NCBI GenBank assembly: GCA_029561555.1
Contig: JAKQXH010000095.1
Span: 10,124 to 74,123, forward strand
Source: Candidatus Omnitrophota bacterium
GTDB taxonomy: Bacteria > Omnitrophota > Omnitrophia > Omnitrophales > Omnitrophaceae
Length of the DNA stretch: 64,000 nt
Direction of reading: 5' to 3'
The position numbers and the translations under genes are program-made. The notes below the pieces were generated by a model. The model saw nothing but the letters and a program-made list of their open reading frames with translations, searched no databases and was not told where the DNA came from. How positions within the stretch are numbered: the stretch's first letter is position 1; every line of letters begins with the position of its first letter. This document shows, one piece after another, positions 1 through 64,000 of the stretch.

Positions 1-3000
1 TTTCTCCCTGCGCCACTTCGTTAAAATACTCCAAATATCCCGGAAGGATATCGTCCATTGATTGCCGGACAAAACTCGCCGGATCCAACCCGAACCATCT
101 GCGGAATATTCTCGAAAGCCTTCCCCCCTTCGATTCGGCCTTCTCTTGATCAACAACTTGGTTCACCCATCCCAAGGTTTTTTCCCGCCATCTTTCTATT
201 CTCAATCGGTTCCAATCGCTCCGAATCCTTCCCAAAGCCTCCTGATAAGCTTCCTCCACCCGGCGAACCGCAGTCACGCGGATCTCTTCCAATTCTTCGT
301 CCGCGCCGAGACTGGCACCCCGTTCGGATTTCCGGATTTTCACGATGTACGCGTCGGGAGATACAGAATACATCGGATTATAATTATCCAAAATAGACGG
401 ATCATATCCCGAAAGCATCTGAACATTCCCCTCATCATAGCCGGCTTGCTCCATAAACTCCCGCCATTGCCTTCGAGTCCATTCGGTCCTCAGCCCCCTC
501 ACATTTTCATAAAGGACCAGCTCGCCTCCGGGTTCCAGCCTGTCGAAAGCTTTCGCAATCGCCCTGGCCCGAAGCTTGGGTGGAAGATACTTGAAAACAT
601 TTCTTTCGATGACCAGCGCGAATTTTCTTCCCACGCCATCGATCTGATCGGCGGAAAGCGGCAAATAAGTGACGGCCAGTCCCATTTTCCGGGCGTTCGC
701 GCGCGCTTCATCCAAAGCGCCGGCGCAAGGATCCGTTCCGTAGATCTCGCTTGCGCCATCCTGCGCCGCGGCAAAGCCCACGATTCCGCTGCCGGTCCCG
801 ATATCCAAAACCGACTTCCCGCGAAATTCCACTCCGGCTGACTTCATTTTTTTCAGTATATCGCCGGACATACCGGCCAAATCTTCCGGAGAATACGGGT
901 AAGACGGTTCATGGTCGTACGAATGCTGGAATTCCCTCGCAAGAGCCTCCTCATACCACTCGCCGTACGCATCCCACCAAATCTCATCCGCCCGTTCCTC
1001 CCCTGACGCAAGCAGTCTGCCCGGATCGAAACGTACCGAATGCTTATCCTCCCCCTCCCACTCAAAAGCGGTTTCTCCCGAAACGGATCCGAATGAAAAA
1101 CCGGGAACCGGCTCCATCGAAGCGGGATGAGAAAATCCGGTCAGAAGAATGAATTCCTCTATCTCCGCCAGATTGCGGAAAAACTGAGCCTGCAATTTAC
1201 CAAAGTCCCAAACGGCCCCCGGAATCGCCCGTTCTATTCCTTCTTGATCGCGAGCCGATTCCGGTTCGTCCGATGCTCCAAGACTCTGCGCCGTCATAGC
1301 ATCACCGCTTCCTGATTGCGCAATAATCTCCTCCAACTTATCAACAATCGCGCCAATAGCAGGCTCATCGATATTCATCTCCAATGAGCCGGTTTTTTCG
1401 TATATCCAGTCTTCCCACTCGTATTGACCGAACGGTATCCAAACGACATCCTGAATGTCCTGGTAATGCCGGCAAAATCGGACAAGCCTCTCTCCCGCTT
1501 CTTCGGAATCATACCCCCGCGCCTTTAATCTTTCATAAACAGGAGCGAGAAAATACCAAAATTGGCTGAGCAGCTCGGATTCCTTTGTCAGCAGCCACAA
1601 TCCTTTCTCGTCGGCCAGTCCCACTTCTCCGGGATTCATCGCTTCCAGAAACGCGCAGGCCGCTTCCCGGGTTTTTCTGGCGGATAAAAATATGGCGATG
1701 GCTTGACCGGTACGTTTCTCCTGCAGGACCCGCCTTCCGTTCTCCTTCCGAAGAAACGATTTAACGGCCCGATACGCGTCATCCGAAACAAGCAGCGCTT
1801 CCTGCAATTTTGTTTTATACATGCTTTGATAACCAAGCTCCTGAAACAGCGCCATCAGCTCAGGATCATCCGCTATTTTTTTCGCCCTCACATCCAGCTC
1901 AGCCGGAAGCATACGCGTCTCGGCCAAAACAAGAGGCATGGCAATATGCAAACCCGCAAAACCGGGAAGCACTTTCCGCACATTCTCAAAAGTCCCGATA
2001 TATTCAATGATGTCACCGAACCGGGGATGGTTGAAAACAGCGTTCGCCGCTTCCTCCAAAGGCGCATCCGCCGCTATCTCTCCAAAAATCGAGCTGAGCA
2101 ACCGGGTTATTTCTTCCGATTGTTCGCTTGCCTCACCCGGCATAGCCGCAGATTCTCCCGCTGCCGGATTTTTTTCGGATTGAGGCCGCGGTATTTTTTT
2201 GAAAATCGTTCGCAAAGCTTTAAGCGTAAGCACCGGAATGTAGCGCCAGCCCAACGCCTTCCAAGTTTCCACCTCGGCCAACGCCCACTCGATTTCCTGC
2301 TCAATCGTCCATGTCCGGGATCCCCGGTCCGGCCCCATTTCCGCGGAAAGATTGTCGATAAATCCCGGCCGCCTCAGAAACAAGACTTGTCTGACATAAT
2401 CCTTGTTCACTTCTTCAAGAGGAAGCGGGCGGGGGCCGGAAATTGACATCTCTCCTTTTAGAACATTCAGGAGCTGAGGCAATTCATCGAGTCCGGTCCG
2501 TCTCAAAAACTTCTGAAAGCGGGTGGAATTCCGGTTTTCATCCATTGTCCTGAACTTAAAAGCCCTAAAAACCTTCCCTTTAAAACCGGCCCTCTCCTGC
2601 CTGAAAATAATGCTTTGTCCTGACCCGCGCAAATCAACCCAAAGAACAGCGGAAATGATCCCGCTTAAAATAATCGCGGGAAGGCTGAATATCATCAAAC
2701 GGAAAACATCCGCGCCCCTGAACAATTCATTCTTGAACGGTTTCTCCACGTAAGGCATCTCGACCAAAAGCTCGGGATAGAGATATTTTCCGAGAGAAGC
2801 CGCGCTGTCGGTTTTGGTAAACGCAATTCCTTCCATCTCAACCAGAAGATTCGGGCGGCAGACGTCCGCAATCAGAAACAAAGCCGGAATTCCCGGAAAT
2901 CGGTCCGAGCAAATCTTTTTCACCGCTTCCATATGCTCCGGCTGTTTCACGTAAACACGAATCTGGGCCACATCACGCAGCGTCGCGCCGGCACGAATGC

Positions 3001-6000
3001 CGTGGGCCTCAAGATTCTCCCGGGAAATCAGGGCTTCGATATTTTCGATCATAATTTCCGTTTGCTCTTCTATTCCTCCGGCCACCGTCTGCTGGCCTCG
3101 AATTCCAGCCGTTCCCGAGATGAACAGCGTCACGTCCCCTCCGTCCACTACCGCCTTGGCCCGCTCAAATTTCGGGGTCGCCTTTTGTTTCTGCGCATCA
3201 ACCGCGACACCGACCAAGACCTCCTGAGTGTACCGATGGGCATCAATCTGCTGGGGATTTTTGATCGGAACCACTTTCGAATCGTCGCGCGCACTTCCGA
3301 AAGCGGTAAAAGCAAGAACCACGCCGCCGGTGCTCGTCCCGATTCCGGTCGCCGCAGGATATCCGTTCGTAAAACTTGCCGCCGCATACCATGAAGCGCG
3401 TACATCGTTAAAGATCTGATATTTTTGACGCTCCCCGTCGAGCCCGACGATGTCTTCGATATAATTCCACTGGCGCACGACATCGGAAAAAGTCAATCCT
3501 TCCGCCTGAAGAATACCGTTCATGATCACGAATGAAGCTTGCGAGGCCTCGTAAGTTCCGGTTGCCGTTTCATCCTGAATCCCGCCCGCATAAACCCACT
3601 TTGCTCCGTCCTGCTCAACCACCTTGTAATGGTAAGTCCCGCCGTCACGGGAATACGATTTCGACTCAATCGACACCGATTCTTTCTTCGGGACCAGCAC
3701 GATAAATTCCGTCGTGACTTTTTCGCCGTCAGCCGGATGCTGGCCGATAAAATTCACCGGCGGCATCGATTCACCGTAAAAATCTTCAAGCACCTTTTGC
3801 ATGGCGTATTTCTCCGTGAAATGATTCGCGTCATCTTCCGCCCGGATAAAAACATTCTGCGTCATCACATTCGAGAGATTCAATCCCCGTGCCGCGAGGG
3901 CCGCTTTCACTTGACCGAGACAGTCCTCAAGCTGTTCAACCGCCGTCTCGCCTCTGACCGGTTGGATGCTGAAATAAATCTCGTCGTAACCATCCATGTC
4001 GACCTGCCGCCGGGAAATCCCCTCCCGATCTCCGCCCCCCATGCTGTTGGCCGACGGTAAAGGCAGCTCTCCGGGAAAAAATTTCACGCTGAGCCGGGCG
4101 GCATTATGAGATTCAATATAAGGTTCCGTAATCACAAGCGGCCTCTTCCGCCTCAAAGCGTTCCGGACCCGGTCGATACCGACAATTGCCGGATTATATT
4201 GTTTCCCCGACCGGACCCAGGGAATAAAATGGACATTGGGGAAATAATCCGTGCGAATGCCGTATTCCCCGTTGAAACTCAGCCACTTCAGCCATGCGGA
4301 GACCTCCTCCGGACTGAGACCGAAATTCTCCTGGGCTTCCTCCCGGAGAACCGCTTGAACGGTTCGGATATCTTCCAAAGGAATTTTCGGAAGGATATCT
4401 TCAAGGATCTCCCGGCCGGAATCGTCAAAACGCATACGCATCGTTCCTTCGTTCAGATAAAGCGTTAATCTCGAAACGGCGGAAGCCAGTTGTATCATCG
4501 GATCACCGATCCGCCGTTTCTGTTCAATCCTGGAATTACCGGAAATAATCGCAACCGGTACCCGCTTGAGCATTTTCATGAACACATTCCGCATTTTGGT
4601 CGGAGAAGAAAAACCCTCCCCCCAATTCTCAAAGAGGGTCCCGTCAATATCGGAGGCCACCATCCCTTTCCGGACAAGCATCCTCAGATCGATTTCCACA
4701 CTCCGGTTTGAATCCATTCCCTTACCCCAAATCACCACGCTCTTCTCTCCCGATTCAAGCGCTTCTAAAATCTGAGCAAGAACCCTCCTTGTCGCTTCCG
4801 GACCCGAACCGATCCAAAGAGTATTCGCTTTCGCCTCTTCTGAGCGCATCTCCGGATTCGTATCAACCGAAAAAAGAATCAGCCGTTTCCCCCGTTTTTC
4901 CAGATCCAGTTTAGCCTCGATAATCGAATGGTCATTCCCGGTCAGCTCGGAATTCTTGTAGAACTCGTCCCCGAAATAAAGGCCCAAATCATAATTCCCC
5001 ATCGAAAAGAAATCCCGGATCGCGTACCCCTTGCCGGAATTTTGATGAGCGATATCGATCGTCGAGAAAGTCGTATGCCGAATTTCGTAACGTCCTCCCA
5101 GCGCCCGGTCCAGCTTGGCCGCAAGATTTTTCCGCACATCATGCGTCACCCCGGGAACCGGCCCCCCTTCGATGGATTTCTCTCCCAAGCTCGAAGCAGA
5201 CCGCCGCATTTCTTCCAAACCCGCCTTGAGCGTTTCCATGAACGCGAAGGGCTGGGGAAAAATATGCCGCAAACTTGCGCCTGGGAAATTGAAAGGGATC
5301 AGCTCTTGTTCGAACGTCGCGATCTCGGCTTCCAAAAACCGGATCGCCTCGGGCGGATTATCTTCGTAATATTTCCGCACAACTCTCAACGTAATTCCCG
5401 CAAGACTTCTTGCCTTGCCGGCATTGAAATCAGCGATACCGGATTTAACCCGGTCAAAGGCTTCATAAAGCGAATCGTTCTTGTGAGGCACTTCCGTAAT
5501 TCCGGGATCCGTAACATAAACGTTCCCGGTAATTTCTTCGCGCATGATGTTGTTTAAATTTTCCCTTACGTCGGTGATGCGATAAGGAAGGCGCTTGGCA
5601 TCCAGTTCTTCGATCAGAAGGGCCTCGTAGGCAAGTTCCCAGTCGCCGTCGTTAAGAAGCTGGCGAAGCGTCCGGCCGTAAATCCATTGAGCGGGCAAAA
5701 TTCCGTACTGAGAGTTCCCGGAAACAGGAACAAACCCGGCAACTCGGGGGCCCGATCCGGCCTCCGTCAGTTTCCGGGCCATTTCCAACTGAATCGGCGG
5801 CATTTGTCCCGCAAAAAACCCGATTCGGTAAGATTGACCGCCCGCCTCAACGCGAACCGGAATCAGATCGCGGGACGAACCTCCCCGTGGTTCGATATTT
5901 TCAATGAAAACTTTTATTTCGGAAGAATCATCGATCTGGGCTTGCGGCATGAGAACTTTCAAAGTCCGGGCGACATACCGGGGATCAGCCAGTTTTTGCG

Positions 6001-9000
6001 CCAACAAATCAAGTAAAGGTTCCCGGAAAGGCCGGCCCTCATTGATATGCTTTTCCAATTCGTTTTCCAGTTCGCCAAGACTGGCGCCCTTCTGTTCAGT
6101 GGCTTCGGAATGAAGATAGGCAGTTCCCCCTTCCGACTCTTTTTTACCTTCCGGTTCAGGAACAAGCGCAAAAACGGCGAGAGAAACCGCCCCTAAAAAC
6201 AGCAAAACATTATCGGCGAGATAAAACAGCGCCGTTGCAATGCCAATCAATCCCGCTACGGCCAGAGAAGTCGTCCATACTCTCTGCCAGGCAAATGAAA
6301 TCTCGGGCTTCAAATTCTCAAACTCTCGCGCCCGGGGATTTTCCCCGAGCAACGTCCGCCGCAAATCATCTTGTCTCATAATATCCAGTTGAGCGGCGGT
6401 CATGCGTTTGATCCCTTCCGCCGGAATGGGCATGTCCTGCCATTGCTGAGCGGCCCGATGCCGCCGCAATCTCTGCGCCGGGGTTTCTTTCACTTCCGCT
6501 CTTTTTGCGACTTTCCGGTGAAGATAAAAAAGCCCTCCCGCCGCGATTGCCCCCAAAAGAACCGGCAGCATCGTTTCCGTCGCACCGAGCGACTGGGCGG
6601 AACTTGTCCCGGAATCTCCGGTCGTGCCGGCCCGCCTCAATTCCCGTTCCCCGAGCTTTTCCCTCAATTGAATTTCAAGGCTGGCAATGATCCCTGCCAA
6701 CCGGTTGGCTTCGCCATCCAGCATTCCGGCGGCTTCTTCCAACGGGTCAATTGCCGACGACGGCACGCTGGTTTCCAAATTCGTAATCGCTTCGTCCAAT
6801 TTCTTTTTTATTTCTTTCCGGACCGGCAAAATCGCGCCGCTAAAGTCGGAGGAAATTTCTTTTAGGCGCACGATATCGGAATCCAATTCATCGGAAAATA
6901 AAACATTAAGCCGTTTAATTTTTTCCGTAACCTTTCGGATATCCGCCGCGAATTTTCCGTATTTCGCGACATAGCCGCGTTCCGATTCCAACTCATGCTC
7001 GATCTGCCGGATCCGGACCTCCAGCGGATCTTCTTCGGCGGCAGCCGATGCCGCCATTCCGACATCGCGCCAAGTCCCGTCGGCCCGCAAAAGCTGAATC
7101 CGGGCTTCCGGCCGGAACGCGAGTTCTAATTCGATCGCCGGTTCCTTTTTCCGGAAAATGCGGATTGAATATCTTTGCACTTCCCGGCTGGAGACAAGAT
7201 TTCTTCCCGCAATCGTCTGCATAATGCTGTGATAAACCTGAAGCAGGCGGGGAAATGTCGTGTTCCGCTGCGCGGGGTCCCGCCATAACTTGGCAAAATC
7301 TTTCGCCGCCTCCCGGTGCTCTTCCATCTGCCCCAGCCGGTCGATCATGAAGCGGGCCTTCTGATTACGGGTATCCCTCGGATATGGCGCGGGGTAGGTA
7401 TATTTAGTCCCTTCCCGGTCAGTGTAGGAAAAATAGCTATGTCTCTGCCGGTCATCGTGCAATATCTCAGCCAGTTGGCTTTTTTCATCCCCCGCATAAT
7501 CAACCCGGATGGACGTCACGGCATCAGCGGCCAAATCAAGGCCCAACCGGTTTTCTCTGACTAATCCCGCGATCTTTTCCCTCGCCGGGACAGGAACCCA
7601 ACGGCTCCAGGTGAATTTAAGCCCCGCTATTTCTTCGTCGGAAAACGCCTGATTGCCGAGGCTGGCGCCTTCGGCAGCCGCGTGTCCCGCGATTTCAAGA
7701 AGTTTGTCAACATACCGCTCAATCACTTTCCACTCAAACGAAGTTCCCGGTCTCCCGTCGATTTCTTCAAACTGCCATTGAATCAGCCCAAGCAACCGGT
7801 CCTCAAAAAGAACGGGCCACCGGGAATCAAGGAAAGAGTGCTCGCCTTTCAAAAAATAACCCGTCGGATCGTGGGGTGAGACGGAAAAAGTCCCAGACCG
7901 AATAATCTGAAGATACCCCTCCGGCGAATGATGCTTTATAAACAAGGTAAGCGGCACCGAAGGAGTTCCCTTTGCCGATTTAAAACCAAATCCAATCGTA
8001 TTGGCGCCAAGCACATAGAGCATTCCCTTCAGAAAATTCTTCGCGGCCGCGCGATTGGTGGCAATTTTTGCCTTTCTCATTAATTCAGGCTCGATCACAT
8101 AAACATGCCCGTCAAACGCATCTTCAAGCAGGCCGGCCATATCCCGCGCCGGCATCACATGAATCCCGACGGCAACCTTCAGCGTACGGGCAAGCGTCTG
8201 AATTTTCGGAACCATCCGCGTTTCAAACTGTTCAAAAGTCTCCTCCGGAGATGCGGGACCTCTTCTCATCGCGAGCGGGAGCAAGGCAGGAGCCCTCCCG
8301 GGCTGAGGCCGGGAAAAATCAGCGCCGAGAAATTCGAGATAATCCTGTGCCTTTTGTCTACGCTGGTCTTCTCCTCCCAGGGACTGTCCCTCTCTCTCCT
8401 CCTGCCCCAAGCTTGAAGCCTCAGCAGCCAGACCGATTTCCTCCCAGCCATCGAAATCCCAGTACCCTTGAGAATTTTCAAGGCGAAGCCGGTTTCCTTC
8501 TCTCCGGAAAAGATCATACTGGCTTCCGCCGTCCCAGAAAGTCCCGTTCAAAAGAGCGCCCCCTTCCGGAAGGACATTCCCAATCCGGCTCAAAGCGGAT
8601 TTAATTTTCTCATCCGAAAAATAGCTGTATTTCCCTCTCATCAAAAGACCGGCCACTCGGACAAAATCATGCCGCGGCGCAAGGGGTTGGAAAACATCAT
8701 GCTCCGCAAACGCAAGACGGTCGGGATTTTCCCGGGCAAACTCCTCCGCCTCAGGATTGATCAGGCTTATGATCCGAGTATCCGTCTCTTCCGTTTCCGG
8801 ATAATCAAAAAACATTCCCAACTGCCCCGCAAGCCACTCCAAGCTCCCCTCGCCGGTAGGCTCATGAAGGTTCGGGCCCACGAACAACTGGAGGATCTTC
8901 CCCTGCGGATCATAAACACAGGTAATATTTCCTTTTTTGCGAACGATGAAATTCAGAACTTTATCGTAACCGACGACTCGAACGTTTTCTTCCCGGTACC

Positions 9001-12000
9001 GGAGAGCCATCTCATAGGTGCCGGTTCCGTCGGAAACCCCAAAATCACCGATGGTCATCGCTTCCCCGGGATGCCCCGCTCGAAATCGCCTAAGTTCTCC
9101 GTCAATCACTTCAAAAGATGCCTCCAACCGTCCTTCCCAGGTTCTCCGGTTGATCGTTAAATTGTTGCCGTCCGCTTCTCCGCTAAACATAAGAACTCCG
9201 AACTGAATATGCCGGAGGATATTGATCAAATCTTTTCTTTTCCCCGGCTGGGACTGAAGGCGTCCGTCAAAATAAAGCTCCCTCAGCTTCGCGTAGGAAA
9301 GGAGGCTTCGGTTCAACATAAGCGCGATCACCGTCAATTCGTACCGCCGGTCGTCCGCGGGAAGAGCAAGAAAATCCGAAATTAATTTTCCGACATCATA
9401 ATTTCCGAGCCGCAAACGCGCATCCTTCTGATCGTCGGAAAGCGGGAATCCGAACGAGCGCATCAGATCGATTCCGAGAAAATGTTTGGCAAGCGCCCGT
9501 GCGTCATCCGCGGCAAGTTCACCCAAAGAAGCTCCCACATCAGCCGGCAGCGGGAAGCGGATGGTAATTTCGACATTTTCGCCGCTGTTTCGGGCTTCAA
9601 TCGTGCCGCCACAGGCCTCGACCAAATCCCGGATCAGCGCACCGCGATGCCACGGAGCATTGCGATCTTCCTTGACCTCAAATATCGTCTCGGGATCGAT
9701 CGCGCCTTTAAACGTAAATCGAAATACCGTCTGCCCTTGCTCTTCAACAGCATGGATATAAAAATCCTCGTTTTTCGGGGCATTCCAGAAAATATTCAAA
9801 AAGATATTGTCGATGAAAAATTCCTTTCCCCAAAGGCGCAGTCCCGGATCCGCATCAGCATGAAATTTTCCGCGTTCATCCATGTGCCGAACCTGAGAAC
9901 CGAATCTTCCCATGCCCAAAATCTCCGAAACGCCAAAGAACCGTTTCTCTTCAACCAATTTTCCCTCGCTGCAAAAAAGAAGAAGGTCTCGTCTGTCTTC
10001 GTAAAACCCCGACAGCACCCTTACAAGGTCCTCATACGCCTCATCCCTTTGAGAAGCCTCCACATTCGACAACTCCCGAAGCATCTTTTCATAAATCTCG
10101 ACATGGCTTCTCATGGCGCCAAGCCACCCCTCCGCCCTTTCCACAATCAGGGGATCCGTTTCAAACCCCGTAAATTGCTGATCGGAGGACGTATTGGCAT
10201 GGACCCACCACATATAACCGCTATGCTGTCCTTCATTAAAAATCCGGTAAAGTTTTTCACTAGTCTCCGCGGACGCGCTAAGGCGTTTGATCATGGGCCA
10301 TAAAAGAAACCCCGTCCCCGCCATTTTGTGGACCATATACCCAACCAATCTCAGCGTTCTTTGAAACCGCACTTGGGCTTCGGGGGTAACCTCTTCAATC
10401 CCTTTTTCCGCATTGGCTCTTGAGCGAACAAGAATCCCCGCCGGTTCCCTGCTGCTCCATCGACTTTGGGCGAGGACTACGGAAACTTGACTTTTAAGAA
10501 GACTTTCCTCCAAATTCTTTTTAAGCGTCTGGTCATCCGTGGCCCGCAACATCGAGACCAGCACGCTTTCAATCTCGTCCTGCGTCACTCCCATTTCAAA
10601 AATCAAACGCCAGATACTGTCGCGATAATTCTTATAAAACATTACTTCATGAAACGTCTTGAGCATTTCCTCGAAATCATCCTGATGACCGCTTTGGCTT
10701 ATCTCCTGAACTTCCATCAACCGGGCGTAATGCGCAGCGTGTTGGCTATAGGCGCGAATTTCCCCCGCAATCACCGGTGCCAATTCGTCGGCTTCGGGAA
10801 TTCCCTTTGCTCGCAAAGCATGAAACACTTTTTCGGCAAGCTTCTCCGGGACCTCTTCCGCGGGAACTTTTTCCTTCCATCGAAGCGGCAATCTCAAACG
10901 GAATCGCGCGCCCTGCCCGGCATTTTCCGCCTCAATACTGCCCCCGAACATTTCCATAAGCCTTTTGGCCCAGTAAAGGCCGTAACCGGTCCCGTGTTTT
11001 TTGGTCGTGAATGTTCTTTTGAAAAGCCTGGGAAGGATTTCGGGCGGAATCCCGCCGGCTTCGTCTTCAATCTCAACCCATACCTCATTTTGAGCTTCGT
11101 TCATTCGGAAATAAATTTTCGGATTGACCGCTTCGGGTTTCCGCTCGCGATATTGCTCGAGGGCGTTTGCCAAAATCTGCGTTACGACAAAAATCATTCC
11201 GTAAGGAAGCTCAATCCCCGAAAACGCGTCCCGGTCGAAATGACTTTCAACGGTTACTTCTTCCCCGTAATCCTCAATGAACGCCCCTGTGGTATTCCTT
11301 AAAAATTCATCAAAGGTCACCGAACGGTTCACGCCCCCCACGACCGCGGATAACCTGAGAAGGTTCTTCGTGTACGTGCCGGCCGTCTCCATCGCAAGGC
11401 GAAGATGCCCGAGTTCCCCGGAATATTCCGCAAACGTTTCGCGGTCCTCCGCGCCGAGTCCCGCAATTATCCGTTCGATGCGGGAGGCAAGCTGGGCCGC
11501 CGCAAAAATACGGCCTTTGTAATTGTGAACCCGGCGGTTAAAAGGAAGCCCCTGATCGACATTTCTGAAATTCAGAAGGTCCCGCAGCATCGCATGGTAT
11601 TGATTCAGCTGCCGGACAATCCCCTGATCCTCAAGATGATTTCCGGCCTTTTCAAGCAGGCCCTTCAGTTCCCGGAGAAAAATGCTGAAACGCGCGGCGG
11701 CATCGCTCACCCCGCCGTTCAGGAAACTGATATCGGCGGGCTTGGACATGGGCCGCCTCGGCATGGCGTCTAAAATCGGCGCGCTAAAATCGAACGGTTC
11801 TTCGAGCTGACGGTAAATTTTCCTCAGCAGCTCGACATGGAACTTTTCATCAACTTCCTTCTGCGCATAATCGAACCGGTAGCGGTTCTTAACATCCGGA
11901 CGGATGTCCCGGATCTCGCTGTCATAACCGGTAATTTGGTCTTTGGAAATAACACTGCCCGAGACAAAAATAAACGGCCCCCGAAAATCGAGTTTTTCGC

Positions 12001-15000
12001 CCTCATAAGCGGCATCCGGTCCCATTCGCAAAGAATGAAGGGCATCGTAACCGTCCCGGTTCCTCGCCCCCCCCTCCTGCTCGGAGCCGAATTCGTAATC
12101 GCAAAGGACGATGATTTTCTCATCCGGCACCCCCTCGGCGCGCAGCTGTTTCACCTGCGCGAGGACTTCATCCACACTCCCGACGGTGTGGATATGGTCG
12201 AAAAACCCGCCGACAACGCTTCGAATCGTATCCTGAATGAACGGCTTATCGTCGGCGATAATCACATGGCAATCACGGTAGCGGGCGGTTATTTCGGGCG
12301 CAATTCCCGATTCTTCGGGCGTGATCTCAAGAGGAGGAAAAGAAAATGTCTCCCCCCATGCCGGCTCCCCGGATTCTTCGCCTTCCGCCGCCTTTTCGCT
12401 CGTTCCGGGAGCAGATGCTTCGCCATATTCCCCGCGCATTGAAAAGGCCTTGACGCTTTCCTCGAGTCTCCCGACATCCGCCCCTTTCAATTGGACGGAA
12501 ATCTGCCCTTTTTGATATCGGCTCCAAAGATCCGGGTATTTCTGAAGCTCGGCGATAACGGCCGAATCTTCCCCCGATAAAATGACCACCGCACCCGTGA
12601 AATCGCGCGTTTCAAAAGCCTGCCTCAAAAACCGGACGCCGTTATCGCTTCGATCCGTGTCATAATTCCCAAGCTGAAAATCCACTAGAATAAAATTGAC
12701 CTCCGCATCCGCGGTAAAAGCTTCGAGGGCTTCCTCCCGGGTAGCGGCTGCGGCAACGCCCTTGACTTCCCCCATGTCATTAAGGTCGAGTTCTATAGCC
12801 GAACGCGTTGATTGGTCATCATCCAGCATCAAAACCCGTATTGGGGTCACGCCTGGGTTTGACCCCAAGCTTGCGCCTTTAGTTGCCGGAAGATTTTTAT
12901 CCCGCCGCTCGGCCGTCGCCTGTATCACCCGGTTGAATTCCGGCCATAAGGTCCGCACGCTTTCGAAAAAGTCTCGGTGAATTTCAAGAAGTTCGACGTC
13001 TGTCTCGGCTGAAATCGTCGCCGTCCGGACCCCTTCTTTCGTCATGAGCGCGATCTCCCCGAAATAATCGTCTTCCTTCAGGGAAAATTTTTCCCGCGCC
13101 GTCTTTCCGTTTCGCTTGATTCTTTTTTCGCCCCCGACCCGTCCTCTCTTGATAATGAAAACACTCTCCGCCTTGTCACCCTGCTTCAGGATCACGCTTC
13201 CCGCCTTGAATGAACGGTGCTCGGCCCGTGCCGCGAGATACGCCAAGGCATTGTAGCCTAGGGGTTCGAAGGGATTGTAGGGGCGGGGATTCTGCTGCAT
13301 TTTCTCGAGAAAACCGATGTTTTCCCTGGTTCGCCGGATTCGCTCTTCCGCTTCCGGCGTCCGGATCAGCCGGTCAAACTGATCCGCCGTCAAAGTCAGC
13401 GTCGTTACTTTCGAAATCGCCCGGACCGTGGCGCCGCGTTTTTCGCCCGTCACAAGCGCCAGTTCCCCGACCGACGTCCCTTTCCGGACATACGCCAGCA
13501 CCTTCCCGTTCTGAATCACGGCGGCATCGCCCGAGAGAATGATGATGAAGTCCGAACTTCCTTCCCGCGCGTAAGTCCCCTGTTCGATCATGACCTCCTG
13601 AGGCTTGAATTCCCGTATCGCTCCCGTCTCGAGAATCCTCTGCAATTCCTTCTGGCTTTTTTCGGAAAGGAGAGAGACGAGACTCACCACCTGCAGGAAA
13701 TAATTCCGGCGGAGTTCCCCGTCCGAAGGCAGAATCGTTTCGGTTTTCATCGGCCTCCCCGTAACGATTGAAATATTTCTCTTTAAATTGCCGTCCGGGT
13801 CCGTGAAAAAATATCGGAAGCGGGACATCACGCGAGCCAGGTCCCGGCCGCGTAGGCCTTCCTCCCGTAGGACTCCGAGATAATCCGGCGATCCCCGCAA
13901 CGCGCTCAATTGCGAGCTCCCGGGAAAACCGATCACACGGGAGACCCTGCCCCGGGAATACCCGATTTTGAATCCGATCGAAGGATAGTGCGTGGGATTA
14001 TGCCGGATCTCGATGCTGACTTTTTCCCCGTCCGGCAGGGAAAGTTGATTTTTCATAAAATCCAGCAGCGGCACAAAATCGACATATCCCGCCTGTTCGA
14101 TGTCTTGCCCTAAAATGGTCTCGGCCCGTTTCAGGAAATCAAAATACACGGGAAAGGACGTCAGCAATGTCGTTTTCTTCCCCGTAAAAAGCCATTTCAA
14201 AAGCGCGCTGTCTTTCCCCAAGCGGTTATTGGTCAGAAGCACATACGGGACATCGTCTTTGGTAAGATTCAAAAGTTCTATTTTCTGAAGGGCTTCGAAA
14301 GTCGGATCCACCAGAATCCCCTTCCCCCCGACCCACACGATAAAACTCGGAATCCGATGCCCTCTTCCCGGTGCTTCACCGGTATCCAAAACCGTATAAC
14401 CGAAACGGGGCCTCAGCTCTCCGGCAAGCAGTTCCCGAACACTCTGCGGGATAGTTCCCGAAACGTGATATGGCCTGCGATAATCGACGTCGATGATGCG
14501 CTCTTCCGGAGCCGGAATCTCGACCGGCCGATAACCTTGCCCCGGAAATGAAGGCGCGACATAGGAAACTTCCCGCACCGTGAATCTTTCCTCATCCCGT
14601 TCGGCGCGAATAATTTCCACTTCGCCCAAAACCCGGCCGGGCCGGCGCGCATCCACCATCGGCACCCTGACCTTGTTCTCTTCGAAAGGAATAAAATTCA
14701 CAAAATCGGAAAGGCGGCGCCGGCCTTTTCCGCTTCCCGCCGCGGACAGATTCTGCGCCGCGCGTATACTTGCCTCAACCGCGGAAATTTCGCCGAGTAT
14801 CTCCGGAGCATCCGGGGCCAGTCCTCTTTGCTGCGCCAAAGCCCTTTCCCATCTTTTCCGAAACGTTTGCCAATCCGCCGACTCAAAATCGACTCCGAAC
14901 ATCGTCTGCTCAAGGTACCCTTTCAGGGCGTCCATCTGCTCTTGAGTCAGAACGAGATTAATCCGGATACCGCTCCGCATCGTGAACGCGAAAAACTCCA

Positions 15001-18000
15001 ACACCGATCCCAAATCGGCGTAATTGATGCCTCCCCGGAAAAACGCGGGCGGAAGAACAAAGGTCACCGGGAAATCCTTCCCCGAATCCAACTGCCCGCG
15101 AAGATCTCTCAGAGTTTCAAACGGCAGGGTAAATTGAATTTTCCCGAATGCGGTTTCCACGATCTGATATCCGGCGAGTTCTTTTTCGACGTCGGGACCG
15201 AGCGCCGAGCGAATCTGTTCCCGGAAGCGCAGAGGAAAGTGGCTGAAACGGTATTTGAACGCGCTCACCGCCGCCCTTCGGAGTTCTTCCGGCGAAAGTC
15301 TCGCCGCCTTGGCAATGTTCACGTATTCTTCGAAAAGACTCGTCCCGAAAATCCCCGAATCGTCCGTGTTGATCGTCACGATCGGCTTCTTCCCGACCAA
15401 CCCGTCGCTCGCGGTCGTTCCGTTCGGGAAGCTGTGCCTCAAAAACCTTCTCAAAGGATGATCTCCGTAACTCGCCACCGGTCCGATAAACACATTGGAG
15501 GTCGGATTCGCCTCTATCACAATCTCCCGCTCCGCGATCCGGTTCAGGACATAATTCTGCCGCGCCGCCAAGTTCCGGACGGCGTCTTCATCGTAGCGAA
15601 TCGTCACAAAACTGCCCTGATAGCGCGGAGCGTCCCTCATCAGCAGTAATTCCGAAAAAAGCCTCCGTTCCTTCGCCGCATCAACGGAAGCCCCTCGCAA
15701 AATCGAATAAATGAGCGGCGCAATTACCCCGTCCACCTGCTTGTATTTTTTCCGGTACCCGCGAAGTTCCCTTTTCAATCTCCGCGTATCAATCGCAAGC
15801 CCCGCTTTGCCGAGCCGCCAGGCGTCGAATTTAGCCGCTTTGAGATCGTAATAAATCTGAAAAAGCCTTTCGCTCACATGTTCCCGCCGCTCCGTCCCCA
15901 AAAACTGCGAGACATCCACTCCGACGACCAACCCGTGGCCGATCCGGTTGATCCCCAGCTCAATCGCCTCGTCCACATGGCGGATCGCGCTTTCGATCGA
16001 CGTATTTTCAAAATCCTCGCCGACATGATATGTGAGCCCAAGCTGGGGCTCCCCCCGTTCGCCGCGCCGCCGGTTGTAATCCTTGACCTGCCGGAAGACA
16101 TCAACAAAATGCGGCGGAACTTTCAATTGCTCCGCGTTGGCGACGTCGAACCCGACCACGTATTCCCTGAGTTCGGGATAGAGCGCCGAATAGTATTCCA
16201 GGATATGAAGCAAGGCCTGCACCTGCTTCGCAATTGTCCCCATGCTGTGATATTTCTCGATCGTGACGATAATTTTCGTCTCAAGGCCGACTTCGTCGTT
16301 CAAAAGGCGGGTGTTGACCTCATTTTCCGCGGCACGCAATCCCCGGATCGTCGCGAGAAGCCTCTCAAGTGTCAGCTGGATCAGTTTCTGCTCGTCTTGT
16401 TCCCGCGGCATGGAGGTGCGGAGTTCAAGAAGCCTGACCCCTTCTTTGTAGTTCCGGAGCGCAATTCTTCGCGCGACATCCTCGATAATTTCGGGAGACC
16501 CTTTGGAAAGACGCCCCGCCACTTCATAGACCACCACGAAATCTTCCAAATGCCCTTTCTTTTCCGGACGATATTGCGTAAAGTGGGTAAATTGATTTTT
16601 CAGTCCTTGCAATTCACTCTGAAGCTCCTCCTGCCGGCTCGCCGAGGCTTTTCCTTCCTCCAATTGTTTTCTAACTTGCCGGGCACGGCTCAGGAGGCCG
16701 TTCAAATCCACCGGCTGGCCGAAGATCTTGCTCAGTTCGACATTCAAATCGTCCCAGCGGACGTCGTTTCTCATCAGCGCGAGAGACCACAAATCTTCCG
16801 GATGGATCGATCCTCCGAAATGCGCGTGCCCTTCCGCCAGCGGAATCTGTTTCAGAAAAGCCTCGACTTCGCTCCAGTCCTCGCCCAAACTCGCGCCGCG
16901 AGCCGCGATCACCGTTTTCTCCTTCTGCTCAAGAATCTTGATCATCTCCCCGGCTAACGCTTTTCCGGTCATCCCGGACAAATCGGCAAGAAGATCCCGA
17001 TAGGGGGTTTGCGACAACGCCGCGGCCGAAAGGGCAAAAATCTGTTTTCGTTCCGTCACGCTCAAGTCATCTTTCCCGTTCAGCCGGTTCAAAATCGCAA
17101 GCAGCGCAAAACGATCTCTCAGACCGAAAGATTCGTCCCCGGCGATTATTTGTTCAACGCCTGAAGGATCGTCAAAATAAAATGCGTACGCCATGATCCT
17201 CATCCCAAACTGGGGACCGTTCTTCTCATCCCGTTCGCCGGGCATTTCATCCCCCGTCAATCCGGGTACTTCCGGAACGCCACCAAGACTCGCGGCGACC
17301 GCTCCCGCAAGTTCCGGCTGATGCCTTCGCAAAACAGCCCCTTTCGCGTCTTCAATCGCGCGGGCGCGAACCGTAGCGGCGGCCGCTCCCCACATGGCTT
17401 CAAAATCCCCGGCCGGCATGAAATTTCCGGCCGGCATCGCTTCGGAAGTCTCGATTTTCGGAGCAACTCCCATCATCGCGTTGAGATAAATCTCGCTTCC
17501 CTGTTCCGCCTTGGTAATCCTCGGTTGAATCGATACGTAGGAAATTCCCGCTTCCCGCGCCCATGTCTCAAGCCCCTGCGCGTGAAAACCTCCGGTCAAA
17601 ACGGCGGCCCCCGTTCTTTTCCCTTCCCGCATCGCTTCGAGAATCCTCTCCCGGAACGCCTCTTCCCGCTTCACGGCCAAACCGTAAAATCGGGCCGCAT
17701 TCTCAAAAACAGAGTCCATCTCCCCGGCCGCCCGCAGCCCGAGTTTTCCCGTTTTCACGCCCCGAAATTCGCCGATCCTTTCCGCAAGACGCGAAGGCGT
17801 CCGGCTCTCCCGATCCGCCGTAAGCCGGTCATAATCCCGCCGGATCAGATCCAGCCTGAGCAGTTTTTCGGTAAGCCAAACGTCACGGATCAACAAAATG
17901 GTTTCCTTCTCTTCCTCCCCCCGGGCAAGCCGGGAAAGAATCGCGTCCGCCAGTTTTTCCGTCTCATCAAAAACCGCTTGGGCGTTTACTTCCGCCCAAA

Positions 18001-19063
18001 AACTTTTCCGTGCCGCCCATTTTGAAAAATTCGGATACTGCCGGAAGTCAATCCCGCCTTTCGCGCTCTCATAAAGTTTCTCGAGAAGAAATCTGGGATT
18101 TTCGCCCGCTTCCGTTCCGGTTTGCGCCTTTAACTTCCGGAACGCTTTCAGCAATTTCCCGTTCACCTTCCCCTTCAAAGCCCCCTCCAGCGCATCCGCT
18201 TCTTCGCGGACCCTCAAAACATCCAGCGATGATTCCAATTCCTTCATTTTCAGGATCCGGACCAGAGAGGGATACTCGTCCTGCCAGGCGGGATCTTTTA
18301 AATCCAGCGACAGAAATCTCTCCGAAAATTTGCAAAGCACTTTCAGAAATTCCAGAATGTCTTTCGAGTCCGACTCCTCATACCGCCGCCACGATCTGAC
18401 AAACGCCCGCAACGCTCCGGTCAACCGGCGGTGTTCCGCGTCTCGCAATGCCGCATGAATACCCCTGAAAAATTCCTCCCGTTCGTCTCCCCGGCCGACC
18501 ACCGCCCGAAACAAATCGATGTCCTTCCGGTACAATCCGGCGTCTTCGATCCCATGCGCCCGCACGCCGTCCGTTTCCCCTTTTCTGAAAAAGCTTTCCG
18601 CCAGGAGGAACTTTTCCATCCCGTTGGAATGCCCTTGCTTCATCAGCGAGTCAATGACTTCAAGATTCCAGGAAACCTCCTTGAAGAAGTGGAATTTTTC
18701 CGGGCGGAGTTCTCCGGTAGAACCTTCCAAAAAGAACTGGCGAATGCCGTAATGCGCCCGGAGATAACTCAGAATTTTTTCAATATTCCGCTGGGCTTCC
18801 GGGTTTCCGTGAGCGTCCTGAATCTGAATGATCAGACCGGAATCCGAGGCAGGATAGTGGGAACACTGAATCTCACCCAAACGGGAAGGAATTTCGATCT
18901 CTACCGGGACGGCCTGAAATTCTTTCGGACCGTTTTGCAGCTGCAAAACGGGAGCCGCATAAGACACGGTCTGAACGAGAAAAGTAATAATTGCCAGGCA
19001 GGAAATAATCCGCCGGAATTTTCTGAAAAACCGTTTTTCGGAATCTAAAGTTTTGGGGCTCAT
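1..19063 (-). CDS. Giant multidomain protein with N-terminal Sec signal/anchor. Partial: the C-terminus lies beyond the left window edge, with >=6354 aa in the window.
   Basis: Manual reverse-complement translation. ATG at 19063-19061, in-frame TAA upstream at 19117-19115, and no ATG/GTG/TTG between them. The frame has the codon top coordinate = 1 mod 3. I read all in-frame plus-strand triplets from 2-4 up to 19061-19063 and none is TTA/CTA/TCA (= TAA/TAG/TGA on minus). N-terminus [45 protein letters not shown]. Left-edge peptide ...[40 protein letters not shown]. The ORF track has no minus-strand entry in this frame anywhere in 1-19063. The other five frames give only short R/P/S/F-rich ORFs. 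Many textbook domain motifs occur in this single frame (see domain features). Confidence 0.92.
   Translation of the reverse strand, partial: [6354 protein letters not shown]
480..900 (-). other. Giant ORF domain: class I SAM-dependent methyltransferase
   Basis: [50 protein letters not shown]...[13 protein letters not shown]...[15 protein letters not shown]. Motif I is VLDIGTGSG (786-812). An acidic post-I residue and the post-III PGG are present. Confidence 0.75.
2210..2740 (-). other. Giant ORF domain: monotopic phosphoglycosyl transferase (bacterial sugar transferase, WbaP/PglC-type)
   Basis: Checked for 2461-2760. Re-entrant helix [23 protein letters not shown], then [27 protein letters not shown]...[28 protein letters not shown]...RRPGF. 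All signature motifs are present (KFRTM, DELPQL.NV, GPRP). Confidence 0.8.
2830..3990 (-). other. Giant ORF domain: three tandem YjgF/RidA-like repeats (FkbO/Hyg5/XanB2 chorismatase-like architecture)
   Basis: Repeat 1: [38 protein letters not shown]. Repeat 2: [36 protein letters not shown]. Repeat 3 (checked for 2881-3180): [68 protein letters not shown]...[16 protein letters not shown].G and the terminal E.E.iA are typical of this fold. Confidence 0.5.
4250..5150 (-). other. Giant ORF domain: HAD-IIB-type phosphatase motifs in permuted order
   Basis: Motif III/IV-like [12 protein letters not shown]...[25 protein letters not shown] (about 4925-5090) lies N-terminal to motif I [15 protein letters not shown] (DIDGTL about 4640-4657, checked) and motif II [10 protein letters not shown] (about 4521-4558). 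Confidence 0.55.
5450..5900 (-). other. Giant ORF domain: protein-kinase-like/APH-like fold (weak)
   Basis: [27 protein letters not shown] resembles a catalytic loop (D-x-x-x-x-N) followed by a DFG-like metal-binding motif. The upstream beta-rich segment [17 protein letters not shown] could be the N-lobe. Speculative. Confidence 0.25.
6160..6572 (-). other. Giant ORF: internal transmembrane segments (1 + 2)
   Basis: [21 protein letters not shown] (about 6519-6572) and [41 protein letters not shown] (about 6160-6290). Both are long uncharged hydrophobic stretches flanked by basic residues. Confidence 0.6.
8480..9100 (-). other. Giant ORF domain: CheR-like SAM-dependent methyltransferase (tentative)
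   Basis: [21 protein letters not shown] (compare CheR iWsaGCStGEEpYSlA), ...[55 protein letters not shown] (compare hnLl...fDlIfCRNVlIYF...L.pGG.L). Checked for 8941-9120. Confidence 0.5.
9540..9830 (-). other. Giant ORF domain: second, degenerate HATPase_c-like fold
   Basis: [47 protein letters not shown]...[35 protein letters not shown]. It has the kinase-ATPase topology and the C-terminal GG.I....G....I.FP pattern but lacks DxGxG. Likely a pseudo-ATPase. Confidence 0.3.
10890..11800 (-). other. Giant ORF domain: histidine-kinase-type core (helical region + GHKL/HATPase_c)
   Basis: Translation checked codon by codon for 10861-11220: [23 protein letters not shown] (N box) ... [21 protein letters not shown] (G1) ... 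[41 protein letters not shown] (G2). The upstream helical segment (about 11300-11800) may be a DHp. The H-box is not canonical. Confidence 0.8.
11900..12275 (-). other. Giant ORF domain: receiver (REC)-like domain 2 (divergent)
   Basis: [47 protein letters not shown]...[10 protein letters not shown]...PFIFVSGSV. The DD pair, the D in LCDYEF and the S in VSGS follow REC spacing. Confidence 0.45.
12500..12850 (-). other. Giant ORF domain: receiver (REC)-like domain 1
   Basis: [58 protein letters not shown]...VVILSGED. It has the acidic pocket DDD, a candidate phospho-acceptor D in VDFQ, and a conserved S. Confidence 0.6.
12960..13270 (-). other. Giant ORF domain: cyclic-nucleotide-binding domain 2
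   Basis: [37 protein letters not shown]...[42 protein letters not shown] (FGEIAL...RTAT motif). Confidence 0.75.
13370..13690 (-). other. Giant ORF domain: cyclic-nucleotide-binding domain 1
   Basis: [103 protein letters not shown]. This is the classic CAP/Crp-effector pattern, including GELAL...R.ATV.A. Confidence 0.8.
13950..14420 (-). other. Giant ORF domain: metallo-beta-lactamase-fold-like with degenerate metal motif
   Basis: [52 protein letters not shown] ... [15 protein letters not shown] has the MBL strand/loop pattern. The HxHxDH position reads NNRLGKDS, so the domain is probably non-catalytic. Confidence 0.3.
15240..16870 (-). other. Giant ORF domain: adenosine/AMP-deaminase family (amidohydrolase fold)
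   Basis: All hallmark motifs occur in canonical order: [17 protein letters not shown] (about 16815-16850), [10 protein letters not shown] (about 16130-16160), TYHVGEDF (about 16013-16033), NRIGHG (15932-15946), IEANPTSN (15494-15514), [11 protein letters not shown] (TINTDD at 15359-15376). Confidence 0.8.
17520..18830 (-). other. Giant ORF domain: Tiki/TraB/ChaN/erythromycin-esterase-superfamily-like (tentative)
   Basis: Paired motifs [25 protein letters not shown] (DAHGNPEAQ at 18791-18817) and [16 protein letters not shown] (about 17575-17600). They resemble the N- and C-terminal GxH-type motifs of that superfamily. By-eye assignment only. Confidence 0.3.
18956..19063 (-). other. Giant ORF domain: Sec-type signal peptide or signal anchor
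   Basis: aa 1-36 are [36 protein letters not shown], followed by AP. There is a basic n-region (KRFFRKFRR), a ~12-aa hydrophobic core and a small-x-small c-region (S-Y-A). Confidence 0.6.
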
Positions 19064-19253
19064 TATTTGGATAATCGCCTTAAATAACAGTCTTTTTTTA
19101 TATGTAAAAAAAAGTTAACACATGAATGCCCCTTAGTCAAGATAACCAAGTGTATATATTCAAAATATTACATATACCAAGCCGAGATCGAAAACCCACG
19201 TATCCGATTGAATTTAAATAATTTAGGTATTCCTGTGCGAAAAGGGTCGTTTC

Positions 19254-19434
19254 GCTAAGCGAATTGGCGAAGGCTTTCTAGGAAGATCCGGGCGAAGCTT
19301 GAGAGGGGTGGCCGTAGCCCCGCCAAGCATCATAGCGGGAAATATCGGCGGGGCCCCCGAAAGTGAGCCCTTGATCTTCCAAAATCCGGAACCTCTGAGC
19401 GAAGCGAAACGATCTTTTCCCCCGCCCTTTTCCT
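19254..19434. repeat. Structured GC-rich intergenic repeat, copy A (~181 bp)
   Basis: gctaagcgaattggcgaaggctttctaggaagatccgggcgaagcttgagagg...gatcttttcccccgcccttttcct aligns with copy B 227 bp downstream at roughly 90 percent identity by eye. Internal complementary segments: GGAAGATC/GATCTTCC, AGAGG/CCTCT, GCCCCGCC/GGCGGGGC. Confidence 0.8.
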
Positions 19435-19480
19435 CCCGCTTTTATCTTTCCAAATCAAACCAACAGAAAAAGATCATTTT

Positions 19481-19663
19481 GCCAAGCGAATTGGCGAAGG
19501 ATTTCTAGGAAGATCCGGGCGAAGCTTGAGAGGGGGGGGGCCGTAGCCCCGCCGCGTATCATGGCGGGGAATATCGGCGGGCCCCCCTGAAAGTGAGCCC
19601 CTGATCTTCCAAAATCCGGAGCCTCTGAGCGAAGCAAAACGATCTTTGCATCCCCCTTTTCCT
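19481..19663. repeat. Structured GC-rich intergenic repeat, copy B (~183 bp)
   Basis: Direct repeat of copy A. It ends about 37 nt before the likely start (19700) of the oxidoreductase gene. The ORF-track start at 19646 lies inside it. Confidence 0.8.
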
Positions 19664-19699
19664 GTCGACTTGGCTTGGTTTTCGGGTAAGATACGAAAC

Positions 19700-22552
19700 A
19701 TGCGCGTAAAATCTTTGGAAAAGAAACTCCGTGACACCATTGAAGGGGAAATTCTCTTCGGCGCGGGAAGCCTGGCCCTTTACGCGACCGACGCGTCCAA
19801 TTACCGGCAGATCCCGGTCGGCATCATCCGCCCCAAAAATCTTGAGGCGGTCATCCGCACCGTTCAAATTTGCCGCGAATTTGAAATGCCGATTCTGAAC
19901 CGGGGCGCCGGGACCAGCCTGGCGGGCCAATGCTGTAATGCCGCAATCATCCTCGATTTCTCGAAATATCTGAATCGCATCCTCGAAATCGATGCCAAAA
20001 GAAAAACGGCGCGTGTGGAACCCGGCATCGTGCTCGATACTTTGCAAAACGCTCTCAGGCCTCACGGCCTGATTTTCGGACCCGATCCCGCGACTCACAA
20101 CCGCTGCACCCTCGGAGGCATGATCGGGAACAACGCCTGCGGAGCTCACTCCGTCATGGCGGGAAAAACCGCGGACAATATCGAAGAGCTTGAAATTCTG
20201 ACTTATGACGGGCTGCGCATGAAAGCTGGCCCCCTGAACGAAAACGAACTGGAAACCCTCTCCCGGGAAGACAGTCCCCGGGGAATCATTTATTCAAAAC
20301 TCAAAACCATCCGGGACCGTTACAGCCCGCTGATTTCCGCGCGATACCCCGCTATCCCCCGCCGCGTTTCCGGGTACAATCTCGACGCGCTTCTCCCTTC
20401 TCAAGGATTTCATCTTGCGAAAGCCCTGACGGGAAGCGAAGGCACATGCGTGACCTTTCTGAGCGCCACGCTCAAGCTGATATCCAATCCGCCCGCCCGC
20501 GCGTTGATTGTCCTGGGATACCGGGACGTCTTTGAAGCAGCCGATGCCGTTCCCGAAATCCTTGTCCACAAACCGATCGCCGTTGAAGGGTTGGATGAAA
20601 ATTATATCCGGCGCATGAAAAAAAGGGCTTTGAACCTCAAAGAGATTTCGCTTCTGCCGGAAGGAAACGGCTGGCTCATCGCGGAATTCGCAGGAAACAC
20701 GCAGGAAGAAGCGGAAAGCCGGGCCCAAACCGCCCTGAAGGGGTTGAACCGGCATGCGGCTTCGCTTCAGGCAAAGCTTTTTGCCGATGCCCGCCGGCAG
20801 AAATTGATCTGGGCCGTCCGCGAATCGACTTTCGGATCGTCCGTCTTCGTTCCGGGAGAAAAAGACACTTACGCCGGATTTGAAGATTCCGCGGTCGCCC
20901 CGGAAAAACTCGGCCGCTATCTCCGGGAACTTCAGAAACTTTACGATAAGCACGGTTACGACTCCATCACCTACGGGCATTTCGGCGACGGATGCGTTCA
21001 CACCCGCTTAAGTTTTGATCTCCGTACGGAAAAAGGCATTCTTCAATATCGCGCTTTTGTCGCGGAAGCCGCCGAACTGGTCTCCCGGTACGGAGGGTCT
21101 CTTTCCGGCGAGCACGGCGACGGCCAGAATTGGGGCGAATTCCTTCCCCTCATGTACGGAGAGGAACTCGTGGAAGCGTTCCGGGAATTCAAAACGGTCT
21201 GGGATCCCCGGAACCGGATGAACCCCGGCAAACTGATCGACGCGTGCCGCTGCGACGAAAACCTCCGCCTAAAAAATTACAAAACTCTCAAACAACCCAA
21301 ACTGCATTTTACCTTTCAGGAAGACGGCGGAAACTTTTCCCGCACAACGGAGCGGTGCATCGGTATCGCCAAATGTCTCAAAACGGACGAAGGCGTGATG
21401 TGCCCCAGTTACATGGCAACCCGCGAGGAAAAATATTCGACCCGAGGCAGGGCCCGACTGCTCCATGAAATGCTACGCGGCGAAATCCTGAAAGGCGGAT
21501 GGCGCGATCCGGACGTGAAAGAAGCCATGGAAACCTGCCTGGCCTGCAAAGCCTGCCGGAGCGAATGCCCCGTCTCGGTGGATGTCGCGACTTACAGAGC
21601 GGAATTTCTTTCTCACTACTACCGAAACCGGGTCAGACCCCTGAGCGCTTACGTTTTCGGATACCTGCATTGGGGATGCGCCATCGCAAAGCGGATGCCG
21701 CGGCTCGCCAATTTTCTCACGCAAACACCCGGGCTAAGCCGTTTGATTAAATCCGCTTTCGGGATCGCGCCTCAAAGAAATCTTCCAGTTTTCGCGCCGG
21801 AGACTTTCCGGAGCTGGTTTTTTAAACGCCCTCTCCGAAACGCAACCGGTCCGAAAATGATGCTGTGGACGGACCTTTACAATGACTGTTTCACGCCGAA
21901 AGTCCTCAAATCAGCCTGCGCCGTTCTTGAAACGGCGGGATTTCGCGTGACGATTCCTGAAAAACCGCTTCACGCCGGACGGCCGTTTTATGATCAAGGG
22001 ATGCTGTCAGCCGCGAAACGGACTCTCGAAAAAATCCTCCGTCACTTGGCCGCCCGCATAGAGAAGGAAATGCCCATTGTCGTTTTGGAACCGAGCGACG
22101 CCTCGGTGTTCCGGGACGAAATGCTTCACTTCTTTCCTCAAAACGAAAACGCGCGTCGGTTGGCCGGCCGTATTTTTCTGTTCGCGGAATTCCTCGAAAA
22201 ACACGCCCCTCTTCTCGCCTTTCGCCCGACCTCACAGAAAGCCGTCGTTCTGGGGCATTGTCATCAAAAAAGTTTAAGCGGGACGGAAGCGGATTCCCGG
22301 ATTCTTTCCCGGTCCGGATTGGACTTCGAAATTTTGGATTCGAGTTGCTGCGGAATGGCGGGCGCTTTCGGATTCAAAAAAGAGACTTACGCGATTTCGA
22401 TGCAAGTCGCTGAGAAAACTCTATTTCCGGCCCTGAGAAAAGCCGATCAAAGCACCTGGATCCTCGCCGACGGGTTCAGCTGCCGCGAACAGGTCAAAGC
22501 CGCGGGACGATCCGCCATACATCTTGCCGAAGCGCTTCATCGGCTGTTATAA
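19700..22552 (+). CDS. FAD-binding oxidoreductase fused to 4Fe-4S and Cys-rich (CCG) domains (GlcD/GlcF-type fusion, YdiJ-like D-2-hydroxyacid dehydrogenase family)
   Basis: ORF track 19646..22552. Start trimmed to ATG 19700: MRVKSLEKKLRDTIEGEILFGAGSLALYATDASNYRQIPVGIIRP is the usual FAD_binding_4 N-terminus. Motifs: NRGAGTSLAGQ, YGHFGDGCVH, SGEHGDGQ; Fe-S clusters CIGIAKC..CPSY and CLACKACRSECP; C-terminal CCGMAG. Confidence 0.85.
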   Translation: MRVKSLEKKLRDTIEGEILFGAGSLALYATDASNYRQIPVGIIRPKNLEAVIRTVQICREFEMPILNRGAGTSLAGQCCNAAIILDFSKYLNRILEIDAKRKTARVEPGIVLDTLQNALRPHGLIFGPDPATHNRCTLGGMIGNNACGAHSVMAGKTADNIEELEILTYDGLRMKAGPLNENELETLSREDSPRGIIYSKLKTIRDRYSPLISARYPAIPRRVSGYNLDALLPSQGFHLAKALTGSEGTCVTFLSATLKLISNPPARALIVLGYRDVFEAADAVPEILVHKPIAVEGLDENYIRRMKKRALNLKEISLLPEGNGWLIAEFAGNTQEEAESRAQTALKGLNRHAASLQAKLFADARRQKLIWAVRESTFGSSVFVPGEKDTYAGFEDSAVAPEKLGRYLRELQKLYDKHGYDSITYGHFGDGCVHTRLSFDLRTEKGILQYRAFVAEAAELVSRYGGSLSGEHGDGQNWGEFLPLMYGEELVEAFREFKTVWDPRNRMNPGKLIDACRCDENLRLKNYKTLKQPKLHFTFQEDGGNFSRTTERCIGIAKCLKTDEGVMCPSYMATREEKYSTRGRARLLHEMLRGEILKGGWRDPDVKEAMETCLACKACRSECPVSVDVATYRAEFLSHYYRNRVRPLSAYVFGYLHWGCAIAKRMPRLANFLTQTPGLSRLIKSAFGIAPQRNLPVFAPETFRSWFFKRPLRNATGPKMMLWTDLYNDCFTPKVLKSACAVLETAGFRVTIPEKPLHAGRPFYDQGMLSAAKRTLEKILRHLAARIEKEMPIVVLEPSDASVFRDEMLHFFPQNENARRLAGRIFLFAEFLEKHAPLLAFRPTSQKAVVLGHCHQKSLSGTEADSRILSRSGLDFEILDSSCCGMAGAFGFKKETYAISMQVAEKTLFPALRKADQSTWILADGFSCREQVKAAGRSAIHLAEALHRLL

Positions 22553-22590
22553 AAATAAAAGTAAGAGGGTCTCACCTTTTTGTAAGGACC

Positions 22591-22640
22591 ACAGACTACA
22601 GTTTGAAGACTAAAGATAAAAAAGCTAATAGAGGAAGGGG
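22591..22640. repeat. RAAGACY heptamer element, copy 1 (~50 bp)
   Basis: acagact acagttt gaagact aaagata aaaaagc taatagaggaagggg. It aligns position-for-position (41/50 by my count) with copy 2 at 23021-23070. Confidence 0.7.
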
Positions 22641-22655
22641 TATAAGCTATTTAAT

Positions 22656-22985
22656 TTAGGCGTTTTTGATCATCGTCAAAATCATTTTAAACTTCCTGAC
22701 GGCACGCAATGCGTGAGGTTCGTTTGCCGGCATCATAATCATCTCGCCCTTCTTTAAGCGAAAAGGCTTCCCCGAGATAATAATTTCGGCTTCCCCGTCA
22801 ACCAAATGCACCAACGCGTCAAAAGGCGCGGTATGTTCCCGAAGTCCCTGCCCTTTGTCAAACGCAAAAAGCGTAATCAGACCGGCTTTCTTATCCGTAA
22901 CCGTCTTGCTGACGACAGTCCCTTTCTGATAAGCCAGCAACTTCACCGGATCCAAAACGCGTCCACCGACAGTTTTTGTTTTCAT
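22656..22985 (-). CDS. Cupin-domain protein
   Basis: 109 aa. GQGLREHTAPFDALVHLVDGEAEIIISGKPFRLKKGEMIMMPANEPHAL carries cupin motifs 1 and 2 (H..H...G / P...PH). Confidence 0.8.
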   Translation of the reverse strand: MKTKTVGGRVLDPVKLLAYQKGTVVSKTVTDKKAGLITLFAFDKGQGLREHTAPFDALVHLVDGEAEIIISGKPFRLKKGEMIMMPANEPHALRAVRKFKMILTMIKNA

Positions 22986-23020
22986 TTAAAGTTCCTTTTA
23001 GGGGGCAGCCCCCCTTTGGT

Positions 23021-23070
23021 AAAGACTACAGACTGAAGACCAAAGACAGAAAAGCTAGTAGAAAAAGGGG
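23021..23070. repeat. RAAGACY heptamer element, copy 2 (~50 bp)
   Basis: aaagact acagact gaagacc aaagaca gaaaagc tagtagaaaaagggg. Same orientation as copy 1. The two copies bracket the cupin gene. Confidence 0.7.
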
Positions 23071-23082
23071 CGGAGCCCCTTT
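23064..23082 (-). terminator. Rho-independent terminator of thrH
   Basis: AAAGGGGC-gga-GCCCCTTT hairpin one base after the thrH stop (23084-23086). On the minus strand it is followed by TTTTTC. Confidence 0.6.
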
Positions 23083-23083
23083 C

Positions 23084-23674
23084 TTATTCAGCAAAAGCTT
23101 TCAAAAGCTCGCGGTAATTTTTTGTTATCTTGAATTGAGGATATTCCGCGACAATTTTCCGAGGCGGCTTGAAAAGGACTCCCCGATCCGCGGCTTTGAG
23201 CATTGAAATATCGTTGTAGGAATCACCTGCCGCCCACACCGTAAACCCCAGCTGCTTAAGCCCCTCAACCGCCTTTTCCTTCCCGTTCTTCTGCCGGAGA
23301 TGGTAATTCACGATAAATCCGTTCGAATCCGTCGCAAGCCAGTTGCAGAACAAAGCCGGATAGCCGAGTTTTTTCATCAGCGGCCCCGCAAACTCATAGT
23401 ACGTATCGGACAGGATGATGACTTGGAACCGGGCGCGAAGTTTGTTCAAAAAATCTTTCGCTCCAACCAGAGGGTAAATCTTTGCGATAACGTTTTGGAT
23501 GTCCCGGAGCTTGATCCCGTGCTGGCGCAAAATGGCCAGCCGTCTTTTCATCAAAGCGTCATAATCGGGACAATCGCGTGTGGTAAGCCTCAATTCCTTG
23601 ATTCGGGTCTTCTCAGCCACCGCGATCCAGATCTCGGGCACCAATACCCCTTCCAAATCCAAGCAACAGATCAT
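23084..23674 (-). CDS. thrH: HAD-IB phosphoserine phosphatase / homoserine phosphotransferase, ThrH-like
   Basis: ORF track 23084..23779. Start trimmed to ATG 23674, with GAGGGG 6 nt upstream. MICCLDLEGVLVPEIWIAVAEKTRI...RFQVIILSDTYYEF...AAGDSYNDISML closely follows the ThrH pattern as I recall it (CLDLEGVLVPEIWIA, ILSDTFYEF, AAGDSYND). Confidence 0.75.
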   Translation of the reverse strand: MICCLDLEGVLVPEIWIAVAEKTRIKELRLTTRDCPDYDALMKRRLAILRQHGIKLRDIQNVIAKIYPLVGAKDFLNKLRARFQVIILSDTYYEFAGPLMKKLGYPALFCNWLATDSNGFIVNYHLRQKNGKEKAVEGLKQLGFTVWAAGDSYNDISMLKAADRGVLFKPPRKIVAEYPQFKITKNYRELLKAFAE

Positions 23675-23753
23675 TTCCGTTCCCCTCTCAAAACCGATTC
23701 TTTTCCCCAAAAAAGAGTTCGAGGAAAGTATAATAATTTTCACGTATGTTACC

Positions 23754-24917
23754 ATGAAAATTCTAATCGCACCTGACAAATTTAAGGGGACCTTGTCTTC
23801 CCGGGAAGCCGCCCGTGCCGTTGCGGAAGGGATACGGAAATCCTGTCCTCAAGCCGTGATTGAAACGCTGATCGTGAGCGACGGCGGGCAGGGATTTATC
23901 GAAGCGCTCGAACAGGCAGAGCGGCTCACTCGACACCGGGTCCGGATCCCCGGCCCATTGGGAAAAAACGTTCCGGCCTATTTTGGGATTTCCGGAAACC
24001 GAAAACGGGTTTATATCGAATCCTGCCACGCAACCGGATTTCATCTCGTGCCGGGGAAAAAGCGAAACCCTTTTCTGACGTCATCCGCGGGGCTTGCCGT
24101 TCTGCTGAAACGCGCGCTGGCGCTGAACCCCGCTGAAATTTACGTCGGCCTCGGCTCAAGCGCTACCTGCGATGCGGGAATCCCGGTCGCAAGAAAATTC
24201 GGCTATCAATTTTATGATGAAAAAGGGAGGACCCTCACGGGGAATCCCTGCGAATTGGAAAGGATCCGAAAAATCAAAAAGCCTTCGCGCCTTTTCACGG
24301 GAAAAACGATTCCGAAAATCTACGCGGTATCCGATGCCTTCAACCCGCCCGTCGGAAAACTGGGAGGCGTCCGGATTTACAGTCCGCAAAAAGGAGCGCG
24401 CCCGGCCCAGGTTCTCCGGCTCGAGAAAGGGATCAAAAATCTTCTCGCCGTCATCCAAAAAAGCTCGGGACGCAAACTCTCCCGTCTCCGGGGAGGCGGC
24501 GCGGCCGGATGTCTCGCGCTGGGCCTTCATTTTTTCTTCGGCGCCCGAATCGTCCCGGGGACCGAATTCGTCTTCAAGAAGCTTCGCCTCCGGGAAAAAA
24601 TACGGAATGCCGCGGTTATCGTCACCGGCGAAGGCAGTTTTGACGAACAATCTTTCTACGGGAAAATCGCGGGAAAAATCGTGAAGACCGCGAGAAAACA
24701 CGGAAAAACAATATTTCTCGTAACGGGGCGGAAACGCATTCCTCAAAAATTAAACCGGCGGATTGACGGTTCTTTTTCCGTCGAAGCGATAGTCAACAAA
24801 GGAAGGAAATCGTCCCGGATGGAATCTAGCGCAGCGCTTCGGAAAGCCGGGAAAGCCCTCGGAGACATTTTGAAAAAAGACCCGTTTTCGCGGAGCCGGA
24901 AGGAGCCCTGTCTTTGA
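23754..24917 (+). CDS. glxK: Glycerate kinase
   Basis: ORF track 23580..24917. Start trimmed to ATG 23754: MKILIAPDKFKGTLSSREAARAVAEGI...VSDGGQGF is the canonical glycerate-kinase N-terminus. The C-terminal part has VTGEGSFDEQSFYGK. Confidence 0.85.
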   Translation: MKILIAPDKFKGTLSSREAARAVAEGIRKSCPQAVIETLIVSDGGQGFIEALEQAERLTRHRVRIPGPLGKNVPAYFGISGNRKRVYIESCHATGFHLVPGKKRNPFLTSSAGLAVLLKRALALNPAEIYVGLGSSATCDAGIPVARKFGYQFYDEKGRTLTGNPCELERIRKIKKPSRLFTGKTIPKIYAVSDAFNPPVGKLGGVRIYSPQKGARPAQVLRLEKGIKNLLAVIQKSSGRKLSRLRGGGAAGCLALGLHFFFGARIVPGTEFVFKKLRLREKIRNAAVIVTGEGSFDEQSFYGKIAGKIVKTARKHGKTIFLVTGRKRIPQKLNRRIDGSFSVEAIVNKGRKSSRMESSAALRKAGKALGDILKKDPFSRSRKEPCL

Positions 24918-25037
24918 ACTGCCTTTGCGGTTTTTCCCGAGCCGTCGGGGCTTTCACCTCCCAGAACAGCCCCGGTCTTTGAGAGCCTGACGGCATCCCG
25001 AAGATCCAGGGCCTGCGATATTCGATTTCAAGGCGCT

Positions 25038-25253
25038 TCATGCGGAAGGCATCCTGCGGGGATCCTCCAGGAGATCCTGCACTTCGAAAGATTTTGCGCC
25101 AAATTCTTTGGCGATCTTGATAAACTCGGCGCACTCCTCGTATCTCCCCTCCTGCAAGGCTTCCCGGAGATAAAGCAGCGCGGTCAGTTTAACCGGATTC
25201 TTTTTGACTTTCCGGACTCCCGGTGCGCTCAATGGATTCATAGTCGGACTCAT
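25038..25253 (-). CDS. Hypothetical small helical protein (71 aa)
   Basis: ATG at 25253 with GAGAGGGG upstream. Non-repetitive composition (…LTALLYLREALQEGRYEECAEFIKIAKEFGAKSFEVQDLLEDP…). I recognise no family. Confidence 0.45.
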   Translation of the reverse strand: MSPTMNPLSAPGVRKVKKNPVKLTALLYLREALQEGRYEECAEFIKIAKEFGAKSFEVQDLLEDPRRMPSA

Positions 25254-25631
25254 GTTGCACCCCTCTCTGAATCTTCTTGAACACTTCCCTTTTGTTTCAT
25301 CGACGCTTCGTTCTTCCTATTCATATTCACAATGCCTTCTCCGGAAAATAAAACCGTCACTCCTGAAACGAGGTGACGGCCATCCCCCCTATCTCTTTCC
25401 CCGATATAAAAACCGGTTTCTTGAAAGCCATGCGATTAAATCGGCAAAACAGAGAAAATAATTCAGGATTAATTTTAAAACTTTAAAAAAAATATTTTTC
25501 TCACTATATTTGGTATGCGGCGTTTCGAGAAGCATACAAAATCTAGGCCTGATTTTCCAGTTCTCCCCCACATTTCGATCTTTTACGTTTGCCGCCGGTT
25601 CTTTTGTTTTAGAATCATTCGATTTATGCGA

Positions 25632-25660
25632 TTGTCATTTCCGGAATCGTTTTGTATGAT
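25632..25660 (+). promoter_or_regulatory. Candidate sigma70-type promoter of tpx
   Basis: TTGTCA (25632-25637), 17-nt spacer, TATGAT (25655-25660), about 34 nt upstream of the tpx ATG. AAAGGAG Shine-Dalgarno at about 25680. Confidence 0.4.
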
Positions 25661-25693
25661 GTTCCCGAGACTCAAAAATGAAAGGAGCCGCCG

Positions 25694-26215
25694 ATGTCCA
25701 CGGAAAGAAAAGGCGTCATCACATTCCAATCCAATCCTCTAACGCTGGTCGGCCCCGAGATAAGGCCGGGAGACCCGGCCCCGGATTTCAAAGTCACCGC
25801 CGGAGATCTGTCGCCGGCCGGACTCAAGGATTTTCAGGGAAAAACTATTCTGATCAGCGTCGTTCCCTCCCTCGATACGCCGGTTTGCGACATGCAAACG
25901 AGAAAATTTAATCAGGAAATCGGAAATCTGGCGGGAGAGTTTTCCGCGCTTACGATCAGCATGGACCTCCCTTTCGCACAAAAAAGATTCTGTTCCACCG
26001 CCGGCATCGAAAAAATCAAAACCCTTTCCGATTATCAAGACGCGTCTTTCGGTATCGCCTACGGAGTCCTGATCAAGGAACTGCGGCTTTTAACGCGGGC
26101 GGTTTTCATCGTCGGCAGAGACGGAAAAATCCGCTATGCCGAATACGTGAAGGAAATCACCCAGCATCCCGATTATGAAAAAGCCCTTCAGGCGCTGAAA
26201 GCGGCATTAGCCTGA
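25694..26215 (+). CDS. tpx: Thiol peroxidase (atypical 2-Cys peroxiredoxin)
   Basis: 173 aa. GDPAPDFKVTAGDLSPAGLKDFQGKTILISVVPSLDTPVCDMQTRKFN ... RAVFIVGRDGKIRYAEYV is the Tpx signature with peroxidatic Cys in PSLDTPVC. Confidence 0.9.
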   Translation: MSTERKGVITFQSNPLTLVGPEIRPGDPAPDFKVTAGDLSPAGLKDFQGKTILISVVPSLDTPVCDMQTRKFNQEIGNLAGEFSALTISMDLPFAQKRFCSTAGIEKIKTLSDYQDASFGIAYGVLIKELRLLTRAVFIVGRDGKIRYAEYVKEITQHPDYEKALQALKAALA

Positions 26216-26267
26216 GATCCGGAAAATCCTGTTTCCCATTTCCCCGCCGCCGGGTAAGATATCGCTT

Positions 26268-27776
26268 ATGAATTTTTTCGCGTCGAAAAAAACCGGCCGG
26301 GGATGGCTCATTTTTTTTACCGCTCTCGTCTGCCGCCTGCTTCATCTCGTTGCGGTAAAAGATTTCATCCCGTTCAAAAACCTCCTCGGAGACGTCTATT
26401 TCTTCGATCAATTCGCCTGGAAAATCGCGACCGGAGCCGCTCATTCGGAAACTCTGACCGCCACCCTGACACCGGTATACCTGGCGTTTCTCGGAGCCTG
26501 CTACAAATTATTCGGACATCAATTGCTGGTCCCCCGGCTGATCCAAATCGTCCTCGGAAGCTTAAGCTGCGTATTGATTTACAAAACGGGAAAAATCCTG
26601 TGGAACCGGGCCGCCGGGACCCTTGCGGGTTTTATCGCCGCTTTCTACGGAATTTTCATTTTCTATGACGCGGAGCTCCGCAAGCCCTGTCTGGTCAATT
26701 TCCTGCTTATTTCGACTTTGTACCTTCTCTCGAAAGTTTCCGCCAAGCAAGGGATCACCCGCTGGATTCTCGCGGCTATCGCTTTTTCAACCGCCGCGAG
26801 TCTCCGCATGAATCTTGCCATCGGTCTTCTCGCGATTCTCCTCTGGAGCGTTATCTGCCTTCGCCGCACGTACAAACGGACGGATCTTCTTTTCTACTTG
26901 TCGATCTTTATGCTGACCTTCTTCGTCGTCCTGACGGCCTGGCGGGTCTGGTTCAACCATGTCCTTCCCCGTCAGGAAGCCTCGTTCGAAGAAAGCGGTC
27001 TCCATTTTTACATCGGCAATCATCCGGACGCGACGGGCACGTACGGGCGGGTCAAAGGAATCCGGGCGGGCGCGCTCGGCCACACGCAGGATTCCAGAAA
27101 AATCGTCGAAACCGAATTCAGACGGCCGGTCACCAACGAAGAAATCAACCGCTACTGGTGGAACAAAGGCGTTCGCTTTATTCTGGAGAATCCTTCTCGA
27201 TGGATTGCCCTGGAAGCCAAAAAACTCTTCCTCATCCTGAACGCGTATGAAATCCCGAACGACGAAAATTTCGATTTCACGCGCCGGAATTCCTGGTTTT
27301 TGTCATTTCCCCTTCTTTCCTTCGGATGGGTGGCACCGTTCGGATTCCTGGGGATTTTCTGCCTCAGAAAAGAGAAAAATCCCGCGGCCTATCTGCTTCC
27401 CCTCATACTCGGGTTCTACATTTTCTCCCTGCTGCTGATTTTCGTGACTTCCGCCTACCGGCTCCCCATGCAAATTCCGCTGATCCTGCTGGCGGCCCGG
27501 GGTATTCTTTGTCTCAGAGAAACATGGGTCTCAAAAAAGGCGGGCTTGTTCGGCTTTTACTGCGGAGTCCTTTTCTTCTTCTTTGTCACCGTCAACCGGG
27601 TGACCTTTCTGCCAAAATACCGTTATGACAATTTTATGACCGTGAGGATCGAAAGAACGCAAAAACAACTCACCCAACAGCAGGCCCGGAAGCTTTCCTC
27701 CCAAAAACCCAGGGGGGCAATTCTTACGTCATCTTCTCCGGCATCCTCATCACCACGAAGTTCACAAGTTTCCTAG
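26268..27776 (+). CDS. Polytopic membrane glycosyltransferase, GT-C fold (GT39/ArnT/PMT-like)
   Basis: 502 aa with more than 10 hydrophobic helices. The N-terminal pattern (...LLGDVYFFDQFAW..., ...LVPRLIQIVLGSLSCVLIY...) is typical of ArnT/PMT_2 family proteins. The C-terminal tail is low-complexity. Confidence 0.6.
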   Translation: MNFFASKKTGRGWLIFFTALVCRLLHLVAVKDFIPFKNLLGDVYFFDQFAWKIATGAAHSETLTATLTPVYLAFLGACYKLFGHQLLVPRLIQIVLGSLSCVLIYKTGKILWNRAAGTLAGFIAAFYGIFIFYDAELRKPCLVNFLLISTLYLLSKVSAKQGITRWILAAIAFSTAASLRMNLAIGLLAILLWSVICLRRTYKRTDLLFYLSIFMLTFFVVLTAWRVWFNHVLPRQEASFEESGLHFYIGNHPDATGTYGRVKGIRAGALGHTQDSRKIVETEFRRPVTNEEINRYWWNKGVRFILENPSRWIALEAKKLFLILNAYEIPNDENFDFTRRNSWFLSFPLLSFGWVAPFGFLGIFCLRKEKNPAAYLLPLILGFYIFSLLLIFVTSAYRLPMQIPLILLAARGILCLRETWVSKKAGLFGFYCGVLFFFFVTVNRVTFLPKYRYDNFMTVRIERTQKQLTQQQARKLSSQKPRGAILTSSSPASSSPRSSQVS

Positions 27777-28527
27777 GCAGAAGCCTCGAGACATAGGCAA
27801 TCAAGCGGTTCTGCCATCCGCTGATCACGATTCTTTTTCCTTTCATCAGCGCTTTGTAGCCGATTTGAGCCGCTTTCCCCGCGTCCATCATGCAATCGTC
27901 AAGCCACTTAAGCTTTTTCACGCCCGCAGTTTTGTCAAATTCCGTGCGGGTCCGTCCCGGGCAAAAAGCCGTCACCGTCACTCCCGTGCCGGCAAGTTCG
28001 TTACCCAGAGACTCCGTAAACGACAAAACATACGCCTTCGACGCGTAATAGGTCGCCATAAAAGGGCCGGCCTGATAAGCCCCCAAGGACGCTACGTTCA
28101 TGATCCGGCCCCGCCGACGTGAAATCATGTCTTTCAGGAAAAGTCGGGTTAAAAGCGTCAAAGCCGTGATATTGACCTCAAGCAAAGCACGAACCCCCGC
28201 AGGATCCGAATTCACAAAACGCCCGAACATTCCAAACCCCGCGTTATTCACCAAAATATCCACCTGGACCGATTCTTGTTTCAGCGTTTCGTAAATTTCC
28301 CGCGAAGCTTCGGGCAGCGACAAGTCCTTGACCATTGTTTTCACGGCGACTCCGTAAGCTTTTTCGAACTCGTCCGCCGCGCGGCGAAGCCGCTCCCGGT
28401 CCCTTGCGATCAAAATAAGATTGTACCCGTCTTCAGCAAGAAGCCGGCACAGTTCATAGCCCAGCCCTCTTGACGCCCCGGTAATGAGCGCTGTCTTCCC
28501 GGCATTGAAATCATTCGTTCCGTCCAT
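27724..28527 (-). CDS. Short-chain dehydrogenase/reductase (SDR)
   Basis: ORF track 27724..28563. Start trimmed to ATG 28527, with GGGAGGAG upstream. Motifs: TALITGASRGLG (TGxxxGxG), NNAG, YYASKA (YxxxK). Confidence 0.85.
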   Translation of the reverse strand: MDGTNDFNAGKTALITGASRGLGYELCRLLAEDGYNLILIARDRERLRRAADEFEKAYGVAVKTMVKDLSLPEASREIYETLKQESVQVDILVNNAGFGMFGRFVNSDPAGVRALLEVNITALTLLTRLFLKDMISRRRGRIMNVASLGAYQAGPFMATYYASKAYVLSFTESLGNELAGTGVTVTAFCPGRTRTEFDKTAGVKKLKWLDDCMMDAGKAAQIGYKALMKGKRIVISGWQNRLIAYVSRLLPRKLVNFVVMRMPEKMT

Positions 28528-28612
28528 TCGCTTCTCCTCCCGAATAAAAATCCGCAAAAACACAAAATTGCTTTGATAAAGAGAATTTTCCCGATTATAA
28601 TCCGTTCTTGCG

Positions 28613-29191
28613 ATGAAAAAAACAATCTATCTGCTTACAATTTTAGTTTTTCTTGCCGGATGCGCAACCCAAAAAAAGGAGTCGACGAACGCCATGTCCG
28701 ATCAAAAATCCGCGTCTCAAATCGTGAAAATCCGCATCGAAACGACCATGGGAGATATAGACGCGGATCTTTATGCCGACAAAGCCCCTAAAACCGTCGC
28801 AAATTTCGTCTCCCTCGCCGATAAGGGCTTCTATGACGGATTGACATTCCATCGCGTCATCCCCGGTTTCATGATCCAGACGGGCGACCCGACCGGAACG
28901 GGAGCCGGAGGCCCCGGTTACAAATTCGAGGACGAATTCTCACCGGCACTCAAACACGATAAACCGGGCATCCTCTCAATGGCCAACAGCGGTCCCAACA
29001 CAAACGGCAGTCAATTCTTCATTACCGAAAAGCCGACCTCATGGCTGGACGGGAAACATTCCGTTTTCGGGCAGGTCACGTCCGGGATGGAAACCGTTAA
29101 GAAAATCGCAAGCGTCCCCCGCGACCGGATGGACAGACCCTTGGCGCCGGTTATCATGAAAAAAGTAACGGTGCTAAAGGCATCCTCCTAA
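28613..29191 (+). CDS. Peptidyl-prolyl cis-trans isomerase, cyclophilin type, probable lipoprotein
   Basis: 192 aa. Lipobox LVFLAGC. Motifs: [42 protein letters not shown]. Confidence 0.9.
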
Positions 29192-30435
29192 GCGGCCTCT
29201 TCGTTTTTCTGAGGAGACATCCGTCCATTCTTGCGGATTGAAGAACACACAACCTTAGCAATCGCTTTCTGCCCTGCTTGATTGGGGTGCCCGTCCCAAG
29301 TCATCGGATAAGGTTGTTTGCCGTTTTTCAGATTTTTTCTCAAAACCGGCAGCAGATCCAAAAATAAAATATTTTGAGCGCGCAAAAATTCCTTCGTCTC
29401 GCGCCAAAGCTCCTTCTCGTTTCCAATCAATCGGTCGTACGTATCCGGCCTCCGGGACTGCGCCCGCTCAACCGCATCCTCAAAAACCGATTCTTTCGTC
29501 GGAACCAGCAGAACAAGAAACCCGGCTCCCCCGGCCCGGGCTTTTTCATCCATCAGCCGAAGCGCCTCAAGAGAGATCCGGAGTCCTTCGACAATCCTGA
29601 CATCTTTAAAATCAAGTCCGCAAAGCCGGTACTCCGGTGTAAAAATCGTCCGGCAGGAATCATTCAAGGCAAACGGCCAAAATGCCGGGTCGGAAGGAAC
29701 TCTTGACTTAAAAAAATCCCGGCCGATACCCCCGGGATCCCTCCGCGAAACAAATATCTTTTCGACCGTCTCCCGCCAAAACGCGTACGTTTTAAAATTC
29801 TTCAGAAAAAACGCCTCCGAACCCGAAGGAATTTCACGCCCCTTCATCTTTACCTCATTAAATAAATCCGTTGCCCGTTTTCTTAGCTGTTTTCTTTTTT
29901 CAAGCCGTTCGATTTCCCGAAGGACATTTTCATCCGAGCTTTTCAATCCGGGCAGTTGTCCAAAATAATAGACAAGATTAAACGAGTCATACAAATCATT
30001 CCCCGCATAAAACGCCTCGACAATCATCTTCGGCTTGAACTTCAAGGCCTCATCCATCCGCGTCAGGCTGTGTGCCGGCCCCCAACCGCTGCTGGCCATA
30101 TTGTACACGCTCCATCCGCCGATCTCCGCGACCCGCTGAGGCCAAGCATCCTCCCGTCCGACCCCAACACCGTAAGTCTGCGAATCTCCCGTCGCGACAA
30201 TTGACGCACGCTCAGGCACAGATTCGTTTCGAAATCCAAGCCGGTCATGCCCCGGAAAAGCCGGATTAGGACGGAATTCCAGGACCGGATCAGAAATCAA
30301 CTGCGGAATCGCAGTCTGCTGATTCGAGGGAGACTTTTCCAGAACACGCGGAAAGAGCCTGAGCAAAACCTCGCAAAGCGCAAAACTTACGCTGACGACA
30401 ATTACCAAATATAGAATTTTCTTCCGGAAACTCAT
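29188..30435 (-). CDS. SGNH/GDSL-family hydrolase, N-terminally membrane-anchored
   Basis: 415 aa. N-terminal [21 protein letters not shown]. Block [14 protein letters not shown]-terminal DxxH block [10 protein letters not shown]. Confidence 0.6.
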
Positions 30436-30500
30436 CTGCTTACAGGTTTCTTCTCCGCAGTAGTAAAAAAACCTTTGTGCGTTTAACTCAGTGTTTTTTA

Positions 30501-30645
30501 ATTCGGCAAATTCTACTGGAGGCAGCTCTCGCGGCCGTTTGGAGCTTGGTCTGGGGCAAAGCCCCAGTCCAAACGGCGAGAGCGCAAGCGGTCGCCTGCC
30601 GCCGGAGCGGGCGGACCGCTGGTGACGAAAGTAGATTTGCCGAAT
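30501..30645. other. 145-bp multi-hairpin element (candidate structured ncRNA or palindromic repeat), identity unknown
   Basis: Terminal helix ATTCGGCAAATTCTAC (30501-30516) / GTAGATTTGCCGAAT (30631-30645). Inner helices: CTCTC..GCCGTTTGGA / TCCAAACGGC GAGAG, CTGGGGC-aaa-GCCCCAG, GCGGTC...GACCGC, CCGC-cgga-GCGG. On the plus strand it is followed by AATTTTT. Confidence 0.35.
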
Positions 30646-30658
30646 AATTTTTCAAAAT

Positions 30659-31147
30659 TCATCTTCCTACGCGTGCCAAAAGTTTCGCCCTGAAATCATA
30701 GGCAACGATGCCGAACGCCACGGTCACATTGAGAGAATGTTTGAGCCCGGCCATTTCAATTTCAACGGCTTGGTCGCAAAAAGGCATTAAATCCGCGGAC
30801 ACACCGGTGTTTTCGTTCCCCAGGATGAGACAAACGGGCGCGGTAGGGAAAAAGTCCCGGTAGGAAACGCTTCCCTTTATCTGCTCAAGCAGCACGATTT
30901 GATATCCTTGGCCTTTCAGTTCACGAACCAAGCCCGGCGTATCTCTTCTTTTCTCCCAGGGGACCGTATTCTCCGAGCCCAATGCGGTTTTTGAAATCTT
31001 ATTATCGGGAGGATAACCGGTGATTCCGCACAGCCAAAGTTTTTCGATGCCGGCTCCGTCCGCCGTTCGAAAAATGGAGCCCACATTGTAGAGGCTCCGG
31101 ACATTATTCAGGATGACGGAAAACGGGAGTTTGTTTCCGGAAGCCAT
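30659..31147 (-). CDS. SpoU/TrmH-family RNA 2'-O-methyltransferase
   Basis: 162 aa. NVRSLYNVGSIFRTADGAG, LILGNENTGVS, LKHSLNVTVAFGIVAY are SPOUT motifs 1-3. Confidence 0.85.
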   Translation of the reverse strand: MASGNKLPFSVILNNVRSLYNVGSIFRTADGAGIEKLWLCGITGYPPDNKISKTALGSENTVPWEKRRDTPGLVRELKGQGYQIVLLEQIKGSVSYRDFFPTAPVCLILGNENTGVSADLMPFCDQAVEIEMAGLKHSLNVTVAFGIVAYDFRAKLLARVGR

Positions 31148-31153
31148 TCGGTG

Positions 31154-31576
31154 TTATTGCGCGGTCCCGTCCGGCCCGGTCTGTTTGCGTAATTTCACCC
31201 ATGAAAGGAATTTTTCGATTTCGGCCGTGTCCGGAGTCTCAAGCCCCTCGAATTCACAGCCGATTCGATAGCGTTTCTGCCCCATTCCTTTGCAGCAGTA
31301 GACAATTCGCGCGTTGCAGCGAAGGGAACGCCCCATGGGATAAGCGGCGGGCAAGTGAATATTGAGCTCGAAACGGGTTCCTTTTGAAAGCTTGATATAA
31401 GACAAAAACCGGGCGCCCCCCGCGGAAAGATCTTCTAATTCACCGTATTCAAACCGATAACGGGGCGCGGTCCAAAACGCGACGTCGATCCGGTCTCCGA
31501 TCGAAACCCGCGGCACTTTCCGCCGGTTGAACCAGGGAGTCCCAAAAACGCGGCTGAATCGATCCAAGATGCCCAT
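31154..31576 (-). CDS. PilZ-domain protein (putative c-di-GMP receptor)
   Basis: ORF track 31154..31606. Start trimmed to ATG 31576, with AAAGGAGA upstream. RxxxR motif NRRKVPRVS and D/NxSxxG motif EDLSAGGARF. Confidence 0.75.
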   Translation of the reverse strand: MGILDRFSRVFGTPWFNRRKVPRVSIGDRIDVAFWTAPRYRFEYGELEDLSAGGARFLSYIKLSKGTRFELNIHLPAAYPMGRSLRCNARIVYCCKGMGQKRYRIGCEFEGLETPDTAEIEKFLSWVKLRKQTGPDGTAQ

Positions 31577-31613
31577 ACCGAAGTCTCCTTTCACCCGCAG
31601 TTGCAAACGTCCG

Positions 31614-32048
31614 TTAAAGTTCCCCGATATCCTCGTTCCAAAGTTTCGGATTCTTCCGGATAAATTCCTCCATCATCGTCCTGCATTCCCGCAAGTCCAG
31701 ATCCACCACTTCCACCCCGTGCGTTTCCATGAATTCTCTCGCCCCCGGGAATGTTTTGGATTCCCCCGCGATCACCTTTTTGATCCCGAATTGGACCACC
31801 GCGCCCGCGCAGAAATAGCACGGCATCAATGTCGAATAGAGGACCGTTCCCCGGTAGATGCCGATCCGGCCGGCATTTTTCAGGCAATCGGTTTCGGCAT
31901 GCATCACCGGATTGCCCTCCTGAACCCTCTTATTATGCCCCTTTCCTATAATTTTCCCGTCTTTGACCAGAACGGAGCCGATCGGGATGCCGCCTTCCCG
32001 GAGGCCCGCTTCGGCCTCCAAAATCGCCGCCTTCATAAACTCATCCAC
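31614..32048 (-). CDS. Cytosine deaminase, yeast FCY1-type (CDA-fold nucleoside/nucleobase deaminase)
   Basis: 144 aa. GGIPIGSVLVKDGKIIGKGHNKR, HAE (VMHAETD), PCYFCAG (PCxxC), C-terminal NPKLWNEDIGEL (compare FCY1 ...DWFEDIGE). Confidence 0.8.
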   Translation of the reverse strand: MDEFMKAAILEAEAGLREGGIPIGSVLVKDGKIIGKGHNKRVQEGNPVMHAETDCLKNAGRIGIYRGTVLYSTLMPCYFCAGAVVQFGIKKVIAGESKTFPGAREFMETHGVEVVDLDLRECRTMMEEFIRKNPKLWNEDIGEL

Positions 32049-32086
32049 GGTATTTCCTCCCTCATCAAAAGACCGGACCTGTTTTT

Positions 32087-32509
32087 TTAATTCTGTTTCC
32101 GGACCGTTCCGTGCGGCAAAAACAAAAATACGTTTTTCCTCATTTCCTTGCTCGCCGGAAGGATCTTCCCTTCATCGACTTTCTCGGCCCAGATCACATC
32201 TCCTTCGTTCAACACCACTTTGGTATTCTTGTCAAAACCGTTCAGGAACCGCTCGACCCGGATGAGCGCCAGCTTCACGAAAAAATCCTCCTTTTTTTCC
32301 ACGAGCCGATGCTGGATCCGGGTAAAATCCTGAAACCACCGTATCCCGAAAAATTCCGAGAAAAACTTCTCCGTAAAATAGACGCAGAAAATCTCAAACC
32401 GCGTTCCCGGCCCGCGGATCTCGGCGCTCACCAGAAGAACGCTGTCGTCATTGGGATCTTCTTTGATATCGACAAATTCAATCTCGACAAAATCGGACTG
32501 GTGCTTCAT
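32087..32509 (-). CDS. Hypothetical protein (140 aa)
   Basis: Same strand and tight spacing with neighbours. Balanced composition (MKHQSDFVEIEFVDIKEDPNDDSVLLVSAEIRGPGTRFEIF...). I recognise no family. Confidence 0.5.
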   Translation of the reverse strand: MKHQSDFVEIEFVDIKEDPNDDSVLLVSAEIRGPGTRFEIFCVYFTEKFFSEFFGIRWFQDFTRIQHRLVEKKEDFFVKLALIRVERFLNGFDKNTKVVLNEGDVIWAEKVDEGKILPASKEMRKNVFLFLPHGTVRKQN

Positions 32510-32737
32510 TTCAAGTCAAGAGACCGTTCCCTTACTATAAATATCGGTTATCAGGCGGGAATATTTGATTTCTTTTTTCGGCAGACCCCCGAAGCCACCT
32601 CCGGGGCAACGGCCCGGCAATCGATACGCCCGACTGTGAACGCCTCTGCGCCCTGACCGCGCATTCGTCCCGTTTTGGCCTTCTGCCGGATTGCGCACAA
32701 AAAACGGGCCGGATAATTTTACGGAGTCAGCGCAGCG

Positions 32738-33028
32738 TTATTTTTTCTCCTGGCAGCACTTGATGCCCCAAGGACAGAGGTTGTAGATCAGGGCAAAGAG
32801 GGCTCCCCCCACCGCGCCGTCCAGCAACGCATAGGCCGTCCCGACCAAAACGGATTTCAGGGTCGGCAAAGCATGATACCCGGGATAAATGGAACTTGCC
32901 AGATCAAGAAACGCCTTCCCGTACTCCGGCCATTTAACATTCGCGATCCCCACGAAAAAAACGGCCCCTCCCCACAACAGAGAACAAGCGACGGAAACAC
33001 CGCAGACACAAAGCTTCGATCGTTCCAT
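32738..33028 (-). CDS. Small membrane protein (96 aa, 2-3 TM)
   Basis: Hydrophobic segments LCVCGVSVACSLLWGGAVFFVGI and VLVGTAYALLDGAVGGALFALIY. C-terminal CPWGIKCCQEKK. Confidence 0.5.
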   Translation of the reverse strand: MERSKLCVCGVSVACSLLWGGAVFFVGIANVKWPEYGKAFLDLASSIYPGYHALPTLKSVLVGTAYALLDGAVGGALFALIYNLCPWGIKCCQEKK

Positions 33029-33180
33029 TATTCACCTCCCGTTGTTAAGAAAAGTTTAGAGACTGCCCCCCTCATTCGCTCATGAAAACCCGGTTAGCCC
33101 ATACCTATACGATACATCCTCACACGAGACACCGCCACAGAAAATCCCGGTTTATTTCCAAACAGCGTTGCCCCCTAAAA

Positions 33181-33219
33181 ACAAAAGCCCCGCTCTTTTG
33201 GAGCGGGGCTTTTGTTTTT
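33181..33219 (-). terminator. Rho-independent terminator downstream of cspA (bidirectional shape)
   Basis: GCCCCGCTC (33187-33195), loop ttttg, GAGCGGGGC (33201-33209). Flanked by ACAAAA on the left (a T-run on minus) and TTTTGTTTTT on the right. Confidence 0.8.
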
Positions 33220-33253
33220 CGGCTACCCTCTTTTCGGAGGGCATTATACTGGC

Positions 33254-33457
33254 TTAACGTTTGATAACGTTGGCAGCCTGTTCGCCTTTGGGTCCAGAGA
33301 CCACGTCAAATTCAACGACGTCACCTTCATTCAAGGTTTTAAAACCGGTTCCCTGAATCGCGGAATGATGAACAAACACATCTTTCCCCGAATTTTCAGG
33401 AGTGATGAACCCATAACCTTTCTGATTACTGAACCACTTCACGGTACCACGTGCCAT
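33254..33457 (-). CDS. cspA: Cold-shock protein (CSD)
   Basis: 67 aa. [34 protein letters not shown] has the RNP1 (KGYGFI) and RNP2 (VFVHH) motifs. Confidence 0.95.
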
Positions 33458-33582
33458 GACTCTTTTCCTTTCTTGTGAAGCGACAGGCTTACTGCAATAA
33501 ACCCCGCAGGCTTCTCAAACACCCGCGTTACTACACTTTATTCGAAGTAACCTTCAGGCTTCACATCAATTAAAGTGGAAAA

Positions 33583-33611
33583 AGCATAATATCTTTTTCG
33601 GCTAAAGTCAA
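33583..33611 (-). promoter_or_regulatory. Candidate promoter of cspA, implying a long (~125 nt) 5' UTR
   Basis: On the minus strand: TTGACT (33611-33606), 17 nt, TATGCT (33588-33583). Long cspA leaders are well known as thermosensors. Confidence 0.35.
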
Positions 33612-33771
33612 TATTTTAAGTGCCGGCTCCCCCGCGGCGGTCAGGCATAAATTTCAATCTTTTATTCGAGATTTTCCCGAAACCTGCCGATAAAAAAATA
33701 AAGACGATCGCCCGCTTCCAAACGCAGCATCCGGGCCTTTTATATTGAGATTGATAAAGGAGGAAAAAAAC

Positions 33772-33984
33772 ATGGAAAGAACAGCCGTACAATCCAGTGA
33801 TCTTGCCATTGTCGGATATGACCAAAAAACATTGACGCTTGAAGTGGCGTTCCGGAACGGGGGCGTTTACCGCTATTCCGAAGTTCCGGAATATGTGCAT
33901 ACCAGCCTGATGTTCGCCCCTTCGTTAGGTGCTTATTTCAAGCAGAACGTAAAAGGCAAATATCCGTTCGAAAAAGTTCATTGA
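33772..33984 (+). CDS. KTSC-domain protein
   Basis: ORF track 33745..33984. Start trimmed to ATG 33772, with AAGGAGG upstream. SSDLAIVGYDQKTLTLEVAFRNGGVYRYSEVPEYVHTSLMFAPSLGAYF is the KTSC pattern. Confidence 0.75.
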   Translation: MERTAVQSSDLAIVGYDQKTLTLEVAFRNGGVYRYSEVPEYVHTSLMFAPSLGAYFKQNVKGKYPFEKVH

Positions 33985-34004
33985 ACTTCAGGCCCCGACG
34001 AGAC

Positions 34005-34865
34005 ATGAAAACCCGAAGCCTGCTTTCGCAGGATAAAATCTGGTCCAAATTCAGCAACGATAAAGTCGATATCGGGGAAAGACTGGCTAAAGTCATCCGC
34101 ACCCTGGAAAAAGCCGCCCCGCTGAACCGCCCTCTGCGGGGGCTTTCGATCGGTTCCAGCAATGAGCCCCAGTTTAGGATCCTGCAGTCTCATTTCGGGG
34201 GAGGACTTTATCTGCTGGATATCGACCGGACGGCTCTGAGCGCCGTTCGGGAGCGGGTTTTCCGGCAGAAAACAAAGAATGTCCGTACCATCACGAAAGA
34301 TTTTAAAAAAATATTCCTCGACGCGGCAAAAACAAAGGCCTTCCTGCAAAACAAACTCGGCGGGAAGAAAGTGGACTTGATCACGCTGGAACATTCTCTT
34401 TACTATTCGGAAGAATCCGAATGGCCGCGTTTCATCGAAAACCTTTACCGCTATCTGCTGGCCCCCACGGGGGCGATTCACTGCGTCCTAATGGCATCAC
34501 GGAGCCGGAATCCCTCCACAACGACCTGGCTTTATAATTATTTCGCGGGAAAATTCTTCGGGCACAAAAACGACCAGTCTCTACCCCGGTTCAAAAGAGA
34601 GCTCCGGGAAAATCCGGTTTTTAAACGCGCACAAATTTTGTCCGCAAAAAGTCACGTGCATTTCTGGGCGGGCAGCTTCCGACATTTCATGGCCGTTGTC
34701 TGGATGATTCTCCTGTACCCGCACATTCACCCCTATAGCCCGTCCCAACGAAAAGAAATCGCGCATACGATCTCGAGGCGGTTCTTCAGAAAGAAAAGTC
34801 CTTTGATCCAAGAGCAGGATCATCTGGTCATTTACCGGGGGATTCCGTTCAAAGGGCTGATCTAG
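34005..34865 (+). CDS. Hypothetical protein, possible Rossmann-fold methyltransferase-like
   Basis: ORF track 33981 (TTG)..34865. The first ATG is at 34005. LRGLSIGSSNEPQFRIL...LYLLDIDRTAL...DLITLEHSLYY suggests a class-I MTase-like fold. Weak. Confidence 0.5.
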   Translation: MKTRSLLSQDKIWSKFSNDKVDIGERLAKVIRTLEKAAPLNRPLRGLSIGSSNEPQFRILQSHFGGGLYLLDIDRTALSAVRERVFRQKTKNVRTITKDFKKIFLDAAKTKAFLQNKLGGKKVDLITLEHSLYYSEESEWPRFIENLYRYLLAPTGAIHCVLMASRSRNPSTTTWLYNYFAGKFFGHKNDQSLPRFKRELRENPVFKRAQILSAKSHVHFWAGSFRHFMAVVWMILLYPHIHPYSPSQRKEIAHTISRRFFRKKSPLIQEQDHLVIYRGIPFKGLI

Positions 34866-35851
34866 ATCCGGGACTTTCCCCTGCAAAGCTCAAAATCCCG
34901 GAGGATGCAGAGCATTTCATCCGGAGACTTGCTGCGGTTGATGCGGTTCCTGAATTGCCCGATCCCCGGACAATATTTGAAATACCAGCAAGCAATCCGT
35001 TTTGAATTCAGGAAACCCGTTACTTCCCCTTCGAATTCAAACTCCATTTCGACATGGCGGATCGCGACACGCTTCCGGTCTTCAAACGAAGGTTCGGGGT
35101 CCGGAGGAACCCCTTTCAGGGCTTTTTGCGTTTCACGGTAAATCCAGGGATTCCCCAAAGCACCCCGGCCGATCATGACCCCGTCACAGCCGGTTGATTC
35201 AACCAGCCGCCTCGCGTCTTCCCCGTTCATCACATCCCCGTTCCCGATCACGGGAATCTTCACCGCCCGCTTGACCCGCGCGATGGAATCCCAATCCGCC
35301 TTCCCCGTATACCCCTGGGCACGGGTCCGCCCGTGAACCGTCACCGCGGAAACCCCGCAATCCTGGGCGATTTCCGTCATCCGGACCGCTTCCCTCCCCG
35401 AAACGTCCGAAAACCCCTTTCGCATTTTAACGGTTACCGGGATTTTTTTAACGCGCGCAACCACAGTCCTGAAAATTTTCTCCGCCTTTTCGGGATCCGC
35501 AAGAAGCGCCGACCCTCCTCCCGAGCACGTAATCTTCCGGACCGGGCACCCCAAGTTGATATCCAAAAGATCAAACCCCATGGCTTCGATCATGGCGGCC
35601 GCTTCTCCCATCACTTCCGGCTTCGCGCCGACTAATTGTGCGCCCAACGGACGGTGGTCCTCCGGCGAGCTCTTGAGCAGGCTCAGAGTCTGCTTGTTCC
35701 GGCGCACCAGCGCCTCGGCAGAGACCATTTCAAGGAAAGCGAATTCCATCCCGAACTCGCGGCCGATCACGCGGAACGCAAGATCGCTGCAGCCAGCCAG
35801 GGGGGATTGGAGAACTCCCGTTTTAAGAAGAAGGGTCTTCAGACGGATCAT
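34862..35851 (-). CDS. dus: tRNA-dihydrouridine synthase
   Basis: 329 aa. LAGCSDLAFRVIGREFG, DINLGCPVRKI (catalytic Cys), VTVHGRTR, IPVIGNGDV. Confidence 0.9.
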   Translation of the reverse strand: MIRLKTLLLKTGVLQSPLAGCSDLAFRVIGREFGMEFAFLEMVSAEALVRRNKQTLSLLKSSPEDHRPLGAQLVGAKPEVMGEAAAMIEAMGFDLLDINLGCPVRKITCSGGGSALLADPEKAEKIFRTVVARVKKIPVTVKMRKGFSDVSGREAVRMTEIAQDCGVSAVTVHGRTRAQGYTGKADWDSIARVKRAVKIPVIGNGDVMNGEDARRLVESTGCDGVMIGRGALGNPWIYRETQKALKGVPPDPEPSFEDRKRVAIRHVEMEFEFEGEVTGFLNSKRIACWYFKYCPGIGQFRNRINRSKSPDEMLCILRDFELCRGKSRI

Positions 35852-35903
35852 TTAAAATCCTGAGGGCAAATCGGCGGTAATCGGGAAACCCGGATCGTCG
35901 CTT

Positions 35904-36101
35904 TTACCGGGGACTCGGGACATTCCCCGCCAAGGCAAAGCCCATGCGTTTCATCGCCTTCACCATCCTCGCAAACGCCTGCGCCGGGGAAACTCCTTCC
36001 GTCAAATTATTCATGCAGATTGCGGCATATCCTCTTCGGTTCCTGAGCTTGAAAATCCGGACTTTTCCGGCGGAAATTTTTCTCAACACCTTCTTAGGCA
36101 T
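35904..36101 (-). CDS. Small basic hypothetical protein (65 aa), translationally coupled to glpD
   Basis: The ATG at 36101 overlaps the glpD stop (36094-36096) in ATGCCTAA. MPKKVLRKISAGKVRIFKLRNRRGYAAICMNNLTEGVSPAQAFARMVKAMKRMGF. The longer ORF-track version (to 36224) overlaps glpD out of frame. Confidence 0.4.
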   Translation of the reverse strand: MPKKVLRKISAGKVRIFKLRNRRGYAAICMNNLTEGVSPAQAFARMVKAMKRMGFALAGNVPSPR

Positions 36102-37620
36102 AATCTTCTCCTCTCTGCTTGATCGATGGACAAACTTCGGCAATGGCCTTCCGGAATGATTTCTCCATGTCTTCCGTCCGTTTCGGGGAATATCCCAGCG
36201 AAAGCCGCCGTAAAAAGATATCATCCGCCGTCACGGCCATTTCGACCGCGGCGGAATAAACAATCTGCGCTTTAATTATCGGAAGGAAGGGGACAATTCT
36301 TTCCTTTAATTTCGGATTTCCCTTCGTCAGGGCCAGGATACGGGGATATTGGGCCCCGTACTTCTCCCGCAGGGCACAAATAATTTCTTCATCCAGCCCG
36401 TATTCGCGCGAAACCGCCGCCGGATCCCCGGCCGCTTCCCCGCTCCCGAAAATGGCATAGGTCCTTTCCCGCCGCGGCGCCGTGATTTTATTCACGCAGT
36501 CTTCCGCGATTTTCCGGTACGTGGTGTATTTCCCGCCGATGACAAAAAGAATTCCGGATTTTGTTTCGAAAAGATAATGCTTGCGGGGAATTTTGGACGG
36601 CGCCCCGTAAAGGCGTACCAGCGGCCGCAAGCCGGCAAACGCGGAAGCGATATCCGTCTCGCCGAGAGACAAGGAAGGGAAAACCCGCCGGGTTTCCTCA
36701 ATGAGATAATTCATGTCATCCCGCCTGACGTCCACTCGGTCCGGGTTCCCGACATAATCCGTGTCCGTCGTTCCGATCATCGAGCCCCCCTGCCACGGCA
36801 GGACAAAAAAAATCCGGTTATCCCTTCGCGACGGAATCAAAAGCGCGTGATCCGAGATCTTCGCGGCGCAAACGAGATGAATCCCCTTCGTCGTGCGGAC
36901 TTTCTTTTCGGCCTGCGCATCGTCCATCCGGACCAGCTGATTCGTCCACGGCCCCGCGGCGCAAAGAATCCTTTTCGCCCTCATCTCGAATTCTTCGCCG
37001 GAAAACCGGTCCCGCACTTTTACCCCGGCCGCTTTTCCGCCCGCCTTAATGAAAGAGAAAACTTCGGCATAATTCGCGACCTGAGCCCCCTTTTCGGCGG
37101 CCGACAAAACATTCTCAAGGCATAGCCGGGCATCATCCATCTGGGCGTCAAAATACATCACCCCGCCCTTCAGCCCCTCCCGTTTGAGACCGGGCTCAAG
37201 CCGCATCAATTCCTCGCGGCTCAAACTTTGATGCCGCCCGATCCGGTACCGTCCCGCGATACGGTCATAGAGAAAAACGCCGAGCCGCATCATCCAAAGC
37301 GGCCGTTTGTCCCCTTTATACACGGGAATAATGAAGCGAAGCGGCTTGACAAGATGCGGCGCGCATTGAAGCTGCAGGGCCCGCTCCCGGAGGGATTCAA
37401 ACACCAGGTCGAATTCGAAATTTTCCAGATAGCGTATCCCGCCGTGGATCAGTTTGGAGGATTTGCTGGAAGTCCCGCTCCCGAAGTCCCCTTTCTCGAG
37501 AAGCGCAACGGAAAGACCGCGGCCCGCGGCGATATTCGCAATCGCCGCCCCGTTGATCCCCCCGCCGATCACCAGCAAGTCATAGTTTTTTTTTGAAAAT
37601 TCGCTTAGATTCCGGGACAA
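36094..37620 (-). CDS. glpD: FAD-dependent glycerol-3-phosphate dehydrogenase/oxidase
   Basis: 508 aa. TTG start at 37620 with GGAG upstream. YDLLVIGGGINGAAIANIAAGRGLSVALLEKGDFGSGTSSKSSKLIHGGIRYLE is the GlpD N-terminal signature. Confidence 0.9.
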   Translation of the reverse strand: MSRNLSEFSKKNYDLLVIGGGINGAAIANIAAGRGLSVALLEKGDFGSGTSSKSSKLIHGGIRYLENFEFDLVFESLRERALQLQCAPHLVKPLRFIIPVYKGDKRPLWMMRLGVFLYDRIAGRYRIGRHQSLSREELMRLEPGLKREGLKGGVMYFDAQMDDARLCLENVLSAAEKGAQVANYAEVFSFIKAGGKAAGVKVRDRFSGEEFEMRAKRILCAAGPWTNQLVRMDDAQAEKKVRTTKGIHLVCAAKISDHALLIPSRRDNRIFFVLPWQGGSMIGTTDTDYVGNPDRVDVRRDDMNYLIEETRRVFPSLSLGETDIASAFAGLRPLVRLYGAPSKIPRKHYLFETKSGILFVIGGKYTTYRKIAEDCVNKITAPRRERTYAIFGSGEAAGDPAAVSREYGLDEEIICALREKYGAQYPRILALTKGNPKLKERIVPFLPIIKAQIVYSAAVEMAVTADDIFLRRLSLGYSPKRTEDMEKSFRKAIAEVCPSIKQRGEDYA

Positions 37621-37640
37621 GATTTACACTCCGTCTTGCG

Positions 37641-37661
37641 CTTCACGCTTCACTCTTCACG
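37641..37661. repeat. CTTCACG heptamer array (x3), solitary copy
   Basis: CTTCACG CTTCACT CTTCACG lies between the glpD start and the redoxin stop. It belongs to the same family as the arrays flanking the RAYT gene. Confidence 0.7.
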
Positions 37662-37690
37662 GCTTTAATGCGTTTTACGAACGACGTTCT

Positions 37691-38311
37691 TTAATACTTC
37701 ACCGAACAGCCGTATGCCTGAGTCGAAGGTTTGCTCACCGGCCTTCCGTTCATCGCTTCAAACAGCGCCGCCTCGACATAATTCTCCGCCTTCGGAATAT
37801 CGGCAGGATCCGTACTCGGAATACTGTCGATGGCCCCCTGGTAAACAAGAATCCCGTCGGGATTGATCACAAACATATGCGGAGTGGCTTTCGCTCCGTA
37901 TGCGCGCCCCACGCGCCCGTCCGGATCCGGAAGGATTGCGGTCGGAACCGCCCCTTTCTCGGCCGCCATTTTATTCCAGGTCTCCGGAGGATAATTCCCC
38001 TGTTTCCCGGGCGCGGAAGAGCAAATCAAAAACCAAATCACCCCTCTGCCGGTACAAGTTTTCTGCAATTCCTGCATGCGACCGCTACCGTAGTATTTCT
38101 TCACGAATGGGCAGTCATAATTGGTCCATTCCAAAACGACAAACTTGCCTTTCACTCCTTCCAGGGAATGCGTCTTTCCCTGCGTGTCCTTCAGCGTAAA
38201 ATCGGGCGCTGGATTTCCGGTTACAACCCCTCCGGCCACCCCTATTGAATGCATTCCGAAAAACACAGCCGCAAGCACCCATACTCCCAAAAGAATTCTT
38301 TTCCCCCTCAT
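37691..38311 (-). CDS. Secreted thioredoxin-fold protein (redoxin/AhpC-TSA family)
   Basis: 206 aa. Signal peptide ILLGVWVLAAVFFGMHSIGVAG. PAPDFTLKDTQGKTHSLEGVKGKFVVLEWTNYDCPFV is a peroxiredoxin/redoxin-type motif with a single Cys. Confidence 0.6.
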   Translation of the reverse strand: MRGKRILLGVWVLAAVFFGMHSIGVAGGVVTGNPAPDFTLKDTQGKTHSLEGVKGKFVVLEWTNYDCPFVKKYYGSGRMQELQKTCTGRGVIWFLICSSAPGKQGNYPPETWNKMAAEKGAVPTAILPDPDGRVGRAYGAKATPHMFVINPDGILVYQGAIDSIPSTDPADIPKAENYVEAALFEAMNGRPVSKPSTQAYGCSVKY

Positions 38312-38330
38312 TGTTCACCTCTTCAGCATT

Positions 38331-38450
38331 AGTTCATTGTTCTTAGCTCTTTGCTTTTAGTTCTTTGTTCTTTGCTTTTAACTTTCAATTTTCAGTCTTT
38401 AGTCTGTTGTCTTTGGTCTTTGGTCTTCGGTCTGTTGTCTGTGGTCTGTA
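38331..38450. repeat. Heptamer array (TKGTCTK x8 = complement of RAAGACY) preceded by GTTCTTT-type repeats
   Basis: 38393-38448 reads cagtctt tagtctg ttgtctt tggtctt tggtctt cggtctg ttgtctg tggtctg. It overlaps the last 17 codons and the stop of dsbD. Confidence 0.75.
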
Positions 38451-40621
38451 TTTCCCAGCGCTTTCAACACTATTCCCGGCGTAATCAGTTCAGGCAAAAT
38501 GACCGGAGCGTTTTCTTTCCCTTGCCCGTAGAAGACATACAGCGGGACGCTGTCTCTGCCGTATCCCGCCAAAGCCCCCGTGATGTTTTCATCATGACGG
38601 GTCCAATCCGCTTTCAATGCCGTAATCCCGAGTTCTTTCATCCTCCTCGCAATACGCCGGTCGCTTAAAACCAAACGTTCGTTTACCTGACAGGTCAGGC
38701 ACCAAGCCGCCGTAAAATCGATAAAGACAGGCTTCCCCTCGGCTCGCAAAGCATCAAGCCGTTCTTTTGAAAAAGGCTCCCATTGAATTTTCCCTCCGGA
38801 TGCTTCTTCTTGCCCGCGTTTTAAATCCTGAGCCTGAAAATCCCGCCCCGAAAACGCCAGCGCGAGTCCCGCCAAAATAAAAACCGCCGCCATAATCCGG
38901 GCCGTTATTCTCCCCCGTCTCGAATTTGTCGAAACAGCCCAGCGTCCCAGAATCCAGACCCCGGCACCCAACGCGAGAAAACCGGAACACAATACCAGCA
39001 CCGCACCCCATCCCCTCTGAACCCATAAAACCCATGCAAGCCAGAACACGGTCGCCGTCAGAAGCAGTCCCAGGAATTTCTTCAATGTAATCATCCATTT
39101 CCCCGGTTTCGGCAGGGACTTCACCAGTACGGGAGAAAAAGACAGGAGCAAATACGGAAACGACATCCCAAGCCCGAGGAATGTAAAAATTACAAACGAA
39201 ACCCGCACGGACTGCGAGAGGGCGAACCCCAAAGCCGAACCCATGAACGGCGCCGTGCACGGAGTCGCGACCACCGTCGCCAAAACACCGCTCAGGAACG
39301 AATGCGCCGGCCCGGAAGTCCTCTCCAGTATTCCCCCCGCGGCCGAAAGCGAAGTCCCGATTTCAAAAACGCCGAACAAATTGAGCGCGAACAGAAAAAA
39401 CAGGCAGGCGAGAAAAATCACGAAGCCCGAAGACTGCAGTTGGAACCCCCAGCCGATCTGTTCCCCGCCGGCCCGGAGCAGAATCAAAATTCCCGCGAGG
39501 AGCCAGAATGACGCCAGTACTCCCGCCGTAAAAATCAGCCCGTGCGTCCGGATTTTCCGGCGGTCCCGGCCGGCCTGCTCCGCAAAATTGAGAATTTTCA
39601 GCGAAAGCACCGGAAAAACACAGGGCATCAAATTGAGAATCACCCCCCCGAGAAAGGCAAACAGTACCGCCAATCGAAACGACAGCGGTTTCTTCATCGA
39701 CGCGGATCCCCGGATCGTTTTTCCGGGCCGGGCCGGGGCGGGTTTTTCGATCGGCACGTCAATCCTCAGCACTTCCCCCGAAAAATCACCGTTCCACCCC
39801 GTTTTAGAAATCAGAATCCCCTGAAGTCTTCGCGGGAATTCTTCCGCGACGGGAGATTTCTTCAGGTAGAGCCGGTATCCGTTCCGTGTTTTCTTCAGGC
39901 GCTGTTTGGCGGAATGATCGATCATCGCCGGCCTCTCGGGAAAAAATTCCAGGTCCTGAAGTTCCCGGCAGCTCGGCGAAAGAGGCCTGAGACGCATCGC
40001 AAAATCACGGTCCAAATCCACCGCCCGGATTTCCCACCGGGTGGTCTGAAACGGCATCTTCCCCCGGACCTTCGCGAAATTCTCCGCCCACCGTTCGTCC
40101 ATCTCCGGGATTTCATCCGAGACCGGCAGTTCCAGCGAAAGTTCCGCCTTTCCGGGAACGCAAATCTCCCGGCAGGCCAGCCATTTCGCCTCCGCTTGGA
40201 TTGTCTGGCGCGAACCCGCCGGAACGGAATCGGGGACCTTGATTTCAGCCAAAAGATAAATTTCCCCCCGGTATCCGTAAGTCGTCAGCGGCCCCTCCAC
40301 GATCTTTTCCGGAAGCGGCCATTGAATTTCCTCCGCCCGAAACCCCTGCGGGAGAATCCACTCGACGGAAGTCGAAAGCCCGGAATCCCCGGGATTCTTC
40401 CAATACGTATGCCACCCCTCGTTCATCCGGAGGCGGAGAGCCGCCCAAAACGCGCTGCCGGGCCGGATCGACCGGACTTCAGAAATCAGCTCCGCCTTCA
40501 CATGAGAATCTCCCGCGGGCACCGCCAAAACATGCGGCACGCCCCAGGCCCATAAAAAGCCCGTCAGGACAAGCATTCCGGCTCCCGAAACGGCCGCGGA
40601 ACGCGTTCTAATCCGCTTCAT
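38399..40621 (-). CDS. dsbD: Thiol:disulfide interchange protein DsbD (N-terminal DsbD-alpha, CcdA-type membrane core, C-terminal thioredoxin)
   Basis: ORF track 38399..40645. The likely start is ATG 40621 (MKRIRTRSAAVSGAGMLVLTGFLWAWG). Motifs: WLACREICVPG, LMPCVFPVLSLK, ATPCTAPFMG, FTAAWCLTCQVNE. Confidence 0.9.
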   Translation of the reverse strand: MKRIRTRSAAVSGAGMLVLTGFLWAWGVPHVLAVPAGDSHVKAELISEVRSIRPGSAFWAALRLRMNEGWHTYWKNPGDSGLSTSVEWILPQGFRAEEIQWPLPEKIVEGPLTTYGYRGEIYLLAEIKVPDSVPAGSRQTIQAEAKWLACREICVPGKAELSLELPVSDEIPEMDERWAENFAKVRGKMPFQTTRWEIRAVDLDRDFAMRLRPLSPSCRELQDLEFFPERPAMIDHSAKQRLKKTRNGYRLYLKKSPVAEEFPRRLQGILISKTGWNGDFSGEVLRIDVPIEKPAPARPGKTIRGSASMKKPLSFRLAVLFAFLGGVILNLMPCVFPVLSLKILNFAEQAGRDRRKIRTHGLIFTAGVLASFWLLAGILILLRAGGEQIGWGFQLQSSGFVIFLACLFFLFALNLFGVFEIGTSLSAAGGILERTSGPAHSFLSGVLATVVATPCTAPFMGSALGFALSQSVRVSFVIFTFLGLGMSFPYLLLSFSPVLVKSLPKPGKWMITLKKFLGLLLTATVFWLAWVLWVQRGWGAVLVLCSGFLALGAGVWILGRWAVSTNSRRGRITARIMAAVFILAGLALAFSGRDFQAQDLKRGQEEASGGKIQWEPFSKERLDALRAEGKPVFIDFTAAWCLTCQVNERLVLSDRRIARRMKELGITALKADWTRHDENITGALAGYGRDSVPLYVFYGQGKENAPVILPELITPGIVLKALGNTDHRQQTEDQRPKTTD

Positions 40622-41783
40622 CGGTATCCTCACTGAATCTGACATACGTTTCCTTCAGCACATTCTGCGTGAGCATTGCGATAAACTTTCCGGGCTCCTC
40701 CAAATGCGGCCAGTGCCCCGAATGTTCAAACCAGAAAAAATCCTTTTTGGGCGCGCGGAGAGCCTGGAAATACCGGTACGCGATTTCCGAAGGCGCCTCA
40801 AAATCATATTTCCCCTCAAAAAAATACGCGGGCACTCCGATCCTCGGAATTTCGTCAAACAAATCGGTTGTCCGGATATTATCCCACAAACGCCTGAAAG
40901 AGAAATAGCCTCCCGTAAAAAATTTCCAAAAATCGGCCAGCGAATAGTAAGGCGAAGGAAATCCGATCTCGACCAGCTCCAGAGCGCCGGGACACCGGTG
41001 AAATCCCCCGCCCAAAACCTCGACCCACTTCGCCAGTGTCAGAGATTTCCCCGGATCCCCGTAAGGCGGCGGTCCGATTTTCTCAAGCTCATGGGAAGCG
41101 ATTCCGTTCCCGGTCTTCCGGGCCTGCTCCAAGGCGTATTCATAGGAAATCTTCTCTCCCCCCCGGAAATCCGCCACCTGCCCGATCCCGAGGAAAGCGT
41201 AGACCAATTCCGGATCGCGCGCCGCCGCCCTCATCCCGATCACCGATCCCCATGAGTGCCCCGCAAGGTAAACTTTCGGCGTCCCGAACCGCGTGCGCAA
41301 AAAACGAATCACCTCCCCCGTATCGGAAACCAGCCGCTCCATCGTCACAGAATCCTCCGGGATCCCGCCCCCGCTTGATTTTCCCGAGCCTCGTTCGTCC
41401 CAATACGCCACGATAAAGTATTTTTCAAGCTCGGTCAGCGCATGCGCAAAAGGCATCATCGGAAGTCCCGGTCCGCCGTGCAGAAAAAGCAAAACCGGTT
41501 TGCTCCGCCGTTGTCCCCGTAGGAGGACCCATTGATTAACGCCTCCGATTTCCACTTCTTCGAGAGAATCGACTCCCTTAATCGACGACGGAAGCGTCTC
41601 CTGCCGGATCTGATAACGGAGATACGCCCGGCAGAGCAGGATGAGAAGCGCACCGGCCGTAAAAATCATCAGGCCGGAGGCCAAAATATTCCGCCATTTT
41701 TTCCAAGACGCCGGCCTCGTCTTCTTTGCCACGGGTTTCGTTTCTTTTCTCATAAATATTTTTTCATTCCGCTCCGGTTTCAA
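40608..41783 (-). CDS. Alpha/beta hydrolase (proline-iminopeptidase-like), membrane-anchored
   Basis: 391 aa. N-terminal TM LMIFTAGALLILL. LLFLHGGPG oxyanion motif and nucleophile elbow GHSWGS. Confidence 0.8.
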   Translation of the reverse strand: MKPERNEKIFMRKETKPVAKKTRPASWKKWRNILASGLMIFTAGALLILLCRAYLRYQIRQETLPSSIKGVDSLEEVEIGGVNQWVLLRGQRRSKPVLLFLHGGPGLPMMPFAHALTELEKYFIVAYWDERGSGKSSGGGIPEDSVTMERLVSDTGEVIRFLRTRFGTPKVYLAGHSWGSVIGMRAAARDPELVYAFLGIGQVADFRGGEKISYEYALEQARKTGNGIASHELEKIGPPPYGDPGKSLTLAKWVEVLGGGFHRCPGALELVEIGFPSPYYSLADFWKFFTGGYFSFRRLWDNIRTTDLFDEIPRIGVPAYFFEGKYDFEAPSEIAYRYFQALRAPKKDFFWFEHSGHWPHLEEPGKFIAMLTQNVLKETYVRFSEDTDEAD

Positions 41784-41937
41784 GGTCTTGCAATCCTTTA
41801 CAGGGCATTAGTTTAGCACAATCCGTCATTTGCGAGTCATTTTGAAGAAGGTAGCGGGAAAAATTTTCTCGGTAAAATCGCCGAAATAAATCGTATTTCA
41901 CAAGAAAAAATTCGGGCCGGGGATTTGTTCCACTCCG

Positions 41938-44061
41938 CTATTCGGCGTTCAGCATTTCAGAAAGGGAATTTTCGCGAGCCAAAACCTCGGGAATTTCTCC
42001 GGCGGGCACGGGGCGGCCGAACAAAAATCCCTGGACTTCGTCGCATTGCAGCGAGCGTAAAAACATCAGCTGATCCCTGCTTTCGACCCCTTCGGCAATG
42101 ACCTGCAAACGGAGGCTTTGCGCCATCGCAATAATCGTGGTCGTAATCGCGGAATTTTCCGAATCATCCGGGAGCCCCGCTACAAAAGAACAATCTATTT
42201 TCAACGCACTGATGGGAAAGCGTTTCAGGGAAACAAGCGAAGAATAACCGGTCCCGAAGTCATCGATAAGGATGTGAACTCCCAATTCATGCAGATCTTT
42301 CAATGTCTTCAGCGTCGAATGGTGATTGCTCATGGCAATGCTTTCCGTGATTTCGATATTGAGGGTCTCCGGCGACCTTGCGGTTTCTTTCAGTGTTTTT
42401 TTGATAGAGGGAACAAGTCCCTTGAATTGGAACTGAACCGCCGAAAAATTCACGGCAAGAGAAAAAAGGGCGGTCCCGCCCGGAAGCTTCCAATTCCGGC
42501 TCTCTTCGCAAGCCGTTTTCAGAATGAACTCACCCAACGGAACGATCAGGCCCGTTTCTTCCGCCACGGAAATAAATTCGGAAGGAGCAATCAACCCCCT
42601 CTCGGGATGCTGCCAACGCACCAAGCACTCAAAACCCGTTATCTTTCCCGAACAGAGAGAAACGACCGGCTGATAGTATACCCGCAGCTCCCGCCTTTCC
42701 AACGCGCGGCGAAGATCAGCTTCGAGTTTCTGCAACCCCACGGCATGAGTATGCATGTCCACGTCAAAAATCTCATACCGTCCCTTGCCGAGCGCTTTGG
42801 CCCGGTACATGGCAATTTCCGCGTTTCGGAGAATTTCCTCCGTGTTGCGGTTTGTTTCCGTGCTGAACGCAATTCCGATACTCGCCGCGGTAACCACTTC
42901 TTCACCGCTCAAATGAAAAGGGGCCTCCAGTTTTTTCTGAATAAAATTGGTGAACCGCAAAGTCTCCCCCATTCCCCGGATATCGTCCTTCAAAATTGCG
43001 AAATCATCTCCCCCCAGATGAGCCATCGTGTCACCGGGCCCCAAATATTCGGAAAGCCTTTGCGCCACCCCGATCAAAAGCTGATCCCCCGCCAAATGCC
43101 CCAAGCTGTCGTTCAATAATTTGAAGCGGTCGAGATCCAGTAAAAGTACCGCGAATTTAAAATAAGAGTCCCGTTTTGCCCTCGCGGCCGAACGCTCCAG
43201 GCGATCCATAAAAAGGGCCCGGTTCGGAAGCCCGGTGAGAGCATCGTAAAACGCATTGTGAAGCAGCTGTTCCTCCGCGCGTTTTCGTTCGGTAATATCG
43301 CTTTGGGAACCGACCATCCGGTAAATTTTCCCCGTATCATCCCGCACGGCGATTCCCCGGCTCAAGACCCATCGATAAGTTCCGTCCTTGTGAGCGATAC
43401 GGTGCTCATTCGCAAGATGCGAAGCCAGTCCTTCGAAATGAAGCGCAATATCCGATTTTAAATATTCGACATCTTCGGAATGAACGCGTCGAAACCATTC
43501 GTCCTCATCTTTACCGATCTCATTCTCCGCATATCCCAGCATCGATTTCCAGCGCGGGGAAAAATAAATCTCATTAGTCCGGAGATCCCAGTCCCAAAGA
43601 CCGTCATTGCTGGCACAACAGGCAAGGGCATAGCGTTCTTCGCTCAGGCGAAGCGCTTCTTCGGCATGTTTCTTCTCCTCATAAACCCGTTTCTTATCCA
43701 AAGCACTCCGCACGGCAACGCCGATGCGGGTCAACCGCTCCTTCAGGAGATAATCGTCGGCACCGGCCTTAATGCAGCTGGCGGCCGTTTCCTCGTTAAT
43801 GGAACCGGTGACGATGATAAAGGGAATTTTTAAGCCCAGTTCCTGCACAATCCGGAGCGCCCGCATCCCGTCAAAAGCCGGAAGGTTGTAATCTGAGAGA
43901 ATAATGTCAGGGGAAAAATCACAAAGCGCTTCGCGGAAAGCGCCTTCGGCCTGCACACAGCGGAAAGAAAAAACGATTCCGGCCTTCCGGAGTTCACGTT
44001 CCATCAGCTCGGCGTCCGCCGGCACGTCTTCAACGATCAAGATCCGGAGTTCCCGTTCCAT
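41938..44061 (-). CDS. Response regulator with REC-PAS-GGDEF-EAL domains
   Basis: ORF track 41938..44160. The likely start is ATG 44061 (MERELRILIVEDVPADAEL). REC (DYNLPAFDG), PAS, GGDEF region with HLGGDDFAIL, EAL region with ECLVRW, DDFGTGYSSL, IAEGVES. Confidence 0.85.
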   Translation of the reverse strand: MERELRILIVEDVPADAELMERELRKAGIVFSFRCVQAEGAFREALCDFSPDIILSDYNLPAFDGMRALRIVQELGLKIPFIIVTGSINEETAASCIKAGADDYLLKERLTRIGVAVRSALDKKRVYEEKKHAEEALRLSEERYALACCASNDGLWDWDLRTNEIYFSPRWKSMLGYAENEIGKDEDEWFRRVHSEDVEYLKSDIALHFEGLASHLANEHRIAHKDGTYRWVLSRGIAVRDDTGKIYRMVGSQSDITERKRAEEQLLHNAFYDALTGLPNRALFMDRLERSAARAKRDSYFKFAVLLLDLDRFKLLNDSLGHLAGDQLLIGVAQRLSEYLGPGDTMAHLGGDDFAILKDDIRGMGETLRFTNFIQKKLEAPFHLSGEEVVTAASIGIAFSTETNRNTEEILRNAEIAMYRAKALGKGRYEIFDVDMHTHAVGLQKLEADLRRALERRELRVYYQPVVSLCSGKITGFECLVRWQHPERGLIAPSEFISVAEETGLIVPLGEFILKTACEESRNWKLPGGTALFSLAVNFSAVQFQFKGLVPSIKKTLKETARSPETLNIEITESIAMSNHHSTLKTLKDLHELGVHILIDDFGTGYSSLVSLKRFPISALKIDCSFVAGLPDDSENSAITTTIIAMAQSLRLQVIAEGVESRDQLMFLRSLQCDEVQGFLFGRPVPAGEIPEVLARENSLSEMLNAE

Positions 44062-44503
44062 GCGAATCCTGTCTGGGTGGACGGTTGATGAAAAACCAGT
44101 AAAGGCCGACGTCGCAAATCGCCCCAAAAAACTTGTCGTAATCGACGGGTTTGACGACATAGCTGTTGGCCCCCAGGCGATAACTTTCGACGATGTCCCG
44201 GTCTTCTTCCGAAGACGTCAAAACCACGACCGGGATTTCTTTCAGCCACGCGTCCGCCTTAATTTTGGCAAGCAACTCCAGCCCGCTTACTTTCGGGAGT
44301 TTCAGGTCCAGAAAAATCACTTTCAATTTCGAAAAAAAACCGGGCACCTGGGACTTCCCGGCCCCGAATAAAAAGTCCGCCGCTTCGGCACCGTCCTTCA
44401 GAACATGAAAAACCGCGGAAAGGTTCCTTTTCCTGAAGGCCCTCAAGATCAGTTCCGCATCGTTCGGGTTGTCTTCGATCAGCAGAATTTCAACCGGTTC
44501 CAT
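44030..44503 (-). CDS. Single-domain response regulator (CheY-like)
   Basis: ORF track 44030..44704. Start trimmed to ATG 44503, with AAGGAGG upstream, one base after the HK stop at 44505-44507. MEPVEILLIEDNPNDAELI...IFLDLKLPKVSG...VVVLTSS...VVKP. Confidence 0.85.
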   Translation of the reverse strand: MEPVEILLIEDNPNDAELILRAFRKRNLSAVFHVLKDGAEAADFLFGAGKSQVPGFFSKLKVIFLDLKLPKVSGLELLAKIKADAWLKEIPVVVLTSSEEDRDIVESYRLGANSYVVKPVDYDKFFGAICDVGLYWFFINRPPRQDSHGTGTPDLDR

Positions 44504-44504
44504 C

Positions 44505-47500
44505 TCAGCCTCCTTCTCCCTTGCCGGGAATGGAAAAATAAAATACGGCGCCGCCGCCCACCGATCCTTCGCCCCATGTTTTCCCCCCGTGGCGATAAAC
44601 AATCCGGTGGACGATCGCAAGCCCGACTCCCGAGCCTTCAAATTCCGAAGGCCCGTGAAGCCGCTGAAAAACCTTGAACAACTTTGAAGAATACTGCATG
44701 TCAAACCCCACGCCGTTGTCCTTCACAAAATAGACGTTCATTTCATTTTCACTCTGCGCACCGATTTCGATCTTTGCCTGTTCGCTTACGCGGGTAAATT
44801 TCGCGGCATTCGAAAGCAAATTCGCCCAAACCTGTTGAATCAGACCCGGATCTCCAACGCAGGGAGGCAAATCCCCGACGACCCATTCAAACACGCGGCC
44901 GGGAGATTCTTTTTCAACTTCCTTAATCACGGTCTCAACCAATTTCCGCATATCAACCGTCGTGCGGCTTATCTCATGCCTCCCGATCCGGGAAAGCGCG
45001 AGCAAATCGTCGATCAATTTCCCCATGTTGCTCGCGTTTGAACTGATCAGGTTCAGGAACCTTTGCGCTTCCGGCTCAAGCTTCGGGCCAAAATCCTCTA
45101 AAAGCGCGTTCGCAAACCCGTTGATCGCACGCAACGGAGACCGGAGGTCATGCGACACGGAATATGTGAACGCCTCGAGCTCCTTGACCGCGTCTTCCAG
45201 CTGGGCCGTTCTTAATGCCACTCCGCGTTCAAGTTTCCGATTTAAATCCCGCATCGCCTGTTCCAGCTGCTTCCGTTCAGTAATGTCCCGGGCGGAAGCC
45301 ACAATCAGCTGCTCCTCGGCAAGCGGGTAAGTATTCCAGGAAATCCATTTAAAAGAGCCGTCCCGGCACCGGTAACGGTTTTGGAAATCAAAAACGGTCC
45401 CGCCCGCCGCAAGTTTTTCTCCCGCTCTTATCGTCGCCGGCCGGTCTTCCGGATGGACAAACTCCAAGTAAGGCTTGGCCAAAAGTTCCTCGGTCCGCCA
45501 TCCCAATACTTTCTCCCATGCGGGATTCAGCTGCTTGAAAAAACCGTCAAATCCGGCAATCGCAATCATATCCAGCGAAAGGCTGAAAAACAGATCCCGT
45601 TCTTCTTCGGCCCTCTTTTTAGCGGTGACGTCATCGTAAATCGAGACAATGTCGCCGTTCGGCAGTTTATAAACATAATTTTCCCTCCAGCCGGAGACAC
45701 GGTTATCCTTATAAAATTGAATCGGGAGATTTTCCGGAACTCCCGAGCGCCAAACCCGTTGAAAAACCTCAAACAATCCGAAGTTCCTCACACCGGGGAA
45801 AACTTTCAAAACCGATTTCCCGATCACCTCTTCCCTTTTTATCCGGTCGCTTTTCTCGGCGCTTGCGTTGAAATCCTTAAAAATAAAGTCTTCCCCATTT
45901 TCCGCCGCCTCGTATACGGCGACACAATTCGACATATGGTCAAACATCTGCCGGAACCGTTCTTCGCTTTCACTCAAAACTTCCTCCGCTCGTTTGCGAT
46001 CCGTGATATCAATCTCTACCCCGTCCCAGCCGGTTGTCCCGTCTGCCAGCCTCCTCGGACTCGAAGCAAAATAAGACCATCTAATCTTGCCTGAAGGATC
46101 GATAATTCTCGCTTCGGTTTTAAAAACGGAAAAATTCCGATAAGCCGCTTCTTCCTCTTCAAACACCCGCCGGCGGTCTTCTTCATGAACTCTGTCATAA
46201 ATCAACTCCGGATTTCGCATCCCTTCCTCCGGAGTAATGCCATAGAAAAATTTAACCGTATTGCTCAAATAAGTGAACCGCCTAGTCCCATCACAGGACC
46301 TTACGATCTGATAGATCATACTCGCCGGCAAATTGTTGCTGATGGTGCGAAGCTGCTCCTCTCTCTCCCGCAAATCCCTTTCGGCCTTCTTGCGATCAGT
46401 AATGTCGGTCAGCATAGCAAAAGAACCGTCGAAGTTATTTCCCGAATCAAGCAAAGCCGACGCGGAAACAAGGCAATGAATCCTCGTCCCGTCCTTGCGG
46501 CGAAACCGCCTCTCATAAAAACCGCTTTTCCCCTCTTTTCTCTCGTTCATTATACGTTGATGATCCGGCAACTCTTCCTCGGGCATGAAATCCGTTACGA
46601 TCCTCCCCTTCATTTCATCCCAGGAATACCCGAGGAGCTCTTCGAGGCGCCGATTCATGTACATTGTTTTAGAATCCCGGTCCATCACCCAAATCCCTTC
46701 AAGGGACGTTTCAACGATGCGGCGGTATTTTTCTTCGCTTTGCCGGAGCGCTTCTTCTATTTTCTTGATTTCCGTAATATTTTCGGCGGTTGAAAAAATG
46801 TACGGCTGCCCCTCAAGCCGCATCATGCAGGCGGAGAAAAGGAAGAGGCTGGGCTCTCCTTTTTTATTTTTCAGCCGAATTCCCCGCTTGATAATCGATT
46901 TCCCGGTTTTGAGCACTTGAATGATGCCATTCCGCTCCTCCGAATCAGGCCAAATCCCGAGATCCACGGTCGTCCGGCCGATCAGCTCCTCTCGCCTATA
47001 GCCCGACCAGTCCAAGAAAGCTTTATTTGCTTCGATCATTTCTCCGGATTTCATATCGGTGATCGCGGCGGGATTGGGGGCAAAATTGAAAGCAACCCAA
47101 AATCTTTCGCTGATTGCCTGCATCCGCTCCTCGCTACGCTTCCGCTCCGTGATATCGCGGATATGCGCGACCACTCCGGTGATTTTTCCGCGAGCGTCGC
47201 GGTGAGGCACGTAAATCGCCGAAACCCATCCGGACTTTCCCGTCCGGGGAACCTGATAGGGAATATCGGGAGAATAAACCGTCTTTCCGCGCAAAGCCTG
47301 CTCGAAAAGTTTATCAATGCCGTATTCGCTGAGATGCGGGAATAAATCCAACGCTTTCTGCCCCAAAACTTTTGAAGCCGGCATCCCCGTCAAACTTTCC
47401 ATAAACGGATTCCAGAAAATGTATCTGAGCTCGGAATCGTAAACCACAATCCCCTCACCGGCCGACGAAACAATCTCAAAATTAAATTGATCCGCCTCGC

Positions 47501-47747
47501 CTAAAGTGTTCCTGAGATCGTGATACAGCCGCGTGCTTCGCCCGAGCAGAAAGAAAAAAATGCACGCGCTTATGCCGAGAAATCCGGTGATCTCAATGAT
47601 GTGCTGCCAAGAAAACGGATGGGCATTGGGGAAAACCATTGAAAGAATCGCGTCCATCAGAAGCAAAAACCAGGAAAACGCGAGAAACAAATAGCCGGAC
47701 CCGAGCTTCGACAGTTTGAATCCCGTAAAGATTCTTTTGCGTGTCAT
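44505..47747 (-). CDS. Membrane-bound multi-PAS sensor histidine kinase
   Basis: 1080 aa. Two N-terminal TM helices and at least 6 PAS/PAC repeats (recurring ...DITERK... boundaries). HisKA FTYSVSHDLRSPLRAINGF. HATPase NLLSNAAKF, DNGVGF, GSGVGLAIV. Confidence 0.9.
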   Translation of the reverse strand: MTRKRIFTGFKLSKLGSGYLFLAFSWFLLLMDAILSMVFPNAHPFSWQHIIEITGFLGISACIFFFLLGRSTRLYHDLRNTLGEADQFNFEIVSSAGEGIVVYDSELRYIFWNPFMESLTGMPASKVLGQKALDLFPHLSEYGIDKLFEQALRGKTVYSPDIPYQVPRTGKSGWVSAIYVPHRDARGKITGVVAHIRDITERKRSEERMQAISERFWVAFNFAPNPAAITDMKSGEMIEANKAFLDWSGYRREELIGRTTVDLGIWPDSEERNGIIQVLKTGKSIIKRGIRLKNKKGEPSLFLFSACMMRLEGQPYIFSTAENITEIKKIEEALRQSEEKYRRIVETSLEGIWVMDRDSKTMYMNRRLEELLGYSWDEMKGRIVTDFMPEEELPDHQRIMNERKEGKSGFYERRFRRKDGTRIHCLVSASALLDSGNNFDGSFAMLTDITDRKKAERDLREREEQLRTISNNLPASMIYQIVRSCDGTRRFTYLSNTVKFFYGITPEEGMRNPELIYDRVHEEDRRRVFEEEEAAYRNFSVFKTEARIIDPSGKIRWSYFASSPRRLADGTTGWDGVEIDITDRKRAEEVLSESEERFRQMFDHMSNCVAVYEAAENGEDFIFKDFNASAEKSDRIKREEVIGKSVLKVFPGVRNFGLFEVFQRVWRSGVPENLPIQFYKDNRVSGWRENYVYKLPNGDIVSIYDDVTAKKRAEEERDLFFSLSLDMIAIAGFDGFFKQLNPAWEKVLGWRTEELLAKPYLEFVHPEDRPATIRAGEKLAAGGTVFDFQNRYRCRDGSFKWISWNTYPLAEEQLIVASARDITERKQLEQAMRDLNRKLERGVALRTAQLEDAVKELEAFTYSVSHDLRSPLRAINGFANALLEDFGPKLEPEAQRFLNLISSNASNMGKLIDDLLALSRIGRHEISRTTVDMRKLVETVIKEVEKESPGRVFEWVVGDLPPCVGDPGLIQQVWANLLSNAAKFTRVSEQAKIEIGAQSENEMNVYFVKDNGVGFDMQYSSKLFKVFQRLHGPSEFEGSGVGLAIVHRIVYRHGGKTWGEGSVGGGAVFYFSIPGKGEGG

Positions 47748-48025
47748 TGAGCTCTTCTCCCGGTAATTTTCCGGTCAGCTAACGGAAAAGCAATTTCCGA
47801 TGATGTGTGATATTGCAAAAAAACAAGCCGATTACCTGGCAACGGTAGTAAATCGGTATCTTGTGTTTATTTTAGGCTTTGAAAATTTCACGGTCAAACG
47901 CAAAGTATCTTCAGAACCAAAATGACGAAAGAGAATTTTTTTATTGATCTTAAATCAAATCAATGATAGTCTTCCCCTGCCTTCATTATACCCTGCGCTT
48001 CCGCTTGTATGCCACCACATGTGTT

Positions 48026-49708
48026 ATGGCGCTAAAAATTTCAAACCGGACAGTAATCGCATCGGCAATATTTCTCACATGGCTCTTCACAGCTATGCCC
48101 GGGTTTGGACAGCATTCGGGCATTCCTTTTTCAGAACCGGGATGGGTGAAAGCTTCAAACTTCCCCTTGGATGCCGATTTTTTGGCACTCTCAAAAACCG
48201 AAGGGATTCCCAACCGTGTTTTCCTTGCATCCCGTAAAAATCTTTATCGGAGCCATAACGGGGGAAAAACTTGGGAACCCGTTTTCCGGGCCAACGGTGA
48301 AGAAAAAATCTCTTCCGTGTACGCCTGCGGAGGAAAATGTTTCCTCATTTTGGACGATGGAAAAATTTTGCTCAATGAAAATGGCGGAGGAACCTGGGAG
48401 GAAGTCCTTTCTCCTCCGGGAACCCGCAACGTCAAGACCGTTTCAGTCAATCCCGAAGACGAGGAGATTGTATTCCTCGGGACGGGCCGGGGATTGTATT
48501 GGAGCCTGGACAACGGCAGAAATTGGACAAAACAAAACGGCGTTTTGGGGAATCATGCAATCGGCTGCGTTTTCATCCCACCGCAAAAAGACAATCTTGT
48601 TTTTGTCGCCGCCGGAGAGGACCTTTACCGAAGCGACAACTACGGACGCTCGTTTTTAAAAACGTTTCATCTAACCAGGGAAAAAACCGAAGCCGAAACC
48701 GAAGACACGTCCTTTTATGAAGAAACGCTTCGGGAAGACAATGTCCCGCTTCAAGACTCTCTCATCTCGGCCGTAAAAGTTTCGCCTAAAAATCCGGAAG
48801 AGTTTCTGCTTGCGACTGCGGAAGGAGTCTTCGTCAGCCGTGATGCCGGCGAATCATGGGCGCCGGTTCCCCGAACCGGGCTCGCGGGGCAAGTTATCCT
48901 GGACCTTGAAATTTCACCCGGAGACGGGACCTTGTTCGCGGCAACCGAAAAGGGCGTCCATTGTTTTCCGCGCAGCGGAAAAACATGGACGGAGCTGTAC
49001 CGGGGCCTTGCCGAAAAAACCATCGGCAAAATCATTCTGCTCGGGGGAGAAAGAGAATCCCTGCTGACGGCGTCACGCCACGCGCTTTTTCGCTGGACGC
49101 AAGAATGGCTTCCTCCGGCCGGAGCACCTTCCCCGGAATACACGATTCCACCCGGTGTTTCTCAAGAAGAACTCACCGTTCTCTTCGCGAAAGAACCCTC
49201 CGTCCGTGAAGTCCAAAAAGCCGCGGTCCGCTACAACGGAGTCGGTAACGGAAAAATCACACGCTGGCAGATTGCGTCCCGTCTGAAAGCCCTCGTGCCG
49301 GATATATCGCTCAACCGGTATTTTTCTTCACATAACACCATTGATCTCGACCGGGGCGGGACCAACGATCCGGATACTTACATCCTGGGACCCGAGTCGT
49401 CGTCGACATCCGACTCCCTGAATCTCAGCTGGGACCTGAAAGATCTCATCTGGAGTTCGGACCAGACCTCAATCGATTCGCGGCAAAAACTGATGGTGGA
49501 ATTACGGGAAGAAATCCTCGGCGAAATCACCCGGCTTTATTTTGAGCGTAAAAGGGCCCTGAAGGATTTTTTCCTGCTCCAGCCTCAAAACCAAAAAGAC
49601 CGTCTGGAAGCATTGCTGAGAATCGAAGAACTGACCGCCTATCTCGACGGCTTAACGGGAGGATATTTAACAAAGGAGTTGGAGAAGCGAGGAATCAAAT
49701 ATACGTGA
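48026..49708 (+). CDS. Secreted BNR/Asp-box repeat (beta-propeller) protein
   Basis: ORF track 47963..49708. The likely start is ATG 48026 (MALKISNRTVIASAIFLTWLFTAMPGFG signal). Asp-box-like repeats: SHNGGKTWEPV, NENGGGTWEEV, SLDNGRNWTKQ, SDNYGRSF, SRDAGESWAPV. Confidence 0.65.
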   Translation: MALKISNRTVIASAIFLTWLFTAMPGFGQHSGIPFSEPGWVKASNFPLDADFLALSKTEGIPNRVFLASRKNLYRSHNGGKTWEPVFRANGEEKISSVYACGGKCFLILDDGKILLNENGGGTWEEVLSPPGTRNVKTVSVNPEDEEIVFLGTGRGLYWSLDNGRNWTKQNGVLGNHAIGCVFIPPQKDNLVFVAAGEDLYRSDNYGRSFLKTFHLTREKTEAETEDTSFYEETLREDNVPLQDSLISAVKVSPKNPEEFLLATAEGVFVSRDAGESWAPVPRTGLAGQVILDLEISPGDGTLFAATEKGVHCFPRSGKTWTELYRGLAEKTIGKIILLGGERESLLTASRHALFRWTQEWLPPAGAPSPEYTIPPGVSQEELTVLFAKEPSVREVQKAAVRYNGVGNGKITRWQIASRLKALVPDISLNRYFSSHNTIDLDRGGTNDPDTYILGPESSSTSDSLNLSWDLKDLIWSSDQTSIDSRQKLMVELREEILGEITRLYFERKRALKDFFLLQPQNQKDRLEALLRIEELTAYLDGLTGGYLTKELEKRGIKYT

Positions 49709-50363
49709 AGCGTATTTTGTGAAACGGAAAAAAACAGAAGACGGAAAAAAGGAAAGGAGGAACAGGGACAGGTCTCAGCAGCCCTTTACATTGTAACGAG
49801 TTACACAAGAACTGTCCCTCCCTAACTCAATATGTCACCTAGGATCCCAAGATCTCAATTATCAACATACACGTATTTTCATGTTTGCGTGAAAGGCAAC
49901 AATGGGCAAGTAATCTTTTCGTCTAGAAACGATTTCCGGAATTATCTTATGCGAATTGAAAAATATCGGAAACGCTACGATCTTCAGTGTTTTGCCTATT
50001 GTCTGATGGACAATCACGCCCACATTTTGCTACGAGCTCCATCACTTCAAACTTTGTCTAAAGCGATGCAAGCTATACAAGTCGCTTACGTTATGCACTT
50101 CAACCTAGTGCACAATCGGCGAGGACATCTTTTTCAGGAAAGATTCACGAGTTGGGTAATTGAAAATGAGGGTCATTTGCTTGAAGCAAAAGAATATATC
50201 GAGGGTAATCCGGTAAAAGCAGGAATTGTCAGCCAAAAGGAAGATTACATGTGGAGCAGTGCAAGCGGGGACAGTTCTCTTGTAAAGCTAAGCCTAATAA
50301 TCCTTTAGCGGGACCTGTCCCTAAGTTGTTTCACGAGAAACTCTTCACGTTTCACGCTTCACG
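49704..50363. mobile_element. RAYT-type element: HUH transposase gene with flanking inverted heptamer arrays and a 10-bp inverted repeat
   Basis: Left array CGTGAAG CGTATTT TGTGAAA (49704-49724). Right array TTTCACG..CTTCACG TTTCACG CTTCACG (50329-50363) is in opposite orientation. GGGACAGGTC (49765-49774) is the exact reverse complement of GACCTGTCCC (50312-50321). The gene body is visibly more AT-rich than its neighbours. Confidence 0.6.
49832..50308 (+). CDS. IS200/IS605-family Y1 HUH transposase-like protein, REP-associated (RAYT) type
   Basis: 158 aa. YFHVCVKGNNGQVIFSS..FRNYL...CFAYCLMDNHAHILLRA (HUH = HAH) ...NRRGHLFQERFTS...EAKEYIEGNPVKAGIV...DYMWSS (catalytic Tyr in YIEGNPV). Confidence 0.8.
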   Translation: MSPRIPRSQLSTYTYFHVCVKGNNGQVIFSSRNDFRNYLMRIEKYRKRYDLQCFAYCLMDNHAHILLRAPSLQTLSKAMQAIQVAYVMHFNLVHNRRGHLFQERFTSWVIENEGHLLEAKEYIEGNPVKAGIVSQKEDYMWSSASGDSSLVKLSLIIL

Positions 50364-51403
50364 CTCCCCTCCTGCAACCTCAGCTGTCCGCAGGCGGCGG
50401 CAATGTCCTGCCCCGCGCTGCGGCGAACGGTCACGCGAATACCCTCTTTCTCGAGGACTTTTTGGAATTCAAGAATCCGGCGCTCCGCGGGAGGGCGAAA
50501 TTCCTTCAATACCGAATTGCAGGGGATCAAATTCACCTTCGCGTGAATCATTTTGGCGATCCCCGCCAATTCAACGGCGTCTTCGTCCCGGTCCGTCACC
50601 TCACCGGCCAGAAGATACTCGAAGGTGATCTGCCTTTTAAACTTGTCCTCCGCTTCTTCCAGGGCTTTCAGGATTTCGGGAATATTGTATTTCCGGTTCG
50701 CGGGAATCAAGCGCGTCCGGACCGCGTCATCCGGGCTGTGAAGCGAGACGGCAAGCTTGATCTGATTCAATCCTTCCTCCGAAAACCGCCGTATCCCCGG
50801 AACAATTCCGACCGTTGAAACCGTAATCCTTCTCTGCCCGATCCCGAACCCCCAGGAGGCATTGGCAATCCGGATGGATTTCACGACCGCATCATAGTTG
50901 TCAAAGGGCTCTCCCATCCCCATGTACACCAGGTTTGTCGGAAGGGACCCCGTATCTTTCGCGACAAAAGCGATCTGGTCCAGAATCTCCCCGCAGGAAA
51001 GATTCCGGACGAACCCGCCCTGTCCGCTCGCGCAAAAAAGGCATCCCATTTTGCAGCCGATTTGGGTGGAAAGGCACTGGGTCTTCCGGCCGCCCTGCGG
51101 GATCAGGACCGTCTCGATGAAATTTCCGTCGGACGTTTTCAAGAGATACTTCACGGAATGGTCCCGGCAAGACTCCAACCGGGAGCTCATTGACAGAGAA
51201 CAAAGGCAATATTGCTTTCGGAGAGAATCAAGAAACGAACGGGGGATATTCTTTATTTCCGGCCAATCGCAGGCGTTCTTTTTATAAAGCCATTGCGCGA
51301 GTTGTCTTGCCCGGTAAGGCTTCTCACCCTGACGATGCGCCGCGTCCTCGAGTTCTTCAAGCGTAAGATTCCGAAGCGAACCATCCCCGGAGATTAAAGC
51401 CAT
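50345..51403 (-). CDS. rlmN: 23S rRNA/tRNA (adenine-C2)-methyltransferase RlmN (radical SAM)
   Basis: ORF track 50345..51484. The likely start is ATG 51403, overlapping the corA stop by 10 nt. YRARQLAQWLY, CLSTQIGCKMGCLFCASG (CxxxCxxC), GMGEP, CGQL near the C-terminus. Confidence 0.9.
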   Translation of the reverse strand: MALISGDGSLRNLTLEELEDAAHRQGEKPYRARQLAQWLYKKNACDWPEIKNIPRSFLDSLRKQYCLCSLSMSSRLESCRDHSVKYLLKTSDGNFIETVLIPQGGRKTQCLSTQIGCKMGCLFCASGQGGFVRNLSCGEILDQIAFVAKDTGSLPTNLVYMGMGEPFDNYDAVVKSIRIANASWGFGIGQRRITVSTVGIVPGIRRFSEEGLNQIKLAVSLHSPDDAVRTRLIPANRKYNIPEILKALEEAEDKFKRQITFEYLLAGEVTDRDEDAVELAGIAKMIHAKVNLIPCNSVLKEFRPPAERRILEFQKVLEKEGIRVTVRRSAGQDIAAACGQLRLQEGSVKRET

Positions 51404-52446
51404 TTCTTGTGTCGCATGAACAAAATCGTGCCCGTTGCGGTCAGCAGCATCCCCCCCAGCACCACAAAATAGCCGTACTCCCATTGAATCTCGGGCATAA
51501 ACCGGAAATTCATCCCGTAAATCCCGGTGATCACGGTCAGGGGAAGCATCACGGAAGCGATCACCGTCAAGCCCTTCATCACCTGGTTCAGGCGGTTGTT
51601 GTCGAAAATCAGATAAGTTTCGACGGTGCTGTTGAGCCGTTCATGGTACACGTTGATGGTATCCATGAACCGGATCAGAACGTCGCAGGTGTCCCGGAAA
51701 TAAAGCCGGGCTTTCTCGGAAATATGCGCGAACCGTTCCTTCGAAAGGATGGAAATCGTATCCCGCTGCCGGGACATCAGGGAGCGGATATAAAAAACAT
51801 CTTTTTTGATATCAAAGATGGCCTTGAGAAATTTGTCGTCGGGGTTAAAAAAAACTTCCTCCTCCGCCCAAGAAATTTCCTCTCCGAGGTCCTCGACGAG
51901 AGGCTCATACGTTTCCATCAGATGGTCGAGAAGCGCGTAAAGAAAAAAATCGGCCCCTTTTCTCATCCAGAGATCCGGACTTTTCGAGCACCGTTCCTGC
52001 ATAATTTTGACGCTCGAAATCGGTTTAACGTGATGCGTCACGACAAAATTTTTTCCGATAAAAATATCCAGTTCGCAGGTGCGGATCTGCTCCGTCTCGT
52101 TTTTAAGATCGGGCGCGTGCAAAATCATGAAAAGATAATCCGTGTAATCGTCAATCTTGGGATGATGACGGACATTCGCGCAGTCTTCCACGGCAAGCGG
52201 ATGAAAATTAAAGAAATCGGAAAAAAGGCGGAACTCGTCCTCAGTCGGCTTGTCAAAATCCATCCAGACCAGCGCTTTGGGGTCCTGCAGGGCCTCCCGG
52301 ACCGAATTCAGCGACACCCCCGCGATTCCTTCCCCGCTCGGAAGAGGACCGGAAGAATCCGGCTTGGGAACGGATTCCTCCCCAAAAAGGGGTGTCCCCA
52401 AAAACTGTTTTTGTTTATCCCGTCCGTGAATGTAGAGATGTATCAT
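51394..52446 (-). CDS. corA: Magnesium/cobalt transporter CorA
   Basis: 350 aa. YGMNFRFMPE (GMN motif) between two C-terminal TM helices. Confidence 0.9.
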   Translation of the reverse strand: MIHLYIHGRDKQKQFLGTPLFGEESVPKPDSSGPLPSGEGIAGVSLNSVREALQDPKALVWMDFDKPTEDEFRLFSDFFNFHPLAVEDCANVRHHPKIDDYTDYLFMILHAPDLKNETEQIRTCELDIFIGKNFVVTHHVKPISSVKIMQERCSKSPDLWMRKGADFFLYALLDHLMETYEPLVEDLGEEISWAEEEVFFNPDDKFLKAIFDIKKDVFYIRSLMSRQRDTISILSKERFAHISEKARLYFRDTCDVLIRFMDTINVYHERLNSTVETYLIFDNNRLNQVMKGLTVIASVMLPLTVITGIYGMNFRFMPEIQWEYGYFVVLGGMLLTATGTILFMRHKKWL

Positions 52447-52565
52447 AGCCGTTTCGTTTTATTCGAGCCCGTTCATATGATCCGCGAAGATTATGTCCGG
52501 AAAACGCTCGAAGTCCCTGGGATTAACCCGGTGAGGGTGCTGGAAAATCCAATCGCTGGCAGGCC

Positions 52566-52748
52566 TTAGTTTTTTTTCTCCCGATCCTCGTTTTTACCTT
52601 CACCGCTCAATCCCTGAACGGCTTTCTTGAATTCACGAATGCTTTTCCCCAAAGCCTGTCCGATATCGGGAAGGCGCTTTGCCCCGAAAAGGAGAAGAAC
52701 CACGAGAAATATGACCAGCAGTTCCGAAAAACCGATGTTAGGCAGCAA
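52566..52748 (-). CDS. tatA: Twin-arginine translocase subunit TatA/E
   Basis: 60 aa. MLPNIGFSELLVIFLVVLLLFGAKRLPDIGQALGKSIREFKKA. Confidence 0.9.
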   Translation of the reverse strand: MLPNIGFSELLVIFLVVLLLFGAKRLPDIGQALGKSIREFKKAVQGLSGEGKNEDREKKN

Positions 52749-52797
52749 AAGTCACCTTCCCTTCGATTCGGATCTCAAAACCCGAAGGCCGGATCTT

Positions 52798-53151
52798 CTA
52801 AGCCCCGGGATTTTCGGACGGCCGGGAACTTTTCGCGAGACGTTCCGCAACGGGAAGGCCTTCCCCGCTGTCGGCGTAGTCCAAAGTCACCCAATCGCCC
52901 AATTTTAATTCAGCCAAGCCCGATATGGCCTCCAGCTTGGTCTTTTCACTCACCTGAAACGTCGACAGGACCTTCGGCAAATCCTTCTGTGTCTGGGAAG
53001 CGACCACAATCTGCTTCGAAACCATCTTCACCAAAACAACTTCGCCGGAAACGCTCCCGGTCTTCCCGGCGGAAAAGACAGCCGAATTCCCCCCGAAAAG
53101 CAACGCGGCAAAAACAAACAGCCAAAGGCCCTGACGTCTCATCTTTTTCAA
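52798..53151 (-). CDS. Hypothetical secreted protein (117 aa)
   Basis: Signal peptide MKKMRRQGLWLFVFAALLFGGNSAVFSAG. The remainder is beta-rich. I recognise no family. Confidence 0.55.
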   Translation of the reverse strand: MKKMRRQGLWLFVFAALLFGGNSAVFSAGKTGSVSGEVVLVKMVSKQIVVASQTQKDLPKVLSTFQVSEKTKLEAISGLAELKLGDWVTLDYADSGEGLPVAERLAKSSRPSENPGA

Positions 53152-53164
53152 TCCGCGGGCAAAA

Positions 53165-53683
53165 TTATTTTACCGCGGAATCCTCGTACATCTTGAGCTT
53201 GGCCCAAGTTTTCCGGCCGCAAATTCCGTCCGCTTTAAGTCCGTTGTCGGACTGAAAACGGCGAATGGCATCCGTCGTGCCGGACCCGACCTTCCCGTCG
53301 ATTGAGCCGTCGTAGTAGCCGGCATTTTTGAGAGCTCTCTGAATCGAGATGGCCTGAAGCTCAAACCCGGAAGGCGTCCGGTAAACTCCGGATGTCACCG
53401 TAACCGATTTCGCTTTGGCGGAAACGCCGCCCTGAAGGCTGGCAACTTCCTGCTCCAAACGGCGGCGGTTCGATTCGTCACTCTTGGAATTTTCCTGCAT
53501 CACCCGCATTTCTTCGGAAACCCGGTTCAGCTCCGTGGTCAGTCCCCCGACCTGAGTTTTCAGGAGATTGACTTCCTGCTTCATTTTTTTAGTCGCACAA
53601 CCCGGCATCAACAAAACACAAATCAGCAAACACCCGAAAATCTTAGCACCATCCTTCACGAAACACTCCTCCTTTCCATGCAA
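53165..53683 (-). CDS. Peptidoglycan-binding (PG_binding_1) domain protein with coiled coil, probable lipoprotein
   Basis: 172 aa. CVLLMPGC near the N-terminus and a coiled-coil segment. IQRALKNAGYYDGSIDGKVGSGTTDAIRRFQSDNGLKADGICGRKTW. Confidence 0.75.
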   Translation of the reverse strand: MHGKEECFVKDGAKIFGCLLICVLLMPGCATKKMKQEVNLLKTQVGGLTTELNRVSEEMRVMQENSKSDESNRRRLEQEVASLQGGVSAKAKSVTVTSGVYRTPSGFELQAISIQRALKNAGYYDGSIDGKVGSGTTDAIRRFQSDNGLKADGICGRKTWAKLKMYEDSAVK

Positions 53684-54009
53684 ACTTTTAGCGATTAAGA
53701 CTTCTTAAAGATTTAAACTCACGCCTCTTTCTCCGGCCGAAAAACAAACTAAATTTATTCACGGATTGACTTTATGTTAGCTTGAAACATATCAAAGTCA
53801 AGCATAAATCTTCCCCCGTTTTCTTTCATTTCGGCTTTAAAAAAATTTTCCCGGATTTTTCCGGCCGGTGTTTTTTTCGAAGCCCTTAAATCCGGCGATT
53901 CAACTCCTGAAAAACCTGCCGAAAAATTAAGTACGAGCAAATTTTCGGGTTTTCCGCTATGATAACGGTCGTTTCACAGTCTCAAAAAATCAGGAGGGTT
54001 CTCTTAAAA

Positions 54010-55995
54010 ATGGCAAAAACCGTAAAAACGCGCAAAACAAAGGCCTCCCGGAAAACTATTCGTCCGGGGATCCCGGAAGTAAAAAAGGATCCCGTCCGCT
54101 ACGACATTTCCCTTTTGCAAGACACCGACCTTTATCTTTTTAACGAGGGTACGCACTACCGCCTTTATGAGAAACTCGGATCGCATATCGTGCCGGTCGA
54201 CGGGATCGAAGGGACTTATTTCGCCGTATGGGCGCCGGACGCCCGGGAAGTCTTTGTCATCGGAGATTTCAACGGCTGGAACAAAACAAGTCATCCGCTC
54301 CGGCCGCGGGGAAACTCGGGAATTTGGGAAGGCTATATCGCCGAGGCCCGGATCGGGATGTTGTATAAATATCACATCGTCGCGCGGCACAACGGACATC
54401 GTTCCGAAAAAACCGACCCCTTCGCGTTTTTCAACGAGACCCCGCCGAAAACGGCCTCGATCATTTGGGATTTGGCGTACTCCTGGACCGACAAAAGCTG
54501 GATGAAAAAACGCCACGACCGCAACAAACTGGACGCCCCGGTCTCGGTTTACGAAGTTCACCTGGGATCCTGGATGCGCGTGCCGGAGCAGGGATTCCGT
54601 TCCCTCAATTACCAGGAAACCGCCATTGAACTCGCCCGGCACGTCAAGGAAATGGGCTTCACGCATGTCGAATTCCTCCCCGTTATGGAACACCCGTTCT
54701 ACGGGTCTTGGGGATACCAGGTTTCCGGCTATTTCGCCCCGACCAGCCGCTACGGCGCGCCGCAGGACTTTATGCATCTCGTGGATTATCTCCATCAGGA
54801 AGGGATCGGAGTCATCCTGGATTGGGTCCCTTCGCATTTTCCCTGCGACGGGCACAATCTCGGCTATTTTGACGGAACGCATCTTTACGAGCACGCCGAT
54901 CCCAAGAAAGGGTTTCATCCGGACTGGGCAAGTTACATTTTCAACTACGGACGGAATGAAGTCCGGTGTTTCCTGATGAGCAGCGCCTTCTTCTGGCTGG
55001 ATAAATATCACGCGGACGGACTGCGGGTCGACGCCGTCGCGTCCATGCTTTATCTCGATTACTCGCGCGAAGACGGCGAGTGGATCCCGAATCGTTTCGG
55101 CGGGAATCACAATCTCGAGGCCATCTCCTTCATCAAGCACCTGAACGAAGAAGTCTATAAAAATTATCCGGACGTTCAGATGATCGCGGAAGAATCCACC
55201 GACTGGTCCATGGTCTCCCGGCCGACTTATTCGGGAGGACTCGGGTTCGGGATGAAATGGGACATGGGCTGGATGCACGACACGCTTGTCTACATCACCA
55301 AAGAACCCATCCACCGGAAACATCATCACAACGAGCTCACCTTCAGAATGCTCTATGCCTTCACCGAGAATTTCATTCTTCCCCTCTCCCATGACGAAGT
55401 CGTCCACGGCAAAGGATCATTGCTCGGGAAAATGCCGGGGGACCCCTGGCAGAAATTCGCCAACCTGAGGCTTCTCCTGGGCTACATGTACACGCAGGTC
55501 GGGAAGAAACTCCTGTTCATGGGCGGAGAATTCGGACAGTACCGGGAGTGGAACCACGACGAAAGCCTGGACTGGCATCTCCTCGCTTTTCATCCGCACG
55601 CCGGGATCAGACAATGGGTCACCGACCTGAATCATCTGTACCGGAAGGAACCCGCGCTGCACGAGCTTGATTTCCAGCCCGCGGGATTCGAATGGATTGA
55701 CTGCCAGGACGCGCAAAGCAGCGTGATCAGTTTCATCCGGAAGGGAAAAACGACCGGATCGATTGTCCTGGTGGTCTGCAATTTCACTCCCGTCCCGCGC
55801 ACTGATTACCGCGTGGGCGTCCCCCGCGCGGGGTTTTGGCGGGAAATCCTGAACAGCGACGCGAAAGAATATTGGGGCAGCGGGCTCGGAAATTTCGGCG
55901 GGGTGGGAACGGATCCGATCGCATGGAATCACCGTCCCCATTCGGTCAATTTGACCCTTCCCCCGCTCGCCACCATCGTGCTGCGGGCCGAATGA
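54010..55995 (+). CDS. glgB: 1,4-alpha-glucan branching enzyme (GH13)
   Basis: ORF track 53959..55995. Alternative start ATG 54010. [42 protein letters not shown]-like [17 protein letters not shown]. Confidence 0.9.
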
Positions 55996-56077
55996 CGCGA
56001 AAAAGCGATTGACAAAAAAATCGGAAATGGAAAGCGAGGCGGAAATTTCTAACGCGCAAGCATAAGGAGTTCTGCCG

Positions 56078-58504
56078 GTGAAACGCTGCATCTGCATCCA
56101 CGGACATTTTTACCAGCCCCCACGGGAAAACCCCTGGCTTGAGGCCGTCGAGCTCCAGGACTCGGCGTACCCCTACCATGATTGGAACGAAAGAATTAAC
56201 GTCGAATGCTACGCCGCCAACGGCGCCTCCCGGATCCTGGACGGTGAAGGGCGCATCGTCCAAATCGTCAACAATTACTCGAGAATCAGTTTCAATTTCG
56301 GCCCCACGCTTTTAAGCTGGCTCGAGAAAAACGCGCCGAAAACCTATCAGGAAATTCTCGAGGCCGACCGTCTGAGCCGGAAAATCTTTTCCGGGCACGG
56401 GTCCGCCCTCGCACAGGCCTACAATCATATGATTATGCCGCTCGCGAACGGCCGCGACAAATACACGCAGGTTTTCTGGGGAATCCGCGATTTCGAACAC
56501 CGGTTTGGGCAAAAACCGGAGGGGATGTGGCTTCCCGAAACGGCCGTCGATCTCGAGACGCTCGAAATCCTGGCCGGTCAGGGAATTTTATTCACGATTC
56601 TCGCGCCCCATCAGGCCAGGCAAATCCACAAAACGGGCGAAGGAAAATGGACCGACGTTTCGGGTGCCAAAATCGATCCGACCACGGCTTACGAACTCCC
56701 GCTGGCTTCCGGGAAGAAAATAAATCTTTTCTTCTACGACGGCCCCATCTCCCGCGCGGTGGCCTTCGAACGGCTCCTGAACCGCGGCGAAGATCTTTCG
56801 AACCGAATCATGAGCGCCTTTTCCGAGAACCGCCGCCACACTCAATTCGTCCACATCGCGACCGACGGAGAAACTTACGGCCATCACCACCGTAACGGGG
56901 ATATGGCGCTCGCCTATGCCCTGCATTACATCCAGTCCAACAAACTCGCGGACATCACCATTTACGGGGAGCATCTGTCGAAGCACCCTCCCACGCATCT
57001 CGTGGAAATTCTCGAGAACACCTCCTGGAGCTGCTCACACGGCATCGAGCGGTGGCGGGCCAGTTGCGGCTGTAACTCCGGCGGAAGGCCGGACTGGAAT
57101 CAAAACTGGCGGGCCCCGCTCCGCGATGCCCTCAACTGGCTGCGCGACACGCTGATCCCTCTGTACGAAGACAAAGCTTCGGCGTTCCTGAAAGACCCCT
57201 GGAACGCGCGAAACCATTACATCGACGTCATTTTAAACCGGTCACCGGAAAACGTCGGGAATTTCCTTGCCCAGCACGCTTCGCGCGCCCTGACCGAAGA
57301 AGAAAAGATCTCGTCGCTGAAACTTCTCGAGCTTCAGCGCCACGCCATGCTGATGTTCACAAGCTGCGGCTGGTTTTTCGACGAGATTTCCGGGATCGAA
57401 ACCGTTCAGATCCTTCAATATGCCGGGCGGGCGATTCAGCTGGCCGAAGAACTGTTCGGGGATTCCATCGAGAAACAATTCCTCGAAAAACTCAGTTTCG
57501 CGAAAAGCAATATTTCCTACCGCCGGGACGGCCGCCAAATCTACGAGCGTTTCGTCAGGCCCTCCATCGTCAACCTGCATAAAGTCGCGGCCCATTACGC
57601 GATGAACCTTCTGTTCGAAGGTTACGGAGAAAAAGCGAAAGTCTATTCCTACGGCGTCGACCTCGACGATTGCAAAATTTCACAATCGGGAAAGGCAAAA
57701 CTTGCCGTCGGAAAAATGCGGGTCACGTCCGAGATTACCTGGGAAAACGCCCAGCTCAGTTTCGGGGCGCTTCATTTCGGTGATCACAATTTAAGCTGCG
57801 GGATCAGCGCGTTTCAAAGTCTCGACGCTTATAAAATAATGGCCGCCGAGGCGATGGATGTTTTCTCCCGGGCGGACATCCCCGAAGTCATCCGGACTTT
57901 CGACAAATATTTCTTCAAGCCGAACTATTCCCTGAAATCCCTTTTCCGGGACGAACAAAGAAAAATCCTGGACCGCATCCTGGGCTCGACCCTGACGGAA
58001 GTGGAAGTGGTTTACAACCAACTGTATCAAAACCACGGCCCTCTGATGCGGTTTCTTCTGGATCTTGCGATCCCCCTCCCGAAAGCGCTTCAGGGAATGG
58101 CGGAATTCGTCCTGAACAGCAATCTCCGGCACGCCTTTTCCGACGAGCCGCTCGATCTGGAACAAATCCAGCGGCTCATGGACGAAGCCCGGAAAGGAAA
58201 AGTCCCGATCGACACTGCGGGGCTAGGATACGCCTTTCAGGAAACGGCAAACCGCATCGTCAAGCAATTCGCCGAAAAACCGGATGATTTAGAGCTGGCC
58301 CAGAAACTGGACCTCGTTGCAGACATCATCAGCCTTCTTCCGTTTGAAGTCAATTTATGGCAGGTTCAGAATCTTTTTTACGGAATGCTTCACGAAATCT
58401 ATCCGTCCTTCCGGGACAAAGCGAATCAGGGAGACGAAAACGCCATCCTGTGGGTCAAGTATTTCACGTCTCTGGGGAAAACACTTCACATCCACATTCC
58501 GTAA
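56078..58504 (+). CDS. Glycoside hydrolase family 57 protein with C-terminal DUF3536-like region
   Basis: 808 aa. GTG start with AAGGAG upstream. CIHGHFYQPPRENPW, FNFGPTLLSWL, LAQAYNHMIMPL, WLPETAV, ATDGETYGHH. Confidence 0.85.
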   Translation: MKRCICIHGHFYQPPRENPWLEAVELQDSAYPYHDWNERINVECYAANGASRILDGEGRIVQIVNNYSRISFNFGPTLLSWLEKNAPKTYQEILEADRLSRKIFSGHGSALAQAYNHMIMPLANGRDKYTQVFWGIRDFEHRFGQKPEGMWLPETAVDLETLEILAGQGILFTILAPHQARQIHKTGEGKWTDVSGAKIDPTTAYELPLASGKKINLFFYDGPISRAVAFERLLNRGEDLSNRIMSAFSENRRHTQFVHIATDGETYGHHHRNGDMALAYALHYIQSNKLADITIYGEHLSKHPPTHLVEILENTSWSCSHGIERWRASCGCNSGGRPDWNQNWRAPLRDALNWLRDTLIPLYEDKASAFLKDPWNARNHYIDVILNRSPENVGNFLAQHASRALTEEEKISSLKLLELQRHAMLMFTSCGWFFDEISGIETVQILQYAGRAIQLAEELFGDSIEKQFLEKLSFAKSNISYRRDGRQIYERFVRPSIVNLHKVAAHYAMNLLFEGYGEKAKVYSYGVDLDDCKISQSGKAKLAVGKMRVTSEITWENAQLSFGALHFGDHNLSCGISAFQSLDAYKIMAAEAMDVFSRADIPEVIRTFDKYFFKPNYSLKSLFRDEQRKILDRILGSTLTEVEVVYNQLYQNHGPLMRFLLDLAIPLPKALQGMAEFVLNSNLRHAFSDEPLDLEQIQRLMDEARKGKVPIDTAGLGYAFQETANRIVKQFAEKPDDLELAQKLDLVADIISLLPFEVNLWQVQNLFYGMLHEIYPSFRDKANQGDENAILWVKYFTSLGKTLHIHIP

Positions 58505-58706
58505 AAAACGCGACTCCGGATAATTTTACTGCACGTGCGAGAATCAGGCCGGTTCCGGAAAGAAAATTTACGTCCATGAAGACAAGCTTGCCCTCATCTT
58601 CAGGACGCTAAGCGATTACGATTGAAGATAAAGCGCTTTTAACGTCAAGAGCGCCCAACAAAACACCGGATCCGAAACGCGAGAAGTTTCGCCGTGTCCA
58701 TCCTCC

Positions 58707-59801
58707 CTATTCGTCACCGAAACAGGTTCCCACCGAACGGGCCGTGCGGACTTCTTCGCTTTGAGGCTCGACCCGACGGAGCTTGCTGACCGCCTTTTCC
58801 AATTCAACCGATTCGATGTTCTGTCCGCGAAGACAAACCATGCGGGTAAAGCGTTCTTCCGCCAAAAGCTCGACGGCCGCGACCCCGAAACGCGTCCCGA
58901 GCCAGCGATCGAACGGAGTGGGCGTCCCGCCCCGCTGAAGATGTCCCAGCACCACCACCCGGCTCTCGATGCCGACCTCTTTTTCGATCCGGCCCGCGAC
59001 CACCTGCCCCACACCGCCGAGACGGATCGGGTCCGTCGACCCCTCAACGGTTCTCTGAACGGTTATCTCGCCGTCCTTCGGCTTCGCGCCTTCGGCCACC
59101 ACCACAATACTGAAACGCTTCCCCAAATGGATCCGCCGCTTGACCTCATTGCAGACTTTTTCTATTTCATAGGGGATTTCGGGAATCAGGATCACGTCTC
59201 CCCCGCCGGCAATCCCGGCCCGAAGCGCGATCCAGCCCGCGTAGCGCCCCATCACCTCCAGGATCATCGCGCGATGATGCGACTCCGCCGTCGAATGCAG
59301 GCGGTCCACGCCTTCCGTCGCGACGGCAAGCGCGGAATCGAAACCGAATGTCACGTCGGTCGCGTCCAGATCGTTGTCGATCGTTTTGGGAACCCCGATC
59401 ACCGGAACGCCCAAATCCGCCATCTTTTTGGCAATGGAAAGGGTCCCGTCTCCCCCGATCGCCACCAGCGCGTCCAGCCCGAATTTCCTCATCTGCTCCA
59501 GGGCCTCTCCGGAACGGTCCTGAATCATCATTTTACCGTCCTCACCGATCACGGCGTATTGAAACGGATTCGCGCGGTTGGATGTCCCGAGAATCGTCCC
59601 GCCCCGGTGCAAAATCCCCGAGACATCGGAATCCTGAAGCGGTCTCATCACTCCCTCAACCAGTCCCGCGTAACCGTCCGCGATCCCGACGACTTCGATC
59701 TTGAAACGCCGCAATGCCGTTTTCACGACGGCACGAATCACCGCATTGAGCCCCGGGCAATCGCCTCCCCCCGTTAAGATTCCGATCCGCTTAATTTTCA
59801 T
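58707..59801 (-). CDS. pfkA: ATP-dependent 6-phosphofructokinase
   Basis: 364 aa. IGILTGGGDCPGLNAVIRAV, LVAIGGDGTLS (GGDG, the ATP-type Gly), VIGVPKTIDNDL, MGRYAGWIAL. Confidence 0.9.
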   Translation of the reverse strand: MKIKRIGILTGGGDCPGLNAVIRAVVKTALRRFKIEVVGIADGYAGLVEGVMRPLQDSDVSGILHRGGTILGTSNRANPFQYAVIGEDGKMMIQDRSGEALEQMRKFGLDALVAIGGDGTLSIAKKMADLGVPVIGVPKTIDNDLDATDVTFGFDSALAVATEGVDRLHSTAESHHRAMILEVMGRYAGWIALRAGIAGGGDVILIPEIPYEIEKVCNEVKRRIHLGKRFSIVVVAEGAKPKDGEITVQRTVEGSTDPIRLGGVGQVVAGRIEKEVGIESRVVVLGHLQRGGTPTPFDRWLGTRFGVAAVELLAEERFTRMVCLRGQNIESVELEKAVSKLRRVEPQSEEVRTARSVGTCFGDE

Positions 59802-59858
59802 CGCTTATCCTCCTCACTCGTTGATCAACTGTTCCGAACCGACCGTTTCCCTAATTTA

Positions 59859-61097
59859 TCAAAAATTCTTCTGTTTTCCAAAAAGATTTTCAAACAGGGA
59901 GTCCTGATAATCATCGGAGCTATGCGAATTATTCTGAGAATCGGATCCCTGATTGAATTTCTTACCCAAAAACTGGCTCAACAGAATCCCTCCGATCTGA
60001 AAAAGCATCTGCTGCCCCGACGACTGGAAGGAAGACCCTCCGGCGGAATCGGAAGAAAACGGATTCATCCCTCCTCCCGCAACGGGAAACGCCGCGCCGA
60101 GCCCCGCTCCGGAATTTCGTGAAGAAGAAAAGGGATTTTGCTCCGAAAACACGGAATCCTGCGAAGAGGAGTCAAACAGGGATCGTTGCCCCCGGCTCTC
60201 GAGATCGGCCAAAATCGTCAAATTCTCCTGGGCCTGTTCGTTTCCCGGTTCCACCCGAAGCGCGCGGCTAAATGCCCGGCGCGCTTCATAATAACGGCCC
60301 GCCTGCATGTACAACACGCCGAGATTGTTCATCGCGGTCGCGTATTTTGGGTCAATCGAAAGCGCCTGAAGAAAAGCGTCTTCGGCCTCGCGAAATTTTC
60401 TCATCTCATAATACGCCACACCCGTTCCATTGTAGGCGTCCGCAAGATCGGGCTCGAGCTGAAGCGCCCTTTCAAATTCCTGAATCGCCTGAGGATACAT
60501 CCTGCTTTTCAGGCAAAGGCTCCCCATCCCCACATAGGGCCGGGGGTCCTGGGGCTCCAGGGACTTGGCCGTCTCAAAAGCCTTCTGGGCATACTGGATA
60601 TCCCCTTTCTTCTCAAACAGGATTCCGAGATTAAAATGAGCTTCCTGAAGGCCGGGATTGATCTCAAGCGCTTTCTGATAATAGAAAAGCGCCTGATCCG
60701 GATTTTCCTTTTTTAGAAAAATTTTGCCGAGATAAAGATAGGTGTACGGGTCGTCATTTTTCAACCCGAGGCTTTCTTTCAAATATCGCTCCGCGTCCTC
60801 TTCGTTCTCAGCCTCATAGAAAAGCACGCCGAGATTCCTGTAAATCATCGGGTTCTTCGGATCGAGTCCCGCGGCTTCCTGATAGGCCTGAATCGCCTCT
60901 TTGATCCGGTTTTCGCTTCGATACCGGGCTGCCTGATCCATCAATGTGCTTACCTGAACGGTACGGGCGGGATCCGGATTTTCTTCCGCGGCCGAAACGG
61001 GGATCGCATTGAAAAATAAGGGGGAAATCAGGGTTACCGCCAAAAATATCCGCATTGCTTTTTTTACCGGTTTTCTCATCGCTATTTTCGCAAGCAT
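59859..61097 (-). CDS. Secreted tetratricopeptide-repeat protein
   Basis: ORF track 59859..61199. The start is uncertain (ATG 61097, 61079 or 61055). Signal AMRIFLAVTLISPLFFNAIPVSAA, then about 8 TPR units (AIQAYQEAAGLDPKN..., ALFYYQKALEINPGL...). The C-terminus is S/G/Q-rich and low-complexity. Confidence 0.8.
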   Translation of the reverse strand: MLAKIAMRKPVKKAMRIFLAVTLISPLFFNAIPVSAAEENPDPARTVQVSTLMDQAARYRSENRIKEAIQAYQEAAGLDPKNPMIYRNLGVLFYEAENEEDAERYLKESLGLKNDDPYTYLYLGKIFLKKENPDQALFYYQKALEINPGLQEAHFNLGILFEKKGDIQYAQKAFETAKSLEPQDPRPYVGMGSLCLKSRMYPQAIQEFERALQLEPDLADAYNGTGVAYYEMRKFREAEDAFLQALSIDPKYATAMNNLGVLYMQAGRYYEARRAFSRALRVEPGNEQAQENLTILADLESRGQRSLFDSSSQDSVFSEQNPFSSSRNSGAGLGAAFPVAGGGMNPFSSDSAGGSSFQSSGQQMLFQIGGILLSQFLGKKFNQGSDSQNNSHSSDDYQDSLFENLFGKQKNF

Positions 61098-61149
61098 TAT
61101 ATCGATTCCGGAATGAAAAGCGTTCTCTTTTCCTTCGAAAAATCCATTT

Positions 61150-62088
61150 TTATTGACGCTTTGCGAAACGCTCGAGAAACGACACAACCTCCGCCTCAAG
61201 CTTCGCGCCCAGAAAATGATTGATCTCCGGAATCCCCGCGGGACTGGTCACATTGATTTCGGTGATCCGGCCCGCGATCACATCCAGCCCGACAAAATAA
61301 AGTCCGTCGCTCAAAAGGCTCGGACGAATGGTTTCCGTCAATTCCCGGTCCCGCCGGTCAATCACCGCCGCTTCATACTTTCCGTCTTTTTCAAGACTGA
61401 CGCGGAAATCCCCCGCCGGCGGGATGCGCCGGTAAGCGCCCAGAATTTCCCCGTTCAAAACAAGGATTCTTTTATCCCCTTCCGTCCGGACCTCGGGAAT
61501 AAATTGCTGCGCCAACAGCGTTCCGTACTCACGGAGGTTTTTCCGGATGTTCGCCTCATTTTCAGAATCCCCGGACTTCATCTTCACAACCCCGATCCCG
61601 CCTCTCTGCCAAAGCGGCTTCAACACCGCTTCTCCGACTTCTTCGAGAAACTCCAAGATAACCGGCGGTTGCGCGGAAACCACCGTCTTCGGAACGCAAT
61701 CCGGAAACCGGAGCCCGTAGAGCTTTTCGTTCGCGTTACGCACCCCGGCCGGGTCATTGAGGACCGGAACTTTGCCTTTTAGAAACTCCAGTAAATAAGT
61801 CAAGGAAAGGTAATGTCGGTCAAACGGAGGATCCTTTCTGAGAAAGATTATATCCAGAGACGAAAGATCCAGGCCCCGAAAAGATTTCAACTCCCGAAAT
61901 CCGTCGGAAACATTCACCTCAACCTGACGGGCATCCGCATACAGCCCGCATCCCCGGGCCGTAACATGCCGGGAATCGACATAAAAGACCTCATGCCCCC
62001 GCTCAAATGACTCCTTCATAATGTAGAATGAGGTATCTTCAAGACACCGGATCGTCTCGGGAGGATCCATGACAAATCCGAATTTCAT
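61150..62088 (-). CDS. gshB: Glutathione synthetase (ATP-grasp, prokaryotic type)
   Basis: ORF track 61150..62097. The likely start is ATG 62088: MKFGFVMDPPETIRCLEDTSFYIMKESFERGHEVFY (GshB N-domain pattern). FLRKDPPFD, VLKPLWQRGGIGV, GLDVIAGRITEINVTSP. Confidence 0.85.
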   Translation of the reverse strand: MKFGFVMDPPETIRCLEDTSFYIMKESFERGHEVFYVDSRHVTARGCGLYADARQVEVNVSDGFRELKSFRGLDLSSLDIIFLRKDPPFDRHYLSLTYLLEFLKGKVPVLNDPAGVRNANEKLYGLRFPDCVPKTVVSAQPPVILEFLEEVGEAVLKPLWQRGGIGVVKMKSGDSENEANIRKNLREYGTLLAQQFIPEVRTEGDKRILVLNGEILGAYRRIPPAGDFRVSLEKDGKYEAAVIDRRDRELTETIRPSLLSDGLYFVGLDVIAGRITEINVTSPAGIPEINHFLGAKLEAEVVSFLERFAKRQ

Positions 62089-62209
62089 CCCGCCCATTGC
62101 AAACCCTTTCTATTCTGGAAAAACTTTCCGTTGTCCCGCAATGCGATCAAAAAAGGCAGAAAACGCCTTCGATTGTTTGTCCCTAGCTTGAAATCATGAG
62201 CCGCGGATG

Positions 62210-62914
62210 TTATCCGTTTCCGGAACGGCTGACGACGAGAATTCCCTTCGTGCTTCGCTGGAGATCCTCCAGAAGCGGCGAGGTTTGATTGGAACCGCTG
62301 ATCTCTTTCGACTGATCCACAATGATTTGCCCGGTCAAACGGACGGCCTGGCTGATCGATTCATTTGCCCCTCTGAGATATCCCACATTCTCCCGCCACC
62401 AGCCTTCCACTTGCTGATCCGCGGGGGCATTGAGAATTTTATTGAAAACGCGTATCCCCCGCAGGCGGGATTCGGCGGCTTCGATCAGAAACTCCTGAAC
62501 CTGCTTTTCAACCGGCGTTACCGGATTAAGCGCGGAAGACTGAATCGAAACATGGCGGAAAAGTTCAAGGGCCTTGGCCAGGCGATCGTTTAAAAATTTT
62601 TGATTGGCCTTCTGATAAACCCGGATGATGTGGAGCGCTTCCTCAAGGAAAACCTTTCTTTGGGTTTCAAGCGATTGCGGAGAGGCCGTTAACGGAGTTT
62701 CCGAAATGGTCTCAACCGCGGCAAGCGGCGACTCTTGCGGTTCTTCGGCAACAGCCGGTTCGGAAAGAGTTTCTTCCTCCGCCTGTTCTTCGGAAATCGT
62801 CACAATCTTCGTTTCTTTTCCGTGTTTGATCACTCCGAGATTTTTCTCTATGGCAAGAAGAATAAAAATCCCCATAATCCCTAAAACGCAGACCGAAATG
62901 AATACTTTTTTCAT
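62210..62914 (-). CDS. Hypothetical membrane-anchored protein
   Basis: ORF track 62210..62932. The likely start is ATG 62914 (MKKVFISVCVLGIMGIFILLAI). There is an acidic linker, then a helical domain. I recognise no family. Confidence 0.5.
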   Translation of the reverse strand: MKKVFISVCVLGIMGIFILLAIEKNLGVIKHGKETKIVTISEEQAEEETLSEPAVAEEPQESPLAAVETISETPLTASPQSLETQRKVFLEEALHIIRVYQKANQKFLNDRLAKALELFRHVSIQSSALNPVTPVEKQVQEFLIEAAESRLRGIRVFNKILNAPADQQVEGWWRENVGYLRGANESISQAVRLTGQIIVDQSKEISGSNQTSPLLEDLQRSTKGILVVSRSGNG

Positions 62915-63105
62915 GGCAAGACTCCATCTCACACGGAAATTTTGAAGCTCCTAATGTGGTATTTTACGCGGTTCATATTAAAAACGCCAGTAATTCATGC
63001 GAAAAACACAGCCCCCGCACGATACTTGCCCTGAAGAAGAATGCGACGCAATCAAGACACAACCCGTTGGGATGAAATGAGATGTGAAGACAAAAGCTTT
63101 TCGGT

Positions 63106-64000
63106 CTAACCGTAAATGGCTTCGGGTTTCGGGAGGGTGAAATAAAACGTGCTCCCCTTATTTTCCTCGCTCTCCACCCAGATATTTCCGTTATGCAGGG
63201 AAACGATTTCCTTCACGATGGAAAGCCCGAGACCGACTCCTTCCGGTTTCCCGAGATTCGGATCATGCGCCTGCTCAAACCGCTCAAAAATCATGCGGAG
63301 TTTCTCTTTCGGGATGCCGACCCCGTTGTCGCGGACGGCAATCCGAAGGATGTGCTGATCCTGTTCATCGCTGCTGACGGTCACGATAATTTCCCCGTTT
63401 TCGGGGCTGAATTTAATCGCGTTGTTGATCAGATTGTCCAGGACCTGAACAATCCGGTTTTCGTCGGCAAACACGATGGTGTTTTCGGTTTGCTTCTGGA
63501 AGGAGATCTTGAGATTTTTCCGTTTGGTCATCAGCTCGCAACCCCGGATGGTGGTCTCGATCACCCGGCACAAATCGACATTGCTTTTTGTGATGCGGAG
63601 CCGCCCCGCTTCAAGCGCGGTGATGTCCAGGAGGTCATTGATGATTCTCAGCAGGCGGTTGCCCTGATTTTCGATGATCTGCAGAAATCTCGTGATTTCT
63701 TCCCGGCTGATCTGATCGTAATTATCAAGGATCAGTGACGCGCTCTTCGTGATGGAAACCAGCGGTGTCCGCAATTCATGCGAGACATTGGCCAGAAAAC
63801 GGGTCTTGAGTTCATTGACATTCTGCAGAATGTCCATGATCCGGCATATTTCCTGAATAAACCCTTTGGAACGGAGCGACAAAACGCCGATGATTCTTCC
63901 GTCATCCAACGCAACCGGCAAATGCCGGAACCCTCTTTCGGCAAAAAGCTTGAATATTTCGAGCGGAGGGCAGGAAGCATTGATCGTCTCGATCGGAGAA
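63106..64000 (-). CDS. Sensor histidine kinase, N-terminus beyond the right window edge
   Basis: The frame stays open from 63921 up to 63999 (...SPIETINASCPPLEIFKLFAERGFRHLPVALDDGRIIGVLSL, a GAF-like end). HisKA FLANVSHELRTPL. HATPase NLINNAIKF, DNGVGIP, GVGLGLSIV. Confidence 0.85.
   Translation of the reverse strand, partial: SPIETINASCPPLEIFKLFAERGFRHLPVALDDGRIIGVLSLRSKGFIQEICRIMDILQNVNELKTRFLANVSHELRTPLVSITKSASLILDNYDQISREEITRFLQIIENQGNRLLRIINDLLDITALEAGRLRITKSNVDLCRVIETTIRGCELMTKRKNLKISFQKQTENTIVFADENRIVQVLDNLINNAIKFSPENGEIIVTVSSDEQDQHILRIAVRDNGVGIPKEKLRMIFERFEQAHDPNLGKPEGVGLGLSIVKEIVSLHNGNIWVESEENKGSTFYFTLPKPEAIYG

Follow-up and report, generated by a model that had tools for sequence, protein, structure and literature searches.

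Three signalling modules bounded by a recurrent SLG motif in a candidate polyprotein-like giant gene of Candidatus Omnitrophota

Giant multi-domain genes of the 'Archaeovorin type' have been described in Omnitrophota by West-Roberts et al., with a type protein from Velamenicoccus archaeovorus and with HATPase_c among the commonest domains (bioRxiv 10.1101/2023.11.21.568195). That work already suggested cleavage into several products after translation and stated that the cleavage points were unknown. The gene analysed here, from an uncultured Candidatus Omnitrophota bacterium, shares with this type the phylum, a single very long ORF with methyltransferases, a sugar transferase, HAD and HATPase_c, a signal or anchor at the N-terminus, and a small number of internal TM helices. 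It differs in length (7,365 aa against >30,000 aa), and SecA-DEAD, C39 and S8 were not found in it by Pfam. Documented here in addition are a recurrent junction motif, the replacement of this motif in particular lineages, the tie between the motif and one N-terminal domain, and the gain and loss of motif-bounded cassettes. The new element here is therefore the junction motifs. An earlier note on this DNA had taken the arrangement to be undescribed, which holds for these motifs but not for giant Omnitrophota genes and their suggested cleavage. Viral polyproteins (picornavirus, nidovirus replicase) are likewise single ORFs in which a short recurring motif bounds protein-sized units, and they encode a hydrolase in cis, for which the present gene has a candidate only. 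They differ in that the giant gene is cellular and chromosomal, and its protease and cleavage are putative.

The window, by which we mean the whole stretch of 64,000 nucleotides that was analysed, contains one minus-strand frame without stops from 2 to 19114, with the first ATG at 19063. Its product matches residues 1 to 6,354 of the 7,365-aa protein P0015 without a difference. The signalling stretch of roughly 2,000 residues described in the earlier note is real, and most of its domain assignments hold. The neighbours of this chromosomal gene are housekeeping genes. The features are as follows.

2 to 19063, minus strand: window part of the giant gene, 6,354 aa of 7,365 aa, leaving the window at its left end
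17282 to 19063, minus strand: N-terminal signal-peptide-like helix and conserved domain, followed by the first ASLG site
12863 to 16882, minus strand: block C, 1,340 aa, adenosine deaminase, an unassigned region, an MBL-like region and two cNMP-binding domains
13715 to 14419, minus strand: putative MBL-like region, with a Pfam match at 14228-14347
13361 to 13615, minus strand: cNMP-binding domain 1
12956 to 13216, minus strand: cNMP-binding domain 2
12863 to 12877, minus strand: GASLG at the junction of blocks C and D; homology to the block D family begins 2-10 residues past it
9521 to 12862, minus strand: block D, 1,114 aa, conserved family REC-REC-DHp/CA-helical-DHp/CA(degenerate)
12479 to 12841, minus strand: REC1, phospho-acceptor Asp codon 12680-12682
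11810 to 12268, minus strand: REC2, divergent receiver containing DYEFGSEQ, with the candidate acceptor Asp encoded at 12098-12100
10883 to 11677, minus strand: kinase core 1, active-type, DHp and CA
9542 to 10417, minus strand: kinase-like core 2, DHp and CA-fold, N-box Asn kept, G1/G2 absent
9521 to 9535, minus strand: GASLG at the junction of blocks D and E, where matches to either side of the query part
8405 to 9520, minus strand: block E, ~370 aa, methyltransferase-like module of the class I SAM type, a distant relative of CheR
8375 to 8419, minus strand: double junction, ASSLG at 8405-8419 and GQSLG at 8375-8389, where an orthologue has a single AQSLG

The ORF is unbroken in independent assemblies, and on JGI contig Ga0116249_10001695 it is called as a single 7,365-aa gene. 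The organism assignment comes from HNV85455.1 and HNV85420.1. Two assemblies break at window 12428, one at the end of JGI contig L007 and the other at a 10-N scaffold gap in the NCBI MAG, as might be expected if separate genes had been joined through misassembly or stop-codon loss. Such an artefact is highly improbable, since contig Ga0116249_10001695 crosses the break seamlessly with 99.95% identity, the break falls in the hypervariable REC1-REC2 linker within block D and away from any block boundary, full-length block D homologues continue across the equivalent position, and a diverged orthologue from another sample (L014) stays open in a single frame over at least 5,280 aa. Misassembly, a possibility the earlier note had raised, is thus excluded as the origin of the stretch.

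The giant protein is punctuated by a short motif. ASLG is the tetrapeptide with the strongest over-representation, and [AQS]SLG occurs 13 times in the window part where 0.48 would be expected, a count reached in 0 of 5000 shuffles. The whole protein has 15 SLG-type sites, and [AQSR]SLG divides the gene into ~15 blocks. The codons for S, L and G differ from site to site, which indicates that selection acts on the peptide. Module boundaries carry [GA][AQS]SLG in short linkers, one of which is modelled as disordered, and the motif lies 5-15 residues from the domain ends. Homology to other proteins, as judged by alignment ends, stops exactly at these motifs. The ASLG sites at 12877, 9535 and 8419 are exactly where they had been placed earlier, with the further copy at 8375-8389, and they do partition the stretch into three blocks.

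In an exhaustive HMMER search, homologues formed two disjoint sets, matching block D or block E and never both, which divide at the ASLG site. Stand-alone genes exist for block D (P0028, 1,179 aa; P0034, 1,143 aa) and block E (P0017, 407 aa), and both blocks are placed elsewhere in other long proteins. In the orthologue L014, whose blocks are 66-87% identical, three entire blocks are missing, among them block E and one with three TM helices. Each missing block is cut out exactly between two SLG motifs, and SLG is kept at every junction common to L014 while the flanks diverge. By this pattern of homology, the three blocks are apparently independent evolutionary units that recombine as units, although the standing of block C as a putative unit comes solely from its two flanking motifs.

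These observations speak against the proposal of one large allosteric control unit, that is, a single uncleaved giant protein in which cNMP, REC and kinase domains control the enzymatic domains in cis and SLG acts as a flexible linker or hinge. The loss of the methyltransferase and three-TM blocks from an otherwise unchanged L014 is hard to square with a fixed membrane topology or with modules working as one integrated machine: as the number of TM helices lost is odd, downstream topology would invert if the product stayed a single chain. The stand-alone genes for blocks D and E also count against it, and a linker needs no conserved pentapeptide. On the other side, a third receiver (Response_reg 9.3e-9), ~3,900 residues further downstream, is a possible cis partner within the chain. 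Members of the block D family are also part of long proteins (P0016, P0022, P0024, P0032, L013) with neither junction motif nor N-terminal domain, so block D can function without being cut out. We consider the uncleaved reading unlikely, though far from negligible.

Block C has GASLG at both ends, is ~90% identical to its counterpart in L014 (dN/dS 0.07-0.15) and matches A_deaminase (3.7e-26) and cNMP_binding (1.1e-30) in Pfam. Both proposed cNMP-binding domains exceed the PF00027 gathering score, domain 1 with E=9.1e-14 (51.6 bits) and domain 2 with E=1.3e-17 (64 bits). The phosphate-binding cassette of domain 1, GELALVTGEKRGATVRA at 13418-13468, is identical in L014, and the canonical cassette of domain 2, FGEIALMTKEGVRTATISA at 13007-13063, is conserved there. 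With these cassettes intact, block C is presumably a cyclic-nucleotide-gated enzyme. The MBL assignment is weak and the fold only putative: Lactamase_B matches 40 residues with E=1.3e-3 and 19.1 bits, short of the 22.7 cut-off, and there was no match among PDB sequences. The loss of HxHxDH asserted earlier holds to the extent that its position (14207-14233) reads TNNRLGKDS, identical in L014.

Block D has ten homologues, seven of them full-length, with 33-40% identity and coverage up to query residues 2-1112, and it is also present in the Omnitrophota SAG AM-311-J02. Members of the family start with signal-peptide-like N-termini. Both receivers proposed earlier are upheld. REC1 falls below the Response_reg cut-off (E=5.5e-5, 23.7 bits against 30.2) and has nine weak NCBIfam response-regulator matches, but it retains all catalytic residues, with DD/D/S/K invariant among eight homologues. 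REC2 gives no Pfam match; in a family-profile search of the PDB, 13 of 17 matches are receiver domains (best 2.6e-3), and its 36 invariant positions include DD, DYEFG[ST]EQ, SGS and K. The idea that the two arose by duplication and then degenerated finds no support, as no similarity between them is detectable (BLASTP E=0.11) and both retain the acidic pocket.

Kinase core 1 passes the Pfam threshold (HATPase_c 4.1e-19). It has an invariant His in FNRRVHNYKGR (codon 11525-11527), and its CA boxes N, G1 (DEAGGI), F and G2 (GTGYGL) are invariant. Histidine kinases in the PDB (FixL, YycG, LvrB and others) match down to 2.8e-9 and NCBIfam AtoS at 5.3e-18. Core 1 is a predicted catalytically competent DHp-CA histidine-kinase core. 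Core 2 has no HMM match. Its AF2 model (pLDDT 86.5, pTM 0.85) folds as a histidine-kinase core without G1/G2, as the pseudo-ATPase call implied, and Foldseek returned HK853, DivL, RetS and ZraS at E ~2e-8, with 297 matches at 1e-3 or better. Its DHp has an invariant His in GYMVHKMAG (codon 10328-10330). The two CA regions are similar to each other (BLASTP 2e-6).

The absence of G1/G2 from core 2, the absence of HxHxDH from the MBL-like region and the failure of Pfam to detect REC2 could be taken as a decaying fusion, in which duplicated REC and kinase domains and the MBL domain drift after loss of function. This is hardly credible, because dN/dS is 0.046 in REC2, 0.069 in the MBL-like region and 0.10-0.24 in core 2, the core 2 model is a confident kinase fold, and the 'defects' are common to 11 of 11 family members that are only 26-37% identical over core 2. 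Purifying selection acts on all domains, with dN/dS of 0.05-0.24 in every one against 0.39 in the REC1-REC2 linker. The degeneracy of core 2 is thus an old, conserved and selected trait, not the local decay assumed before. By analogy with DivL (4q20) and RetS (6dk7), which share its DHp-CA fold and are among its best structural matches, core 2 is most likely a phosphotransfer or regulatory pseudo-kinase, its His retained and its ATP binding predicted to be lost. Like hybrid histidine kinases with pseudo-kinase modules, block D has receivers fused to a kinase. It differs from DivL and RetS in its order REC-REC-HK-spacer-HK', with both receivers N-terminal of the kinase, in the family-specific DYEFG[ST]EQ of REC2, in having no Pfam HisKA match, and in the N-termini of its family.

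Block E carries a class I SAM fold signature, with the motifs IGDFGVSDGTGT (9017-9052) and VRVAGLLMRGKYSYFS (8615-8662), and its homologues are 35-43% identical. We take its LLxxxYSYF motif to resemble the NVLIYF motif of CheR. The earlier label of a CheR-like methyltransferase stands as a distant relationship through remote homologues, among which CheR is the commonest Pfam family (8 of 50, best 3.9e-6; Methyltransf_25, 7 of 50). It does not stand for the block itself, whose only direct Pfam match is Methyltransf_25 (E=0.1), which reaches neither the Pfam nor the NCBIfam CheR models, and in which CheR_N was not detected; neither chemoreceptor nor CheB context was seen around it.

In related giants, the unrelated pentapeptide RxExR replaces SLG at equivalent seams. 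Upstream of the methyltransferase module, ASLG/ELAADDAR aligns with RSELR/NLLANDAR, RHEAR/DLKADDAR and RAELR/TLQAGDAR (the slash marking the seam), and block D of P0035 is flanked by GRAEMRE, at the position equivalent to GASLG 12863-12877, and VRPELRE. Both motifs are confined to proteins that share a given N-terminal domain, QDxH...GGFH. Enrichment of a junction motif, at 4-16 copies where 0.1-0.3 are expected, is limited to carriers of this domain and is seen in 0 of 9 long proteins that lack it. Replacement and confinement both argue against an uncleaved chain. We note that the N-terminal domain is present in P0020 without enrichment of a motif, and that a Pfam scan of all blocks recognised no protease domain; both count against a precursor.

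The N-terminal domain has homologues (P0009-P0014) and the invariant residues Q-[DE]-x-H, E-G and G-G-F-H, of which D/E-x-H, E and H are invariant or near-invariant among family members. Its AF2 model (pLDDT 71.8) is folded as far as residue 588; disorder sets in at 589, and the first SLG site coincides with this onset. Three weak signals make it a candidate TIKI/erythromycin-esterase-superfamily hydrolase: the best compact Foldseek matches are erythromycin-esterase-like (3b55, 2rad, EreC 6xcs; E=0.31, not significant), and in Pfam one family member matches Erythro_esteras (6.7e-4) and one Cofac_haem_bdg (0.065), the Tiki-superfamily ChaN model. The family profile had no match in the PDB. Site-specific endopeptidases that have a 2His/2Glu site are found within the TIKI superfamily (PMC6254334). 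The N-terminus of the giant protein resembles a Sec signal peptide, which counts against the domain as the processing enzyme, since junctions in the cytoplasm would be out of reach of a periplasmic protease, except where the chain is exported or is cut before export.

In MARTX toxins (multifunctional autoprocessing RTX toxins), processing sites with a 'small-Leu-small' consensus fall in the unstructured stretches between effectors (PMC2900308), and one effector, RRSP, belongs to the TIKI-family endopeptidases (PMC6254334). The giant gene is similar in encoding a putative large precursor with modular, variable cassettes, which differ between strains in MARTX, and S-L-G fits 'small-Leu-small'. 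It differs in that Peptidase_C80 and RTX repeats were not detected in the 7,365-aa protein, RxExR in its relatives is unfit for a P1-Leu protease, and the Omnitrophota host is not known as an animal pathogen. The resemblance may indicate a possible way of working, not family membership.

We favour, with a probability of about 0.6, the reading that the stretch holds three separate modules within a polyprotein-like precursor of ~15 proteins. Modules C, D and E would be independently evolving units concatenated in frame within the 7,365-aa gene, the precursor would be cut at or beside the SLG motifs, and the signalling modules would then work as separate proteins. More tentatively, the N-terminal domain may be the processing enzyme or have some other link with the motif. 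The other option offered earlier, in which separate signalling proteins arise from one precursor, agrees with all of the comparative evidence. With the SLG junction motif, giant bacterial proteins of the Omnitrophota type have their first concrete candidates for cut sites.

The giant gene lies on the minus strand as a single stop-free frame from window position 19114 to the left edge, with its first ATG at 19063. The first codon base of frame residue i is at window 19114-3(i-1), and the numbering of the complete product P0015 (7,365 aa) equals the frame number minus 17. P0015 was retrieved by an exhaustive HMMER search and is identical to the window translation across all 6,354 residues present; the C-terminal part beyond the window comprises 1,011 residues, and the whole gene measures 22.1 kb. 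The features considered here are as follows.

Window 12863-16882, minus strand: block C, an adenosine deaminase, an MBL-like region and two cNMP-binding domains
Window 9521-12862, minus strand: block D, two receivers (REC1, REC2), a kinase core, a helical spacer and a second (pseudo) kinase core
Window 8405-9520, minus strand: block E, methyltransferase
P0015 residues 6254-7365, left of the window: HD domain (1.3e-7)
P0015 residues 6254-7365, left of the window: a canonical third receiver, REC3 (9.3e-9, above threshold)
P0015 residues 6254-7365: two further SLG junctions and a terminal block without assignment, containing one RSELR
Junction peptide carrying S-L-G: ATKGASLGSNPG

By exact-sequence look-ups, two neighbouring genes place the organism in Candidatus Omnitrophota (MAG GCA_035356955.1); it is present in anaerobic-digester samples (JGI 3300009696, 3300010357, 3300025877; SRR21285878). 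The remaining window is ordinary bacterial chromosome, including PFK, GlgB, DsbD, Dus, RlmN, CorA, glutathione synthetase and conventional two-component genes. Within the giant gene, the block at window 5183-6073 has no Pfam match and is 81% identical in L014, a diverged orthologue from another metagenome; by eye it contains a kinase-like pattern (...TDVRENLNNIM...VYVTDPG...) of the aminoglycoside/choline-kinase type. Two direct repeats of ~197 nt, 88% identical (window 19239-19434 and 19466-19663), sit in the divergent intergenic region between the giant gene start (19063, minus strand) and a FAD-linked oxidase gene (19700, plus strand), where an Rfam search for regulatory RNA gave no credible result, its one match being a sub-threshold snoRNA.

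The giant gene is not a misassembled concatenation of separate genes, a possibility that the earlier note had raised. It is present as a single 7,365-aa ORF in JGI contig Ga0116249_10001695, which matches window 9700-27714 at 99.95%, and L014 likewise keeps a single frame open over at least 5,280 aa. In an NCBI MAG (GCA_035356955.1) the gene is in two pieces (2,211 and 5,099 aa, divided at window 12427/12428), for which a 10-N scaffold gap at that position is the sole reason. One further JGI contig stops at the same base, and two independent assemblies thus break at window 12428, one by a contig end and the other by the gap. The break point falls in the REC1-REC2 linker, which is acidic and hypervariable; nowhere in the region is variation greater (62% identity to L014, dN/dS 0.39). 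Its place in this linker suggests strain heterogeneity at the base. Full-length block D homologues continue straight across the equivalent position. JGI contig L006 differs from the window solely by an 11-nt patch at 13314-13324, in the linker between the cNMP domains, which is probably a strain micro-variant.

The blocks of the giant protein are separated by a recurrent peptide motif. In the part within the window, 13 copies of [AQS]SLG stand against an expectation of 0.48 (0/5000 shuffles), ASLG is the most over-represented tetrapeptide of the giant protein, and 15 [AQSR]SLG sites divide the complete P0015 into blocks of 133-1,340 aa. The sites are found a few residues beyond domain ends, and the first coincides exactly with the onset of disorder in the AlphaFold model of the N-terminal domain. 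The Ser, Leu and Gly codons vary between sites, which places the constraint on the peptide and rules out a DNA-level cause such as a recombination site or repeat. A second motif class, RxExR (RSELR, RPEAR, RSEQR and similar), stands between blocks in the homologous proteins P0019, P0023, P0029-P0031, P0033, P0035, P0036 and P0010 and in the long ORF of the related locus L012, with 4-16 copies against 0.1-0.3 expected (0/300 shuffles). The two classes meet at the junction that precedes the methyltransferase module, where ASLG/ELAADDAR of the giant protein aligns with RSELR/NLLANDAR, RHEAR/DLKADDAR and RAELR/TLQAGDAR. The kinase block of P0035 is flanked by GRAEMRE and VRPELRE.

Between these motifs, the blocks behave as independent modules. 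When the second kinase core and the methyltransferase block (window 8375-10882) were used together as an HMMER query, the relatives other than P0015 itself fell into two non-overlapping sets, covering query residues 1-450 and 452-822 and dividing at GASLG. Members of the first set match the REC-REC-HK-spacer-HK' block over its full length (33-40% identity), beginning 2-10 residues past one site and continuing to the next; among them are the stand-alone proteins P0028 (1,179 aa) and P0034 (1,143 aa), as well as a protein of 3,375 aa from Omnitrophota SAG AM-311-J02. The second set contains the methyltransferase block, including the stand-alone P0017 (407 aa). The sequences neighbouring the kinase or methyltransferase block differ in every case. 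L014 is 66% identical to P0015 in the signal peptide and N-terminal domain, 87% from the deaminase to the kinase region, and 74-77% in later blocks; it lacks three whole blocks, namely one of 131 aa, the methyltransferase block and one of 170 aa that has three TM helices, and every one is cut out precisely between two SLG motifs. Downstream of P0015 residue 5425 the two proteins carry unrelated blocks. All junctions that they have in common keep SLG, while the flanks diverge.

Contig scans with single-protein queries, using block D against genome contigs and the C-terminal block against metagenome contigs, gave nothing. A word-indexed search with the 2,015-aa cassette or an 836-aa segment returned generic matches or none, though HMMER finds homologues; long queries saturate the prefilter. 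A conserved C-terminal module of 274 aa was considered and rejected, as the equal block lengths are coincidental and homology there exists only between P0023 and P0033. Of about 26 long proteins in the set, sixteen finish with -[AS]-Ala-COOH (-His-Ala in one case), and P0015 ends in ...VRIAA. The last 300 residues of these sixteen show no mutual homology, and the shared -[AS]-Ala end may be a C-terminal degron or sorting signal.

The first kinase core of block D matches HATPase_c at 69.5 bits (cut-off 26.4, E=4.1e-19) and many histidine kinases in the PDB, and its NA, DEAGGI, F-x-x-F and GTGYGL boxes (N, G1, F and G2) are invariant across the block D family, which bears out the kinase ATPase assignment. 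Pfam HisKA has no match in this core; an invariant His, the predicted site of autophosphorylation (codon at 11525-11527), is present in FNxRxHNYKG, and matches to LvrB in the PDB and AtoS in NCBIfam reach upstream of the CA domain. The second core has no HMM match, and BLASTP aligns only 28 residues of it to the first CA domain (2e-6). Its AlphaFold2 model, built from an 11-sequence family alignment (pLDDT 86.5, pTM 0.85), retrieves almost exclusively histidine-kinase cores by Foldseek, such as HK853, DivL, RetS and ZraS, with E ~2e-8 and probability 1.00; there are 297 matches at E <= 1e-3, and the top matches are all histidine kinases. The family keeps the DHp His (codon at 10328-10330) and the N-box Asn residues without exception; the G1 (DxGxG) and G2 (GxGxG) boxes are absent here and in all 10 homologues. 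The pseudo-ATPase proposed in the earlier note has both DHp and CA folds; it has the fold of a kinase but is not one, and it is predicted not to bind ATP.

REC1 misses the PF00072 gathering cut-off (23.7 against 30.2 bits, E=5.5e-5) and has nine weak NCBIfam response-regulator matches, but its LDDD, LVDF, ILSG and QLKG segments (acidic pair, phospho-acceptor Asp, Ser/Thr and Lys) are in register and invariant in eight sequences; the codon of the phospho-acceptor Asp is at 12680-12682. REC2, a putative receiver whose candidate acceptor Asp is encoded at 12098-12100, has no Pfam match and a 0.035 match to NCBIfam MctR, but receivers make up 13 of the 17 PDB matches of its eight-sequence family profile (best E=2.6e-3), and its DD, DYEFG[ST]EQ, SGS and K are invariant. 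A recent duplication giving rise to the pair is ruled out by BLASTP (E=0.11). The locus defines a conserved, previously unnamed REC-REC-HK-pseudoHK family, whose members have signal-peptide-like N-termini.

In block C, both cNMP-binding domains (window 12956-13615) exceed the PF00027 gathering cut-off of 27.5 bits, with 51.6 and 64.0 bits (E 9.1e-14 and 1.3e-17). Their phosphate-binding cassettes, read from the sequence as GELAL...KRGATVRA and FGEIAL...VRTATISA, are intact with the conserved Gly-Glu and Arg and are kept in L014, which agrees with the predicted pair of cNMP-binding domains. For the MBL-like region, the loss of HxHxDH is evident, the position reading TNNRLGKDS in both the giant gene and L014, but the fold itself stays doubtful: PF00753 scores 19.1 bits against a cut-off of 22.7 (E=1.3e-3) over 40 residues only, and no PDB sequence matches. 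By NCBIfam, the deaminase (window 15185-16882), whose block ends in the two cNMP-binding domains, comes closest to RdrB (6.3e-26), an adenosine deaminase of the RADAR anti-phage system; generic adenosine deaminase scores equally well, and the RdrB match is far under the family cut-off. Every domain checked against L014 is under purifying selection (dN/dS 0.046-0.24), and the degenerate domains are maintained features and not decay.

The sole match on block E is Methyltransf_25 at E=0.1, and neither Pfam nor NCBIfam finds CheR (PF01739 / PF03705) in it. The proposed CheR-like assignment has transitive support only, and the label is fair but weak: CheR is the commonest Pfam family among 50 remote homologues (8/50, best 3.9e-6), ahead of Methyltransf_25 (7/50).

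A junction motif of either class is present only in proteins that start with the N-terminal domain of the giant gene and in 0/9 long proteins without it, a co-occurrence that establishes the link between domain and motifs; P0020, which has the domain and lacks a motif, is an exception. The domain begins like a signal peptide, its Q-[DE]-x-H, E-G and G-G-F-H are invariant, and its AlphaFold model is moderately confident. The best compact structural neighbours are the erythromycin-esterase-like 3b55, 2rad and 6xcs, which are not significant (E=0.31, probability 0.75). Pfam gives Erythro_esteras at 6.7e-4 in one family member and the Tiki-superfamily ChaN model at 0.065 in another; the family profile has no match among PDB sequences. 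TIKI superfamily proteins have His/Glu catalytic sites and include site-specific endopeptidases such as RRSP (PMC6254334). We tentatively infer that the N-terminal domain might be the junction protease, as a candidate only. In two related loci (L011:457-9086 and L012:1167-12529), the N-terminal-domain protein is a separate gene (1,069 or 1,246 aa) with a very long ORF 69-117 nt downstream, and the long ORF of L012 begins with a second copy of the domain.

N-termini resembling Sec signal peptides (basic n-region, hydrophobic core, AxA-like end) are found in P0015, L014, P0016-P0034 and L013, which covers giant proteins and all stand-alone homologues (P0028 and P0034 with the kinase block, P0017 with the methyltransferase block). 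These proteins yet carry domains that depend on ATP, SAM and cNMP and whose normal site of action is the cytoplasm, a paradox already noted for Omnitrophota giant proteins (bioRxiv 10.1101/2023.11.21.568195). A hydropathy scan, together with a reading of one borderline hydrophobic segment and the basic loop downstream of it, predicts that the first ~4,100 residues, cassette included, are on the trans side of the membrane.

The earlier note had offered two explanations for the cassette, a large allosteric control unit in one chain or independent proteins made as one precursor. The former could draw on the kinase block, which works within motif-less long proteins elsewhere, and on the giant protein itself, in which Pfam finds no classical protease domain in any block of the 7,365 aa. 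It does not fit the modular behaviour of the blocks, and loss of the three-TM block in L014 would invert the topology of everything downstream if the product stayed one chain, which favours separate products. A recurrent site motif at the boundaries of independently occurring units, as in polyproteins, is found here, and a probable polyprotein-like precursor of independent proteins fits all comparative data. The Sec-like N-terminus and the predicted trans-side location of the cassette are difficulties for this reading.

Similar sites are known from MARTX toxins, which are processed at a "small-Leu-small" consensus in unstructured stretches between effectors (PMC2900308); the [AQS]-S-L-G sites between domains of the giant protein match this consensus. 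Unlike MARTX, all blocks of the 7,365 aa are without Peptidase_C80 or RTX repeats by Pfam. The giant protein resembles the Archaeovorin type in its Omnitrophota origin and in combining domains of transferases, methylases and hydrolases in a single ORF, but the gene is 22.1 kb and not >90 kb, and Pfam finds no SecA-DEAD and no C39 or S8 peptidase near the N-terminus. We also considered that Omnitrophota may secrete multi-effector polyproteins that act in a host or prey cell, as a prokaryote-targeting analogue of MARTX, a speculative reading with perhaps one chance in five of being right. A single Sec signal peptide and an endopeptidase of the TIKI family would precede a series of swappable cassettes; the peptidase would free them at junction peptides that vary by lineage (small-Leu-small in this gene, RxExR in others); and a two-receiver kinase, a cNMP-gated RdrB-like deaminase and a CheR-like methyltransferase would act outside the producer. 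Stand-alone modules with their own signal peptides, the trans-side topology, and cassette gain and loss at the motifs are compatible with such a system, for which the localization paradox leaves room.

Giant multi-domain Omnitrophota genes, the frequency of HATPase_c in them and a proposal of cleavage have been published (bioRxiv 10.1101/2023.11.21.568195), and within the literature searched polyproteins are not connected with Omnitrophota. What is new here is the identification of junction motifs, with a replacement that is specific to lineages, together with their tie to a single N-terminal domain, the gain and loss of cassettes at motif positions, and the definition of the REC-REC-HK-pseudoHK family. 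The motifs let giant proteins be divided rationally for structure prediction. Whether the products of Omnitrophota giant genes work as single chains or are cut up is a recognised puzzle, and at this locus it becomes directly testable: the candidate junctions are explicit and have strong statistics, relatives show another class of motif, a domain that accompanies the motifs is a candidate for processing, and an orthologue that differs by whole cassettes excised at the motifs serves as an experiment of nature.

Follow-up and report, generated by a model that had tools for sequence, protein, structure and literature searches.

A gene on the minus strand, extending beyond the left end of the window (the whole stretch of 64,000 nucleotides analysed here), encodes a modular protein of 7,365 residues, termed P0121, in which one cassette combines a deaminase of the adenosine/AMP deaminase (ADA) fold with tandem cyclic-nucleotide-binding (cNB) domains. 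On balance, we regard it as probably a cyclic-nucleotide-gated adenine-nucleotide deaminase from the insertion-bearing branch that contains RdrB. ADA-fold nucleotide deaminases such as RdrB, Cad1, and KomA have only lately come to be seen as effectors of immunity or sources of signals. The ADA cassette would add a version under cyclic-mononucleotide control, outside recognisable defence operons. It is compact, can be expressed as a unit, and allows clear predictions of its substrate and ligand.

The reading frame is open from an ATG at 19063 to the left window edge, corresponding to at least 6,354 residues (Table 1). Its translation is identical to residues 1-6354 of P0121, which has the same full length in two sources. 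Members of the P0121 cluster bear the NCBI name Candidatus Omnitrophota bacterium. Omnitrophota are ultra-small, possibly predatory bacteria. The very long reading frame, the Omnitrophota names, the TM candidates, and the signalling and metabolic domains identify P0121 as an Omnitrophota giant protein. It shares the phylum, a length above 5,000 residues, and signal or TM segments with the giant proteins already described (West-Roberts et al. 2023 preprint; 2026 complete-genome preprint), as well as their "Module 1" content of methyltransferase, HATPase_c, and HAD domains. Word searches of the two preprints found no deaminase, cyclic-nucleotide domain, or junction motif.

The protein consists of about 16 cassettes closing with [GA][AQSR]SLG. 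Within the ADA cassette, the deaminase is followed by region X, a degenerate metallo-beta-lactamase (MBL) domain, and two cNMP-binding domains. The module proposed for expression in the first-pass annotation of this DNA (16883-12877) nearly equals the cassette. Homology to L003/P0122, P0123, and L004 spans exactly residues 732 to ~2044-2105, the order ADA-X-MBL-cNBx2 being conserved in P0122, P0123, and L004 at 40-48% identity, and the ADA cassette of the orthologue L041 has identical bounds. In L001, which holds the closest ADA homologue (51% identity), a cNB region, called from one tblastn match across the tandem cNB region of the query, lies immediately upstream of the deaminase, and there is no MBL domain; the order is thus permuted.

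Table 1. Features of the giant reading frame, with residues numbered along P0121 and positions along the window.
Feature	Residues	Position	Strand	Remark
Giant ORF		2..19063	-	First 6,354/7,365 codons; runs off left window edge
Signal-peptide-like / signal-anchor segment	1-37	18953..19063	-	MSPKTLDSEKRFFRKFRR-IISCLAIITFLVQTV-SYA|AP
N-terminal "head" cassette	38-595	17279..18952	-	Ends AASLG; no assigned fold
Small cassette	596-728	16880..17278	-	Ends GASLG; missing from orthologue L041
ADA cassette	729-2068 (1,340 aa)	12860..16879	-	ASLG on both flanks
Deaminase domain	730-1295	15179..16876	-	RdrB-like branch of adenosine/AMP deaminase fold
Helical insertion (~140 aa)	1044-1183	15515..15934	-	After last catalytic His, same place as RdrB insertion 3
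Region X	1296-1540	14444..15178	-	Travels with MBL-cNMP unit; no assigned function
Degenerate metallo-beta-lactamase-fold domain	1541-1790	13694..14443	-	PDE-like, predicted catalytically dead
Two tandem cyclic-nucleotide-binding domains	1791-2060	12884..13693	-	Phosphate-binding cassettes intact
ASLG closing the ADA cassette	2065-2068	12860..12871	-	Counterpart before cassette at 16880-16891

Six deaminase motifs follow each other in a single minus-strand frame in the order that the first-pass annotation had read: HAHFGGS (16808-16828), GFDVANAE (16130-16153), HVGED (16013-16027), RIGHG (15932-15946), EANPTSN (15494-15514), and TINTDD (15359-15376). This set is far beyond chance because the Pfam family PF00962 (A_deaminase) matches the region with E=2.1e-27 and 96.5 bits, the cut-off being 27. 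The key deaminase residues H746, H748, H1013, E1016, H1043, D1234, and D1235 are all present, aligned to the motifs of Salmonella ADA and RdrB, and invariant or nearly so among 60 homologues. No key ligand is missing, and the metal and catalytic residues are also retained in L041. The metal and catalytic site thus appears intact, as the annotation had expected, with the ligand geometry read from the alignment. Between P0121 and its 91% identical orthologue L041, the domain has evolved under purifying selection (dN/dS = 0.065).

The AlphaFold (AF2) model of the deaminase (pLDDT 95.2, pTM 0.94) confirmed the deaminase fold that the annotation had put forward for checking by profile and structure. 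A Foldseek search returned 94 PDB matches with E<=0.001, the top-ranked entries being all RdrB, ADA, ADAL, adenine-deaminase, ADGF, and AMP-deaminase structures together with the ADA-scaffold design 3t1g. RdrB (8hr7/8fnv) was the closest structural match (E 7e-16 to 2e-14, TMq ~0.60), and ADAL and ADA ranked below it (TMq 0.43-0.50). The best NCBIfam and PADLOC matches were to RdrB (3.5e-26 and 5e-20, respectively) and CARF_ADA (4.8e-20), and the generic adenosine deaminase model TIGR01430 (1.9e-25) was level with RdrB in the profile searches. A profile built from the close clade only (A4) placed RdrB first in the PDB (1e-15), ahead of Salmonella ADA (9e-14). By sequence, the deaminase is almost as near to canonical ADA as it is to RdrB.

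The catalytic residues agree with the adenosine/AMP-deaminase assignment of the annotation, but two features depart from the nucleoside type. Firstly, the position of mouse ADA Asp19, which contacts the ribose 5'-OH (PMC12669630), is occupied by Gly in HAHFGGS, and none of the 27 aligned family members has Asp there. The same substitution from HxHxD to HxHxG has been reported for the ATP deaminase Cad1 (PMC12669630). Secondly, ~80 and ~120 extra residues are found at two insertion sites common to RdrB-like proteins. The spacing from the GH to the NPTSN motif amounts to 143 residues, as opposed to ~25 in Salmonella ADA (6n9m), and reaches at least 95 in nearly all of 240 family members, with a minimum of 46 in the 520-760-aa class. 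The whole family numbers roughly 2,400 proteins. Long insertions after the last catalytic His occur across it, RdrB-sized proteins included; in our model, this one forms helices at domain residues 326-456. The Gly in place of Asp19, together with the RdrB-like fold and insertions, makes a phosphorylated adenine nucleotide the likely substrate rather than adenosine.

The comparison with RdrB, which is the ADA-fold enzyme that deaminates ATP/dATP in the RADAR anti-phage system (PDB 8fnv, 8fnw, 8hr7), can be extended beyond its being the best match by Foldseek (E ~1e-15) and by PDB sequence profile. Both proteins have the TYHVGEDF motif, the His set, and the catalytic Glu, both lack the Asp19 equivalent, and both are enlarged between the first and second metal ligands and carry a large insertion following the last catalytic His, described for RdrB as insertion 3 (PMC9994260). 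However, the P0121 deaminase scores 92 bits with NCBIfam NF041744, far from the cut-off of 800, and lacks the N-terminal insertion 1, as the HxH motif lies 18 residues past the cassette junction and leaves no room for an extension of ~150 residues. Neither PADLOC nor Pfam produced an RdrA or AAA+ match in the giant protein, and the neighbouring genes are metabolic. RdrB is a stand-alone protein in a defence operon, whereas the P0121 deaminase forms part of a giant protein and is followed by fused cNB domains.

Cad1 (CAAD) belongs to type III CRISPR systems; in it an adenosine deaminase is fused to CARF, and it converts ATP to ITP upon binding of cA4 or cA6. Like the ADA cassette, it joins a sensor of nucleotide second messengers to an ADA-fold deaminase, and both have Gly in place of ADA Asp19. 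Asp296 of the ADA catalytic pair is replaced by Asn in Cad1, whereas P0121 keeps Asp-Asp (TINTDD); the sister clade P0124-126 has NTDN. In P0121 the sensor is a tandem of cNMP-binding domains at the C-terminal side, but in Cad1 it is CARF and N-terminal. The insertion is also much larger in P0121, and the sequence relation is weak (9c67, E=8e-4). No CARF domain was detected by Pfam, and the PADLOC CARF_ADA match covers model positions 247-480 only, which is the ADA part. Membership of RADAR or Cad1 was rejected on the NF041744 score and the missing RdrA, insertion 1, and CARF, and Pycsar membership was likewise rejected, as the PADLOC matches to PycTIR and PycC cover only the generic cNB domain. 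Judged by its sequence, the deaminase fails to qualify as a member of RdrB, Cad1, or Add. By description, KomA of the Kongming system, an ADA-family enzyme acting on dAMP, and the cAMP deaminase CadD from Leptospira (Goble et al. 2013, as cited in PMC4398509) resemble the deaminase in using phosphorylated adenine substrates, and show repeated recruitment of the ADA fold to nucleotide signalling. The resemblance in substrate is the one predicted for the P0121 deaminase. As far as these descriptions go, they differ from it in that neither is reported fused to cNB domains or inside a giant protein.

Behind the deaminase, region X is conserved in P0122 (E=7e-58) and P0123 (4e-44), and weakly in the stand-alone P0271, with a dN/dS of 0.098 against L041. 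The annotation had next described an MBL-like fold and two cNMP-binding domains. Both are present, but the MBL domain is degenerate: Lactamase_B matches it with E=0.005 only, under the cut-off, whereas homologues match properly. Its site reads TNNRLGKDSA as opposed to THNHADHDRG or THVHADHDGG in homologues, a 49-residue segment with the distal His residues is deleted, and "GDT" is changed to "GSS". Because the HxHxDH motif and this stretch have been lost, the MBL domain of P0121 cannot be a hydrolase and is predicted to be catalytically dead. L041 shares the degeneracy, and the domain has a dN/dS of 0.064. The cNB domains match Pfam cNMP_binding in two stretches (E=1.8e-31) and have intact phosphate-binding cassettes (GELAL..RGAT and GEIAL..RTAT) with identical motifs in L041 and dN/dS values of 0.06-0.14. 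The cNB profile also detects the paired cNB domains in PKG and PKA-R, with E-values down to 2e-41. Searches of the giant protein and the window revealed no nucleotide cyclase.

In the mechanism that we favour, a cyclic mononucleotide would bind the tandem cNB domains, and the signal would pass via the retained pseudo-PDE scaffold to turn the deaminase on or off. The deaminase would convert an adenine nucleotide to the inosine form, resulting in an altered nucleotide pool or an inosine-nucleotide signal. ATP or dATP may be the likeliest substrate, with dAMP, AMP, and cAMP as possible ones; since ADA-fold nucleotide deaminases vary in substrate, ATP cannot be assumed. The arrangement would follow a logic analogous to that of Cad1, with cNB domains replacing CARF and the degenerate PDE replacing the ring nuclease. 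Some Cad1 enzymes degrade their own signal, and the MBL PDE in the relatives of the cassette would be the counterpart. The regulatory unit has a precedent in the cNMP-activated Dictyostelium PDEs GbpA and GbpB, which likewise combine an MBL domain with two cNB domains (PMC11988041). Several observations count against this gated nucleotide deaminase: by sequence the domain is nearly as close to canonical ADA as to RdrB, the Asp-Asp pair is kept where Cad1 has Asp-Asn, the searches revealed no cyclase, and the signal-like N-terminus predicts an extracytoplasmic site, where ATP and cNMP are normally unavailable.

Alternatively, the cassette could be a device for quenching cAMP, a reading to which we give a rather low probability. 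The deaminase would act on cAMP itself, as CadD does, or on the 5'-AMP that the MBL phosphodiesterase next to it sets free. Substrate-level activation as in GbpB would come from the cNB domains, and the signal would be destroyed irreversibly. All three domain types of the cassette handle cyclic nucleotides, and an MBL domain followed by two cNB domains is the known architecture of cNMP-activated cNMP phosphodiesterases, namely the class IIb enzymes GbpA and GbpB (PdeD/PdeE) of Dictyostelium (PMC11988041). This order is the same in the C-terminal two-thirds of the cassette and in the stand-alone bacterial proteins P0271-273. Moreover, HxHxDH is intact in the relatives P0122, P0123, and P0271-273, which show a faint-to-listed signal of the Apyc1 family (PF23023), the ADA superfamily includes a cAMP deaminase, CadD, and the loss of Asp19 would suit any 5'-substituted substrate. 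P0121 differs from the eukaryotic, cytosolic Dictyostelium proteins in having a deaminase in front and in having lost the MBL metal motifs. Against quenching, the phosphodiesterase site is destroyed in both P0121 and its 91% identical orthologue, yet the deaminase has stayed under the selection described above. Moreover, the L001 deaminase is linked to cNB domains with no MBL domain present, and the nearest structures are those of enzymes deaminating ATP/dATP and N6-methyl-AMP.

The compartment bears on a further reading. The first deaminase motif starts at residue 746, confirming the distance of about 730 residues from a signal peptide given in the annotation, at least for a signal-like N-terminus. 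A basic stretch is followed by 19 hydrophobic residues and SYA|AP, with a Kyte-Doolittle peak of 1.94 at residues 19-37 in our hydropathy analysis, and the segment is kept in L041. The annotation had called the protein an exported giant; a giant with a signal-like start it is, while export is predicted from sequence and is at odds with what follows the signal, namely domains of cytoplasmic type (cNMP-binding, receiver, and HATPase_c). The accompanying premise that adenosine deaminases are cytosolic housekeeping enzymes was too strong, given the secreted ADA2/ADGF and the defence enzymes RdrB, Cad1, and KomA.

An exported or delivered effector, carried across the membrane behind the signal peptide, could act on prey or host nucleotides by depleting ATP/dATP and building up ITP/dITP, and activation by the cNMP of the target cell would spare the producer. 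We consider this unlikely. The positive-inside N-terminus and a helix at ~4165-4183 followed by a basic stretch would put residues 38-4160 outside, and signal-like segments stand at the start of 10 of the 16 large ADA-bearing relatives, with the ADA cassette directly after it in P0122 and P0123. Omnitrophota giant proteins are reported to be mostly signal- or TM-bearing and have been linked to a predatory lifestyle; accumulated ITP is toxic, the same principle as in RADAR and Cad1. On the other hand, no delivery apparatus was identified, and the receiver, HATPase_c, and methyltransferase domains require cytoplasmic cofactors. L041 lacks the TM-bearing cassette, which would leave its N-terminal part on the same side as the cytoplasm-type HAD and FkbO cassettes. 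The topology itself derives from manual hydropathy, and such predictions are called unreliable for giant proteins in the literature. Cleavage of the giant protein into cassettes, which is possible, would alter the answer on export.

The cassette junctions bear on such cleavage. In the 7,365 residues, SLG occurs 15 times as compared with 3.2 expected, and 14 of these motifs are preceded by A, Q, or S. P0121 and L041 differ by three cassette indels and one replacement, all exactly after SLG; for instance, L041 runs "...VAASLG" straight into "EGWEEAEAFLRQIPLA", without the small cassette. A DNA repeat as the origin of SLG was ruled out, as its codons vary between copies. The junction motif is lineage-specific, since none of the other ADA-bearing giants searched has SLG-like junctions. 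The cassette-exact differences after SLG suggest a polyprotein, and they bear, together with the motif, on whether a giant protein is one chain or many and where it is cut. One of the Omnitrophota preprints calls the cleavage points unknown. We considered that a protease might cut the giant chain at [GA][AQSR]SLG, releasing an exported or delivered, cyclic-nucleotide-gated ATP/dATP deaminase, the 1,340-residue cassette, to act on the nucleotide pool of another cell. We hold this combined scenario to be improbable; no protease family was detected in the domain searches. If true, it would define processing sites in Omnitrophota giant proteins for the first time, and would add both a pairing of sensor and effector not described before and a new class of effectors that deaminate nucleotides. 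Peptides with ...SLG ends are directly searchable in proteomic data.

Upstream of the ADA cassette, the head cassette carries the motifs D.H.N.EAQ.N, EG..G, GIED, and GGFH and is homologous to the N-termini of the ADA-bearing giants P0145 (E=2e-18) and P0156, and to P0274. Its model (pLDDT 65) had no significant PDB match. We dropped the idea of a Tiki/TraB/erythromycin-esterase-type protease, as esterase-like structures were found only with E=1.2-5 and a probability <=0.25 from a mediocre model, and make no such claim.

An adenosine deaminase of ordinary purine salvage that had been incorporated into a large protein, free of special regulation, would explain the canonical catalytic residues and the matches to TIGR01430 and PF00962, but is very unlikely given the 89.6 bits with TIGR01430 against its cut-off of 216.55, the Gly for Asp19, the extra residues shared with RdrB-like proteins at two sites, and the conserved fusion partners that recur in permuted form. 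Similarly, although the adjoining MBL domain is proof that P0121 maintains dead enzyme domains under selection, it is very unlikely that the deaminase is a non-catalytic scaffold of the same sort, because P0121, L041, and distant homologues all keep every metal and catalytic residue, whereas the MBL domain has lost all of its own.

No relative was found among the viral contigs searched. The small homologues P0133 and P0128 have metabolic neighbours or a context too short to inform. Besides L004 and L005, the scan of other genomes matched mostly RdrB-like genes of Firmicutes and Bacteroidota.

The deaminase lies in a minus-strand open frame of at least 6,354 aa, which starts with an ATG at 19063 and stays open as far as the left window edge. 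An exhaustive protein search returned a full-length identical match to this ORF, P0121, whose length of 7,365 aa is the same in two assemblies, from NCBI and JGI, and GenBank holds split versions of the giant protein under the name Candidatus Omnitrophota bacterium. The genes flanking the ORF, for YdiJ-like dehydrogenase, glycerate kinase, GlpD, PFK, RlmN, Dus and GshB, are typical of a chromosome. The deaminase within the giant ORF is real and no assembly artefact. The six deaminase motifs that the first-pass annotation had read in order are all in one minus-strand frame at residues 746-1235, with a Pfam A_deaminase match at E=2.1e-27; that observation held, while the interpretation built on it was only partly supported. 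Several cassettes of 230-450 aa in the remainder of the giant protein matched no family.

Features of the giant protein and its cassettes
Feature	Position	Strand	Description
N-terminal RR[IV]I[SA] site	window 18995-19021, residues 15-23	-	just before the hydrophobic core
N-terminal head domain	window 17279-18952, residues 38-595	-	motifs D.H.N.EAQ.N, EG..G, GIED, GGFH
Degenerate MBL domain	window 13694-14443, residues 1541-1790	-	HxHxDH lost (TNNRLGKDSA), GDT aspartate lost, 49-aa segment lost
Rest of giant protein	window 2-12859 plus C-terminal 1,011 aa of P0121 past the window	-	cassette mixture
Signalling cassettes in remainder		-	two receiver domains, one HATPase_c, one HD domain
Metabolic cassettes in remainder		-	HAD-IIB-like, FkbO/Hyg5 chorismatase with RidA, polyprenyl-phosphate sugar transferase, SAM methyltransferase
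Internal-TM cassette	window 5971-6577, residues 4163-4364	-	helices at ~4165-4183 and hairpin 4262-4301
SLG motif starts	window 2-19063; residues 592, 725, 2065, 3179, 3551, 3561, 3801, 4158, 4328, 4625, 5423, 5927, 6251	-	
SLG motif examples	window 16880-16891; 12860-12871	-	

Judged by curated models, the deaminase falls between families. The model of RdrB, the RADAR ATP/dATP deaminase, matched at 3.5e-26 with 92 bits, below its cut-off of 800, and the generic adenosine deaminase model TIGR01430 at 1.9e-25 with 89.6 bits, below its cut-off of 216.55; the PADLOC CARF_ADA and RdrB models both scored ~5e-20. An AlphaFold model built on an alignment of 60 homologues (pLDDT 95.2, pTM 0.94) retrieved RdrB as the top PDB structure in Foldseek (E 7e-16 to 2e-14, TMq ~0.6), followed by ADAL, bacterial ADA, adenine deaminase, MAPDA and ADGF/AMPD at TMq 0.43-0.51. 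A profile of the closest clade only, leaving out RdrB-sized proteins, also found RdrB first (1e-15), then Salmonella ADA (9e-14) and the CARF-fused ATP deaminase Cad1 (8e-4). Tests for membership in RdrB, Cad1 and Add failed. The enclosing family is large and uncharacterised, with 2,434 representatives at E<=0.001, RdrB among them, and on these matches the deaminase is a member of this family.

All metal and catalytic positions are kept (H746, H748, H1013, E1016, H1043, D1234 and D1235). The residue following HxHx is Gly, where ADA has the Asp that binds the ribose 5'-OH; none of the aligned family members carries Asp there, and the same Asp to Gly change has been reported for Cad1 (PMC12669630). 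After the last catalytic histidine, ~140 residues are inserted, as opposed to ~25 at that site in canonical ADA, and RdrB has its "insertion 3" at the same site (PMC9994260). On alignment, the Gly and the long insertion set the domain apart from nucleoside deaminases. Because of the Asp19 to Gly change and the RdrB-like fold, we infer a phosphorylated substrate.

A sister clade at ~40% identity (P0124, P0125 and P0126) has both Cad1-type changes, HxHxG and NTDN for NTDD, and is fused to HATPase_c and RIO/APH-type kinase domains, not to cNB domains. A second, more distant ADA-fold group occurs within the giants P0143, P0145, P0156, P0168, P0181 and P0252 (2,600-6,300 aa), with the motifs H.H..M[SA], HV[GAS]ES and TDDLTLFGT; the IMG annotation of P0168 reads FHA / adenosine deaminase / ppGpp-related. 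Deaminase domains therefore recur as building blocks of giant proteins.

The deaminase is followed by a conserved region X, an MBL-fold domain and two cNMP-binding (cNB) domains with intact phosphate-binding cassettes. This five-part unit was found elsewhere at 40-48% identity, in P0122 (its own gene, 1,623 aa), P0123 (3,308 aa) and locus L004. These relatives keep an intact MBL motif, THNHADHDRG, where the window protein reads TNNRLGKDSA and lacks 49 aa that include the distal ligands. P0271-273 hold the X-MBL-cNB-cNB part by itself; they match the Apyc1 family and Lactamase_B in Pfam and share their architecture with the Dictyostelium cNMP-activated phosphodiesterases GbpA/GbpB (PMC11988041). 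In the closest deaminase homologue (51% identity, contig L001), a cNB region lies directly upstream with no MBL domain between, so that the deaminase-cNB link arose or was kept in two arrangements. L001 (ENA ERZ28669879 ctg34414, 55 kb, 4x coverage) looks like another giant ORF split by frameshifts, with all genes on one strand and frame changes within the deaminase.

We compared the giant protein with its orthologue on the metagenome contig L041 (91% identity over the cassette) by the Nei-Gojobori method. The dN/dS values were 0.065 for the deaminase (dS 0.65), 0.098 for region X, 0.064 for the dead MBL domain, and 0.14 and 0.06 for the cNB domains. The catalytic motifs are all identical and the MBL degeneracy is common to both. 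The deaminase is maintained and presumably active as an enzyme. The MBL domain is a conserved pseudoenzyme, retained as something other than a hydrolase, possibly a scaffold or an allosteric relay.

We propose that the domain is a signal-gated ADA-fold nucleotide deaminase, a new variation on a known theme, sitting in a cassette-built giant protein. On our leading reading, held with moderate confidence, the cassette is a cyclic-nucleotide-gated adenine-nucleotide deaminase built on the Cad1 principle of a sensor joined to an ADA, with the cNB domains as sensor; in the relatives, the phosphodiesterase could end the signal. ATP or dATP would be the leading substrate candidate. KomA acts on dAMP and CadD is cited in PMC4398509 as acting on cAMP, and therefore the fold is flexible as to substrate. 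The strongest competing reading holds that the cassette quenches cAMP, its deaminase using as substrate either cAMP or the AMP released by the phosphodiesterase; we regard it as unlikely, since the phosphodiesterase is dead here and the L001 arrangement has no MBL domain.

Another reading, that the exported deaminase is a delivered effector, seems quite improbable. The N-terminus, which the first-pass annotation had read as a signal peptide, has a basic stretch ahead of 19 hydrophobic residues and SYA|AP, and resembles a Sec-type signal or a signal anchor. Basic residues also follow the next hydrophobic helix, at ~residue 4165, and by the positive-inside rule residues 38-4160 would lie outside. 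An N-terminal segment of this kind begins 10 of the 16 large deaminase-bearing relatives, and it immediately precedes the deaminase cassette of P0122 and P0123. However, cNB, receiver and HATPase_c domains, and the RIO-type kinase domains of relatives, normally need cytoplasmic ligands, which speaks against export. Internal transmembrane helices occur in a single cassette, which is wholly absent from L041 (75-87% identity), and therefore the predicted topology is not conserved between close relatives. Export of the deaminase is a prediction.

Just before the hydrophobic core of the N-terminal segment, three deaminase-bearing proteins, the giant protein, P0124 and P0126, carry RR[IV]I[SA] (KFRRIISCL, IRRVISVG, LRRIIAAI), which resembles a twin-arginine motif; L041 has KR there. 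The head domain is shared with the N-termini of the deaminase-bearing giants P0145 and P0156 and also with P0274, in each case directly after a signal-like segment. It matched no Pfam or NCBIfam family, and its model (pLDDT 65) retrieved erythromycin-esterase-like structures at non-significant E-values only.

The 7,365 aa contain 15 SLG tripeptides, where 3.2 would be expected; the residue in front is A, Q or S in 14 of them, most often as GASLG, and all fall between recognisable domains. The codons differ between copies, indicating conservation at the peptide level; elsewhere in the window, the 21,477 aa of the remaining long open frames contain only one such motif. The motif was absent from the other deaminase-bearing giants examined, and a search for a protease domain in the giant protein found none. 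Literature on Omnitrophota giant proteins (West-Roberts et al. 2023 preprint; a 2026 complete-genome preprint) makes no mention of a deaminase; one of these papers gives cleavage points as unknown and the other does not mention cleavage, linkers or motifs. With 10 copies, L041 also exceeds its expectation of 2.3, and it is collinear with the giant at 66-87% identity. It lacks residues 596-728, 3183-3564 and 4162-4331 of the giant, and after "ARSLG" a different cassette replaces the sugar-transferase cassette; these breakpoints, three indels and one replacement, all fall exactly after SLG. SLG motifs likewise bound the stretch over which the ADA cassette is homologous to P0122 and L004. From this placement and the breakpoints, each cassette ends in [GA][AQSR]SLG. 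The simplest reading suggests a polyprotein processing site, or at least a selected junction, and the motif merits a follow-up of its own.
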